Source: Chrysemys picta bellii
Taxonomy: Eukaryota
Reading direction: 5' to 3'
DNA length: 64,000 bases
Assembly (NCBI RefSeq): GCF_011386835.1
Contig: NC_088802.1
Coordinates: 42,656,001-42,720,000, forward strand
Part shown: one piece after another, positions 1 to 64,000 of the stretch
How the letters are laid out: each line of letters opens with the position of its first letter
How positions within the stretch are numbered: the stretch's first letter is position 1
The notes under the pieces: model-generated
Database searches by the model: none
What the model was told of the DNA's origin: nothing
What the model saw: the letters and a program-made list of their open reading frames with translations, nothing else
Program-made: the position numbers and the translations under genes

Positions 1-295
1 GAGCAGGAGCAGCGAGTGACGGCTGCAGCCAGGCACCAACTCAAACGAACTGAAACTCTGGATCAGGCTCTAGATGAGAATCCAGCCTCTGTCTCTACAA
101 CAGGCAAGACCCTCAATCTCTGACTTTGGGAGGGGCTGGGCACCAGGTTCAAACCCTCATGCTCGTGCCAGCAAGTAGCACAGGTCTTGTGCCCACTTCC
201 AGCCACGGGAAGGATTTTCTGAGCCCTCTTTCTAATTCCTGTGTCAGCAGAGGCCTCGTGGGGGTTCGAAGTTGGGGAGGGCAGGAGCTAGTTAC

Positions 296-474
296 CATTA
301 TAGGTGAAGACGTCCAGCACCATCTTCCCCCTCCTCTGGTTAGCGGTCCACTCCAACAGGGTGGGAGGATGGGCACGGGAGACCTCGGGGTCCGTGTCTG
401 TCTGCTGCATTGCCGTGAGGATCTTGCGCTGGCAAACAGCATTGTAGCCTTCCAGCCCGTGGTCTGACACGAAC
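296..474 (-). CDS. MYO15B: MYO15B exon, MyTH4 C-terminal part ([10 protein letters not shown]...VFTYN)
   Basis: ttgcag|G acceptor, G|gtaac donor, 179 nt, phase 2 to 1. Confidence 0.88.
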
Positions 475-3400
475 CTGCAAACCAAGCAGCTGCCTTTAAT
501 ACGAGCTGTTCCTCTCCGGAAACAGCAATAAAAAAGGAGCCATCTCTCCCCCTTCCTTACTTCAGCAAGGGTTTCTCCAGTGCTGGCGAAGGGGTAAATG
601 CACTCAGGAGGGCAGCCATCAGAGCATAGCCTCGCTGGCTCTGCTCTGTGTCTGGGTTCTTCCACACCTGGCTGACCACCTGACTCAGAAGCTCGTTGCG
701 CAGGGCCGGGTTGCCCAGCCCTCGGCTGGCGATGTAGTTACCCAGGAGCACTTCCTGCCAGCTCTGGAGGTTCCTGTCCCCGATGAACCGCAGGATCTAA
801 AAGACGCCCAATGGAAAAACAGCGAGAAGATTAAACCGAAACATTCCGACCCAAGCTCCAATTGCAAGGACCTCACATTTCCGGAGACATCTGAACTAGG
901 AGGACCAATTGGCCCCAGGAGCCCTCTACAAAATTCAGATCTGAATTGGGGTTCAGATTTCAGGCACCCCCAAGGTTTAGGAGAATTTGGGAGGCAGCAT
1001 GTCCTGGGGATAGGGCATCAGACTGGGAGCCAGGACTCCTGAGCTATATTCCTGACTCTGCCATTGACCTGCTGTGTGGTCTTGGGTGAGTCACCTTCCC
1101 TCTCTGGGCCACGGTTTACCTGTCTGTACAGTGAAGGAAATGATGCTCACCCAGTCGTTGTGAAGAGCTCTGAGATCTATTTACTGTACTAAAAAATGCT
1201 AAGTGTTATGGAGGCATTAGTAAAAACTCCATAGTTAAGGCTGGGCTGAGTATTGCACTTAAAGCAGACATTTGACCTCTGGATTGTATGAAAAACACTG
1301 CATATGTTTCCCAAAATTACAGCACTTCCTCTTTGACTACGGAATGAAGGTTTTGAGAATTCACAAGTATATCTAGGAATAAGTTTAGGAATTTAAATGA
1401 TTCTAAATTAGGCCCTTTAAAAAATCTTAGCACACAGACCGAGACTCTTTGGTCTCCAACGGTAACAGAAGAGACTCTGCAAACTTCCTATATAGTTAAA
1501 ACTCACTGAAATCTTGTACACAGGCAACATTTTTAAAGGGTTACAGTATTTATCCTTTTCCTCATTATTTCCACTCTCCGGGAAGTTTGAAGAGTCTGTG
1601 CCGATCTGTTAATGAGATCTTTGGAGACAAAAGAAAGTTCTGATTTCGGGTGCTACATTTCTTAATTAATTTTTAATGTAACTGAATTCCTAAAGTCATC
1701 AACAGATTTACGTGTCAATTCTCAGAACATCCACACTGTACTGAAAGAGTAAGTGCTGTAATTTTGGAGAAGATACGCTGTATTTTTCATTCATAACAAA
1801 GAGGCTGAATCCCTTCTTTAAACAAAAATCTCTACTCCTGTACCCGTACAACAGCACGGCTACTGAACACCCCTCCCTAACACAGGGAAACAGACAATTC
1901 CCTCCCAGAGACAGTAGAACGTGGGTAAAGTCACAGCTCTGCTGGTTCAGCATGGACTGTAAGACTGAGTTGCATTTTTTAAAATATATAGACTCAACCA
2001 CAGAATTAAACTGTTTAGAAGGGAAGCCACAAATGCTGCAAAATGCAACATAATGGAAAGGAACAGCAGCCATGCGCCAAGTCTCATTAAACTTTGAGCC
2101 ATCCAGGTGTACAAATGCCTACACTGAGAGTCACTGCACAATTGTATTGCTGTAACTCCGGCCTCCCTCACTCCACCCCTTCCCTGTGGTTTGTCATTCT
2201 CACATGTTATATCAGATCTATACAATTAGCCCCATAAAACACTTTCGGATGTAAGCATTAGTACAGCCCTCCTCCCCCTTGCCTTTAAATATATCAGGTG
2301 ATCCTGGCCGCTTTAACTATTTTGAGGGCCCTCTTCAAACCTCCCCACCCTGACTGACTATGCTTCCCATTGTTGGCTTTGAAAAAACACTAGTGTTTTA
2401 TTTAACCAGAGTAAACATAACAAACCTCACAACAGTGCTCGGTAACCCTTCTACTTCCCACTGCTAATCTTACCGGAGCCTTCCCTTCCTGATCAGAGCC
2501 CAGCTTCCCAAACCCCGCTGTGATCCTGCGCCCTCTCTCCTCCTCAGCCAGCCATGACCCTTCAATTCTCCCCTCTGGGGGAGCTTCCATTCGGGAATCC
2601 AAACCTCTGTGACTCTGTGCCCCCAGTAGCATATGTGCTTTTGATCTCCATCCAACAACAACATGCCCCAACAGACAATTTCTCTTTACTCTTACCCTAT
2701 AACAACCTCTCACATCATACAATTTAAAGTTAACGTAACCCCTTCTCCGTCCCCACTGGGTGTTGCCCCTAACCTCTTCCCTCCACCCCCATTCACATAC
2801 AAAACTCTCACCCAACCCAGGCTAGCTGTCCCAGGTGGAGCTGTAGGCTAAAGTGCTTTCACTCAAGCTGCCACCCCCCCCCTTCCTGTGTGGATGCAGG
2901 CTAAACCACTAGAGTGTTGATAGCCCTGCACTGCCTTTCCACAATTCCCCCCGTGCGCCCAGAAGGACAGACAAGTTCTCCCACCATTCACTGGGAAAGA
3001 GCCAAAGAGTGGCTCAGCTTGGTGCAGGGCTAAGAACCATGGGATAGGCCCTCAGAAGCCCATGCGATGTACAGGGGTGAGCACAGCATCAGTGAGAACA
3101 CAGCAACTCGCATGTGGCTTTGCAGCACAACTGCTCCCACCCCGTTGCCCATTGCCAGCATTAACGCTGCAGTGAGGACGTATCATTAGCCAATTTACTT
3201 CCCCACCCTCCCTCCTGTCTTCCAGCTTGTTTGAATGAGGCTTAGGGAGGTCAGAGGACCTGCCCACGGGCTGACAGCGAGCGAGTGACTTGCTGCATAT
3301 AAATCCAGGGTCCTCCTGGCTCTCAGTTCTTTTGCTGTCACCTCTAGACCGCATGACTTTCCTTCTGGGGGTACCACCGCGCTCGAGGTCCTGTGAACCC

Positions 3401-6400
3401 CAGCAAAGCCCCTCTGCTTCTAGAGACAGAAAGCTTCTAGAGGAGCAGAGTGCCTGCATAATGTGCCTTCATATTTCACTAATGCCCCACTACAAAGGCC
3501 AGTGGGGTTGCTTTGAGATTGTCCGATACTGTAGGCTAGCTGCACCCCCGCCCCCTGCACTCACCAGTTTGTTGATCTCCAGAGCGCGCTGCGTGTCCTC
3601 GCCCTCCAGGCGGGTTAAGGGCTGCTGCAGGGGCTGTCCAAGGGCAGGGAAGTTGGGCTCCTAGGAGGTGAAAAAGGACGGAGTTCATGGCTGGCATTTC
3701 CAATGGCAGCGTGCCCCCCTGCTACAAGCCCTAGGAGAGAGCCGGAGTCCACAGCGGGACTCTGCATTCTCCCAGCTGTGCCAGGCAAACAAGGGCAAAG
3801 AGCGGGCTGAGGAGGCATCAGACGGCTTGTCGCGGGGCTCAGTTCTTTATCAGACTCCTAGGCAGAGGCCCTAGTGACAACCCAGTGCCATAGACACAGC
3901 CCACGGGGATGTGCAGCACAGACAGCCCCTGCCGGGGTGTCTGCAGGAACGTACTGGAGCGGAGAGATGAGGAGGTTACAGAGCCCAGGAAAGCGTCCTG
4001 ACAGAGAAAGTACGGGCAGAGGCGCTGGAACAATGTATATAGCGGGGCTGCTGAGAGCCATTGAACCAAACTGTAAACCCTGAATATAATGGAAAGCATT
4101 TCGAGCCGGGGTGTGGGGGTGTGTGTGGCAGTTCCCAGCACCTATGAGTATGTGAGAGAGTGGGGGAGAGGCAGATCCTGGGGCAGACTGGCAGAGGCGT
4201 AGAGAGGAGGAGACAACACTGAAGGGGGGGGTGGGGATAGGGAGGTAACAAGCAGGGAGGAGGCAGGAGAAGGGGCAGGAGAGAATGGAAGGGTCCCTGT
4301 GTGGCTTCTGGCATCAGCAGCATCCTACCTGGAAGTGAGACCTCATGAAGACGGAGAAGGGAGAGCTATTGATGTTGGGTGGGAGGGAGAGGTCACACTT
4401 GGCCTTGACCTCCGGAGGTGAAACCTCCATGATCTGATTGGCCTGGGCATGGTGCTGACCTGTAAGAGAGAGAGAGAAAATGGACACTCAGCCTCAGGCC
4501 CATCTAGACATGGTGCCACACGCCCAGTTACCAACACACCAGAGACACCCACACCATCGCCCAAGCCAACCGCACCAACGGCCCTCCCCGAGACACCACA
4601 CCCCCACACCACCATCACCCTCCCCCACCAGACACCACAAAGTCTCCCTCCCCCAGAGGCACCTGCTCCCTCACCCAGCCCTCTGCACCACCCCCACACC
4701 ATCTCCCCATCCTCACAGACCCCTGCCCACACACAACTGAGCAGCTTCTCTGTTCACCCTCACGCTGCCTTTTCTCTAGCTGGGGTTGGAGCGACAGAAC
4801 AGGCCTCCTCAGAGAATGGACTCAAGGCTCTTTTAGAAAGGGGGAGTTAGCAGAGCAGAGAGGGGTCATGAAAACAACACATCCAGGATTAGCTCAGTGA
4901 AGGGTGTGGACCAAACCTCTAATGCCTGCAACAGTCCATAGGGAACGCCCCAGGCCAGGGCTCTGAAAGGGTTTCCATTCCTTCACAGGTATATAAATAA
5001 TGCAGCACTGCAGAGACTCTGCTGGCAGTGTCCCAGTCGATAAATAAACCAGAGGTCACCATGAGTGAAGCAGAAGATAAGGGATTTATCAGGGGCGATA
5101 GGACAACAAATGCCTCCCTGGCTGCAGAGACTCCCCCAAGCAACACGGCGTCTGCACGCCTTCTCCAGCAACGCTACTTTCCTTCCCTCCCACCTCCTCT
5201 CCCTTCGCTTTCCAAGCCAGCGCCTCCCCCACTGCCACCTCCTCTGGTTAAACCCTATTCATGCTCCAGGGGAAGCAAAAGGTTTTCCTGTCCCAGGAAA
5301 GCTTTCGAGATTTCAAAACTTTCTCATTCTGCACTGGGACGAAGTCAAAACCTTTCAAAAATGTCCATGAATTGAAAACAGAGGTGGGCAGGGAAGGGAA
5401 GTGGGGAGAGAGGGAATAGCCTATTGCCTGGTGTTCAGGGCACTCAGCCGGGATAAGGGAAAGCCAGGTTCAACCTCCTGCTCTGAATCAGGTTATTCCT
5501 GGGACGTCTCTGTCTGCCCCCTCTCTCTCTCTGACCAGATGAAACCTTCCTGATGAAAGCTTTGTTGAAATGGATATGTTCCCCCAAAAAGGGTTTGGTT
5601 TTGATGAATCAGCATTTTCCGATGGAGGGGAAAAGGCATTTTGTCAAAACATGCCCAACCCGCACGACTCGCCACACATCTCTCTGGCCACAATGCTTCG
5701 TCATCTACATCTCCTGGGGGATGCTTCCATGGGCAAGGTGCACAGGGAACTCAGCACCGTCTGCTCATTGACAGGTGTCTTGCCCCGCTGACTAATTAAT
5801 TTGTATTATGGCAGCACCTAGGAGGCTCAACTGAAATAGGGGCCCCAATATGCTAGGTGCTGTACAAAGAGACAGGCCCTGCCCCCACAGAGTTCCAATC
5901 TAAATATATGAGCCATACAAGGGGAAAGAGGCACAGAGAAGGGAAATGACTTGCCCACATTCACATGGTAGGTCAGTGGCAGAGCCGGAGGGATAAAACC
6001 CCACGTCTCCCAAGCTCCAGTCCAGTGCTGTATCCACTGGATAATGCTGCCTGTCTATCCCTGTATCTTGGAGGAGGCCCTTATACACATCCACCTGGGG
6101 TTATCGTGTTTACATTTCCAACACCAACAGAGCAGATACGATATAGGCGAGAGAGCGTGCCGAACACACACACATGCAAAGCCACAAATGCAAACACCGT
6201 GAGTTAGAACCGAGCGAGCGGGCTGGAGGGGTTTTCTTACCTTTGGCAGAGTGCAGGAGTGCCGCAAGCTCTGCGGGGATCTCCAGCAGCCCCACGTCCT
6301 GAGGAGAGAGGGAGCAAAGAGTCAGCAATCGGAGTCACAGTAGCCAAAGAAAAATAAATTCATTTCAGGCAACACACGGAGTCGGGGACAGGTGTTTTTA

Positions 6401-9400
6401 CTCAGCCTTCAGGCTCCACTGCCACCGACATCAACAACAGCGTGTCTGGAGCCAGGACTTGAGCGTTTGAGCCAACCAGAGTAATTGGGGTGTGTGTGTT
6501 CTAGAATTTTATAAAACACAAGGAATAAATAAGAGTCACAATGAAGAGCGCACTGGAGAAAGGATGGTAAAGTAGGAGAAAAGGTCACTGCTGCTGAAGA
6601 TCAAGCACTACGGGGGGAAAGATACCAAACTTATTGCATTTTGGTTACTTCTCCCAGGTCCAAGAGGTTCCTAGTTTTGCATAGATGAGACCACGGTTCT
6701 GGGTTTTTCCCCCACTGCAGCTGCTTTTTCACTATTTTGCAGCATCCAAGAGCGCTACCGTACAAATAAAAAGAAAAGTGGCCATGAAGTTAATGGAGTT
6801 AATCTGGATTTATGAGATCGTAACCTGGCCCCAGGGTCTGTTCTCTACCTCTCTGCACCTCGCATTGATGTGTACACCTATGCAAAGTGGACACACCTTG
6901 CTACCATTTCAGAATGACACCACTTTGAACAGGTGTCATTGGGTATGTCTACACTGCAATCAGAGGTGTGAGTGCAGTATGTGTAGACATAACCGAGCTA
7001 GCTTTGATCCAACTAGCTCATGTAACACTAGCAGTGAAACCGCAACAGCCTGCCCAGGACCCTGGGTACGTACTCCAGAGGCTGGCCCATGCTGCTGCGG
7101 CTTCACTGCAATTATTATTCAACTAGATCAAAACTAGTCTGATTATGTCTACACGTGCTGCAACCACACCTCTGACTGCAGTGTAGACAGACCGATGATG
7201 GTATATGGTGCAAAGCAAAGGAGAATCAGGCCCCGGGGTCCTTGCCCTGAATTTCTTATACTTATTGGGCCCGATTCTTTCTCCTCCAGTTGTGTAGTAC
7301 CTTGCTAGGTCAGAAATCCCATTCATTTCAATAGGCTAGTCACTCAAGTCCAAGCCCAAACCCATCTGATCCACAACAAGGCCTCCATAGATGTATCATA
7401 TGCTTCATTGCCATCCACAACCCGAGACAACCTGACCTCAGTTTCAAGCCAGCCTGGGCTGAAGCACATTGAGCTCAAAAACCAAGCGTATCTCTAGGCT
7501 TCATGTGAGTCTGTCCCATCCTAAACCCAAAAGGAAATCAGGAGAGTGGGTAGCCGTAGGAAATGAAACCGAAGGCGGTATTTGCATAAAGTGAAAGCAC
7601 CATCACAACAAAGCAAGTCCCAGGCTGGGGCCAAGCCCTGAAGAGGGGGATTGGCCTTCGCTTGTTTTGCAGCAGCACCCGGGGGCTTCATGCCCCAGAC
7701 AGAAGAGGGGGTGGAGCAGCCCCCGGGAGTTGCTGAGCACACACAACTCTCATAGAATGTCAGGGTTGGAAGGGACCTCAGGAGGTCATCTAGTCCAACC
7801 CCCTGCTCAAAGCAGGACCAATCCCCAGACAGATTTTTGCCCTAGGTCCCTAAATGGCCCCCTCAAGGATTGAACTCACAACCCTGGGTTTAGCAGGCGA
7901 ATGCTCAAACCACTGAGCTATCCCTCCCCCCTCTTTCTAATTCAGTAGCCATTGAGAGGTCCTGCTGCCAGGGCCGTCCTTAGGCATATGCGGGGCTGCG
8001 TAGGGCACCCGAAAATTTGGGGCACCCCTGTGTCTTAGTGTTCACTCTCCCACCTCTTCCTATCCCTGTTCTGCCCCTTCCTGCAGGCTCCCACCACAGC
8101 TGGCTGCTGCAGCCTGGTGAGGCTTCCTCCAGAGGGGATCTAGTACTTAAAAGTGAAAAAGCCCCCAGCCTGCCAGACCTATTAGCACAACATTAAAACT
8201 GTTAAAGAGCCATTCAAGTGGTAATGAAGCCATTTAACAGGCATTTGCCAACCCCCAGGTATATACTGTCAGTTTCTGACTTTACTGAGAAAAACAGTTG
8301 TACATCACTTCTCCGCTCTCTCTGAGCTGGGAGGTGAAAACATTATTTACTCAGAACATGTTAGTCTACAGGACCTTGGTTTAAAATGTGCTTTACAAAT
8401 ATTTCATTAGTGTGTTGCTGAAGATTATAAAAATCACATCTCTAAAAAAAAATCCTTGCATAGATTTTTAGATGCACAATCTGAATATTCATCTTTAGCC
8501 TTAAATGTTTGGCTCTTCAGACATATAATTTTTTAAATAAATCCTTCAAAAGACAACCCTTATCTAAAATACACATGCAAGCCCGGGCTGCCATCGGGCA
8601 CAGGGGCACCAGTTTAATAATACTGCATAGGGCCCCATAAATCCTAAGGATGGCCCTGCCTGCCGCAAACGTGGATGATTCAAGGACAGAAAAGCAGGCC
8701 AAACTTGTCCCAAAAAATTGTTCAGAGGGAATCGTTTGCCCAGTTGCATCCTCGGCCCCTCTTCACTGCCGTTGTGCAGGTGACAGGCTGACATTTCTGC
8801 TCAATCCTGCATAATCCATCACAGAACTGATAGAAACCACTATGATTTATTGGGACATATCCCAGTATCATGCGAACACAGCAGTAGCCTAGGCATTAAC
8901 CCCTTCATGGCAACAGGAAGTTGCACCTTCACCTCTGAAGTGCAGGAGCATGGCTGGAATTTTGGTACTGCAGAGGGAGACACCCGGAGGCTGCTCCTGA
9001 TCATATCAGGGATCAGGCCTGATAACCAGACAACAGCCAATACCCACCTTACAGATATTATTGCTGCTAATATCTTATGATTATAAAATGTATTTTACCC
9101 CAAAGCCCTTCAGCCACACTGCCTCTCTCACATCTATAGACAGACCCCTCTCCCCAGCACACACAGGAACGGTTCAGGAACGATCACGCCAATGTAGCCA
9201 CCTCTGGGGTGGAATACAGGCAAACAGCAACAAAAGCAACATCATGCTTCAGTTCAAGAGAAGATGACGATACCATACCCCCGCCAAAACTGCAGGTGGA
9301 ATTACCCAAGGTGGGCTTTGGCCCCTGGCTTGGGGCTGACATCCCTAACTCCAAGGAAAAATCCCACAGAATCTATAATAAAGGCAAGTGGTTGGGATTG

Positions 9401-12400
9401 AGGGCCCTGATTTTGCAGGTCACCCAGAAAGAACAGCGGAGAAAAGGGCATTAAGGTGAGATTTTCAGTCCCTTAGAGCATTTGGACCCCAAATTCCATT
9501 AATTTCTAATGGGAATCCAAATCCCTTAGGCATATTTCCAAAGCTCAGCCCCAGGCATTTGGGGGCCTAGATTGCTCCTCATCGATGCACATTATCCCAT
9601 GGCATTGCAGCACTTCGACTCCCTTGGATGGACGGAAAGGGCTCTTCTGCCAGCTGGCTCAGTTATACACTCCCCAGCAGGGACAGACCTGCCGGATCAC
9701 ATCCGTGAAATGGGAACTAACTCCCTTATCTCTGTCACACGGGTGGAAACCCCAGCAGGCCCTCATAGCTGATACATTAGAGTTTATTGACCTACCATTC
9801 CTGGGGAGCTACCACTCTCCTCGCCACCTTTGGCCAGCGACTCCTCTCTCTGCCTGCTGTCCTCACGCCTCTGCTGTCAGAAGGAAAAGAAATGGCCTGT
9901 GAGGGCATTTTCTGGGGTGTGCCAGGCATCTCGGAAGGGCAAATGCTCTGGATTACCAGGTACTTCTAGCTACAGTTCCTGGGGATGTGCAGTAGCTGGC
10001 CTGCCATGTCAGCTGCTGGCGTGTTAAAAGGAGAGGGTGAACACTGCATCTTCTTAGGATCTATCTACATTAGCGGGCTGAGGTTTGGCCACCGCTCTTA
10101 GCACCCGCCAGGAGTCTAAGACCCCTCATTCCCAGGCTGGACGCAATCAGAAAGGAGCTTCTGCCACACAGCCTGCTCCAGACAGCCTGGCATTCACTGT
10201 CTCACGGAACACTACTGACAGTGCCCCACTAAGCATTCAGTGACCGGAAACATGGTTCATTGCCCTCTCTCTTGGCAGCTGGAAAACCTGAATCCAGCCT
10301 GCAGAGGGCCACCCGCAGCCCCCGAGGGTGGGACAAGGAGTCAGGGGAAGCCGGGCTCCCATTCAGCTCTGCCCTTTCCCAATTTGGGGGCAGGGATATT
10401 CCACCACGTCCCACCCAATGCTACTCACCTGCCTCCTGCTCGGAGGCTGTGCGGCTGTCTCGCTCCCTCTCTCTCCTGCTTGTCTGCCGAGGACGTGTGG
10501 GGCTAGATGGGAAGGGACCAGGGCTGGGTCGGCCTGGGCTGAGAAAAGGGCAGGCGTACTAAAGTCCGCCCAGGGCAGCGCCGCAGGGGAAGGCGCGGGG
10601 GGGGGGGGGACTGCGGTTCCCTCAGGTGAACTTTGAGACCTTTTATTGTCGTCACTCCGGGAGGGAGCAGAGCCTTAGAAAGCAAACACGGAGGGGAGGG
10701 GATGGGAGCTTTTCTGTGGTTACGCTGGAGAGGGATTGGAGCAGAGCTGAGAACACAAGTCCTGCTCTGGGAGCACAGCACAGCCACCCATGCCTGGCCA
10801 CACCTTACACTGCAGGGATTTTCGGTGGGTGTCCTGCAACCATCCTTCTGGCCCAGGGGGTAGCTAGATGAGTCTCTCCTGTGGCTTCTTGTGAGCCCTT
10901 ACGCCTGAGGAGTATGTGCTAGGCACCTCCCCTGCCTCCAATAAGAAGCTGAGGTCCCACCTTCTGCAGAATAAAACAGAGCAGCGGTGGCTACTGTCTC
11001 ACGGCTCTTCGGCAGCCTTCATGAAACGAGTTTGACGGTCTCATGTCTCATCTCTGTGGATGTGTGTCCACAGCACAAATCCACAGTCACTGGAGCTGGC
11101 ACTAAGGAACCCGTCTGTTGGCAGACAGGCCCAGGATTTAAATGGCTCCATTAGCTCTCAGGGTCAGGACAGGAACGCGCTGGAAGGGGCAGTGGGTGGG
11201 AAGCTTGTGTGACGGCTGCCATTTTGGCCGTCACCGGGGATTGATCTGTCAACCTCCGAGCTAAGAAAAAGGCATGAGTCACTACAGCTTGAGCTCAAGG
11301 CTTTGCAGTTGAGAGCTCTCATAACCTCTCACCCCCTGAGGCTCAGGCACAGCAGGGGATACCACACATCAGTGACCAGGCCGATGCTGAACCCAGTCTG
11401 TGGCGAGAGAACTTCAGTCTCGGGGAATCTCTCCATCGTTTGGAGCCTTCCTATCAAGATTGGGTGTTTTCTAAAAGAAATGTTCCAACTCCACCACCAG
11501 AGACGGGCTGGATGCAAGAATTCCTAGCTGGAATCTTACAGCTTGGGTTACACAGGGGTCAGACCAGATGATCATAATGGTCCCTTCTGACTTTTAAACC
11601 TATAAATCAATCCCTCTCCTGAGAGTACCTGACTATCCCTGGGCTGGATTCCAGGAACATGATGGGAGATGGGCGGAGTCATTGTCCTCAACTCCATAAA
11701 CTCTTCCCCAGCTGAGATTTCCTTCTTGTACATGGTGGTGAGACCTGGCACCAGCAGGTCTCCTTCGCCCCCCAGCACCGTGTGACCCTGAGAACTGGCT
11801 TAAAACCACCCTTGTTTAAAGCCACACTGCTGTTTACAAACGCTGGCTAAAAGCAACCAGATGCCAGGTTTATTTTTGGTTTAAATTAAGCTGAGGTGAC
11901 CACTGGCACCCGACAGCCACACTTCGATGCAACTGTTTGCTGCATCAGCTCTTTCAATCTCAGTCCATGCTGAGCATGTGGCAGGCAGGGCAGCTCCACG
12001 CACTGACACCAACAGGCTTCTGCCTAAGCAGGTCTTGATCAGAAAAAAATGTGAGCAATCGCCTCCTATTTTGGCCTGTATCACTGGACACTCCCCGCGG
12101 TGGAATGAGGATCTCCTGTTATTAAACACTTAGCAGCCTTAACGACACCTGCTTTGCTCTCAGTTGAGGGGCCACCTCTCAAGCCCCTCTGGGACACAAC
12201 CCTGCTCAAGTCACATCTCCCACCTTCCCCAAGAGTGGGGTGCCCCCAGCCTGGGTTTCAGGCTCCTCTTCACCCTGATGACTGTACTCTAGTGATGTGA
12301 GGCTGCCACTCAGCTCTCCCCGTGCCTGCCCCTGCTGCGGGTTAGGCCTGTTCTGCCTGGCACCCTGAATACTGAGGCCAAATAATGTTTTAAAGCTTCC

Positions 12401-15400
12401 TTGTATTCCCGCAGGGCCTTGTTCATAGCTCCTGCCCTTGGTCGCAGAAGGGGTTTAAGGGGACTCGCCTGTAAAGCCTCAAATTGTCCACCAGGGCTCC
12501 CTGTGCAGTAAGACAAAGAGCAACCCATGTCCCCCATCCCTGCTCGCTCCCAGTCCCAGCCCCTTCATCTGCTCTGAGAGCCAAAGGCAGGTTTAACAGG
12601 CTGGGAAATGCCACTGTCTAAATCCCAGAAAGTATCTAAAGAGATCACCCTGTCCCCACCCTAAGCACACCTCCACAAACTGTGTCTGCATATCCCGGAG
12701 CGTGAATGGTCCCTGCAGCGCGGCCGTGTGTGCCACATCTGCTCCTAGGCATGGTATTATTACCTGGCAGCGCTTCCGTGTCTGCACCAAGGGCCTGGAG
12801 ATTAAAACTACCGTCCCAAGCTGCACCAGCATCATCTTCAGCCTCCTGTAGCGCTTCCTGAGAGCAGAGTGGGGGCAGGAGGGGAAGGGAAATTCAGCAA
12901 AGCAGGCCAGCCTGTGGACTAAGCCCAGGAGCACAGGCCCAATGCAGCTCTGGTGTAAGCAAGGCACAAGCTCAGCGACACCAGAAAAGAACAGGCTGCA
13001 TTTGATTTGGCCTTCCTGGTTAGCCTGGCCTCCCCTAAACAGTTACAGCAGTGTCTGTTGGGGGGGGGGGCAGGGTGTGGGGGGGTTTTGGTGGTTTTTT
13101 TTTAACCAATATACAGGCATAAGCCCTAGCGTGGATGCAGTTATACCAGCATAACTGCTTATACCGGCATAGTTTATGCCAGTTTCCCAAGCTACACCAG
13201 TAGAGGCACTTTTGTATCAGTATCACAGCATGCATGGCAGGAGGGTTTCGCCAGTTTAGCTATATTCATACGACTATCAGCAAAACATCTCGAGCGTGGG
13301 CAAAGCTTGAGTTTGCCATCTGTATTCATCGGGGTTGGAATTCCCAAGGGAGTTAGGCACCAAATTCCCAATGTAATTCAATGAGATTTAGGCACCTATC
13401 TCCCCAGGGCATCTTTGCAAATCCCAGCCATTGTTCCGATCCATCCCCTGACAAGCCACTACAGCACACAGGGGAATTAATAACCAGTTATAATAAAGTA
13501 TCGGCCTTAGGATCAACCCTTGCACAACGCCCAAGGGGAGAGGCGAACTTTTTGGCTGTTCCTATGTGTTAGGAAGGACGAATACAGGGCACGGAAGGCC
13601 CTGTGTATCACAGGACTTAGTGTCAGATTTGAAATCATTTTCCAAGCACACTGGTGGGCAAACATGGTGAGAGTCCCCACATGGTGCTGCCTTGTGTGAG
13701 GGCCGCCCCCATGGCGGATTGAACCGGGGACCACTAAAGCTAAAAGTATGGGCTGCTACAGCTTGAGCTAAGGTTCCATAGCCATGGCTGTATCAGCCCA
13801 TATCTTCTGTGGATTGACAGAGGGGGACCTGTGTGTTACACTTGCTTAAGAAACTCTGCTTCCAACTATCAAGAGCGTGAGTTTGCCACATGAGAACCGC
13901 TGTCAGGGTTGTCTCAATAATTGCACTCTGAATCTATGTTAGACCCCGGTGAGCTACATCCACATCGGTAACTGTTTGTCAAGCAGGGCCCCGCTCCTAG
14001 CATGGACAAGCACACCAGGTGGGCAATCAAGACGGGCAGTGCCCATTCTGTCCCTGCATCCTCTTGCAGGTGGGGACACGGGGCTGGACTCCAAGTTACT
14101 GAATCGGTGCACGGCCCCCAGCAGGTGCTTATGCTTACAACTGGCTACAGAATATGAGCATTGGTGTGGCCGTTGACCTCTGACCTTGCCTGGTGCCCCC
14201 GGAAATGAGCCTGGATGACCATGACCTTCTGCCTGAAGACCTGGAATTGCCTGCGGCTGATGAGGCCTCGGAGGTTCCGCTGGAGGGTGACAACGGCCCA
14301 GCTCCGCTTCTGGTTCCATCTTCTCTCCAGCAGCTGCTTGGCCTTCTCCTTCAGGAAGACCTAGGCAGAGCAAACAGCTGCTGACCCCCAAGAAGAGGCA
14401 GAGTCTATAATAGACACTGGTGTTTACAACCCCTTAATGTCACCCTAAACCCCCTGGAGCTATTGCCGCCCATCATAACACAGGCTACCCACTGACATGA
14501 GTCCATTGTTCTTAGATAAGGTGCCCCTGGGTCGCTATTCCAGGCCCTCTATCTATCTAGGGAGGGCTGGAATGGGGGGCTCTGGCTCAGGATTGAGGTA
14601 CCTTGGGACTGCAGAGTGTGGGGGGCCCAGCAGTGGAACACCAGGGCGTGCTGTGGGTCAGCACAGTGGTGCACACAGAAGGTAGGTGGAGGCACAGGTC
14701 AAGACTGAGATGCATTGGCTGCCCAAGGGAATCAGTGTCTGCCCTACGGCTGCCTACAGCCAGCGTTGTCTTTCCCTTTCACAGGCACTAACAATCTCCA
14801 GCTAAAAGCAATAAAATAGAGGTCAAACAATAGAGACGGCCCGGGCAGGAAATCAATTCTCCCACTCATCTGTTCATGTGCAGGAACTGAGCACCCTACT
14901 TAACATCAGCACCAAGGGGATGGACAGACAGGGCTCTGGGATCAAGACAGGGGAATCCTTAGACACCACCTTTGTTACTCCAATCTGATAGAGGTCCGAG
15001 GGGTCCCCCACCACATGCGAGAGCACTGCGGCGCATCCATCCCTCTCCTGCGAATAGCTCTGCCCTTGGCCAGTCAGGGCCCCATACCTGAAAGACAAGG
15101 AGGAAGCCCAGCATGCCCTGGATGACACCAGGAGGGTCAGGTAAGAGAACCAAGCCCAGCACTCTGGCAGCTATGGAAAATCAGGCACAAATGATATCCC
15201 TGAGGCCTGTTGGGTACTGCTGGCAGCATGTGTTATGGGGATATTTCATTAGAAATTGAACTGAGAACATTTCACAAAGGCCACCATAAAGCCATCCCTT
15301 GGAAGTGGCTTTCAGCTGCTACAAGTATGGACCCAGTCCTGCCAGCACTCACACACATGAACAACTCCACACACTGTGTGCCATGGGATTCTCCATGTGC

Positions 15401-18400
15401 AGAAAGTTACTTGCGCGTGTGTGCGCGTGCACTTGCAGGTTCCGGGGCCAAGACTGGATTTGAACTCATGGCCTACTGGTGAGAGCACCCATTCTCCTAT
15501 TATCAAATCCTTGTGCCACTTCCCTTTATTGACTTCCAGTGTTTACCTTCCCAAACCTAGACTCTTTAGAGAGAGACATTTGGGGAGAACATATTTTGAT
15601 TTGAATTATCCCCCAACATCTCTTTCTTTTAATTTTCTTACCAGGAAAGACATCAGCACTTCCCTACCTCACAGAGATGTTGTGAGGATAAATACGTTAA
15701 AGATTGAGAGGGACTCTGATATAAGGTTGCCAATTCTGGTTGGACATATTCCTGGAGTTTTCATCACACCATAATCTTGAATTAAAGATTAATCTTTAAT
15801 TCCTGGAGACTCCAGGGCAATCCTGGAGGATTGGCAATCCTACTCTGATACCATAGTAATAGGAGCCAGATAAGTACCTAAGATAGACAGATCCAAACAA
15901 GCCTGAAGGAGGTAGGCCCAAGACAAATTGCCACACCCCATTGCTTGCTTCATTCCCCTTGAGCTGCCTAGAAATCCCAGCCAAAAGGAAGAGGAAGAGA
16001 AGACAAACCAAAGTACCTGACTAAGAAGTGCTGGAATGGGATGCGGATGGGGTATCCCTCCTTCCTGATGTGTATGGCCTCCAGTATCCCAGAATGCCTC
16101 AGCTGACAAGTGACATATTCCACATCAAAAACGTCAGACAGCTGTGATGTGAAGCCACGAGGAGAGGAAAGCCGGAGTGGATGGGGAAGAGGGAATGGAC
16201 AGATAGAGAGGTGGACCAATAAGAACAGCCACTCCTTGTTGGTTTATCCCCCCCAAGCTTCTGTGAATCCCATACAGCGATTTTGCTATGCTCGAGGGCA
16301 GGTGGTATGCTCTTCACATCCTGCCCCTCAGGTTTCTGGAGGCACTGATGCAATTTCCCAACAGGTGTGAAGGAGGGACCACGTGGGCAGAGGTTGTGAG
16401 AGACAGAGCAGAGCTTGTAGCTGGGACCACAGAGTAGTTGTCACTGAAATCCTGTTCCAGAGAGGGTCTGCACAGGCAGGGCAGAGGAGACACCTCGCAA
16501 TGCTGTGCCCCACTAATGGGAGTGAAGACCAGATGGCAGCAGGCCAAGTGGGGAAGACTGGAGAGCAAGGGAGTGAACTCCTCTGTCTGAAGGGGTCCCC
16601 CAAAACCTGTGGCTGCTTCTGCCACCTAAAGCAGGTGGTTTTCTTACCTTTTTCAGATTGGGCACGATGCAGCGAATGAAGAAAGTATGGCTTCTGCAGG
16701 GCAGAGGAATGGGAAAACACATTAATCTTCCAGTCCCAGAAGTGTCCTGTCTTAACCCCAGTCCCTTCCCAGGGCCAAGGGGAACTCCCAAATCCCCACA
16801 GCTGCTCAGTCAGTCTCTGCCACACAAAGCCAATCCTCCTTTTCTGGTTCTGTAGCCCATTCCCAGTCCCCCCAAGCTTCCCAATCTCCCCTCAAACCAA
16901 GCCCTTATAGATTCTAGCCAGGGGTGACTCTGAGTAGGGCAGTCAGCTTGCAATGGGGACAGTGCCATCATGGTGTCGCTCACCTCCTCAGCTTGGCTGT
17001 GAGATCCTGCAGGGACTGCTGGAATCGGGACACCAGTGTAGAGGCGTGATGCTTAAGCCCTTTGCCTCCCATGGCCAACTCCCCCTGCAGTCCGTGATGT
17101 CCCTTGGCCCGCTGGAAAAGGTGGGACACCAGCTGGAAAGGAGATGGAAAAGGGAGATCAGTGAGTAATGCTCCCCTTTGTGCTATGAAATACGAGTTTC
17201 TGAAATTATTATGGTCAAAGAATGAGGACCCGGCCCCATCATCCTCCCATCCACAAGAGCAGGGCTGGGACTGTTCGTGACCAGAGTATGTTCCCACTTC
17301 GCCCATCTGCCCATGGAGTTGGTAAGGTGTATACTTTGTCTCCAATGCATTTAAAGAAGGGACTGTGGTTTCCCCTAGCTCAGTGGAGCTTCTTATTGCC
17401 TAGAAACAACACTAAGGACCAACCCTGAGGGTGTGTATCAACTCCTCCAAAGCTGGCACCAGGCCACCAGGGTGAGCAGAGTCAGGTGTTTGTCTCTGGG
17501 GGGAAAAGGGGTGGGGGAGAAATATTGGAAAGGGAAGGGAAGGAGAGACAAAAAATAGGGATTTAAGAGTCTGGAAGAGGTAGTGGATAGACTGGGTTAA
17601 TTCGCTGCCAACATACACCCTGGGCACTGCGACTGACCTCCCTGGGGGGCTCAGAGGGTAAGCCAGCAATGAGTTTGGCTTTAATGGGTCTATATCCATG
17701 GCTCATCCAGGTTTCCCAAACGGCAGTGTCAAGTTTCTTACTATTTCCCAAACTACCTCCCATCGCCTGGGTCTTTGGGCTTCCCTGAAGAAAGCCATAA
17801 AGGATCCTGCATCAGAGTAGCATAACCCAGAATGAATACTGTACCTTGAGGTGACTCTGGGAGAAAATCTCAAGGACCTCTGGGCGCAGCTGGTCGTGGT
17901 TTTTATTCAGAAACTTGTGAACCTGTGAAGCCAAACTCTGACTGATCAGAATATAGATCATCACAGCCAGACACAAAAACCCCATCACTGACCGATGCAG
18001 CCCGGCATGCTGCAAAAGTTCCCTTCAACGAACCTTCTGACACGTCCTATAATGACTCAGAATTAGCCCAATGTAACTTGAGAACAGTGCAGAGCTTTCC
18101 CTAAGAAGCATCCCCAAGCTCCCAACGTACTGACGCCTCATCACCTCCATCCCTAGCTCACCGCTCAGAGACTGCTCCAGCCTGGTCCTGGGAGCTTACC
18201 TGGTAGGTGACAGGACCTGCATAGTGCTGCACGGTGAAGACTGGTGAAGGCAGTTTGGGCTTGCCGTACCAAGGGCTGTTTCCATGATGGTAATGGCACT
18301 TCTGGAGAAAGGTGTGGTCAGTGGCCTGTGCAGGAGATAGACACATGCCTCACAGTGTTTTAGCCTATTCTCAGATTGTAGAGCCATTGTTAAACTGGGA

Positions 18401-21400
18401 TTAAGGATGTAAATACATATTAGTTCCTTAAAGGGAACTAGACACATTTTACACTGTATGTGTGACCCACTGTTCAGCTGTATTATACTCTGTACCTATC
18501 TCATAGAGCTGGAAGGGACCCCGAAAGGTCATCGAGTCCAGCCCCCTGCCTTCACTAGCAGGACCAAGTACTGATTTTGCCCCAGATCCCTAAGTGGCTC
18601 CCTAAGTGGCCCCCTGAAGGATTGAACTCACAACGCTGGATTTAGCAGGCCAATGCTCAAACCACTGAGCTATCCCTCCCCAACTGCTAGTGGATGGTTC
18701 ACATAAGGGGATAAGAGTCTACTACAGCTATCAGCTATTAGAGTCACTCTTTTAGTTTAAGAGGTAGCAGCTCTGTGTTTTAGTGCTAGGGTCTGGTGTT
18801 CAAACCCCACTGACAACCCATGATGGATGGGGAAAGAGGATTACCATATAAACTCTTCAAGGACAAACAACAGTAATGTCCACCTTTGACCACGCCATGG
18901 CATTTTAAGTCGGCAAAATAACTCTAAAGAATAACCACCCCACCTTTTCAAATATATTCAAAGACACCAGTCCTCATGGAGGTCTACTAAATAAAATACA
19001 CTTGGAATACTTGCACCAAACTGCTTTTGAGATAGGATTTTAAAAAACAAAGTATGCCAGTTTCCAAGCAGTGAAATAGCTCAGCTTTTCCAGACTGTCT
19101 TAACTCACAAATGTCTTCTCTACTACTGTACCCCCCCAACACACACACACACACACAGGTAAACACAATCCCATTTAGCAGAATAGCAGCCCTGAAAATT
19201 TTCAGTAAAACTGGAGACGAATGAAGAGTGAGCATCAAAATCAGGATTCACTAGTCCCGAGTGACCTTTCTCCAAAACCCACTAACCTACTCCCCACTTC
19301 ACTTGCTGTACCAAGCATGGTTGAAAGCCATGATGCGTTCTTAACCTGAGCCAATGAAGTCTGGTCATCCAGGATGCGTAAAATGCCATGGGGCTTTGCA
19401 GCAATCAGATCCAGGCATGACTCATTGTGCATCTGGGAAATGGGAATCCAGACTAGCTCTTCTTGGGTGTATTCCTCCTACGGATCAGAGGTCATCCAGC
19501 CAGCCCCGCCCACAAGCCATGAAAAGGAGAGGAAATCAGGGAGTTAGCAGAGAGATCCAATTGTTCATCAGTACTGTTAGAAACTTGCATGGTAGCTTCC
19601 CCGTCTTAGCCCATTGGACCCTCTTCTAAGCCTGCTAATGTTCTTTCTAATCTGTGAGGAGAGAGCTACACTAGAGCAAGAAAAGGGGGAGTGTAAGAGA
19701 TACTGAGTCTGGAAATTACACTGATTTCCTGCACAGAGGCAAAGCAAAGTGAAACCCCGAAGCTACCAGAACAAGCCTTAAAGTCATAGGTGTGATCAGG
19801 GTCTCAGATCCCGACTAAGCTGCTTATAACCCTGTAAAACGGAGAAGTGCTCTAGCAGTCTCTCTCTCTCTCATGATCTTACTGTAGAATTAGCACAGGG
19901 TCATGAACAACGTACATAACCTCAGAGACATGCCCTGTGGTGGGAACACATTGGTATTGGACGAGAGCACCAGATCCAGTCAACCCCCTCCTTTCCTGCG
20001 AGCTGAGACTGACTCGACTCGCTGCCATGTGTGCCATCCCCCACCTAATGGGGAAGGTTCTATTTTACCTCTTCCTGGGCAACGACTGTCTGGCTGAAGA
20101 AAAGTTGGAGACGCTCGTTCGCAAAATTGATGCACAGTTGCTCCAAGCTGTTCACCCCCAGATCCTGCGGACGTGCGGGAAGACACATGCCTCACTCTTT
20201 TCTGTTATTAATCATCATCGTTATCACAATAATGCTGAAGGACCAACCCAAGAATGGGGCCCCTTTGTGCGAGGCACTGAACAAAGAGTAGGAGGCAGTC
20301 CCTGAGCCAAAGAGCTGACCTTCTCATGGAGAAGACAGACACAGGGCGAGGGAAGGGGTGAACAATGGGATGGCAGCAAACAGCATGTTAGTGCCTTGAT
20401 TTTGGGGGAGGGGCGCAGAAATTATTCAGAAAGGGATCAGCTAAATGGCAAGAAAGGGGACGGGAGGGGGACACTGTAGGGATGAGGGGGACAGGGCAGG
20501 GCAGAAGAGGGTCAGAGGGGCAGGTGTGGAGTAAAGTCAACGTGAAGAGGTTGTGCCGCAGTCCCTCCTGGAGGGTGTGCAGAGCTGTACAGAACATACA
20601 GCATCAGTCTCTGCTGACTTGAGCCCATAGTCCGGCCAGCCTGTTCTTGGCAAACCCTGGTAATTAGCCTGAGAAGTACAAGTTGTCTCATTTCTGGTTT
20701 GCTCCAGGGCTTCGAAGTGTTACTGCAATACATTAGTAGTCTCACAAGGCTTCCATTATAGGTCCTGCTTCCGGGGTCTGATCCAAAGCCCCGTGAATCA
20801 ATAGGAGTCTTTCCATTGACTTCAGTGGCTGTTGGGCCCTTAATCAGGTCGGGAATGGCATGAGAACAGGAAACAGGGGCACGTGGAAAACAACAACAAA
20901 TTAAAAAACAAGTAAAAGAGTGTTAACCCAACAGAGTTTCAACTTCATCAGAGTGCGAGGGATGAACGGGCACTGTCAGGTTAAAAAGCATGTTCAACAA
21001 GAAACGAGTTTCTTACTTATGTTACTGGGAACACCCAAGATGATTAAAACTCAATTTTATTCTATTTTTAAATCAAGTGCATTTGTCATCATTGTGCTGC
21101 TTGTTTACTTTTGGTGTTTCTCTGGGCTTGGACAATGAAAGTGATCTGGCAAGTTTCATTCTCCAGCTCCCCTGCACTAGCACAACATGGCAGGGATGGG
21201 GCTGCTAGGGAAGTGTTAAATCCAAACGATTTTCATGGGAATTTATTTCTATTGCTTCTAGGTTCTGTAAGACCTTCTTTAACCAGAACCTAAACACTGG
21301 GTTTAAATTAGTGTCTCGCTAACAGCCACACACAACTTTCTTTGTCTTTCAACTACAACACTCTCTTCGGGGCCAGGCTTTTGATCTATATTTAATACAG

Positions 21401-24400
21401 TTTATGTGTTGTAAAGTGCCAGGTACTGTCATGACTTGGTAGAAACCAGAACAGAGGTGTAGTTTGGATTCAGTTCAAGTTTTGGACAGAGACCTGGGTT
21501 TGTGCTAATGTAATCCCAAGTCACTTGGCCATCTGCACGCACACGCGCGCGCACACACACACACACAGTGCCAAGCTATCCCTATTATTATTTTTATAGC
21601 ACTGAAAATACACACGGTGTTTTACAGACATTTCAAATACACAGGACCCCAAATTTTAGGGGATGCTGTCTTCTCCCCCAGCCAACACCTATGACCTCCC
21701 CCTTCTATATTAATAAATGAACCAGAAGCCCAAGCAGCCCTTTCAATAGCTCCAAGACCATACAATGTAACCAGAAAGTCACCTCAAAGCCATATATGTC
21801 GACAATGCCCAGAGTGCTGTCCATTTCCCAGGGGGCTAGCCACTCATTGATCTTCACCAGAAGCCAGTCAAAGAGCAGGGAATACAGAGCCTTGGCAATG
21901 GCATCCCTTGGGGAGGGAGAAGAGCAAAACATGTTACCATAAAGACAACACATTGCGGCTTCTCTCACCAAACTAAGACAAAGAGACAAGAGCATTGGAA
22001 GTTACCTGGCATCAATGGCGCTTTCGACAGACAAAGGGGTGAATATTCGATCATAAGACGTCACCTGGACAGAAAGAGGCACTATTTGTTATAAAAGGCT
22101 GATGGGAAATGTTTTTATCCGGAAACCGTAAGTAATTGAGTCAACCTAACAAAGCTCTTTGCCTGGGATATCCCGTGGATAAAGCAAGGTGAAAGTTAGA
22201 ATAGAACTTTATTAATAGGTCCCTTCGTGGTCTGGGAGTCAGCTGTCAGAGATCTCAAATCAGGCCAGAATCACATATGCATTGTGGCACACTTATGCAT
22301 GTCTAGCAATACAAAGGGGTCTTACGGTAGGTGTAGATGTAATTTATGCCCACTTCAAGGTCTCTTTACACTGCCAGAGTGACAGAAAGGGGTCTTAGTA
22401 TAAATAAGAATTAAACCCATCAAATCTCCCTCTACAACCCACTGCAGGAGTCACTTTCCATTGCTCTTGCTGTCAACTCCCAGAGTTTAAGCCCTCCAGG
22501 ACTAGTGCCAGGTAGGGTGACCAGATTGCCTAATTTTATAGGGACAGTTGTGATATTTGGGCCATTTCCTATTATCCTATTACCCCCCCCCCATCCTATT
22601 CCTATTACACCCCACCCGCTGTCCTGATTTTTCACATTTGCTATCTGGTTACCCTAGTGCCAGGACATTCTCATCGGAGGACCCATCCCTTCAGGAGCCT
22701 TCTCCCTCCAGCATACTGCCAGATCCTGAGTTCAATGCACTTCAGAGCCCCTGGAAGAGTTACCCCTTTGGTCAGGCTCTTGACTCAGTAATGTAGGGGA
22801 TGGGGAGTGCAGGAATCTGTTGGTAAATCTCTTAAATTGGAAGGTTTTGATGTTGATGATAATTAGCAATTGGCTTATGGATGCCAGCTCCCCCCAGATT
22901 TTAACTATAGGCACAAATATGAACTCCTTAATAAACAGGGCCTTTTTGCGGCATAGTTTAGCCTGGCCAGGGGTGCAATCTGTTGCCGCATGAGCATAGC
23001 CCACTGTATCTCAATCCATGGCTACTCAGGATTGCATGCGATGGGAACACGTGAGCCGCTCACATCTGCACTAGCGCAGGAGGAAGGAAGTGCGCCCTTG
23101 CACAGTCTGCTCCTGGGAACGAGGAGCAGCAGCATTTTTGTTCTCACCTGGATAGGAGGCCTGGTTCTTCAGCTGCAACCTTCCTTACATCACTCAGTAG
23201 GAGGCAACAGTAAAGCAGCTGCCAGCAGACACACTGCTCAGATCCCTCTGCAGAAAGAGCACTGGGCTGGGGCACAAGCACTCTTTCTACACAATGCAAC
23301 TTCCACACTGAAGTCCCTCAGGATGACGGGGAGCGGGCTGAAGGGGCCATGCGGTACTCACCGTGACTCGGTGAGTGATGGCGCTTTGGAGGCGATCTGC
23401 TGAGACATGCAGCAAATTGGCCACAATCCGGATTTCCGTGTCGCTGGGGATGGCTGCAAGGCCAAAGGATTCCTTCTAAATCATGGGGGAGAAGAATGCG
23501 TCTAAGCTTGTCCTGGATACAGAGTCCCATACTTAACCAGCACACTTCTGCAGAAAATTGAACTCATCCCACTGCATAGGGGTGGGTCACACTGTAGTGG
23601 GCAAAATCTTGCCTTTGGCTTGTAGATCAGCTCTTCAGGCTCTAACTATCCCTTGACAGCCCAGGCATCTGGGTTCTGCTCTCCGTTTCTCTGGGTATTG
23701 GCCGCAGTCTTGAAGGAGGGGATGACCACGTGCAACTGAGACTACTCTCCCAAGCCCCATCACACGAGGCTGCTGACCTGCTTGATATTAGTCACGGCCA
23801 AACTGGCGAGGTGTTAACATACCTCACAGGAGGTAAAACAGATGTTCCCCAGCTGCAGGATGGCAGCCAGCACTGCCCAGATGGAGGTCAGCTGATCATC
23901 TGAGAGGCCAATCACCTGCAGAGCTTGCACCAAGACCACAAACTCCCGATCATCTTGCTTCCCCGAGAGGTCGCATGCTCTGCCCTGAGAGAACCAACGA
24001 AAGCCTGTGATTGGACCCACGGCCCCTTCACACCAGGCTCTCGCTCCAACGTCACTTCCCAGCACTAGAGAGGGGCCCAAATTGTAAAGCTCAGATCTGG
24101 GTTTCAGAGCACAGGGGGTTAGGTTGGGCTCATCAGAAGGAGAGAGCCCATTTCAGAAACATGCCTACCCAAACTTTTGAACCCCCACAGGCCTCGGGCA
24201 GGGGTGCCGGAATGGGGGTGCCAGGGGGCCATGGCCCTCATACTATTTACCAGCCATAAGGGTGAGCGACGGGGGGGAAGGGGATGGAGAGGAGCGAGCA
24301 GGGGACGGGGTCTTGGGGAGAAGGGGCGGCGTGAGGGCAGGGCCTCGGTGGCAGCACAGGGGAGACAATGCCACAGTTTGGGCACCATTGCCCCCCCACA

Positions 24401-27400
24401 CACACTTTTAGGGCACTTCCACCACTCCACTCCTGGCCTTGGGGTATTCAGACCTGGCATATTAGACTGGGCCTCTCTCCAGCTAGGAGCTCTCTCCCTC
24501 TCCTGACACAGTGTATTCCACACCGGGGCAAACACGACATGAGGAAACATTGCTGCTGACAGGAATTTACCCTGATGTCAATTTCCACCCCCCTCAGCTA
24601 CTGCTACAGCAGACATTTGTATATGAGCAGCAGCCCAAATCCTTCTCCCACTGGAACCTGCCCTGCAGTCATGGTGACCTGCAATCTAACGCCACCAGAG
24701 GGAGCTCATAATTTGAATAAAGGTAGGAAGGCATGAAAGAGGAGGGGGAACCCATTTGGCTGCTTATAGTAGGCTACACTTGGCCCCAGTTTGCATTGGG
24801 TTGGGTTGAGACCATCAGAAGGAGATCTCTTGTATTTGCCCAGTGCGTCCAGTCGCTTCTCTCTCAGGTTTTAAGCTTTTTGGGGCAGGTTCTCTCTTTA
24901 TCTGTGTGTATTAGCTGTGTGGGGTCATATGCCGGCACCCATTGCCCTATTATCTGAATGGCAGTAGGCACATTGCAGGTGTTTCAAAACAAATTAATAA
25001 ATCCCACGGAAATCAGGTTGATGCCACAAATTCAGCACAGGACACGTCAGCAGACTGAGCCAGAGCAGAAGGACTGGCTGAGCCCCTGAGGGGGACATCT
25101 CCAACGGCCCTGACTAGTCAGAAATATAGCAAGGGAAACTTTATATAAAACCCATAAAGGGCTAAGTAATTGAATGGTAAATAAGGGTTGTACTGAGTTT
25201 CTCCAATGGGAAAGCGTCTCTCCCCTTGCAGGGGGTCTGAAGATGAATCATTTTTCCTAGCACCAGCCTGGCAGCAACTTGAGGCTTCTCCAGATAAGAG
25301 TAGGGTTACCATACATCCGGATTTTCCCGGACATGTCCGGCTTTTTGGGCTCCAAATCCCCGTCCGGGGGGAAATCCCCAAAAGCCGGACATGTCCAGGA
25401 AAATCGGGACATGCGGGGCCGGCGGTGCTGGGCCAGGGGCGCCGGGGGCCGGTGGTGCCGAGCGCCAGGGACCGGCGGTGCCAGGGGCCGGTGGTGCCGA
25501 GCGCCGGGGGCCGGCGGTGCCGGGGACCGGCGGCCAGCGGTGCCGAGCGCTGGGGGCCAGCGGGGCCGGGGGGTGCTGAGCGGGCCGGGGGTGCTCGGCC
25601 GGGGGCCCGGGGGCCAGGCTGGGGGCCGGGGGGTGCTGAGCGGGCCGGGGGTGCTCGGCCGGGGGCCGGGCCCGGGGCCGGCACCCCAGGGCCCGAGCCG
25701 ACCCAGGCTGCAGACGCCGGGGGGAGCCAGACTGGGCCGCGCCTCCTCCCCCCACGCCCCCCTTACCTGCTTCAGGCTTCCCGCGAATCAAATGTTCGCG
25801 GGAAGCAGGGGAGGGGGCGGAGTTGGGGCGGGGCCCCGTGGAGTGTCCTCCTTTTGGAGGCTCAAAATATGGTAACCCTAGATAAGAGGGGGTTAAATCA
25901 CAGGTGATAGAATCATAAAACTGTAGGACTGGAAGGGACCTAGAGAAGTCAAGTCCAGTCCCCTGTGCAGAGGCAGGATCAAATAACCCTAGACCATCCC
26001 TGACAGGTGTTTGTCCAACCTGTTCTTAAAAACCTCCAGCGGTGGGAATGACAAAGGCAGAATGGAACTGGAGGGGGAGTTCAGCAGCCCCGTATCAGCC
26101 GGGGTCACAACCAAGAGAGGGCGCCTCAGTACAAAGGCGAGAATGGTCCCTTCCCTCAAACTCTAAGGCTATGTCTACACTTAAAATGCTGCAGCTGCAC
26201 CGCTGTAGCGCTGTCGTGTAGACACTGGCTAAAGCAATGGACGGTGTTCTTCCGTCATTGGAGTGACTTCATCTCTCTCAGAAACAGTAGCTAGGTGGAC
26301 GGAAGAATTTTTCCATCGACCTAGCGATATCTACGCTGGGGCTTAGATCAGCTTAACTATGTCATACATGGTGCGAACATTTTCACAGCCCTGAGCACTG
26401 TAGTTAGGTCAACCTAACTTTGTAGGGTAGACCTGGCCTTAGGCACATAGGTTTGTTCTATCCAATCAGACCACCGGTCTGGCACCCAGCAACACCCAAC
26501 ACCTGATACCTCAGAGCAAGGCAAAAAGATATCTATGTCCATTGTGAGAGGCAACATGGTCTCATCATGAGAGAACTGATCACGGTTCTGTTCCCACCTC
26601 CATCACCAAATCTTACCATGACCTTGGGCAAGTCCCTTCCCCACTCTGTGGCTTGGTTTTCCCCTCTACAAAAATGGCTCCAATAATACCTGCCCACCTT
26701 CACACAGTGCTTTGAACTCCTGAGATGATAGATGCTGTAGACGTGCTAAGCAAACATGCCCAGCAATCATGCAGTGATGCAAGGAGGGCGGGGGAAAGCT
26801 CCCAATTGACCCCCAACTCTGAACTTTGGTGGATCAGATAAAGAGAGAGAGACCAAGATCGAAACTACTCCTGATTTTGCAAACTCAAAGTTTGACTGGT
26901 GAAGTTTTGCCCTTCTCCCCTAACCTCTTCCCGCACTTCTCAACAGGCCTTGCCATGTCAATTCTCACTGGGACTTTCCAGGTACATCATTATCTCTAAC
27001 TCAGGGCTTCTCAAACTTCATTGCACCGTGACCCCCTTCTGACAACAAAGTTACTACATGACTCCGGGATGGGGGCGGAGACCGAGCCCTGATGCCTCGG
27101 GTGGGAGGAGAGGGGGCCGCAGCCCAAGCCCAGCCATCCCAGCTGGGGATGGAGTTCAGGCTTCAGCCCTGGGTCCCAGCAAGTCTAATGCTGATCCCGG
27201 CGTCCCCATTAAAATGGAGTCGCGACCCACTTTGGGGTCCTGACCCACAGTTTGAGAATCGTTGCTAGCTAACTAAAATGTAGCACCATCCCGCTTGGTT
27301 CTCCCTTCCCGGGTTGCTAGGGAAAGGTCTAATAATGTCCAGTTCAAGGAGAGATCTTTTAACATGCTGTAATTGTCTGATCTATTGAGTATGTTGAGCC

Positions 27401-30400
27401 TTTAATTGCCCTAGGAACAATCAAGTCATTAAGGGTACTTGTCCCATCCTGGCTAGGAGGAAAGCGGATACTAATCTAATTATGGGTGAGGCTAGGATTG
27501 AATCCTCAAAATGGCAGAGCTGAGTAAGGGCTGGTCTACATACAGAGAAATTGACCAGCATAGCCGTAGCAGAATAATTACTCCACTTCAGCTATGCCAG
27601 TGTAACTCCTCTGTGCGGATGTTCTGTTTATTCCAGAATAAAAGTGATTCTTTCGGAATAATTATTTTGGTATAGCTAGGCTGATCAATTTCCCCACGTA
27701 GACAAAGTCATAGAATCATAGACTTTAAGGTCAGAAGGGACCATTATGATCCTCTAGTCTGACCTCCTGCACAACGCAGGCCACAGAATCTCACCCACCC
27801 ACTCCTGTATCAAACCCCTAACCTATGTCTGAGCTATTGAAGTCCTCAAATCGTGGTTTAAAGACTTCAAGGTTCAGAGAATCCTCCAGCAAGTGACCCA
27901 TGTCTTAATTAAGTCTTTAATCAGCACTGCCTTTTATTGCTTCTAAATGTACTGCCATTCCGTTTCTTCAGGTGCTTTGTTTTATTCCACGAAGGGTAAA
28001 GAGAGGCTCCCTTGATCCAGCCCACATCTCCCCAATCCTTTTTAGCCCACAGAAGATTATAGGCCCAGGCAAAAGCAGGTTAACCCCTATTGTAGAAAGC
28101 TGTTTTCCAGTGTTGCCAACTCTCATGATTTTATTATGAGTCTCATGATCATTATTGTTTTCCTTAAAGCCCCAGCTCCTGGAGTCAAGTGGAGATGTGA
28201 TGATTCCAGCCTTCATTCTTAAAGAAAGAGTAAGTTACTTTTGTGGCTGTGCAGAAAGCTTCAAAGCGTGACCCCAGTGGACCCTAAGGGCTCAAAAAGC
28301 AGAAGGTGAATAAAAAACACCAAAAATCTATTATTTTTACATAATCTCATGGTTTTTGTTGAGCCTGACTCATGATTTTTGAACATTTGGGGTTGGAAAT
28401 ACTGGTTTTTTTAGATAGGTGGAGCCATAGGGCCTCGGTGTTTAGACGACCCATATAAAAACAAGAGTCCCAATAACACGGCTTTTTCCAAGAGGCAATG
28501 GAACCTGAATGATGGGAGAGGGAGGAGAAGTGACCAAGCCTCTCCAAACAGAAAGACACGTTCCTTGGGTCAAGAGTGAGAGGGGCCCAGACAGTGCCGA
28601 GGACAGCCAAGTTCCAAACCGCAACCCTGTGCCACCTCCGGGAGGGGCAATCCAGGAGGGAAGCACAGAGCTCATCATCTTACCTGTTTCCTGTTGGGTC
28701 CCCAGCACCAGGCTGATCAGAGACAGGTGTCTCTCCCTCACCTCTGGAGCAGCTTGCTCCACCCCTTCACTCACCTGATTCAGGTAAAAGTAAGTCTCTG
28801 CCTCATGCAGGAAAAGCTTCTCTTTCTGCTCCACTGGCAGCCCCACCAGCAGCTCATAAAACACGTGGTAGTTCCTCTCGCCATGGGCCTGAAAGGAGAT
28901 CGCTCACACTGTGGGCCAAACGTCTCACTCCACCACCCCATCGCATCAGAGCTAAGGGAAGTCAAAATTTCATCAGACAAATCCCCCAAAGTACGGAACC
29001 CATGCGAACCTCTGGGCTTTGCAAAGCCAGGCTGCAGACTGCAAAAGAACAGGCTCATTTTGAAGTTTCCATCCAGTGCTTCCTATAACCAGGATAGAAA
29101 CAAACACCCCCTTCACAGGGCTCCCACGGCTGGTCCTTGCACACCCGAGCAGAGCAGGGGGAGAGAAAAATTAATGGAACTTTTAATAAACTTTAAGAAG
29201 TGTAGTTCAAGCTGCTGGGGATAAAGGGAGCTCTTATTTATCCATACTCGGTTCTCCTATCCCTACTGCAAATCTGAGCCAAATAATTCCTGTTAACTTC
29301 AGTAGGCCAGATTTTCAGCTGGTATAAATCAATGTGGTTTATGGACATCCGTGGAGCTACCCTGTTGAACACCAGCTGTATATGGTTGCCAACCCTCCAG
29401 GATTGGCCTGGAGTCTCCAGGAATTAAAGAATTAATCTTTAATTAAAGACTATGTCATGTGATTAAATCTCCAGGAATACATCCAACCAAAACTGGCAAC
29501 CCTAGCTGTGAACCTGGCCCAAAGGGGTTAGACCGATGTTAAGTCAGGGCACATTTTGTCCTTGTAGCTTCATCTAAGGAAAAATATACCCAAGTGGAGA
29601 ATTTATTACTAATCATGCATTTCTCGTGGGAGAGAAACACAGGGGAAAAAAGCTTTCCAAAGAATGATAGAAACACTTTGACCAGCTTCTAGACATCTTT
29701 CTGGAGCTACTCTTGTTCCCAGATCTGTCTCCAAAGCAGTTTAACGCAACACCTGCATGCCAGAACATTACTTGAAACAATGTTATGCTGCCCAGTAGGA
29801 ACACAACAGTTTACATGGACTTTAGCTTAGCCCATGTGCATATGGGATGGCTTCCACCTTGGCCAACACACCAGAGACTGAACTGGGGATTTGAAGATCT
29901 AAAAACATGAGCTGCTACAGCTTGAGATAGAGAGCCATGGCTCTGCAGCTGGACATAGTAACAACTCTCATCCTCCGGGGAGTGATAGAGGGGGACTTGT
30001 AACACACCCCTCATACATATTAGATTGCAAACCCTTTCGGTTAATATTAGGGTTGTCGATTAATCACAGTTGACTCACGCGATTAACTCAAAAAAATTAA
30101 TCACCATTAAAAAAATTAATGGTGATTAATTGCAGTTTTTAATCGCACTGTTAAACAATAGAATACCAATTGAAATTTATTACATATTTTGGATGTTTTT
30201 CTACATTTTCATATACACCTCTACCTCGATATAACGCTGTCCTCGGGAGCCAAAAAATCTTACCGCGTTATAGGTGAAACCGTGTTACATTGAACTTGCT
30301 TTGATCCACCGGAGTGCGCAGTCCCGCCCCCCCCGGAGCACTGCTTTACCGCGTTATATCCGAATTCGTGTTATATCGGGACGCGTTATATTGGGGTAGA

Positions 30401-33400
30401 GGTGTACATTGTATTCTGTGTTGTAATTGAAATCGAAGTATATGTTATTTTTTATGAAAAATATTTGCACTGTAAAAATGATAAAAGAAATAGTATTTTT
30501 CAATTCACCTTATACGAGTACAGTAATACACTCTCTGTCATGAAAGTGCAACTTACAAATGCAGATTTTTTTTTGTTTTGTTACATAACTACACTCAAAA
30601 ACAATGTAAAACTTTAGAGCTACAAGTCCACTCAGTCCTACTTCTTGTTCAGCCAATTGCTAAGACAAACAAGTTTGTTTACATTTTCAGGAGATAATGC
30701 TGCCCTTTTCTTATTTACAATGTCACCAGAAAGTGAGAACAGGCATTTGCATGGCATTTTTGTAGCCAGCATTGCAAGGTATTTACATGGCAGATATGCT
30801 AAACATTCGTATGTCCCTTCATGCTTCGGCCATCATTCCAGAGGACATGCTTCCATCCTGATGATGCTCATTAAAAAAATAATGCGTTAATTAAATTTGT
30901 GACTGAACTCCTTGAGGAGAATTGTATGTCTCCTGCTCTTTGTTTTACCCATATTCTGCCATATATTTCATGTTCTAGCAGTCTCGGATGATGACCCAGC
31001 ACATGTTGTTCATTTTAAGAACAATTTCACTGCAGATTTGACAAAACGCAAAGAAGGTACCAATGTGAGATTTCTAAAGATAGCTACAGCACTTGACCCA
31101 AGGTTTAAGAATCTGAAGTGCCTTCCAAAATCTGAGAGGGATGAGGTGTGCAGCATGATTTCAGAAGTCTTAAAAGAGACTAACACGGCTACCACTCTTA
31201 AAAGAGCAACACTCCGATGTGGAAACTACAGAACCCGAACCACCAAAAAAGAAAATCAACCTTGTGCTGGTGGCATATGACTCAGATAATCGGTCCACAT
31301 TGCTTTGGATTGTTATCAAGCAGAACCCGTCATCAGCATGGATGCACGTCCTCTGGAATGGTGGTTGAAGCATGAAGGGACATATGAATCTTTAGCACAT
31401 CTGGGATATAAAAATCTTGCGACGCCGGCTACAACAGTGCCATGAGAATGCCTGTCCTCGCTTTCAGATGACATTGTGAACAAAAAATGGGAGCATTATC
31501 TCCTGCAAATGTAAACAAATTTGTTTGTCTGAGTGATTGGCTGAACAAGAAGTAGGAGTGAGTGGACTTGCAGACTCTAGAATTTTACATTGTTTTATTT
31601 TTGAATGCAGGTTTTTTTTTACATAATTTTACATTTGTAAGTTCAACTTTCATGATAAAGAGATTGCACTACAGTACTTATATTAGGTGAATTGAAAAAT
31701 ACTATTTCTTTTGGTTTTTTTACAGTGCAAATACTTGTAATCAAAAATAAAGTGAGCACTGTACACTTTGTATTCAGTGTTGTAATTGAAATCAATATAT
31801 TTGAAAATGTAGAAAACATCCAAAAATATTTAAATAAATGGTATTCTATTATTAACAGTGCGATTAAATTTTTTAATCGTTTGACAGCCCTTGTTAATAC
31901 ACTAATATGACACTATAGAAATAAACAATAGTTATTGGATTAATGCATTGTGCAGATCCCATGTCAAACAGACAGCAGCGAGATCATTTCTTTCCCGCAG
32001 TTTAGAAATTGTCTGGCAATGGTAATGATGGGTTTAATCAAGTCAGTCATTTAAAATCACCTAATTAGATTTGGGTTTACTGAGAACATGCGGAAAGTGC
32101 TGTAATAGTTGGACATTTAAAAAACACACTACAGCTGAGTGAAGTGTTTGTGAGGCCTGTGATCTATCTTACCATATTAAAAAAACCTGATAGAGGGCTT
32201 GGATGGAGCAGTAGAATGGGGGCAAGGCCATCTGGGTTAGTCCATCATCTCTGGGCACCTATGCTCCCAAGGCAATAAGCTCAAGAGTGTCTGAACCCAG
32301 GTCCTGATGGATATTTGTCCATTTCACAAAAGCACCATACAGTTTATCCCAGCTGGCAGCATCTGCTCAGGGGAGGCCCAGGACTGGCCCAGCAGGAAAT
32401 GCTGCAGGGCAGCAGAGTGGTGCATGGAGGGCTCCACCATAGGATTCAGCCCATGTAGGTGACACATGAGACTAACGCTAACCCAAAACTCTGCTACTGT
32501 CCACTAGGACTGAGGGTCTGCCTCTTGCCATCTGACTAGAGAAGCTGCAGGAATTCCTTGCACTTGTTAATTAACATAGACCCTAACACACAAACACAGC
32601 CTAGACATGCAGAGATTCTGACCTGTTTGGGGAAGTGGGGGTGGTTGGTTCTTACCTGAAACACAACACGGGACTTTTCCAGAAGGTACTGGGAGATGGA
32701 CGTACCCACCACGACTCCCCTGTGTGTGCGAGAGAGAGGGAGAGATGGGGGGAGGGGTTCTGTGAGAGAGGACTGAGGGTTTGCTGGAGACCCAGCTATA
32801 CTCTGTACAGGGGCCAGGCAGAGGGAGTCCTTACCTAGAGCTACAAATCCAAGACGCAAAATTTGGATCTGAATTTCAAAGCCCATCGACACCAAAAGTT
32901 TAGGTCTTCAGAGCTGGGATCTTGGAGCAGCTCCATTATAGAGAAAGGAGCTGGCTCTAGAATATGCATCTGGATCCAGTTATAGACTGTGAACAACCTC
33001 CCCAAATTCAGGGGCACTTGGATCTCCCTTCTCTACACACAGCAAACCCCAAAGATCCCCACTGAGCAATCCCCAAAATGGTCCCAGGTGTAACCTGTGC
33101 ATGTTCCCTAAGCATTCTCCACACGTCTGTGCTCATTGTTTCTTTGTGCTCCCTTGTCTGTCTACATCCACCCGTCGTCTCTTGTCTTGTACTTAAATTG
33201 TAAGCTCTTTGGGGCAGAGACCAGCTTTTTGTCCTGTGTTTGTACAGCACCTACCACAGTGGGGTCCTGATCCATGACTGGCTCCTACGTGCTATTGCAA
33301 TAATAACAACGTGCTGTAGGGCCTGGAGTTTGGGAGAGACCTAAACATTACATGGGAGTTATGCTGTAGGGATGGTTTTATTACAGACCTTTACTTAGTA

Positions 33401-36400
33401 AAATATTTGCCATGTCAAAGTCATAGCTTCTAAGTTGACTCCTTCCCAGTTCCCACCACATGTACCCCAGGGCCCTCCCCAAGGAGGAGGGTCTGCAGCA
33501 GCTACCCAGCTGGCAATGCAATGGTGGAGCTTTTCTTGGAACACGGTGACACCAATATGACTGAGCAACATGGTAGGTGTGGATAAGTCAGGAGTTCTCA
33601 CACTTCATTGCACTGCGACCCCCTTCTGACAACAAAAATTACTTCATGATCCCAGGAGGGGGGACCGAAGCCTGAGCCCGCCCGAGCCCCACTGCGTTGT
33701 CACTGGTTCAAGCCCACGATACAGCTCCAGTTAAGATTGTTCAGTCCTCTCTGCACTGCAAGACTGAGCCATGATAGAACCTCACTAGCTTCTACTGTGT
33801 TGTAACTGGTCTCAAACACGGTAACTTGTCACGCTGAAACAGACAGAGGTCCAGCAGATAGGGCACACTGGACTGGGAGTCAGGAGACCTGGGTTCTTGC
33901 TCTGCAACTGACCTGCTGTGTGACTTGGGCAAGTCTGTTAATCTCTGTATGCTTCTGTTTTCCCTCCCCCCTTCTGTCTGTCTCATCCATTTGGACTGTA
34001 AGCTCTTTGGGACAGGGACTCTCTTTCCCCGGGTGTATGTACAATACCTAGCACAATGGAGCCCTGATCTCAGTGCTATTGTAATAAGGAGAGCACAGTA
34101 GATGGGGGCTTGGTGGTTTCAATCAGGGAAATCTTGCAGGTTTCATGTGTTCTTTTGTAGACAAAACTCAAAAGCAAACCCAGGGGTGCAAACTGACCCC
34201 CCCCATAGAAAGTGTGGGGGGAAGGAGGGCTGTTGTTGCATAACCCCCCTGTACAACTCACTTCCCAGCAGATTAGCACTGGATCTGTTCCTGTGCATGC
34301 CCGGCTCATTCTCCTCCCGCTCCAGCATGCATCACTGCACAGCTGGCTAACGGCAGCGCCCTTTGACTCACTGTCTCAGGTGGACGTGCAGAAACTTCCC
34401 AAAGCGGCTCGAGTTGTCGTTGAGGATGGTTTTAGCATTCCCAAAGCTCTCCAGGATGGGCAGTATGTCACAGGGCTGGAGAGGGCGGAGGATACAAGAC
34501 CTTATGTTAAACACACCAGATAACACTGTGACATTGCCCAGAGACCAGGGCCCCATAGTGGCAGGTACCCTACAAACATAGAACAAGGGGATGGTCCTTG
34601 TCACAAAGGGCTTTGGTCTGAAAGACATGACCAGAGACACAAGGTGAATCCAACAGCCAGCCAGGGGATACAACTCCAGGGAGCAGTAACACGATACAGA
34701 GCCTCTAGCACTAGGTTGCTAGCTGGACCCAAACCCAGGCTGGCAGTGACTGATAGTTGTTCCTACCTCACTGCTGCCCAGTGACCTAAGCATGACCTAC
34801 GTTGCTTTTCAGTTGCTAAGTTCCTAACAGGTGAGGTGCTCGCTTCACAAAAAACGTCTCTGCCATAACTGGGCCCTTTGCTGGCGATTTCAGTAGAGAG
34901 ACGGTTCAGAAGGCTGAACGGGCCTTACAGATGGGCCTTCCAAGCCAGAGGGGAGGTGCAGCCTGGGGAAGCTTGTGCTGCTTCTACCACTGCCTGTTCT
35001 GTGAACAATCGACGTAGGGTTTTAAAGCTGCGCACCAAGCACCCAAGAGCAGTGAATTCACTCAGAGCCCTTATACATTCAAGGAGGTTTTCAAAGGTGC
35101 CTAAGCCCCACTGACATCACTGGGACTCCGGCTTCTTTCAAATGAGATTCCTGTGGGTCTGCACTCACGTGACCTGAATTCCAAATTGAGATTCAGGTCA
35201 CGTGATCAGTGTAACTATCGATGGCTGTTGCTCATCCATGGGGGAAGTGAAGCTAGAAAATGTTCTCACTGGTTCAAGGCCAGTGCTAGGTGCCCCAGAT
35301 CTTAGCAGGCTCGTGTCTGGCCTTGGACAGCTAGATCAGCTACCTCTGACTGAACCATGTGGCCCCCAGTGCCCCACTTCATGGCGAACATGGCCAGCCA
35401 CACTCTGATGCCAGATCTCACCCCTCTGTCTCCACCTCCAACTTAAGAACAGACATGAACGGTGTGAGCCCCTGCTTTGCTTTTGTCTTTCAGTCCTGGT
35501 CAGCTTGATGTTAGCCACTCCATGCTGACCCATTCTATCCCATGCTCCACTATTCAGTTTCTTATATTGTGCTCATCACCATAGTATCTGAGCACCTCCC
35601 TGTAGTGCCTTACACCACATGACTACAAGCACACATCATGGTGGACAGGCACCGACTCTATGGGTGCTCCAGGGCTGGAGCACCCATGGGTGCTTAGCAC
35701 CCACCAGCAGCCAGCTCCTCCCTCCTAGTGCCTCCCGCCCACTGGCAGCCCTGTCGATCAACTCCTCCCCCTCCCTCCCAGCACCTCCCACCTGCCACGA
35801 TCAGCTGTTCCGGGGCATGCAGGAGGAGCTGGGATGGAGCATGCATGGGGGAGGGGGCGGGACTGGGCAAGGCGGGGGTGGGAAGAGGAGGGGCAGGGGC
35901 AGGAAGGGATGGAGGGGGGCAGAGCCTGGGGCTGAGTGGGGCTTGAATACCCCCTGGGAAAGGAAGAAGCCAGTGCCTGTGTCGCAGTACGTAGAAACAT
36001 TAGCCACCCCTTACCTGCCTGATCCCAGGGCTGTCTTGTCTCTGGTACAAGGTGCTCAGGTACTGCATGATTGATTTGGCAGCTTCTGTTTTACCTGATC
36101 CACTGTGCCCACTGGGGGAGAAAGGGCTAAGGATCAGAGACGGCTATAACGATCGGACTAGCTGTGCCTAGAGTAATTAGGCAAGATCTTCAACTGGGGT
36201 GAGTCAGCATAGCTCTGCCTAAGACAATGATTTACGGCAACTCAGGATCTGGCCCATATTGTTTAAAAGTCTGGCGGCAAGTTAGAAAAATGGGCCCAAG
36301 CAAAAAACCCAGATCCAGAGCCAACCCACGTCCCTTCCCACCTCAGACTGTGGGGAAATGAGCTCAGGCTTATGATGAGCAGCTAAGTTCAAACTACACG

Positions 36401-39400
36401 AGCAGGTTGTGGAAGGAGAGTCCTAGCTTGTCCCAGCTCTCCATTCCCACAGCTTCCCTGCGCCAGACAGTGACACCACATGCGACCAAACAAACACATG
36501 ATAAATGCCTGACATCATAAAAACAAAACTGTCATTGGCTGACGGTCTGACCATACTCTGAGGGCAAGGCATTGTAATCAAGCAACTTTTGAAGGCTGCT
36601 GGCTTTACATATTAACCTTTCCATGGATGTGGTACACACCACAGAGCCAGTTAGCACAATTTTATGTCATCCTGTTTCATCTACCCAGACAGGACTGACC
36701 CCTTCTATGTGGTGACTGGGTCATGTTGTGTGAAATAGTACAAACAGCATTTCTTCCAGCAGCAATGTATTTGCAATGGCAACCAATCAGCATAATCATC
36801 ATGGAAACATCACTCACATGAGCGGTGGAAGTGCCCTAAAAGAGGATGAGTCACAGGAGCCCAAACCATGGCCCCGCTCCTCCATGCCATGCCACACCCC
36901 CACACCGCCCCTTCCCCCTGAGGCCGCACCCCCCACTTGCTCCTCTCCCCTCATCACTTGTCCTTACGGTCAGTTAAAAGTGGGAGGCCATGGCCCCCTG
37001 GCCCTCCTGTTCTGGCAGCCCTGCCAGGAAGTGCTGTGTGCCGGGGTGATTGTTTCAAAAGTGACACTGACAAATGTCATCATGCATAGCCAATTGTGAG
37101 TGGGCAGGTCTCCCACTTGCTCAGAGGCAGCTGGAGATGCCCCAAGAGGGCAAGACTGTTAGGAACATAGGAAATGCCAGACTGGATCAGATTCAAAGTC
37201 CATCTGTCCAACAGTGACCAGCACCAGATTCTTTAGAGGAAGGTGTGAGAACCCACAGTGGGCAGATGTGGGATAATTACTTCCCAAAGTAGGTCTCACC
37301 CTGGTCTCCCGGTTAGAGATTGGCTTAACCCCTGAAGCATGAGGTTTAACATCCTTTACAGCGTTATCATTAGTTATAACCACCCTGGATATTCTCAGTA
37401 TCCATATTACTGTCCAACCCCTTCTAACTCTTGCTAAGTTCTGAGCCTCAATTACTTCCTGAGGCAATAAATTCCATAGTTTAAACTACACATGGCGTGA
37501 AAATATTTCATTTCACCGGTTTTGAACTTTCCGCCATTTCATGTCTTTGAAAGTTCCCTATTCTTGTGCTGTGCAGCCTGGAGAACACAAGCTCCCGATC
37601 TACCTTCTCCAGACCATTCATTATTTCATAGGTGTTTTGCTGTTCTGTTTTTATCGATTCAATCATTTTGCCAGGCACAGATCTAAGACTTACTGGTCTA
37701 TAATTCCCTGGATCACCCAGAGAGTCTTGTTAAAATATGCATACCACATGTGCTACTCTTCAATCCTCTGGAACAGTTGTTTCAATGGGGCAGAAACTTG
37801 AAGAGAGAGGAGGAATCTCAGCCCCACACAATGTCCTCACTTCCTACCTGATGACGATGCACTGCTCTTGCTCTGAAGTCTGGGACAGAGTGTAGGCCAT
37901 TTCCGCAATGGCAAAGATGTGTCTAGATGAACAGAAGAAAAAAATTCCATTTGTTACTTTGGCCCTGATTTCCAACCTGCACAAACACAGCACCGGGGGT
38001 TAGTTAGTGGATATCTGCACTGAAGTTGAGCCTGTAACAGAATCCCAGATCCGAGAGTCATGGCCAGAGCCAGTGTTAGCCCACTGGGGGCCCTAAACAG
38101 GAATATTTTTTGTCCCCTCCTGCCCCCCACAATACGAAAACAGGCAAGTTCTTATAATAAAAAGGGAATGGGGGCCCCATTGAGCTGCTCGGGGCCCTAA
38201 GCAATTGATTAGTCTGCTTATGCCTCTGGCCAAGGCAGCATATGTATAGCTGGGCATGGGAGGGCAAATCTCTCACTGCTGCAGCTCCGCTAGTAATAGC
38301 CACCTTGAGAGCCCTAGTGTGAATAAGGCTCCTGTAGCCAACAGCTTTTTAAATGCCGTGTGTCATTTAGACTCGCTCTGAGCAAGTTAAACAAACCAGT
38401 GGTCACAGGAGCCTCATCCAGACTAGGGCTCCCAATGTGGCTAGCTCCAGCAGAGCTGCACTGGTGTTAGCAATGGTGGGATGCTACTGCCAAAATCCCT
38501 AGGGATGGCCACAGTCTCTGTGGTCATCAGCAGGGATTGAACCTGGGACCTTCAGCTAAAGCTGAAGGAAAAACTAGAAGAGGGAAGCTGTTACAAAAAG
38601 TAGTTGCTGGATCCAGCAACTAGACAAAAGCATCTGCACAAAAGGCCTGATTCAAAACCTACTGAAATCAAGGGGAGCCTTTCTCATTTACTGCAATGGC
38701 TTTTGGACCAGGTCGTAAGCCAGCATTTTACCTGAGGATCCATGAACTTTGGTGGACATCACAGCTGGGTCTTATCACTAGCATGGGCTAAACACTCTCC
38801 AGCCTGGTTGGAAGTGAAGATGTTCTCAACATTGTGGCTCAGCTGGGCCAGTCAATGCTTGGATATGTAAGTGCTGAGTATCACTATAGCGCTACACAGG
38901 GAGGGACATTTGTCAGGCTAGGGGAGATTTCAATAAACTTCTCTTGTTTCAGTCTCTGGCATCTTAATCCCTCCGAGTGTTACTGCAAGGGGAAGAGGGA
39001 GGTTTGATTAGGGTTACAGACTCTGAAGTGAAGTCCTTTTCAGTCTCTCTCTCATTAGAAGAGATGAGCCCAATGGCACAGCTCAGGTCTCAGACCAAGC
39101 TTTTCCGACATTCAGTGGTGTTTGTATCAGGCCCACTTTTTCTCCTCAGGTGGAAATCGTTAACAAATAAAACATGGCATATGGCACTTACAGCAACAAT
39201 ATCAGAGTGCCATACAAGTACCCCTGTGCTGGATGTATTATACACTTCACTCTGCACCAGTCCTACTCCAGAGATGACCTTTGGCCAAGTGAAATGGTCC
39301 TGAGAGCCCAGGGCAACACAGGACTCTGCAGGTTAAGAATAATGAACAGACTTAGTTGTGAAGAAACAAGCATACATACGGGGCATTTTTGGAGAGCGTC

Positions 39401-40628
39401 CCCTGCTGGTACTGAGTCACCACATCTTCCAAGTAGAGATGGACGGGCTTGAAAGGATTCACAGAGACCAAGATTTGCCCAATGTAGGTCTAGGAGGGGG
39501 AAAATAAAGTTTGGTTTTATTATATCCACTGGATGATTAGAGATTTCTGGATGGGCTCTCGAATTAACTGGGAAGGCCTCGAGTATATATTGCATAACCA
39601 AAACAAAAATTAAATCAGCTTTAAAGCAACATTAAAGAATCTGATTTAAACTTCTGGAAGCCAAAGTCATTCTGGGCAGAGCTGAGCTTGACTGTTTTGA
39701 TTCGCAAAGGGGCTTAGTTAATTTGGGGGGCATGTTCTTCATATTCCCACACCTCCTCTGAGCTCCATTTCAGGACCAAAGTGAAACTTGGCCAAAGCCA
39801 ACATGTTCTGCATAGTTTGAGGCCAAAACCATAAATCCCATTTGGCATTCTAGGGATGAGAAGGATGGGTGTTCCCTCCTAACTTAGCCAAGCCTGAAAC
39901 TGGAGCCAGGTGTTCAAAGAACACTCAAAATCAAGGGAAACTGAAGGCTTTCCAGGCTGCATCACAAACATTTCACACTGCCCCAGTTCTGGGTTCAAGG
40001 CAATGATCATCCTCTCTCACCCCATTATGCCTGGCCATTCAAAGGGTCTTAGAGCAGTGGGTAAATGCCTGTGCCAAATAGAAGAACAGGAGGACTTGTG
40101 GCACCTTAGAGACTAACAAATTTATTAGAGCATAAGCTTTCGTGGACTATAGCCCACTTCTTCGGATGCATACAATACCAAAGCACAGTGGGGTGAGGTT
40201 CCAGAGTTAAGGACTGACTACTCTGCAAACATTCTTGGGTTCCACACTTCTTCTCTGTCCACTTATTGGCTTCATTTACCACTGAGATGGTTTCTCTGGC
40301 TTCAGCCTTCCAGACTCCCCACGGGGGGGCCAACAAATCCAGATGGCTTCTGCCTCAGCAGCAGCTATAAAGATTCTGCCATCAGAGCCCTCAGTTGTGC
40401 TGCTGATGGGCAAAGCAGAGCAGACTCCAGGTCACTCTCCTTCCTGTAGCTGCACTGGCTGTGCTAGGCTAACAAGAGTAAGGTCTTATCTTTGCCAGAA
40501 AAGCGAACTGATATGTCTTGTGTGAAAGACATATAAGGAGCAGATCTGTTGTGCCAGTTTTACCTAGTCACTTATCTAACCACAACCACATTCGCTCTAT
40601 GATCCCCTGTCTAGATTGCATACAGCAG

Positions 40629-40669
<41 letters not shown>

Positions 40670-43600
40670 CTGTTTTTCTATTGGGTGTGCATAGAGTGAT
40701 GGCAATTGGTACAGGGGTTAACAACTACCATGCAGCTATGTGGGAGCTGCTGTGATAGGATCCATTACCTAGGTGCATTTGGTGCCTCAGTTGTATCCTG
40801 CACTGGCTGTGGGGAGAGGGACAGTCTAGTGCTGACTTTGAGACTGGCCATGCTGACCATAGTGGGAGCAGGTAACAATTGTTTTGTGAGGTTTGGGGAG
40901 GGGGATCTGGGGCTACACGAGGAACGAGAGAGGGGTCCCATGCTGGACAGATACAGCAGGTGAAACCCCGGTGACGCCATCTCCTCAGCATTACTGGGAA
41001 ACGTTGGGACCCTGGGGACTGTACTCTGCTAGGGCTGGATGGGGCAAGGGAAACCCCACCCTCAGATTCCTTGTCCCACATGAATAAGAATTGAAAAACC
41101 TAGCAGCCATACGTAAATGAAATTGCGATGGAATCTCTTCTTCAGACACAGAAGGACTGAGCTCTCACAGACCTCCCTAGAAACACAAGACGCGAGCCGT
41201 CAGCCAACTTCATCCAAGGACCTCACTCATGTATTATAGTCTGTTGGTTGTCTGAGGGATGCTGCAAGATGGGGAACAGATGCAGCATCCATTGATTTTA
41301 TACGGTAGGCCCAGAATATGGCAGGCACAAGTAGGGCCAGCCTAAGCTGTTTTGTTACCCACGATGGAAAATGTTTTCAGCAACCCTGAACAGATGAGCA
41401 AACAAAGAAAAAAAAAAAACCCACCCCCACTTGGTGCCCCCAGAAGTTGGCGCCCAGGGAGACTGCCCTCATCGCCCGCCCCTGCAGTCAGGATTGTCCG
41501 GTGGGCCTGTGTATAAGAGAGAGAGGGAGAGAACACTGCCGGGATGGACTGTGACCTATCCATGTCTGCGCGATTGGGCTAGCCCCTGCTGTCTGCAACC
41601 TAGAGGATATCAGCTACACAACCATGTGGATTTCATCAGTTATTACTGGTTTTAGCAATGCTAAAGCTTGCCAGGGCCGGTGTGGGGAACTCCCATGGGC
41701 GTTCCTGTGTCAGCGAGGGTAACAATCCCAGTGATACAAGACATGTTAGAGAGCCTGAGCCTGCTGCAGCTGGTCAAGGGGAGGTTTGCCACTGATTTCA
41801 GTGCAAGTAGGATCAGGCCATTAGATAGATGCTCTGTGTCTCGTCCCATGGATTCTCCTTTTCCACCACACACATCACAACGGAACAGTGCGCTCTTTGT
41901 TTCTGGCTATTTTACCAGATAGTGGCCTAGTAGTTAGAACAAGGACTCTATTCCACCTCTACCATTTGCTCTCGGCCTGGTATTAAGAAAGTCACTTCAG
42001 CTCTCTGGGCCTCAGTTTCCCAATCTGTAAAATGCACTGATCCTTGTAAACCCATTTCAGGACAGGGCGCTTCTTACAGTGTAGATGGGGTTCCCTGTCT
42101 GCACCTCCCAGGGGGTCGGATAGCCATTACAAACCTCTCTTTCTCTGGGGTTCCTCCCTGGAGATAGAGCGAGCAATGTGTACTCTGCCTATGCACAGAG
42201 GAGTTTGGGGAGGGACTGCACAATAATACCATGATTCCCCTTACACCAGCGCAATTCCCCACCCACTCCAGTGCAGGCGTGGGCCTAAATAGGACAATTC
42301 AGCCCTTCCTCTGATTTAAAGGGCCATCAGTTCCTCACGGTCATGAGCATCGAAGCCACTCCATTTTTCAGAGCTATAGCTGATGTTCTACTGTTCACCT
42401 TCTCCTGAGCCAACAGTGTCTTTGATGGGTAATAAATAAGCCCCAGCCACTTCCGGCTATCCACAGAACATCACTGACATACTTACTCCAGTCTGGACAG
42501 ATCTTCAACCTCCTCAAGCTTCACTGAGTGGTTTTCATCCAGGTACACCTGAAACGTATGGGAGAAATGGCTATGAATTGCATGCAGGTTGACAGCACCC
42601 TAAAGCTTACCTGCCTATTGCAGAATATACCTGTTTCCATGTCATGTCCATCTCAAGGATATCCTCAGTGACATCTTCTGCCTCCCACCTTTCTCTCAAT
42701 GTCTTCGGCCTGTGGGTCTTGACCAGATCCTGGTCCTTATACATGGCCCATTTGCTGAGGTTCTCAATGGTGAGTCGCGGGAGCAGCATTTCAGAGTTCA
42801 GCCATGCCGTAGGATCACACCCTAGAGTTCGCCGCTGAGTCCAGTGCACCTGGGCTGGGGCTTCAGACCCAGCATGTTGGATGAGATTTGCAGCCTCTTT
42901 ATCAACATCTCCCTCAAAGAAAGAAGCCATCAGATCCTCTGAGCCCTCTCCTTCCTCCTTTGGAAGGAAGTCCTGCTCATACCGATAGTTTCCAGCTGCC
43001 TCTGGGAAGAGGGGGGGTTTAGTGGCCTGGTATGGTGACTGCCCTCTTTGCCCCTTTGCAAGGAACTGGGATTTGGATACATCTTTCCCCTCGGACGTCT
43101 TTATCCCTTGGGATGAGGAGCTCAAAAGCCTAGTCACTCTGTACTGAGTTGCAAGGCATTTTGCTTGACTCAGATCACCTGGCATTGACGGATCAATTTC
43201 ATCGTTGTGGGGAAGCCCTTGACTGGTCCTCTGACAGGTTTGCTCCTTTGAGAGGTCATGTTTGAACTTGCAACCCGGCTGCACAGACATCACTGCTTTC
43301 CTGCTAGATACATCTATTGACTGTGGCTGTGATTCACTATTCCCGGAAGAAACACCTCTTGTCTTCACCATGTGATGGACCCTGGGGAACACGATGGCGA
43401 ATTTGGCATCAGTGACACTGTTCTTCTCCTTAGCAGGTCCGTCCAGATTTAGCAATTGCACAGAGGAGCTAGCTTCATTAAGGGGAGAATCGCATGAAGC
43501 CAACTGGGCTTCTTCCAGCTCCTCTGTCACCTCAGTACGAGGATGATCCCATTCTAGCAATGGCTGAGAAGAGCTTTCGCTACTCAACTCCCTCTTTCTC

Positions 43601-45936
43601 TGTTCTTCCGCTGAGCCAGGGGAGGCTCTGACCTGTCTATTGATTAGTCCAGTGGTGCTAACAATCCTGATCGCCATTCTTCTTCTGAATCCAAATGACT
43701 TGCTGCTCCTCTTCCCAAACTTCTTCAGGAGCCAGCCTGAGATACCAACTGCACGCATCACACTCAAAAAACGATCTTTCAGGCTTGCTTTCTTGGGAGG
43801 CTTTTGGCTGAGCCAGCCGGTTACTTTTCTAAATGCCGAAAGGGTGAAGCCCTTTTGCTTCAGTACTTGCTCTTTTTCAGCAGGTGCCTCTTCAACCACT
43901 TTCTCCTCCGCTATCTCTTCTCTTACTGCTAGAGTCTGACACGAAGCGTGTTTGACGTTTCCAATTACTTTCCCAATCTTCTCTCTCTTGTCAAGATGCT
44001 GCTTATCAACAGATAGGTTTTTAGTGCTAGAGGAGGAGCTTGAAACACTGGAGAGACTTAATCTTGGCTCTCCAAGATCCTTAGCTATATTGGAGTTCCT
44101 AAGTGCCTTATAGGTTTTTGTAGCACTCTTTTTAGAAGGGACCTTTTGAACCTTCTCCAGGTCAGAGCTAGTTTCTGCTGCCTTCTGGAAAGGACTCTGT
44201 TTACTTCTTGCCAACAGTTTGGCCTGGGTAACTTTATGATTGTTTTTCAGATTCAGGACAATCTGGGATTGCATAGTGAGAGGACTACACTTCTTTGCAA
44301 GTACAACCACTGAATCCACCCTCCTGTTGCTGTCTGAAGAAGAACTAACCTGATGTACGAGTTCTAACTCTTCACCTTGCTTTATTGTCTCAGGCTTCTG
44401 GGATTTCTTTTTTGGCATTTGCTGTGTGGGCCACGCAGGGCCATCTCTTGCCATTCTGCCGTTGTCATTCATATTCCCTTCCCAGCTGTTTCGCGGAGGG
44501 CCTTTGCTCAAGACCATATTAAGGAGCTTTGCTTTGACAGTGCTAGGCAGCGGTTTCCTTCTTGGTCTCTCTCGCTTGTTGTCATGGATTCCTTCAACCC
44601 CAGCCTCCTGGCTTTCAGATTTAGCTTGCTCATCTTCAGACATTTCTTCACTGTTGTCTTTTTCCTGGTTTTCCTGTTCTTCTTCATCACTCTCGTTTTC
44701 TCCCTTCACTGGGCATTTGACTTCATCCTCTGAAGCTCCTGCACTATAATCTTCTTCAGTGCTATCACTTAGAGTAGATTTTCTTTGCTTGGAGACTTTA
44801 TCCTGTTCCTTCATTTTCCCATCTGCCTCAGACTCTTCTGAGACAGTTTCTTCATCTTCAGATTCTTGCCTGTTGTCCATCATCTCCTGTTCTCTTTCAC
44901 TTTCCCTGGTTGCTTTGTTACTTCCATCATGAGACTCTTGGCAGCCTTTTCCTTTGGACGGAAGCCAATTTTCCTGTGTAGTTTTTTCCTCAATAGAGAG
45001 TTCTTCTTCCAAAGAGCTTCTCTTGTCTTTGCTGATTTGGGTGTTGTCATCATCAGTCTCTCTCTTTCTTCTTGCTTGGCTACGACTGGCTTCATCTCTA
45101 GAGCCAAAAGAAGACCCATCATCTGAGCTTTCCAGGCTCTTTCCTTCCTCACTTGCACTGGAAATAGTCCTGGCTGATTTTCTAACTTGTTTCTTCTTCT
45201 GTCCATCACCATCACCCCCACACTTCACTGCCTTAGATCTGAGCTCCAGACTGCCCTGGAGCTGGGAACCTGACTTTCTGATGGTGGTTGCTTTGGAGAC
45301 ATGCTTCTTATTGTATTTTTTCCCAGCACTGACACGACTATCAGTCTGAGGCAACTCGCGTTTTTGAGAGGACCCCTCAGTACTTCCCACTGTGAAGGAC
45401 TTTACAGACTCAGTCTCAATGGCCATTTCACTCACACTCAGGTGCTCTCTGCGCTTCCTTTTAAAAGTACGTTTCTTGCAGCCTTCAATGGCCTTTACCT
45501 CATTGCAAACACTGGCCTTGCTTCCTTGGCCTGATCTCAGATCCTGTTGCTTGGACCCTCTTACTTTTTTCTTCTCCTTGGACATTAATTGTTCTCCATG
45601 TTTTCCACCAGACCCAACTTCTCTTTTGTCCTTGCCCTTGGAGGTTCTCTCCCCTTTGGCTTGCTTTTTGTGACCATACTCTTTGCCTCCCTTAATCCTT
45701 GCCTCCCTCTGGCTCTTTGATGTGCTCTGTACAGATGTGACTAAAGGAACTGTCTCTTTTTCAGAAGAGGGTTCTTCAGATGTAGCTTGGACATTGCTCG
45801 TTTCTTTCCTCGGTCTCCCACCTTGGACCATGGAATCCTCAGAAGGGCTCTTTTTCTCACAGCCAGCAGCTCTCTCCTTACCATCTTTCTTTGCCCCAGC
45901 AGCTTTGTCCTGAGTCTTAGATCTGGAGGGTGCCAT
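296..45936 (-). CDS. MYO15B: Unconventional myosin XVB, multi-exon CDS (5' part; gene runs off the left edge)
   Basis: 28 exons with GT-AG sites and consistent phases. They encode myosin motor motifs ([33 protein letters not shown]), IQ motifs and MyTH4, with exon boundaries like class XV myosins. The GHSGSGKT P-loop is the form I recall for MYO15B rather than MYO15A. Confidence 0.9.
561..796 (-). CDS. MYO15B: MYO15B exon, MyTH4 ([10 protein letters not shown]...EKPLLK)
   Basis: cttttag|ATC acceptor, AA|gtaagg donor, 236 nt, phase 0 to 2. Confidence 0.9.
995..1200 (+). mobile_element. MIR/CORE-type SINE
   Basis: gactgggagccaggactcctg...ctgtgtggtcttgggtgagtcac core. Confidence 0.6.
3565..3660 (-). 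CDS. MYO15B: MYO15B exon ([32 protein letters not shown])
   Basis: cctcctag acceptor, gtgagt donor, 96 nt, phase 0-0. Confidence 0.88.
4329..4459 (-). CDS. MYO15B: MYO15B exon ([12 protein letters not shown]...FMRSHFQ)
   Basis: long (ct)n tract + acag acceptor, gtagga donor, 131 nt, phase 1 to 0. Confidence 0.88.
4500..4740. repeat. Degenerate C/A-rich minisatellite (ccccacaccatc-like unit)
   Basis: Three to four recurrences of cccacaccatc. Confidence 0.6.
5800..6050 (-). mobile_element. MIR/CORE-type SINE
   Basis: Reverse CORE (tgacttgcccac) plus tail. Confidence 0.55.
6241..6298 (-). CDS. MYO15B: MYO15B exon ([19 protein letters not shown])
   Basis: ctcctcag acceptor, gtaaga donor, 58 nt; LEIPAELA resembles the myosin XV post-neck motif. 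Confidence 0.88.
6941..7194. mobile_element. PIF/Harbinger-type MITE
   Basis: GGGTATGTCTACACTGCA / TGCAGTGTAGACAGACC ends with internal inverted repeats. Confidence 0.72.
7748..7930 (-). mobile_element. Tortoise PolIII/SINE (tRNA-derived head, CR1-type 3' tail)
   Basis: Minus strand GGGAGGGATAGCTCAGTGGTTTGAGC...GAGTTCAATCC head and GGACTAGATGACC...ATTCTATG tail. Confidence 0.85.
7969..8658. mobile_element. Non-autonomous hAT element, 690 bp
   Basis: TIR CAGGGCCGTCCTTAGG (15/16 match); 8-bp TSD CCTGCTGC/CCTGCCGC. Confidence 0.8.
10429..10502 (-). CDS. MYO15B: Candidate MYO15B linker exon ([24 protein letters not shown])
   Basis: cccttcccatctag acceptor, CAG|gtgagt donor, 74 nt. Fits the frame only if preceded by a phase 0-to-1 exon. 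Confidence 0.5.
11745..11787 (-). CDS. MYO15B: Candidate small MYO15B linker exon ([14 protein letters not shown])
   Basis: ttctcag acceptor, weak CAG|gtctca donor, 43 nt, phase 0 to 1; would restore frame into 10429-10502. Confidence 0.25.
12764..12857 (-). CDS. MYO15B: MYO15B exon, neck ([14 protein letters not shown]...RKRCQ)
   Basis: ctctcag acceptor, gtaata donor, 94 nt, phase 2 to 0. Confidence 0.85.
13690..13840 (-). mobile_element. tRNA-related SINE-like family (unnamed); further copies at about 11205-11345 (-), 18712-18835 (+), 29845-30010 (-), 38490-38560 (-)
   Basis: Shared TAGCTCAAGCTGTAGCAGC A-box-like and GGTTCAATCC B-box-like segments. Confidence 0.55.
14185..14360 (-). CDS. 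MYO15B: MYO15B exon, converter end + IQ1/IQ2 ([12 protein letters not shown]...[11 protein letters not shown])
   Basis: ctgcctag acceptor, AG|gtcaga donor, 176 nt; LQRNLRG and IQAHFRG IQ motifs. Confidence 0.92.
14970..15087 (-). CDS. MYO15B: MYO15B exon, converter (YGALTGQ...YQIGVTK)
   Basis: ctttcag acceptor, weak AAG|gtggtg donor, 118 nt, phase 2 to 0. Confidence 0.88.
15722..15842. mobile_element. Mini hAT MITE inserted in a MIR
   Basis: TIR TAAGGTTGCCAAT; perfect TSD CTCTGATA; internal 22-bp palindrome. Confidence 0.8.
16017..16141 (-). CDS. MYO15B: MYO15B exon, SH2/SH1 helices ([31 protein letters not shown]...)
   Basis: cacag acceptor, AG|gtactt donor, 125 nt. Confidence 0.92.
16648..16693 (-). 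CDS. MYO15B: MYO15B exon ([15 protein letters not shown])
   Basis: cctgcag acceptor, gtaaga donor, 46 nt, phase 2 to 0. Confidence 0.92.
16984..17132 (-). CDS. MYO15B: MYO15B exon, loop 2 region ([10 protein letters not shown]...DLTAKLR)
   Basis: cctttccag acceptor, gtgagc donor, 149 nt. Confidence 0.9.
17845..17922 (-). CDS. MYO15B: MYO15B exon ([26 protein letters not shown])
   Basis: 78 nt, phase 0-0, cacag acceptor, gtacag donor. Confidence 0.92.
18200..18325 (-). CDS. MYO15B: MYO15B exon ([15 protein letters not shown]...HYAGPVTYQ)
   Basis: 126 nt, phase 0-0, gtaagc donor. Confidence 0.93.
18501..18681 (-). mobile_element. Tortoise PolIII/SINE, second copy
   Basis: Same head and tail; internal duplication cctaagtggc x2. 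Confidence 0.85.
19346..19477 (-). CDS. MYO15B: MYO15B exon ([10 protein letters not shown]...[14 protein letters not shown])
   Basis: 132 nt, phase 0-0, gttaag donor. Confidence 0.92.
20069..20164 (-). CDS. MYO15B: MYO15B exon, relay helix ([20 protein letters not shown]...)
   Basis: 96 nt, phase 0-0, gtaaaa donor. Confidence 0.92.
21538..21567. repeat. (CA)/(CG) microsatellite
   Basis: gcacacgcgcgcgcacacacacacacaca. Confidence 0.85.
21783..21906 (-). CDS. MYO15B: MYO15B exon, switch II (DAIAKALY...DIYGFE)
   Basis: 124 nt, phase 2 to 0, gtgact donor. Confidence 0.93.
22006..22064 (-). CDS. MYO15B: MYO15B exon ([20 protein letters not shown])
   Basis: 59 nt, phase 0 to 2, gtaact donor. 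Confidence 0.92.
22513..22656. mobile_element. hAT MITE
   Basis: TIR TAGGGTGACCAGA; perfect TSD GTGCCAGG. Confidence 0.82.
23362..23475 (-). CDS. MYO15B: MYO15B exon ([22 protein letters not shown]...THRVT)
   Basis: 114 nt, phase 0-0, gtgagt donor. Confidence 0.9.
23823..23984 (-). CDS. MYO15B: MYO15B exon ([12 protein letters not shown]...[10 protein letters not shown])
   Basis: 162 nt, phase 0-0, gtatgt donor. Confidence 0.92.
24198..24430. mobile_element. GC-rich hAT-like MITE; inverted sister copy at about 36815-37023
   Basis: CAGGGGTGCCGGAA end; shared cttttagggcacttccacc segment; no TSD found. Confidence 0.45.
24679..24707 (+). promoter_or_regulatory. CTCF-like site with upstream module
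   Basis: CTGCAAT-ctaac-GCCACCAGAGGGAGCTC matches the CCACCAGRGGGCGC core plus the TGCAG/TGCAA upstream motif. Confidence 0.55.
25301..25880. mobile_element. Young GC-rich hAT MITE with internal minisatellites
   Basis: TIR TAGGGTTACCAT; perfect TSD GATAAGAG. Confidence 0.88.
25908..26047 (-). mobile_element. CR1 LINE 3'-end fragment
   Basis: atagaatcata...ggaagggacc...agtccag CR1 tail. Confidence 0.7.
26167..26438. mobile_element. PIF/Harbinger-type MITE
   Basis: GGCTATGTCTACAC / GTAGACCTGGCC ends; TAA/TTA flanks. Confidence 0.7.
26530..26750 (+). mobile_element. MIR/CORE-type SINE
   Basis: tgaccttgggcaagtc core. Confidence 0.55.
27002..27264. mobile_element. hAT-Charlie-type MITE; left-end fragment of the same family at about 33589-33697
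   Basis: CAGGGCTTCTCAAAC...GTTTGAGAATCGTTG ends. Confidence 0.65.
27528..27709. mobile_element. PIF/Harbinger-type MITE
   Basis: GGGCTGGTCTACA / CGTAGACAAAGTC ends. Confidence 0.55.
27707..27903 (-). mobile_element. CR1 LINE 3'-end fragment
   Basis: catagaatcatag...gaagggaccattatgatc-tagtctgacc tail. Confidence 0.75.
28775..28888 (-). CDS. MYO15B: MYO15B exon ([14 protein letters not shown]...YFYLNQ)
   Basis: 114 nt, phase 0-0; ERNYH motif. Confidence 0.93.
29381..29504. mobile_element. Mini hAT MITE (same family as 15722-15842, opposite orientation)
   Basis: TIR TATGGTTGCCA/TGGCAACCCTA; aligns by eye to the reverse complement of 15722-15842. Confidence 0.75.
30048..31892. mobile_element. 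Fold-back hAT element with decayed transposase C-terminus (ZBED1/Ac-like dimerisation domain)
   Basis: TAGGGTTGTC/GACAGCCCTT ends; TSD GTTAATAT/GTTAATAC; ATALDPRFK (ORF 30912-31280) and PLEWW...PATTVP* remnants. Confidence 0.85.
30216..30404. mobile_element. Tc1/mariner-type MITE nested in the fold-back hAT
   Basis: TA TSD; TIR CACCTCTACC..ATATAACG. Confidence 0.82.
32656..32719 (-). CDS. MYO15B: MYO15B exon ([21 protein letters not shown])
   Basis: 64 nt, phase 2 to 0; YLLEKSR motif. Confidence 0.93.
33855..34086 (+). mobile_element. MIR/CORE-type SINE with tail
   Basis: ggactgggagtcaggagacctgggttc...gtgacttgggcaagtc...ctgtaagctctttggg; a tail-only copy lies at about 33135-33310. Confidence 0.65.
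34372..34475 (-). CDS. MYO15B: MYO15B exon, switch I ([27 protein letters not shown]...)
   Basis: 104 nt, phase 0 to 2, gtgagt donor. Confidence 0.94.
35165..35205. repeat. Perfect 15-bp inverted repeat carrying two TCACGTGAC E-box/CLEAR motifs
   Basis: TCACGTGACCTGAAT-11 nt-ATTCAGGTCACGTGA. Confidence 0.85.
35644..35981. mobile_element. GC-rich hAT-like MITE
   Basis: caggcaccgac...agtgcctgtg ends; no TSD seen. Confidence 0.45.
36015..36111 (-). CDS. MYO15B: MYO15B exon, P-loop ([18 protein letters not shown]...)
   Basis: 97 nt, phase 2 to 0, gtaagg donor. Confidence 0.93.
37160..37790 (-). mobile_element. Old CR1 LINE 3' fragment
   Basis: gaacataggaa..gccagactggatcaga tail followed by degenerate CR1-like sequence. 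Confidence 0.55.
37848..37922 (-). CDS. MYO15B: MYO15B exon ([24 protein letters not shown])
   Basis: 75 nt, phase 2-2. Confidence 0.92.
39380..39489 (-). CDS. MYO15B: MYO15B exon ([14 protein letters not shown]...SKNAP)
   Basis: 110 nt, phase 0 to 2, gtatgt donor. Confidence 0.93.
40078..40171 (-). mobile_element. Penelope-like element terminal fragment with a minimal hammerhead motif (40130-40169)
   Basis: Same 90-nt sequence as the 46.6 kb and 49.1 kb inserts. Confidence 0.75.
40631..40666. repeat. (AC)18 microsatellite
   Basis: Direct reading. Confidence 0.95.
41113..41176 (-). CDS. MYO15B: MYO15B exon ([21 protein letters not shown])
   Basis: 64 nt, phase 2 to 0. Confidence 0.92.
41915..42075 (+). 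mobile_element. MIR/CORE-type SINE
   Basis: gggcctcagtttccc-atctgtaaaatg core. Confidence 0.55.
42487..42548 (-). CDS. MYO15B: MYO15B exon ([21 protein letters not shown])
   Basis: 62 nt, phase 0 to 2, gtaagt donor; EDL..LE start of motor domain. Confidence 0.9.
42631..45936 (-). CDS. MYO15B: MYO15B first coding exon, 1102-codon N-terminal extension
   Basis: Open for 3306 nt from ATG 45936; in-frame TGA just inside the acceptor at 45979; phase-0 donor CAG|gtatat joins the VYLDEN exon. Confidence 0.88.
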
Positions 45937-46466
45937 CACGCCAGTATTCAGAAGTCCATCATCATTTATTGAAGTTCACCTACAAAAAGAAACACATGCG
46001 GCTTCTACTGTACAACTTTGCAACTGCTGCTGATACAAATAGACAAGTGAAGAGGCTGGATCCTGCATAACCATAATCATGTGACTTCTACAGGATTTAC
46101 TCACACATCTATTAGACTGAAGAACCATAATGCTGAGGGGCATTAGTTGTCACTGTTTAAATCACTCAGTATATCCTCTATTTGGTTTTCTCATTAATCC
46201 GCCTCAGATTTGGGACATAGACTCCTTTTCCTGAACCCCACCACTTACAAACAACTACAACAATTTTCAGCTTCAAGATCTAGTATGCCTAATCCATACA
46301 TAGGCCTGATCATTGTGCATGGTTAATAAAGCTTAGAGGTAGCATCGTGTTATGGCTAAAGCAAGAAGGGCCATTTTATTTTTATTTTTCCTTCTCCATT
46401 AACCCTCTGTGCAGAATACATCGTATTAACTACATCAGAGGAATGAAAGGTGAATGGAGAACTCAC

Positions 46467-46575
46467 CTTCCCAGGTGACCATGTACCAGAATGAGCCGCA
46501 CTTTGGTTTTTGGGCTGAAAATATAGGATCCACTTGGTCCTACTGTGGAAAACTACAAGAACTGAAACTGAAGCG
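46467..46575 (-). other. Candidate 5'-UTR exon of MYO15B
   Basis: ttttatctctgttttgcaag acceptor and strong AAG|gtgagt donor, about 490 nt upstream of the large exon acceptor. Confidence 0.4.
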
Positions 46576-46626
46576 CTTGCAAAACAGAGATAAAATGTAT
46601 CTGACCCAACCTCTATAAACCAAGTT

Positions 46627-47114
46627 TCAGAGTAGCAGCCGTGTTAGTCTGTATCCGCAAAAAGAACAGGAGTACTTGTGGCACCTTAGAGACTAACAAA
46701 TTTATTAGAGCATAAGCTTTCGTGGACTACAGCCCACTTCTTCGGATGCATATAGAGTGAAACATATATTGAGGAGATATATATACACATTGTGTGTATA
46801 TATATCTTGATACACATTGTGTGTATATATATCTCCTCAATATATGTTTCACTCTATATGCATCCGAAGAAGTGGGCTGTAGTCCACGAAAGCTTAGAGA
46901 AAGTTAGTCTCTAAGGTGCCACAAGTACTCCTGTTCTTTTTGCGGATACAGACTAACACGGCTGTAATACGATGTATTCTGCACAATGTGTATATATATC
47001 TCCTCAATATATGTTTCACTCTATATGCATCTGAAGAAGTGGGCTGTAGCCCACGAAAGCTTATGCTCTAATAAATTTGTTAGTCTCTAAGGTGCCACAA
47101 GTACTCCTGTTCTT
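46627..47114. mobile_element. Penelope-like insertion: inverted + tandem terminal repeats, three hammerhead motifs
   Basis: 15-bp TSD TCTATAAACCAAGTT (46612-46626, 47115-47129); ~170-bp inverted arms. Confidence 0.82.
47027..47066 (+). ncRNA. Minimal type I hammerhead ribozyme motif
   Basis: GCAU-CUGAAGA-A-GUGGG(cuguag)CCCAC-GAAA-GC-UU-AUGC: stem I GCAU/AUGC, 5-bp stem II, palindromic AAGCUU stem III. Activity untested. Confidence 0.7.
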
Positions 47115-48169
47115 TCTATAAACCAAGTTGATATGAAGTGCCAGATTGTCTGCCCAAAATATAGGTACAGTTTTTATGTTTTATAATTTGCTATTATTCT
47201 TCCCCCTTTTGTTCCAACATTTCTTTGTTAATGGGTAAACAGCAGCTGGGTAAATAATAGTTAAGGGTAACTAATGGCGTGGGTAAATAGTAGTAACTTG
47301 TGCAGCAGTTTTCAGTTTTATTTTCTGCAGTGGAACAGAGACACAATATCTAATGGATCAGGCTCAAGATTTGACTTACCCCAGAACCAGAGATTAGCCT
47401 GAGCTGCAACAATTTGGATCCAGAACCAAACTTTCACAGCCAAGATTAAGTCTGTCCTGGCTGGCTCAGTTGGAGTCTTATTAGAGAGAAGGTATAAAAG
47501 GGAAATAGGTAGAAGACATAAGGTAGGGGAGGAAATTGACACACTAGCGAGCGGGGAGGAGGGGAATAGCGGATTGCTCAGATCACAGCCATGGAAGAGC
47601 TGATGCCGCCTGGTTCCCTCTCATTGTCTGGCCTGGTCAGAACATCTTTCAGGAGCAGAAAAAATAAATCCCAATGGTTGCAATATACGTTCGGAAGTCC
47701 CAACATACAAACAGTGAGGCCCATGGTGCCCCTTGCCACACTCGATCAAGTTGCTAAGTACTCTCCAGGAAAGCCATATCCAAAAGTGGGGGCAGCCTGG
47801 CCCCATCAAAAGTGATAAATTAAAACAAGTTTCCAATGGCCTATATGCCCAGTTCCTTTCATCTAGTACATTCAGGTTGTAAAGAATGTAAACTAATATG
47901 TGGATTTGCCCAGACTCCTCTGTCTGCTGGAGAATCTCATCTCTCCCCTTTTCAGTTATGAAGACCCTTTACTCTCCAATTCAATCTGCTGTTGCCAAAC
48001 AGAGGAAAATACCACCTGGGCTCCAGACTCCAGCCCTATTAATTCCCTCCTTCCCATTTGTCTTAAGGAGGCGTTAATGGCCAAGCCTGGTTTTAATCCT
48101 CCATGCTAAACGCTCCAAGGCAGCCAGATAAGACCAAAAACCATTCAGCTAACTAAGGACATAACTAGG

Positions 48170-48340
48170 AAGAACCTGGTAGAAGGGAGGAAGGGAAAAT
48201 TGAGGGTGAATATCAGAGAAAATGTCTAGCAGTGAGATCTACCATGCTGTGGCATTGTCTCCAAAGAGCCCCATGGCTTGGGACATTTAAAACTAGTTTA
48301 CATAAAGCAGTAGGGCATGATGTGTGCAGAACAATCCAGC
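48170..48340 (+). mobile_element. Old CR1 fragment
   Basis: Degenerate match to the CR1 3' region (aggctgaatatcagg-like). Confidence 0.4.
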
Positions 48341-48628
48341 AATCAGCGGATGGAGACGATCATATACATTTTTCTCTCTCTGTAATTAACTTCTCTTCTC
48401 TGCCCTGGCCTCCACCAGTCAGTCTCCTCCCTCTTTGTTCTCAGAGACAGTCTTTAATGGCTCAGTAGATTTGTGCAGGGGGAAGGGAAACTTCTGCTGA
48501 TAAGTTTCCTGCAAACTTCTAAACAAAGACCTATGCCTCAGGAGTCTGGAGTTAACCCTCAGCTTCACTCAAGCCCCACAGAGCTGTTTGCTAAGAGCTT
48601 GCATGGATTGTCTGGGGAGCCTCTACAT

Positions 48629-48787
48629 CAGTGGTTCTCAATCTATGAACCATTGTGGGCCACATTTGCAGCTGTCTGTGTGTTGTGTGGGCTGCCTCCA
48701 CACAATATAGATACTACCTGTATGGCCCTGAGGATGTCACATGGGCCGCAGCTGCGTGTTGATTGGGCCCCAGGTTGAGAACCACTG
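48629..48787. mobile_element. hAT-Charlie-type MITE
   Basis: TIR CAGTGGTTCTCAA; TSD CTCTACAT/CTCTGCAT. Confidence 0.82.
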
Positions 48788-49072
48788 CTCTGCATTAAGT
48801 GCATTGCTGGGAAATCAATTACATGAACAGCTGGTTGTTTCACTTGTCCTTAGGTCCCACATAGCAGCACTTGGTTTTGGTATTTCCACACACAAATGTC
48901 CCTGACAACCATGGCTGTACCATTGCATTCTGAGACTCTGAAGCACCTATCCCATAATAGCCAATATTCTTGCAGGACACAGGGGCTTTGGGGTGATTCC
49001 CAAGGCACCTCACTGTGGGATAGAGTTAGGAAGACTAGCTGCACTCAATACAGAGGCAGCACTGTTCCAGTA

Positions 49073-49300
49073 AAAAGAACAGGAGTACTTGTGGCACCTT
49101 AGAGACTAACAAATTTATTAGAGCATAAGCTTTCGTGAACTACAGCCCACTTCTTCGGATGTAGAAGTGATATATGCATCCGAAGAAGTGGGCTGTAGTC
49201 CACGAAAGCTTATGCTCTAATAAATTTGTTAGTCTCTAAGGTGCCACAAGTACTCCTGTTCTTTTTGCGGATACAGACTAACACGGCTGCTACTCTGAAA
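49073..49300. mobile_element. Palindromic Penelope-like insertion with hammerhead motifs on both strands
   Basis: 12-bp TSD ACTGTTCCAGTA; ~90-bp inverted arms; + strand motif at 49176-49215. Confidence 0.82.
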
Positions 49301-49515
49301 ACTGTTCCAGTAGTTTCCTTTCTTTGCCAGGAAGAAAACGTACAGGATGGTACTGGTTCAGCCAGACCCGAGTTAAAAGCCTGAACCAGCGGATCAAATT
49401 CAGTGATGAATCCAGGTCATGTGTCACCTGACTCACATTGTTGTATACGCTAAGAAGAGTGCTTGGGATGAGTCAGTGTAACCTGTGTTTCTAACACACC
49501 TGGGATGGCAGTCGC

Positions 49516-49932
49516 CAGCGGCAGCTCCAGTCACCAGTGCTCCAAGCGCGTGCCTGGGGCAGCAAGCCGCTGGGGGCACCCTGCCGGTCCCTGCGAGGAT
49601 GGCAGTCAGGCAGCCTTCGGTGGCATGCCTGCGGGAGGTCCGCCGGTCCCATGGATTTGGCGGCAATTTGGCAGCAGGTACGCCGAAGCCGCGGGACCAG
49701 GGACATCCCGCAGGCATGCCGCCAAATCCGCAGGACCGGGGACCTCCCGCAGGCATGCCACCAAATCCACGGGACCGGGGACCTCCCGCAGGCATGCCGC
49801 CAAATCCGCGGGACCGGGGACCTCCCGCAGGCATGCCGCCAAATCCGCAGGACCGGGGACCTCCCGCAGGCATGCCTCTGAAGGCAGCCTGCCTGCCATG
49901 CTTGGGGCGGCAAAAAGCTAGAGCCGCCCCTG
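49516..49932. mobile_element. GC-rich hAT MITE with a 39-bp internal tandem repeat
   Basis: CAGGGGCGGCTC-type ends; TSD GCAGTCGC/ACAGTCGC. Confidence 0.82.
49693..49876. repeat. 39-bp tandem repeat, about 4.7 copies
   Basis: Unit GGGACCGGGGACCTCCCGCAGGCATGCCGCCAAATCCGC. Confidence 0.9.
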
Positions 49933-50233
49933 ACAGTCGCAAGGAGCTGTACAGACTTTGCAAGCTCACGGGGTTCCAACCAATGCTTTGTTGCCTTTTC
50001 CAGCTAATTCAGGGCCTGCCCTCACACCAGGGCCGGGATGTGGGGAAGAGATGGCAAAACAAGATGAGTCAGCACCAAGCTCATCATTTTTAATCTTTGG
50101 GGCTACCAGAAAACCTATGGTGGGGAAGAAGGAAATGGGGAACTGTTATTTAATTAGCCAAGGCAGCTTGGCTAACTAAATCCATCCACTGCTCCAGAAG
50201 CTTCAATTAATTGCTTGTTGTTCTGCAGACTAA

Positions 50234-51104
50234 GGGTATATCTTTACTACAGAAGCTACAGTGGCACAGAAGCTATGCTGCTCATAGTTAAGGCTACAAT
50301 TTAGTCATGGGTATTTTTAGTAAAAGTCATGGACAGGTCACAGGCAATAAACAAAAAGTCACGACCAGTGACCTGTCCATGCCTTTTACTAAAAATACCC
50401 CTAACTAAATCTTAGGTGCTTGGGAGGGGGCAGGGGTGCTTCAGCGGACTCTGCTGCTCCTGGTGGGGTGAGGGCAGGCCAGAGCCCACCGTTGCTTCTG
50501 GGTGAGGGGCGGCCCAGGGCCCAACCAGCGCCACTGCTCCTCCGGGCGGGGAGCAGCCCAGGGCCTCGCCACTGCTGCTGCTAGGGTGGGGGAGTGGCCC
50601 AGGGCCCACCTCCGCTATTGCTCCAGGCGGGAGCAGCCCGGGCCGCCACTGCTGTTGCTCCAGACAGAGGCGGCCCAGGGCGCCACTGCTGCTCCTGGAT
50701 TGCTGCTCTGGGGCAGTGCCTGGGACTATCTAAGCAATGCTGATGCAGCTGGCCCCGGGGCTGCCCCAGCTGCTGGGGCGGCCCTTGGGTCAGCTGCACC
50801 AGCCGCTGCAGAAGTCCCGGAAACCGCTACTACCATGACCTCCGTGAGAGACTCGCAGCCTTACTCATAGTGTAGCACCGCACTGTAGACACTTGCTACA
50901 GCAACAGAAGGGGTCTTTCTGTCAGAAATAAATTTACCCCCTCGAGAAGTGGTAGCTGGATTGACTGAAGAATTCTTCCATCGACCTAATGGTGTCTATA
51001 CCTGGGCGAATGTTGGCTTAACTGCGTCTCTCATGGGGTGTGAATTTTTCACACCCTTGATTGACATAGCCAGATCGACCTACGTTTTAGGTGTAGACCA
51101 GGCC
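50234..51104. mobile_element. PIF/Harbinger-type MITE split by the 50289-50863 hAT
   Basis: TAA|GGGTATATCT...GTGTAGACCAGGCC|TGA; same family as 26167-26438. Confidence 0.7.
50289..50863. mobile_element. hAT non-autonomous element nested in a Harbinger MITE
   Basis: TAAGGCT/AGCCTTA ends; perfect TSD CTCATAGT; internal ~40-bp inverted repeat at 50300-50409. Confidence 0.82.
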
Positions 51105-51193
51105 TGAAATTTGTCTAAGGGTCCTCAAAGGTATTTAAAAATACAGTCCACAATACATTCCAACCCTTTGGAGAATCTAGCCTGGGCAACTAA

Positions 51194-51447
51194 GGCCTGG
51201 TCTATATTAGGAAATTAGGTCAGTATAACTATGTTGCTCAGGGGTGTGAAAAATCCATTCCCTTGAGCAATGCAGTTAAAGCGACCTAACCCATGGTCTA
51301 GGAGAATTCTCCCGTTGACCTAGCCACCGCCTCTCAGGGAGATGGATTACCTGCGCTGACAGGAGAACCTCTCCTGTTGGGGTAGGTAGCATCTTCACTA
51401 AAGCACTACACAGCTGCTGCACCACTGTTTTAAGTGTAGACAAACCC
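51194..51447. mobile_element. PIF/Harbinger-type MITE (reverse orientation)
   Basis: TAA|GGCCTGGTCTATA...AGTGTAGACAAACCC. Confidence 0.7.
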
Positions 51448-53863
51448 AAAGCATGGATTGCTGCACAGATTTAAAGGACCTCACACTAAAGAACAGCTGA
51501 TCAAAGTCTGCCCCTAGGCCTTGTTAAGGACAAGAAGGCTGCAAAATCGCACTTGAGAATTATCTGCTTCAGAAATGCTCAGGGAAGCTAGAGTAAGTTT
51601 GACTGTGTGTGCTTTTTGCACTCCACTACTCAGCTCTCTCCTTCACTGCAAAACAAATCCCCACATCTGGGGAAGTGATTTTCCACTAGGTCCCAACTCT
51701 GACTTGTGCAAACTGTTGCCCAGCAGAAGGCATCATTATTAAATAGAGGGAAAGTGGGTTATACAGACAACAGTGCATGCCCTGAGCGGTAGAAACAAGC
51801 AACCAGTGCCTTTAGTATTTCCTTTAAACCTGATTTTTCAGGTACTCTATGGATAAAAATAACACTTAGCACATATGTACCACAGTACAGATTCAACGTC
51901 CTGTCACTAAACCAACTTACCGTACCCCTCTCTTTAACACTCACCTTTTCATTGCCTGGGCTCGGTTAGGGCTCTTTTCATTCTCCCCTCATTTGAACAC
52001 TCACATCCCCCTTACCCTCCTTCCATTTACCTTGTTTTTCAGGTTCTGGTGTTTATGGCCTAATTCAAATCTTCAACCTGCAAGTGAACAGGAGTTTTGA
52101 TCACTGCTCTTAGTGGCAGCAGGATTGGGCCCTAAATCCATAGATGGGGATAGATGTTAGTATTCTGATCTGAGTGCTTATTGTAAAGTGTATAACACAT
52201 CTACGCAAATGGTAAATCATTTCTGTGCAATAGAGATAATTGGGTTTGTGCATTATTGCTAAGTTGGATAGTGTTTGGAAGGAAAATAAAATCCAACACA
52301 TACTAACAGATGCCCCAATGCCATGACACTTGGATCTAGATGAAGATTAAAAACACCTCGAAGTTCAGGGGCACTTGGACCCAGGATTTCAGTTTGGCTC
52401 ATTATAAAGACAGGGATTGTTTCCAGAATTTGGATTCCAGTTCTGAGTTTGAACAATCTCATAGTTCAAGACTATTCAGACGGAGGGTTTCAATTCAGGC
52501 CCATCTCTAACATATAACTAATAAAAACAAACACATCATTGGCTATATCAAGCTACTCCCTAAGGATCAAAGTTGCTTTCATTAGCCACCTGGACCATCC
52601 ACTTGACTGTGATACACTTGTGGCAGCTGCAATAACCTGCCCATCAGTTGCTCACTTCATTTAACCACACAAACATGCTCTAATCAATTACAGGACAACA
52701 AAACAGTTCCAATTTTCCCATCTGCACTGGAAGAAAGGGGAAATGCCCATCTCATCTGAGAAGGAAGAACCCAGATGTTACTAAGAAATATGGCAGTAAC
52801 TCGAAAACAGAGAGAAGAGCAGACACATTGCACTCTCACAATATTTCTGAGGCAGGCAAAGTGTTACAGATAAGTCTAATTTTTCCTCCACATACCACTT
52901 TGGACCTGTTTCACCCTAACCAGCCCATAGCATCCCATAGGAGACACCGTGCAGCCATTCATCTGAAATTGAAACACTTGAAAATTATACATTAGTAGTT
53001 TATGTTTTCATTTACCCAGAAGAGTTGAGCAAGCTTCTTGTTTATCACTATCTATACAGTCAATTTCCCGACTCACCCATCTTGTTCTTCCTGATCCCAG
53101 TTAAGAGCTCAGCAGCTGACAAGCCACACTCAAATAGATGGTAAGGCTTTAAGTCCCCTATTTCTTGCCTGAACCCCACTGTAGTCCTTGCAAGCCTGCC
53201 CAGCTGTGAAGTCTAATACAGAGTCTGGCTGAACTATGCCTAGGCATAGCTCAGCCTAGGCATATGGAGGGAAGCTGGCATCAATAATTCAAGCTTCCGC
53301 ATGGCACCCTTGAACTTTTCAACCAACAGTGGCACCAGCTGGTTACCAGGGGCTTGGGAAAGAGGAGATGAGGGACTTCACTTGAGCCAGAGCCAGCATC
53401 AGACCTGGTGTAGCAGGTGCAGCTCCAGAGTCTGAAAGAGCAGGTCAGCTCAGAGTCGCAGGGCTACAAGCTCAGAGGTTACCAGACTGAGCGATGTTGA
53501 TGCCATCCCATGCATTGCTCTAGCTAGTGAAGGGGACGGGAGTGCCCTGGTCTCTGACTTCTGGGCCATTAGAATTCAGTTCCAGCTCAGGACCCAGGTG
53601 AACATGGGGTTTGGTGGCCTCTGACCCATTCTCTTTCCCCACATCTAGCTGAGGCCTGGCTGCAGTCCCTGCTGAGGAGGAGGACAGCAGTGCATCGGGT
53701 TTCTGATCAGGACAGGAGTGAGGTACAGCAGCAGTGATGTACCAGAGAGGCTTGCGACACATGCAGAAGCACTAAATCCTCCCCCAGTTGCTTTTCAGTT
53801 AAGCCTCACCTCACTTTCCTTGAATACAGATCTCCCAAGAGAAGAATTTCACTGCTGATCAAG

Positions 53864-54037
53864 TGTCAGAGGGTAGCCGTGTTAGTCTGGATCTGTAAAA
53901 AGCAACAGAGAGTCCTGTGGCACCTTTAAGACTAACAGATGTATTGGAGCATAAGCTTTCGTGGGTGAATGCCCCAGATGTATGCTCCAATACATCTGTT
54001 AGTCTTAAAGGTGCCACAGGACTCTCGGTTGCTTCTT
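53864..54037. mobile_element. Palindromic Penelope-like insertion, different subfamily, hammerhead truncated
   Basis: 13-bp TSD ACTGCTGATCAAG; ~53-bp inverted arms. Confidence 0.8.
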
Positions 54038-54067
54038 ACTGCTGATCAAGGATCCCTCCCAGTAGAA

Positions 54068-54372
54068 CAGGGGAGGGCAATGTTCGGCACGCGGCTCGCC
54101 AGGCTAAGCACTTTGGTGGGCTGGGTCAGTTTATTTACCTGCTGACGCAGCAGGTTCGGCCGATCGCGGCCCCCACTGGCCGCGGTTCGCCGTCCCGGGC
54201 CAATGGGGGCGGCGAAAAGCCGCGGCCAGCACATCGCTCGCCCGCGCCGCTTCTTGCCGCCCCCATTGGCCCGGGACGGCGAACCGCGTCCGCGTCAGAA
54301 GGTAAATAAACTGGCCCGGCCCGCCAGGGTGCTTATCCTGGCGAGCCGCGTGCCAAACGTTGCCGACCCCTG
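54068..54372. mobile_element. Near-fully palindromic CpG-rich hAT-Charlie-type MITE
   Basis: Long inverted arms (GGCACGCGGCTCGCCAGG); TSD CAGTAGAA/CAGTAGAG. Confidence 0.85.
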
Positions 54373-55484
54373 CAGTAGAGGGAGCCTTCAAGTGAGTAAA
54401 TCCGCTTTCCATTCCCAAACACTCAGTGTAATGTAATGAGCTTTGCTTTCCCAGATTTCCCAGGGGTGATTTTTTTTTTTGCATTGGGATGGTGCGGCCT
54501 AGACACATGCTGCATGCCATTCCTCTCTGTACACCAAGTACCAGTCAGATTGCAAACTAGCTGCCGTGCTCTTTCTGGTTAGCATGGCCAGAGCATAGGG
54601 CTTCTCTAAGGACAACACTGGCCTGGCCCTTTAAGGCAAAGTCCTAGGCTCCAGCCCTGTCCAGAAGCCTCCCTCCTGATTAGACAAGATAGCTTAGGTG
54701 GGGCTGACAGGCAAGGGAATAAGTGGCTTTAACCCCAAACGTGATTAGCACTGTTAAGATAAAATGTTGGATGCTTAACCACAGCTATTTGTGTTTTGGG
54801 TGGGGCCTGTTTTCCAATCTCCTGCCAAGAAAAGCCCCTTGCTTGCTTGCATACACTGTGGTCTTTGCTGTGTAAGAGCAAAAACTGGATGGGGAGCTGG
54901 ACAGCTTAAAAAAAACCTTACTTTTCCTAACTCCTTCTGCCACTGGATGTTACTCTCCTCATTAGCTCACAAAGAAAGGGGCTGTAGAACAACAGGTTAG
55001 TTAACTATTTCATGACCTTGTTTAATTCATTTGTTATTTATAACTAATTTCCTCCTCCTCCCCACCCTGGCCATGTATTGTTTTTTTAAAAGTACAGGAT
55101 GATCGAGTCATCTGGAGCATGGATCCTTCATTAGCTCTGCAAAACAGCCTAGGCTGCTTCTCTGAGGTTTAAAATCCTGATGTGGAATAACAGCTTCCTT
55201 TGGAAATCCAGCTGTTTAGGCTTTTTCTAACAGGGAAGCAGCTCCCATATGCCCTTTGTCAGTAACAGCTGGAGCCTAATGCCTTCCTTTGGGACTTTCC
55301 ATGGCAGTCAGACTATGTGATTAGCTTTTGCATGAGGAGCTGGGCTGTGAATGGGCTTGCTTAGAAAGTTATTCTCTTATCAAAGGCTTTGCTGTGTCCT
55401 GAGCAATTTAAATTTAGTCAGTGACTTTGTTGCCCAAGTTTAACCCTTACATGGTGTTCCCCCTCCCCCCCCCCAATGTTCCTT

Positions 55485-55576
55485 TCACTCTATGCATCTG
55501 AAGAAGTGAGGTTTCTACCCACGAAAGCTTATGCCCAAATAAATCTGTTAGTCTTTAAGGTGCCACCAGACTCCTT
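55485..55576 (+). mobile_element. Penelope-like terminal fragment with a hammerhead motif (55494-55534)
   Basis: GCAT-CTGAAGA-A-GTGAG..CCCAC-GAAAGCTT-ATGC; one stem II mismatch. Confidence 0.72.
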
Positions 55577-55714
55577 GTTGTTTTTCCTGACACTGTAGTG
55601 TCTGTTCAGAAATAAAAAGGGTGTGTGTGCAAGTCTGACCAACAGCCCCATGAGCGCTGAAGGAGGGCCTACCCAAAACCAAGCAAAGCAATCCCCCTGA
55701 GCAGCTAGATGGCT

Positions 55715-55870
55715 CCAGATCACCGAGACAGAAGATCTGGGGTTAGGTCCTCGCTCTACCACTGATTTACTGTGTGTTCTTGGGCAAGTCATTTCACCTT
55801 ACTGAGCCTCTGTTTCCTGACTTCTTCAGTGAGGATGAGAACACCAGCCACCTCTGTCAAGCACTAAGGA
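55715..55870 (+). mobile_element. MIR/CORE-type SINE
   Basis: gttcttgggcaagtcatttcac..ctgagcctctgtttcc core. Confidence 0.55.
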
Positions 55871-57769
55871 AGGTTATTAGCCAGGAACCTAGTCAAATGG
55901 CCCCGCTTAGATCAGAACTTCACAGAGGGCTCTGTAACTCACCTTAGCTGCTCAGGGACTCATTCATAAGGCATTTTAACAGTGCTGCTCAGAGCCTTGG
56001 CCAGCTGCTTGATCAGCTTTGGAGCCCGCTACTGGAATCCGCTGTCCCCACACAGAACCTTTGGCTCCAAGAGCTGTGAATGACACACAGCTGTCAAGTG
56101 CAGGCAATGTTTAAAACATTTTACCCTGGTCTTAGTCTCTGTTCCCCCCCCCCCCCCCCCCTGGACTGGCAGAAGTGCCACCAAACCCAGCCAATCGGTT
56201 GTAAGTGTGAAGAACAAGGAGAAAAAACAGCAAGCTTGGTGCTGGCATATAGCCAGCTGTGCTCAGTGCAGGCCTTGCTGGGGAAGGGCAAAGAGCTTCA
56301 TGCCACTTTTAGAAGATCCCCAATTTTGGGGCCAGTTTGGCCCATGTGTATGTTAGAGCAGCCTCAGGGCTATTCTGATTTAGGGCCAGCTGCCTATGGC
56401 CCCAAGGGGACATTCCAGCAGCCAGGAATGGCCAAAGCATAGAGATGCTCCAACCAGAGGCAGACCTTTCCCACCCAATGCCTGTACGGGCTGTGTATAT
56501 GGGAGACGGGGCACCCAGGGATTCCTATACCAAGGAAGTCAGATCTTCTGGCTTTACAGACCCTGTGCACTGGGGGGGATGGCAGGAAGAGCCATATCAG
56601 AATGGAGACTCTGTGGCTCCGTAAAGTCTAGGGAGCAGTGGGAGACACCTGCAGCAGGTAGAAGGTGTGGAGGAAATATTTTAAAAGGAAGCCACATTCT
56701 GCAGGAAAATTCCAGACTCCCTACTTTCATTAGCACATGGCCTTCCAGACCATTGGACACTCTGTGCTCCAAGCTGATAAGGCCTCTCTCTCTTTCCCCT
56801 CCTCACTGCCTTTTTAAGGTATCCAAGCACCTCATCCCCAGAGGAAACCTGAGGAGGTCAGATAAAGTATTCATGACTGCAAGAGGAAACCAAAACAATT
56901 AAGCAACACACCTTTGAAAACAGACCCCCTTTAATATTTCAGGAGCGCTTTGTTGCCTAATTGTCTGTAGCTCAATGGGGCTAGGGTGATCCTGTTGCAG
57001 TGGACCTTTGGAAGCTGGCCCCCCATTGCTCCTGCCCAGAGGTTGACCAGAGGGGCAGGTGTCTGGGCTGAAGCATTCCATGGAGTTTTTGGAGGAAGAT
57101 TGTGTTACACTGAACTGCAGGGCTGTGCTTTGCTTTATTAGGGTCTTAGCTAAAAGACTCAAGTCCCCTGTGGACTACACTAGGGCCCAGCTCAGACTCT
57201 CCCACTACTAATCCCCAGAGCTCCCTGTCTGACCCTGGAAAGGGAGTAGTCTCTGTTCCCCTTTGATCATAAAAGCTCACATTTGGAGAGCTTTTGGGAA
57301 CAATGGGCTAAGGGGCAGATCTAAATCTTGTTAGAGTCAATGGAAATATTCCCATCAACTTTACGATCAGCCTGTGCATGCAAGAGGCAGTTACTTAAGT
57401 GCCTGGGATACAGACCTAGTGTGTGCCTGTACACCCAGCCTGTTCTCCCATGAGTAGTGGCCCCTCTAATCCATAGGGAGGCAGCAAAGTTCTCTATGAA
57501 TAAGAGGATCAAAATGTTCAGTTAAATTCCATAAAATAAGATTAGAATAATTATGAGCAGGGCACCTGAAAATTCCCAGGGGAGGTTAATGGGCTTGGGG
57601 ACATAAGGGCAGAAGGAACTGAAGTGTTTCTTGTCTGATTTTACAGTTCAATGAAAAATACATCATAAGACCCGTTTTATCAAGAAACTGCTGTCTATCC
57701 ACAGCATGCCCAGGTAGGATAATACTCGGCATTTAGTATATTGCAGACTTTTCCTCAAGGCCCACAGTG

Positions 57770-57925
57770 TGCTGTGTTAATACTAATTGGTCCCACACTA
57801 CTGTGAGCAAGGTAGTGTCCACATTTTCCAGAAGGAGAAACTGAGACACAGAGCATGACTGACGCAGTGGTAGAGCTGAGAATAGAATGCAGCAGCCCCT
57901 GCTCCAAGCACTAAATCATGCTGCT
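57770..57925 (-). mobile_element. MIR/CORE-type SINE
   Basis: gaaactgagacacagag reverse core. Confidence 0.5.
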
Positions 57926-58543
57926 TCCCTTGAAGCCTGTGTAGCTGCACATTCGAGGTGCATGGCAGTGAGAGACCTTATTATAGCAGTGATATAGGCT
58001 GGGAGTTTAATTGAATGCCCAAACGCCTCATGGCTCCTTTGAAAGGCCCAGTCAGGAATTTTCTCCTTCAATGAAGAGAGCCATAGTAACTGGTAGAAGT
58101 TGCCTCTTCAAATATAGTGCAGCTAGCTTAAAGAGCTTACGGGTGGCGAATTCACAGCTGTGGCATGGGCTAGTGACCATTTCTATGTAAATAGCAGCCT
58201 GTGCTATTCAGTCAGGCAGAATTACTCTAGCAGGGCACATGGAGCAGCCATTGGAGGTAGCAATGACATCACAGTGCTTATGACATTGGAGGGGGCCACA
58301 CCTCTGCTTGATCCAGCTACAGATGCCAGGGCCTGGGCCAAGAGCTGCCTACTGAAGCATTTGTTCTAGAACCTGCAGTCTCCTGGCAACAGCCCAGCTA
58401 TTCCTGGGTAGCGATCTGATAGCAGAGGGAGGAGGTTCCAAAGGGATTGCCCAAAACCTCACACCCCTCCTTCTCAGAGTGATTAACTGCTCTCTTCTCA
58501 CCCTTTACCTCTCAGAGACCCCACTGCCCCGGGCACAACTGCC

Positions 58544-59482
58544 ATGCAGGTTGAGAAAGTTGGGTGCTGGAGGAGTGGGCTAGACAGGCCCAAGTCCTGC
58601 AGGGAGAAGTTCCTACAAGCTTGGAATGAAAAGCTGAAACTCCAGCCTTGCCCCATCTCCCCGCAAGTGCCAAACTGCCCGTCCCCCGGCAGCATTCCGG
58701 CCCAGGGGCAGTGGCCTGGGGCTGAGCCTGTACCTTTCTCGCTCAAGGGGGCTCTGCTGCATCCTAGCTGCCATCCTGGTGACAATGCCCTTTACTTCCT
58801 GGCAGTGGTGACTGCAGTGGACCACTCAGGCTCCACCCCTGTGTCTTTTGTGGCACCTGGGGGCTGCTCCGGGCACACACCCAGAACTCCAGCTGGAATA
58901 AGACCCTGTGACAAAGATCCAGGTCCTTTCTACAAGGAGCTGGCAAGACCCCCCTTGGCCTGGGAAGGGAACTCTGAGGAGGAACTCCTCCAGATCTGTG
59001 CTTCAGACTTGCTGCTGGGCTCCTCTCGGAGGAAGAGGCCGCGGCTGTTACCCCCCAACAGGAAGATGCACGTAGAGGTATGGAAAAGAAAACCAGCATC
59101 CCATCCTCCGGAGGAGGGCGCGAGAAGCCCGGTCCCTCTGGAGTACAGTCACCTGGTAGATGCCATGGCAATGACTGAGCCCGCCGACATTTCTGAGGTG
59201 GAATCTTTCTACCGGCAATTCACCCCCTGGCCAAGGAGACGAGGCTCCTGCAGGAGCACGAAGGCTGTTCACGCTCAGACAGACAGCGCGTTGCCTGTCA
59301 GGAAAGCAGATGAGGCTGCCCCCGAGCAGCATAGCCTCTGGGGAGCAGCAGGCAGTGGCTTTAAGCAGCACCCCAAGAGGGCCATGGCCTCCATTTCCAC
59401 CCTCATCCTGGCTGCCAAGCGGCCCAGAGACACTGCTTGGAGTGAGCACCTCCCACCCAAGAAACGGTACATCCAGTACTGA
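58544..59482 (+). CDS. Unrecognised 312-aa Pro/Ser-rich, probably nuclear protein (single coding exon)
   Basis: Longest ORF in the window after the myosin first exon and not repeat-derived. Polypyrimidine + CAG acceptor at 58515, GCCATG start, AATAAA at 59680-59685. Confidence 0.6.
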   Translation: MQVEKVGCWRSGLDRPKSCREKFLQAWNEKLKLQPCPISPQVPNCPSPGSIPAQGQWPGAEPVPFSLKGALLHPSCHPGDNALYFLAVVTAVDHSGSTPVSFVAPGGCSGHTPRTPAGIRPCDKDPGPFYKELARPPLAWEGNSEEELLQICASDLLLGSSRRKRPRLLPPNRKMHVEVWKRKPASHPPEEGARSPVPLEYSHLVDAMAMTEPADISEVESFYRQFTPWPRRRGSCRSTKAVHAQTDSALPVRKADEAAPEQHSLWGAAGSGFKQHPKRAMASISTLILAAKRPRDTAWSEHLPPKKRYIQY

Positions 59483-59679
59483 CTCCAGTGGACACATGGG
59501 GCTCTTGTTGTTCACTAGGACCGGCTGGTGTGCTCCTACGACTTCAGTGTAATGAGGAGTTCTCTCCCAGCCAGAGCCAAGTGCCCGTCAGAGCAGCAAT
59601 CCCTGCAGCAGCACCCAACTCAGGGACTCTGGCTAAGCTCCCCTTCACCTCCATTTTAAATAGACAATTGTGTTTTTAA

Positions 59680-59685
59680 AATAAA
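59680..59685 (+). promoter_or_regulatory. Polyadenylation signal for the 58544-59482 ORF
   Basis: AATAAA about 200 nt after the stop, followed by T/GT-rich sequence. Confidence 0.45.
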
Positions 59686-59928
59686 TCCCTTTTTTAGAGG
59701 TCACCTGGTGTTTGTTCACTGCAGATGGTGGGTTGAGGAAGAGGTGCTTGGGAGCTCCTTCAAGGGAAGGGTGTATCATTTACTATGTTTGCACAGTGCC
59801 TCGCCTCTAGGTGCTATTGGATTATTAATTTTAATTAATTGGGCACTCCCTGGCCACTTCTCAAAGAGGGGATGCTTTGAGCAGGAGAGAGGTGAAGCCT
59901 CTCAGGAGTGTTGTCACCTTACTGAAAG

Positions 59929-60182
59929 CAGGGGCGGCTCTGTGTATTTTGCCGCCCCAAGCACGGCAGTCAGGCGGCTTTTGGCAGCGCGCCTGCGGGA
60001 GATCCGCTGGTCCCACGGCTTCGGCATATCCACCGCCGAATTGCCGCCAAAACCGTGGGACCGGCAGACCTCCCACAGGCATGCCGCCGAAGGCTCCCTG
60101 ACTGCCACCTCCACAGCGACCGGCAGGGAGTCCTCTGCGGCTTGCAGCCCCAGGCATGCGCTGGTGCCTGGAGCCACCCCTG
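59929..60182. mobile_element. GC-rich hAT MITE (family of 49516-49932)
   Basis: TIR CAGGGGCGGCTC; perfect TSD ACTGAAAG. Confidence 0.85.
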
Positions 60183-63100
60183 ACTGAAAGGCTGCAAACC
60201 ACTTAATGCTTTGTATGCTAAGGGTATGCACAGGGACTATTCTGGAGCCCATGTGACCTTGTGTTCTACTAAGGTCAAAGATCCCAGGCAATTTAAAAGT
60301 TGCTAATAACTCCTGCTGCTCCAAGCAAACAGTGCTGGAGGGCTCCTGAAGAAGGGGACTACCTCTCCTGAACTGCTTTGATCTCTCAGTTCTCGCAATC
60401 TCACGTTTAATAAAAGTGAAGGATTTTGAGAAGTCCCTCAGTGTCTCCTGCTTCAATATTCAAGTTAAACATGCCTAGCAGCATAAACTAACTCCCCTAA
60501 TACTCAATGGGCAGAGTCTTATTTGCTTTATTAACAGACTAATCTATTCTCTCCCTATGCATGCAAGATGCCCTGACATGGGATGACTACCTCCACCTAA
60601 CCTTCTTTAAAAGGGACTAGTTCGCAAAGTTGGGTGCCTCTGCTTAAAACAGCCTATCTATTAATGGAAAAAGTCCTTTTCGGTGACCAGCTGGCCAGAG
60701 ACTAGTGCATCAGCAAGTGAGCTAACCAAGGGCTCTTCGCTATAGGAATGATATTTTATTAGCAAGTGAACCTTCAGGAACAGGAAGTAGCTGTGGTTGC
60801 ATCTGCCCACAACCAGATGTGACCACATCACCAACACAGCTACCAACATGAATAGGAGCTCACAGCATGGGTGGTTGGTGGAGTGATTTAAGAATCCCCA
60901 CATAATGTGACTTTGGTATTAGCTCAGCCATGTCACTAACCCCTCAGAGGCCGGATGTTGAGTATGCTGGTTCATAGGCCAGATCAGAGCTATTGGAAAA
61001 GGCAGGCACTGCTCTTGTCCACTAATTGTTTTCTATGAAAAATATCTTAATTCCAGCAGGGTTTAACAAAACTATAGAAACAGTTGCCCGAACAAGGCCC
61101 AAGAAACTAAAGGGGTGGCACAAAAGTGGAACCATATCATTAAACACAGTGTTCAGATGAACTAGGACTGAGGGGTTCAAACCCACCCAAGCTGTGACTC
61201 TCTGGGAGCATAATGTACTTTAGGAAGAGGACTGTATTATTTTCCTTTGAACATTGTATTCCACCAATCTCACCCCAGTCTAGCAAACTTTCTGGGGTGG
61301 CAGTCTACTGGTGTATGAGGGTGTGTGGGGTTAGTTCCCCCATTCTCACCCTTCTTGTCAGTATAGCTACCCCCCAAGCATTTACAAAAATCATGAATCT
61401 GCCCCCCCCCCCCCCAAAAATGTATCAGATTTTAAATAGTAAGTTACGGGTTTCTCTTTGCCTTCTGATTGCTGAGCCATTAGGGCACACTTCATGTTTT
61501 CACAAGCATGAAGGCGAGAAACTGGCTGTATTTATTTTTAAAGTGAAAACTGATACTCTTACCTAATCACAGACCTCCAGGAACAAAGATTTTTTTAAGA
61601 GGGAACCTCCCCAAAAAACCCACCACCACCCAAAAAAAAATAAATCACAAGTCACGATAAGAGCTGACAACACTGCTGTTCAAAATTGTGGGCAGCTTAG
61701 ATGGGTGGAGGATGTGTGTGTTGGGGGAAGAATCCCAATCAGTTTGCTTGGAAGGCACTTCTACTCCTGCACAAAAGTGTAGCATCTAGAGACAGAGGCA
61801 AGGTACCCCATACTCAAGAAGGGGAGGGAAGGGAAGGTGATCAGATGAGGATACCCCTCATCTGCAGGTCTAGAGGAAAGTTTTATTCCACATCCCCTGG
61901 GTGACAAAGAAGAGTACAGAGCTTTCATTGGCACACACAGGTTGTTTGGCCAGTTTAAGCAGATCAACTTTGAAGTTAAGAGGAAAGGAGAACAGCTTCA
62001 GGTCACATCTGCACAAGGAGCTATGCTATACCACCAGACTCCACTTGCACTGACAAAGCTGTGCTTTTGTCAGTCTAGTTTATCTAAACCCCCACCCCAC
62101 CAAAATCTATACCAGCATACGTACAGTTGTTCGTATATCTACATCTGCACTATCAGGGAATCACACCCATGACTGACACAGCTCTGCCAGCAAGTTTGTT
62201 GTGTAGACAGGGCCTCTACTATTCCTGCCACTACACACTCCCTTCTTAAAGGGGAAGAGGTAGCTCCTGCAATGAGCTTTACTCTTTTGTGGGAAACAGG
62301 GAGGACGACTTGACATAGATGCTCCCTCCTCTACATATGTTTTGGCCTTAAAGAGACCCTTACTGCTGGTGAAAGATGGAAGAATCAACACATGACCCAT
62401 TGGTTTGAAGTATTTAAATACCTTCTCAGCAGCTCTGCTTTTGAGTACGGCCCCTCTGACTGCAGGAGATTCCCCATCAATTGTTCTGATCAAGGAGTTT
62501 CTCAGCTAGTGGCTTCTTTATAAAGGCCTCCCTTCACCGATGTACCTTGTGCCCCCAAAAACACTGTGTGTGTCACCTTCACCTAGCAGGCTCACTGGCT
62601 TCCAGAGTCCTGGATAAGGTGGGACCCAACATCAGTTACTGCATAAACACCCTGCCCTGTCACTCCCAAATGGACTGCAGTCAATAATCTAGCTGGGCAG
62701 AACCAAGCAATGCTGTTTGCTTCACAACCCTCCCCAATTAAAGCAGTTGCTTCCTGAACCCCAGTTGATACCTTCTGCATTGCTTTCAGGTACTACAGAG
62801 CTGGAAGAAGAGTCTCAGGTTTGACTCCTTGCTAGCAATTGACACTTCTTGAGGGCATATGATAAGCACTTCCATCTGCTTAACTCCCACTGAAGTTGAT
62901 GGGGAGTTCTGCATACAGGAGAACTTCAGACCCAAGCTGGCATACAAGTTCAAAGTTAATTGCACAAGGTGCTGGTTTCCAGGGTCACATGCAGGTTTTT
63001 TCCCCCAGTATAATCTCCCAGTAGTTTGGAGAACTCCAGGTTATGGATTATTGTTAAAGCTGGTCAGAAAGTGATAATGTTTCCTAGGGGAAACCCTATG

Positions 63101-63535
63101 GCGGAAAAAAAAATGCTTTTCCAACAAAAAAACAAAGTCTGAGGAAGTGACAATTTACACAAGTTTCCATGGTCAGAAATCTAATTGTCAATTAGTAGAA
63201 GTGGATGGAACATTTCCAGCCAGCTGGGGTTTTGATACTCTGATATAGTCCTTCCCTCTCCTGTACTATAGCCATGCTTAAACGTAACAGGAGACTTTCA
63301 AGTCTCCCCTCTCAGTACCTGAATCTATCTACATCAGTGATTTATGCTCCAGCTATACTGACAGGTGACATCTGCCCCAGCGTGGAGCTCGTGATTCATC
63401 AGCCACTTTATAGGGGGAATCTTCCAATTCTGGAAAAACAGAGAGAAAAGCATTGAGCTACCACCATCTTCAGCGGAGTGACCAACAAGCAGGACAGAGG
63501 TAGTATAGCAAGGACTATGCTCCACTGACCCTTAC

Positions 63536-63615
63536 CCAGTTCTCTGCTTGTGAGCCCACCACCTGGCTCCTGAACTTGTTAATTTTGTTTCCAAACATAC
63601 TGCCCAGCCCAGAGG
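63536..63615 (-). other. Candidate 80-nt exon of an upstream minus-strand transcript
   Basis: tttctctgttgggttctgtcag acceptor, TGG|gtaagg donor; neighbouring acceptor at 63429 and donor at 63701. Confidence 0.3.
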
Positions 63616-64000
63616 CTGACAGAACCCAACAGAGAAATTGTTCAGGGGTTACTCAGACCCACATTTCCTCAAGAGCTTAAAAGTCCTTTCAACATACTCA
63701 CTTCTACCCTTGGGAAACAAATAAACAAAAGCTGCCTTACATGGGAGACACCCCTAGCAACGGGCAGACTCTAGGGATGAGCAGAAGGAGAGCTGCCCTA
63801 TTACAGTTTTAGAGGCTTCCAGCTCTTCTGTGCAATTCTAGACTACCAACTGTAGGCTACCTTTGCAGCATGGAGAATGGTCTCCCCACTCTCCTTCCCC
63901 TGCAAAGAGACTTGTGTTATCAGAAGGTTTATGTTGACCTGTGCATCTGCCTCCCCGCCTCATCCCTCCTGGGGAGCAGTTTGGTAATTACAGGAGGTGA

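Follow-up and report, generated by a model that had tools for sequence, protein, structure and literature searches.

Short or disordered proteins that owe their activity to a basic patch together with hydrophobic or aromatic motifs are known from MRI/CYREN, APLF, XLF and PAXX, and one of these motifs lies at the extreme C-terminus (PMC4831024). Two types of Ku-binding motif have been described, and in both of them a basic patch is followed by a conserved aromatic residue (PMC4831024). A conserved Pro and a Trp mark the APLF-like type (A-KBM), and a Phe marks the XLF-like type, which is usually C-terminal; the Trp of the A-KBM inserts into the Ku80 vWA pocket (PMC4831024). The turtle protein described here is likewise predicted to be disordered for much of its length and has one basic motif inside the chain and another near its end. 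It belongs to a family that has no sequence homology to these four proteins, and the likeness is one of architecture only. A second point of comparison is the monopartite nuclear localization signal (NLS) of the SV40 large-T type. The KRPR and PKKR clusters of the family, with their flanking prolines, fit its pattern. A classical NLS needs no invariant flanks, whereas the family keeps L-L-P-P next to the first cluster and L-P-P next to the second.

The gene that encodes this protein, LOC112058983, was already known, as an automatic RefSeq prediction only. It was analysed in a stretch of 64,000 nucleotides of Chrysemys picta bellii DNA, referred to below as the window. LOC112058983 is a genuine protein-coding gene of two or more exons that is conserved across vertebrate lineages, and the feature of interest is its last exon, in which nearly the entire coding sequence lies.

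Gene structure and genomic setting

The last exon (58516..59685, plus strand) contains a 28-nt leader, the whole of the conserved coding sequence, and, as far as the poly(A) signal, a 3'UTR of about 200 nt. The open reading frame (ORF) has 312 codons and spans 939 nt with its stop (58544..59482, plus strand), and the ATG at 58544 is the conserved start. The intron ends in a 29-nt polypyrimidine tract and AG (58487-58515, plus strand), with the AG 28 nt before the ATG. The reading frame remains open for 19 codons 5' of the ATG, across the acceptor. An AATAAA signal is found at 59680..59685 (plus strand), 198 nt past the stop codon. There is no N anywhere in the window, nor was any part of it flagged as resembling human sequence. 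The ORF, the acceptor, the GCCATG start, the LPPKKRYIQY C-terminus, and the AATAAA had all been pointed out in the initial annotation, and each was found in its place. The ORF had also been described as lying in non-repeat sequence. This holds within the window, where megablast of the ORF region against the remaining sequence gave no second copy.

The protein is present in RefSeq, so the gene is not the novel orphan that it had been taken for. A word-indexed protein search with the exon-2 ORF, which served as the query of the searches, found a RefSeq protein of 324 amino acids that matches it at about 100% identity. This protein, XP_023957540.2 (LOC112058983, "uncharacterized protein"), consists of the window ORF plus 12 N-terminal residues, and it was used to represent the full-length model. 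Its genomic locus (L008; assembly GCA_011386835.2, record CM062329.1) has the CDS range at L008 10001-11777, and L008 1-16295 is 100% identical to positions 47706-64000 of the window. The RefSeq CDS range places the coding end of exon 1, the 8 nt ATGCCCAG, at 57706..57713 (plus strand). It is followed by a phase 2 intron of 802 nt (57714..58515, plus strand) with the donor GTAGGA at 57714, and exon 2 begins at 58516, exactly at the acceptor that had been picked beforehand. The earlier suggestion of a possible upstream coding exon is thereby confirmed at the level of the model, which splices a short coding exon onto that acceptor. A weak ATGCCN+GT candidate for exon 1 at 56478 was dropped in favor of the RefSeq position.

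The start at 58544 and the acceptor before it recur in other species. The extra 12 N-terminal residues of XP_023957540.2 are without conservation among orthologues. Models from Caretta, Chelonia, and Dermochelys start at the equivalent of ATG 58544, as does one isoform in each Mauremys species, while the other Mauremys isoforms have alternative first exons spliced onto the same acceptor. Models of this type would normally be backed by RNA, and RefSeq models are the basis on which LOC112058983 may be regarded as expressed. Chelydra, Naja, Macrovipera, and a sauropsid contig (L001) have an equivalent acceptor, ending in tctcag, with 8-45 nt between it and the start codon. The 3'UTR and the position of the AATAAA, 198-199 nt past the stop, are alike in Chelydra and L001. 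The snake Logan contigs are genomic and not transcripts, and they are therefore silent on splicing.

The neighbor on one side is a class XV myosin gene that is head-to-head with LOC112058983, in agreement with the earlier description of the ORF as divergent from MYO15B. Three Pfam families are matched by open pieces on the minus strand: Myosin_head between 28.9 and 16.0 kb, IQ at 14.3 kb, and MyTH4 at 0.6-0.8 kb. The closest solved structures to these pieces are those of unconventional myosin-XV. On the 5' side of the motor exons there is a K/E/S-rich open frame of 1110 codons (42607-45939, minus strand) that has no Pfam match and is probably a large exon of the same MYO15-type gene; LOC112058983 is about 11.8 kb away from it.

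The neighbor on the other side is seen in squamates. In both Naja naja and Lacerta agilis the orthologue is a single coding exon, and a convergent gene with an LLGL domain lies downstream of it, at 2.8 kb in the cobra and at 1.6 kb in the lizard. The order of LLGL, antisense orphan, and MYO15 agrees with the human order LLGL2-MYO15B, and it disagrees with the order MYO15A-ALKBH5-LLGL1. No LLGL exon was found in the 4.5 kb of the window downstream of the turtle gene, nor in the 10 kb downstream at the Chelydra locus, so LLGL2 must sit further off in turtles. Judged by gene order, the turtle gene would lie between MYO15B and LLGL2, with the LLGL2 side shown in the cobra and the lizard.

A conserved non-coding block is located upstream of the gene. 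It covers 56815..57130 (no strand assigned), 0.6-0.9 kb upstream of the exon-1 ATG, and is 78% identical to L001, compared with merely 68% for the coding part. Its identity is 78% over 141 nt in Lacerta agilis and 68% in Naja. The block is collinear in L001, Lacerta, and Naja, with a distance of 1.7-2.9 kb between it and the coding exon downstream. Its assignment to LOC112058983, as a candidate promoter, 5'UTR, or enhancer, is uncertain.

Range of the family and selection on the protein

The distribution of orthologues suggests that the family is old. Annotated orthologues, all of them named "uncharacterized", are found in nine turtles, about 15 squamates, two salamanders, ranid frogs, and the coelacanth. 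Examples are LOC120382973 of Mauremys reevesii, LOC103277830 of Anolis carolinensis, XP_069058131.1 of Pleurodeles waltl, AB205_0189320 of Aquarana catesbeiana, and LOC106705162 of Latimeria chalumnae. An exhaustive hmmsearch of 1.84 billion representatives with a profile of 18 reptile sequences yielded just 15 hits at E<=1e-3. The newcomers with names were from Pleurodeles waltl, Ambystoma mexicanum, and Latimeria chalumnae, and the Latimeria protein LOC106705162 scored 68 bits (E = 7.5e-14). A match of 146 amino acids (E = 1.8e-5) is 83% identical to Aquarana catesbeiana AB205_0189320 and represents the form found in ranid frogs. This short form of about 150 amino acids is reduced to the central module and the C-terminal basic motif, and it scores 41 bits against the reptile profile. 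One further match (P0027, 1429 amino acids, E 4e-4) was rejected as a repetitive artefact. A word search with a second profile that included the amphibians and the coelacanth added no further lineage. With relatives extending from the coelacanth to squamates, the gene cannot be called lineage-restricted, as it had been. The family dates at least to the common ancestor of the coelacanth and tetrapods and is thus no younger than the sarcopterygians. Profile searching had been proposed in the initial annotation as a check; it gave a wide range and matched no named gene.

The source of one additional member may lie outside the groups named above. A protein of 311 amino acids from run SRR18112698 (P0003) is 52% identical to the turtle protein. 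It branches outside the squamates and near the turtles, and its N- and C-termini are of the turtle type. The source may be an archosaur or the tuatara.

In mammals and birds the family has apparently either disappeared or become too divergent to be recognised. Among the hmmsearch hits from the 1.84 billion representatives there was no named relative from a mammal, bird, crocodilian, or teleost. For the annotated proteomes together with a partial set of assembled runs, loss in mammals and birds is a plausible explanation and the simplest reading. The earlier proposal of a loss in mammals is upheld in so far as the exhaustive profile search has no mammalian or avian match, but this does not amount to proof of loss. 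Alternatively, the gene could persist in mammals and birds: a mammalian gene that already has a name could be its orthologue, evolving fast and either moved or so divergent that sequence profiles miss the link. Such an escape is conceivable for a protein that is mostly disordered and has just some 80 well conserved residues. Frogs are already down to about 150 amino acids and 41 bits, and slightly more divergence would take a member below detection. Against this, none of the 15 hits of the exhaustive search is mammalian or avian even though the coelacanth still gives 68 bits, the word search with the second profile added nothing, and the motifs are absent from the literature searched. A retained mammalian or avian orthologue is therefore considered unlikely, and loss is taken as the working explanation.

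Purifying selection on the protein is evident from two independent pairs of species. The Chelydra serpentina locus is collinear with the window, and its ORF is intact with 314 codons. Its differences in length from Chrysemys, a deletion of 6 nt and an insertion of 12 nt, keep the frame, so that a search for frame-disrupting changes in this relative came out in favor of the gene. Nucleotide identity between the two turtles is 94.0% in the ORF and 94% in the flanks. The changes are concentrated at synonymous sites (Fisher p = 1.2e-5), and the Nei-Gojobori method gives dS 0.136, dN 0.041, and omega 0.30. The pair of Naja and Macrovipera lebetinus (contig L004, assigned to this viper via PMC12377087) gives an omega of 0.33. 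The dN/dS check that had been suggested thus yields about 0.3 in both pairs. Constraint shows itself in two ways only, in deep conservation and in how the changes divide between synonymous and non-synonymous sites, and not in nucleotide identity between turtles.

A maximum-likelihood tree of 25 members recovers the turtles, Gekkota, Lacertoidea, snakes, and iguanians, and Hemicordylus groups with two Logan contigs. The gene tree follows the species tree, which is the expectation for a single-copy, vertically inherited gene.

The 312-codon length is not an artefact of composition. In 200 block shuffles that kept the local composition over 2 kb, the longest ATG-initiated ORF had 163 codons in the median and 255 at most. 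A more skeptical view is that the ORF arose by chance in GC-rich DNA or is a dying pseudogene, and that the RefSeq models are artefacts propagated by homology. The GC content of the ORF region, at about 0.59, is in keeping with this view and accounts for the ORFs of 95-155 codons on the opposite strand, and the equal identity of ORF and flanks in turtles points the same way. These points are outweighed by the shuffles, none of which reached 312 codons, and by an ORF that is intact in more than 25 species over more than 400 million years with invariant motifs. The dN/dS of about 0.3 in two independent pairs and the exclusively in-frame indels are also contrary to it. We give the chance-ORF or pseudogene reading a negligible probability; it is effectively refuted by the comparative data.

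Protein architecture

The protein is predicted to be largely disordered, with selection acting mainly on four short islands. It has a mass of about 34 kDa, is basic (pI 9.4), and contains 12.5% proline. The AlphaFold2 model of the whole protein, built from a 17-sequence alignment, has a mean pLDDT of 52.6. When the C-terminal half was modelled with 29 sequences the mean rose to 61.5 and the same elements were found. Over 17 taxa, the fraction of residues identical to the turtle's is 0.67-0.77 at residues 145-181, 0.45-0.62 at 193-228, and 0.67 at 301-312, compared with 0.11-0.30 in the linkers.

The first island is an N-terminal amphipathic helix (residues 15-34, ..CREKFLQAWNEKLK.., 58586..58645, plus strand) that is conserved in turtles and squamates only. 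AlphaFold2 models a helix at 19-33 with a pLDDT of about 90. In the alignment the segment is unrecognisable in salamanders, frogs, and the coelacanth. The second island is the central module (residues 145-181, 58976..59086, plus strand), which is the best-conserved segment. It is made up of an acidic run, IC-x-S/T-D-LL, RKRPRLLPP, and K-M-x-V-x-V. The family consensus over residues 151-179 is I-C-x-S/T-D/E-L-L, a gap of 4-6, R/K-K/R-R-P-R-L-L-P, and K/R-M-x-V/I-x-V/I. The window protein fits this consensus, and the columns are invariant or nearly so in alignments of 18 and 29 members. The model shows two short strands (148-152 and 176-180) that flank the basic loop, and they are weak (pLDDT 60-78).

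The third island consists of two short predicted helices (residues 194-226, ..PLEYSHLVD.. / ..EVESFYRQF.., 59123..59221, plus strand). It is conserved from the coelacanth to turtles and missing in the frog short form. AlphaFold2 places helices at 199-206 and 215-226 and adds a short C-terminal helix. The fourth island is the conserved C-terminal motif H-LPPKKR-Y/F (residues 302-312, 59447..59479, plus strand), present in the window protein as L-P-P-K-K-R-Y at residues 303-309 of 312. In most members the motif comes 3-8 residues before the end, and over the family 3-30. Among the 18 reptile sequences of alignment A1, neither LPPKK nor the Tyr varies. Amniotes and the coelacanth have Y after K-K-R, salamanders have F, and frogs, with I-H-P-KKR-L, have L. 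Cys152, Pro166, Arg167, Leu169, Pro170, and Lys306-Lys307 are invariant in 29 sequences, frogs and the coelacanth included.

Searches by sequence and by shape produced no related family. Pfam-A has no match at E<=10, consistent with the earlier remark that no domain could be recognised. The best hit of a PDB profile search, NFATC2IP at E 0.16, is regarded as noise. A feature search of the ESM Atlas with the whole protein and with residues 140-232 gave values of 0.85-0.89 to tiny plant hypothetical proteins, which is below the meaningful level. Foldseek against the PDB and an Atlas shape search with the model of the C-terminal half gave a best E of 7.7 and TM values of 0.26 or less.

Proposed mode of action and competing motif readings

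The conserved motifs suggest that the protein would act as a motif-based adaptor or regulator and not as an enzyme. K164-R-P-R167 fits the classical NLS pattern K-K/R-x-K/R, and a second K-R-P-R at 292-295 is found in turtles only. Inspection of the sequence, the N-terminus included, reveals no signal peptide or hydrophobic segment. Since the basic clusters fit the NLS pattern and there is no sign of secretion or membrane insertion, a nuclear location is the best guess. The two basic clusters, KRPR and PKKR, may serve as NLSs of the importin-alpha type, as docking sites for a partner, or as both, and the neighboring hydrophobic and acidic islands would bind partners. The acidic-hydrophobic strand ahead of the first cluster and the pair of helices that follows it are elements typical of partner binding. 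Ordinary NLSs are rarely invariant across 400 million years, so motifs that are invariant beyond an ordinary NLS probably have a more specific role. The L-L-P-P after the first cluster and the L-P-P before the second suggest a more specific ligand than importin alone.

Known motifs offer two more specific readings of the same residues. The first is that the internal basic patch with L-L-P is APLF-like and the C-terminal patch is XLF-like, and that the protein is a disordered accessory factor of NHEJ, comparable to MRI/CYREN. The internal R-K-R-P-R-L-L-P does present a basic patch followed by a conserved Pro as in the A-KBM, K-K-R-Y/F is found near the C-terminus, and the family protein is short and disordered like MRI. 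However, Ku80 binding depends on a Trp that these proteins lack. Two positions past the Pro, the 29 aligned sequences have N, H, E, D, or L, and the Trp at residue 180 lacks conservation. After the C-terminal K-K-R most members have Y, with F in salamanders and L in frogs, compared with the Phe of the XLF-like motif. Such short motifs also match by chance, and we attach barely any credence to a Ku-binding role.

The second reading takes the invariant R-P-R-L-L-P as an RxxL destruction box or a cyclin-docking RxL, which would make the protein a substrate or regulator of the cell cycle. R165-x-x-L168 and R167-x-L169-P fit the minimal D-box and RxL patterns, and S-P sites that can be read off the sequence close by are possible CDK targets. 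The full D-box R-x-x-L-x-x-x-x-N is not matched, however; position 9 is R, and an Asn occurs at position 8 and varies among species. The minimal patterns are very common, and a cell-cycle motif leaves the invariance of both prolines unexplained. This reading is judged very unlikely. A PCNA PIP-box at ..VESFY.. was also considered and rejected; its aromatic pair is not kept in salamanders and the coelacanth. None of the Ku-binding, D-box, and cyclin RxL assignments is acceptable on present evidence.

The account that we prefer is that the last exon of LOC112058983 encodes a disordered, likely nuclear, motif-based adaptor, and taken as a whole it is probable, if well short of certain. A further step is more tentative and in our estimate falls a little below an even chance. 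It holds that the proteins form a new vertebrate family based on a previously unseen module, in which the two short strands clamp the RKRPRLLPP loop, and on a C-terminal LPPKKRY peptide, and that this family was lost independently in mammals and in birds and shortened in frogs.

Uncharacterised genes with a patchy distribution among lineages are numerous. What is added here is a picture of one such family as single-copy, under purifying selection, and apparently kept at the MYO15B-LLGL2 locus from turtles to snakes. Literature searched with the LOC identifiers and the motif strings had no mention of it, and there seems to be no earlier description at the family level, covering range, synteny, motifs, and the apparent loss in mammals and birds. 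Genes of the LOC112058983 type are a blind spot of biology centred on mouse and human. If the reading as a new family is true, its partner or pathway would be beyond the reach of mammalian and avian model organisms. The invariant peptide motifs open the way to binding experiments in tractable species such as Anolis, the axolotl, and Pleurodeles.

Conserved non-coding block upstream of the orphan gene

Comparison of the window with other sauropsids shows that the non-coding block at 56815-57130 (core 56835-56985) is deeply conserved, and more so than the coding exon of the orphan gene LOC112058983 (58516-59685). The block is similar to sequences in the sauropsid contig L001, Lacerta and Naja. 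Its identity to L001 is 78%, compared with 68% for the coding exon. The counterpart lies 5' of the orphan-gene orthologue in both squamates, with an identity of 78% across 141 nt for Lacerta and 68% for Naja, and the block and the orthologue are collinear in every case compared. The block is located 0.6-0.9 kb upstream of the exon 1 ATG. Within its invariant cores are the SOX-like strings AACAAT and CTTTGTT and the homeobox-like string TAATTG. The gene served by the block could be the orphan gene, MYO15B, or LLGL2.

A short second block at 53263-53361, farther 5' of the orphan gene, has 82% identity over 100 nt to positions 828-927 of the Lacerta locus L007 and is also collinear with Lacerta.

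CpG-rich stretches and repeats

Two CpG-island-like stretches are found between MYO15B and the orphan gene, and they are candidate promoters. The one at 54001-54400 has a GC content of 0.61-0.69 and an observed/expected CpG ratio of 0.8-1.1, and the one at 49501-50000, where ORFs overlap on both strands, has values of about 0.69 and 0.7. An inverted repeat or long hairpin at 53895-54039 (88% reverse self-match) borders the CpG-rich stretch at 54001-54400. In Rfam it was similar to two miRNA families, on both strands, below threshold (37.7 bits; gathering score 70). Self-matches within the window also showed a family of dispersed repeats with units of about 90-130 nt, present in both orientations at 46.6-47.1 kb, 49.0-49.3 kb, and 40.1 kb. 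The copies are 92-100% identical.

A large open frame near MYO15B

A frame of 1110 codons, rich in K, E, and S, is open on the minus strand at 42607-45939, and Pfam gave no match to it. The myosin-XV motor exons are on this strand too, 3' of the frame, which probably represents a giant MYO15B exon for an N-terminal extension. This putative exon is comparable to exon 2 of MYO15A.

Predicted alternative splicing of the orphan gene in turtles

In the gene models of Caretta (P0044) and Pelodiscus (P0002) the splice junction falls midway through the coding exon, at about 58745-58748 and directly before GALLHPS, and therefore the N-terminal helix is dropped. At its N-terminal end, the Pelodiscus model agrees with the sequence obtained by translating about 58265-58400, 5' of the main acceptor. 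In Caretta the mid-exon acceptor relies on an AGG (Arg) codon, while the Chrysemys codon at this position is AAG (Lys). The AG would thus be moved by one base and the frame would break, so that the isoform without the N-terminal helix is probably not made in Chrysemys.
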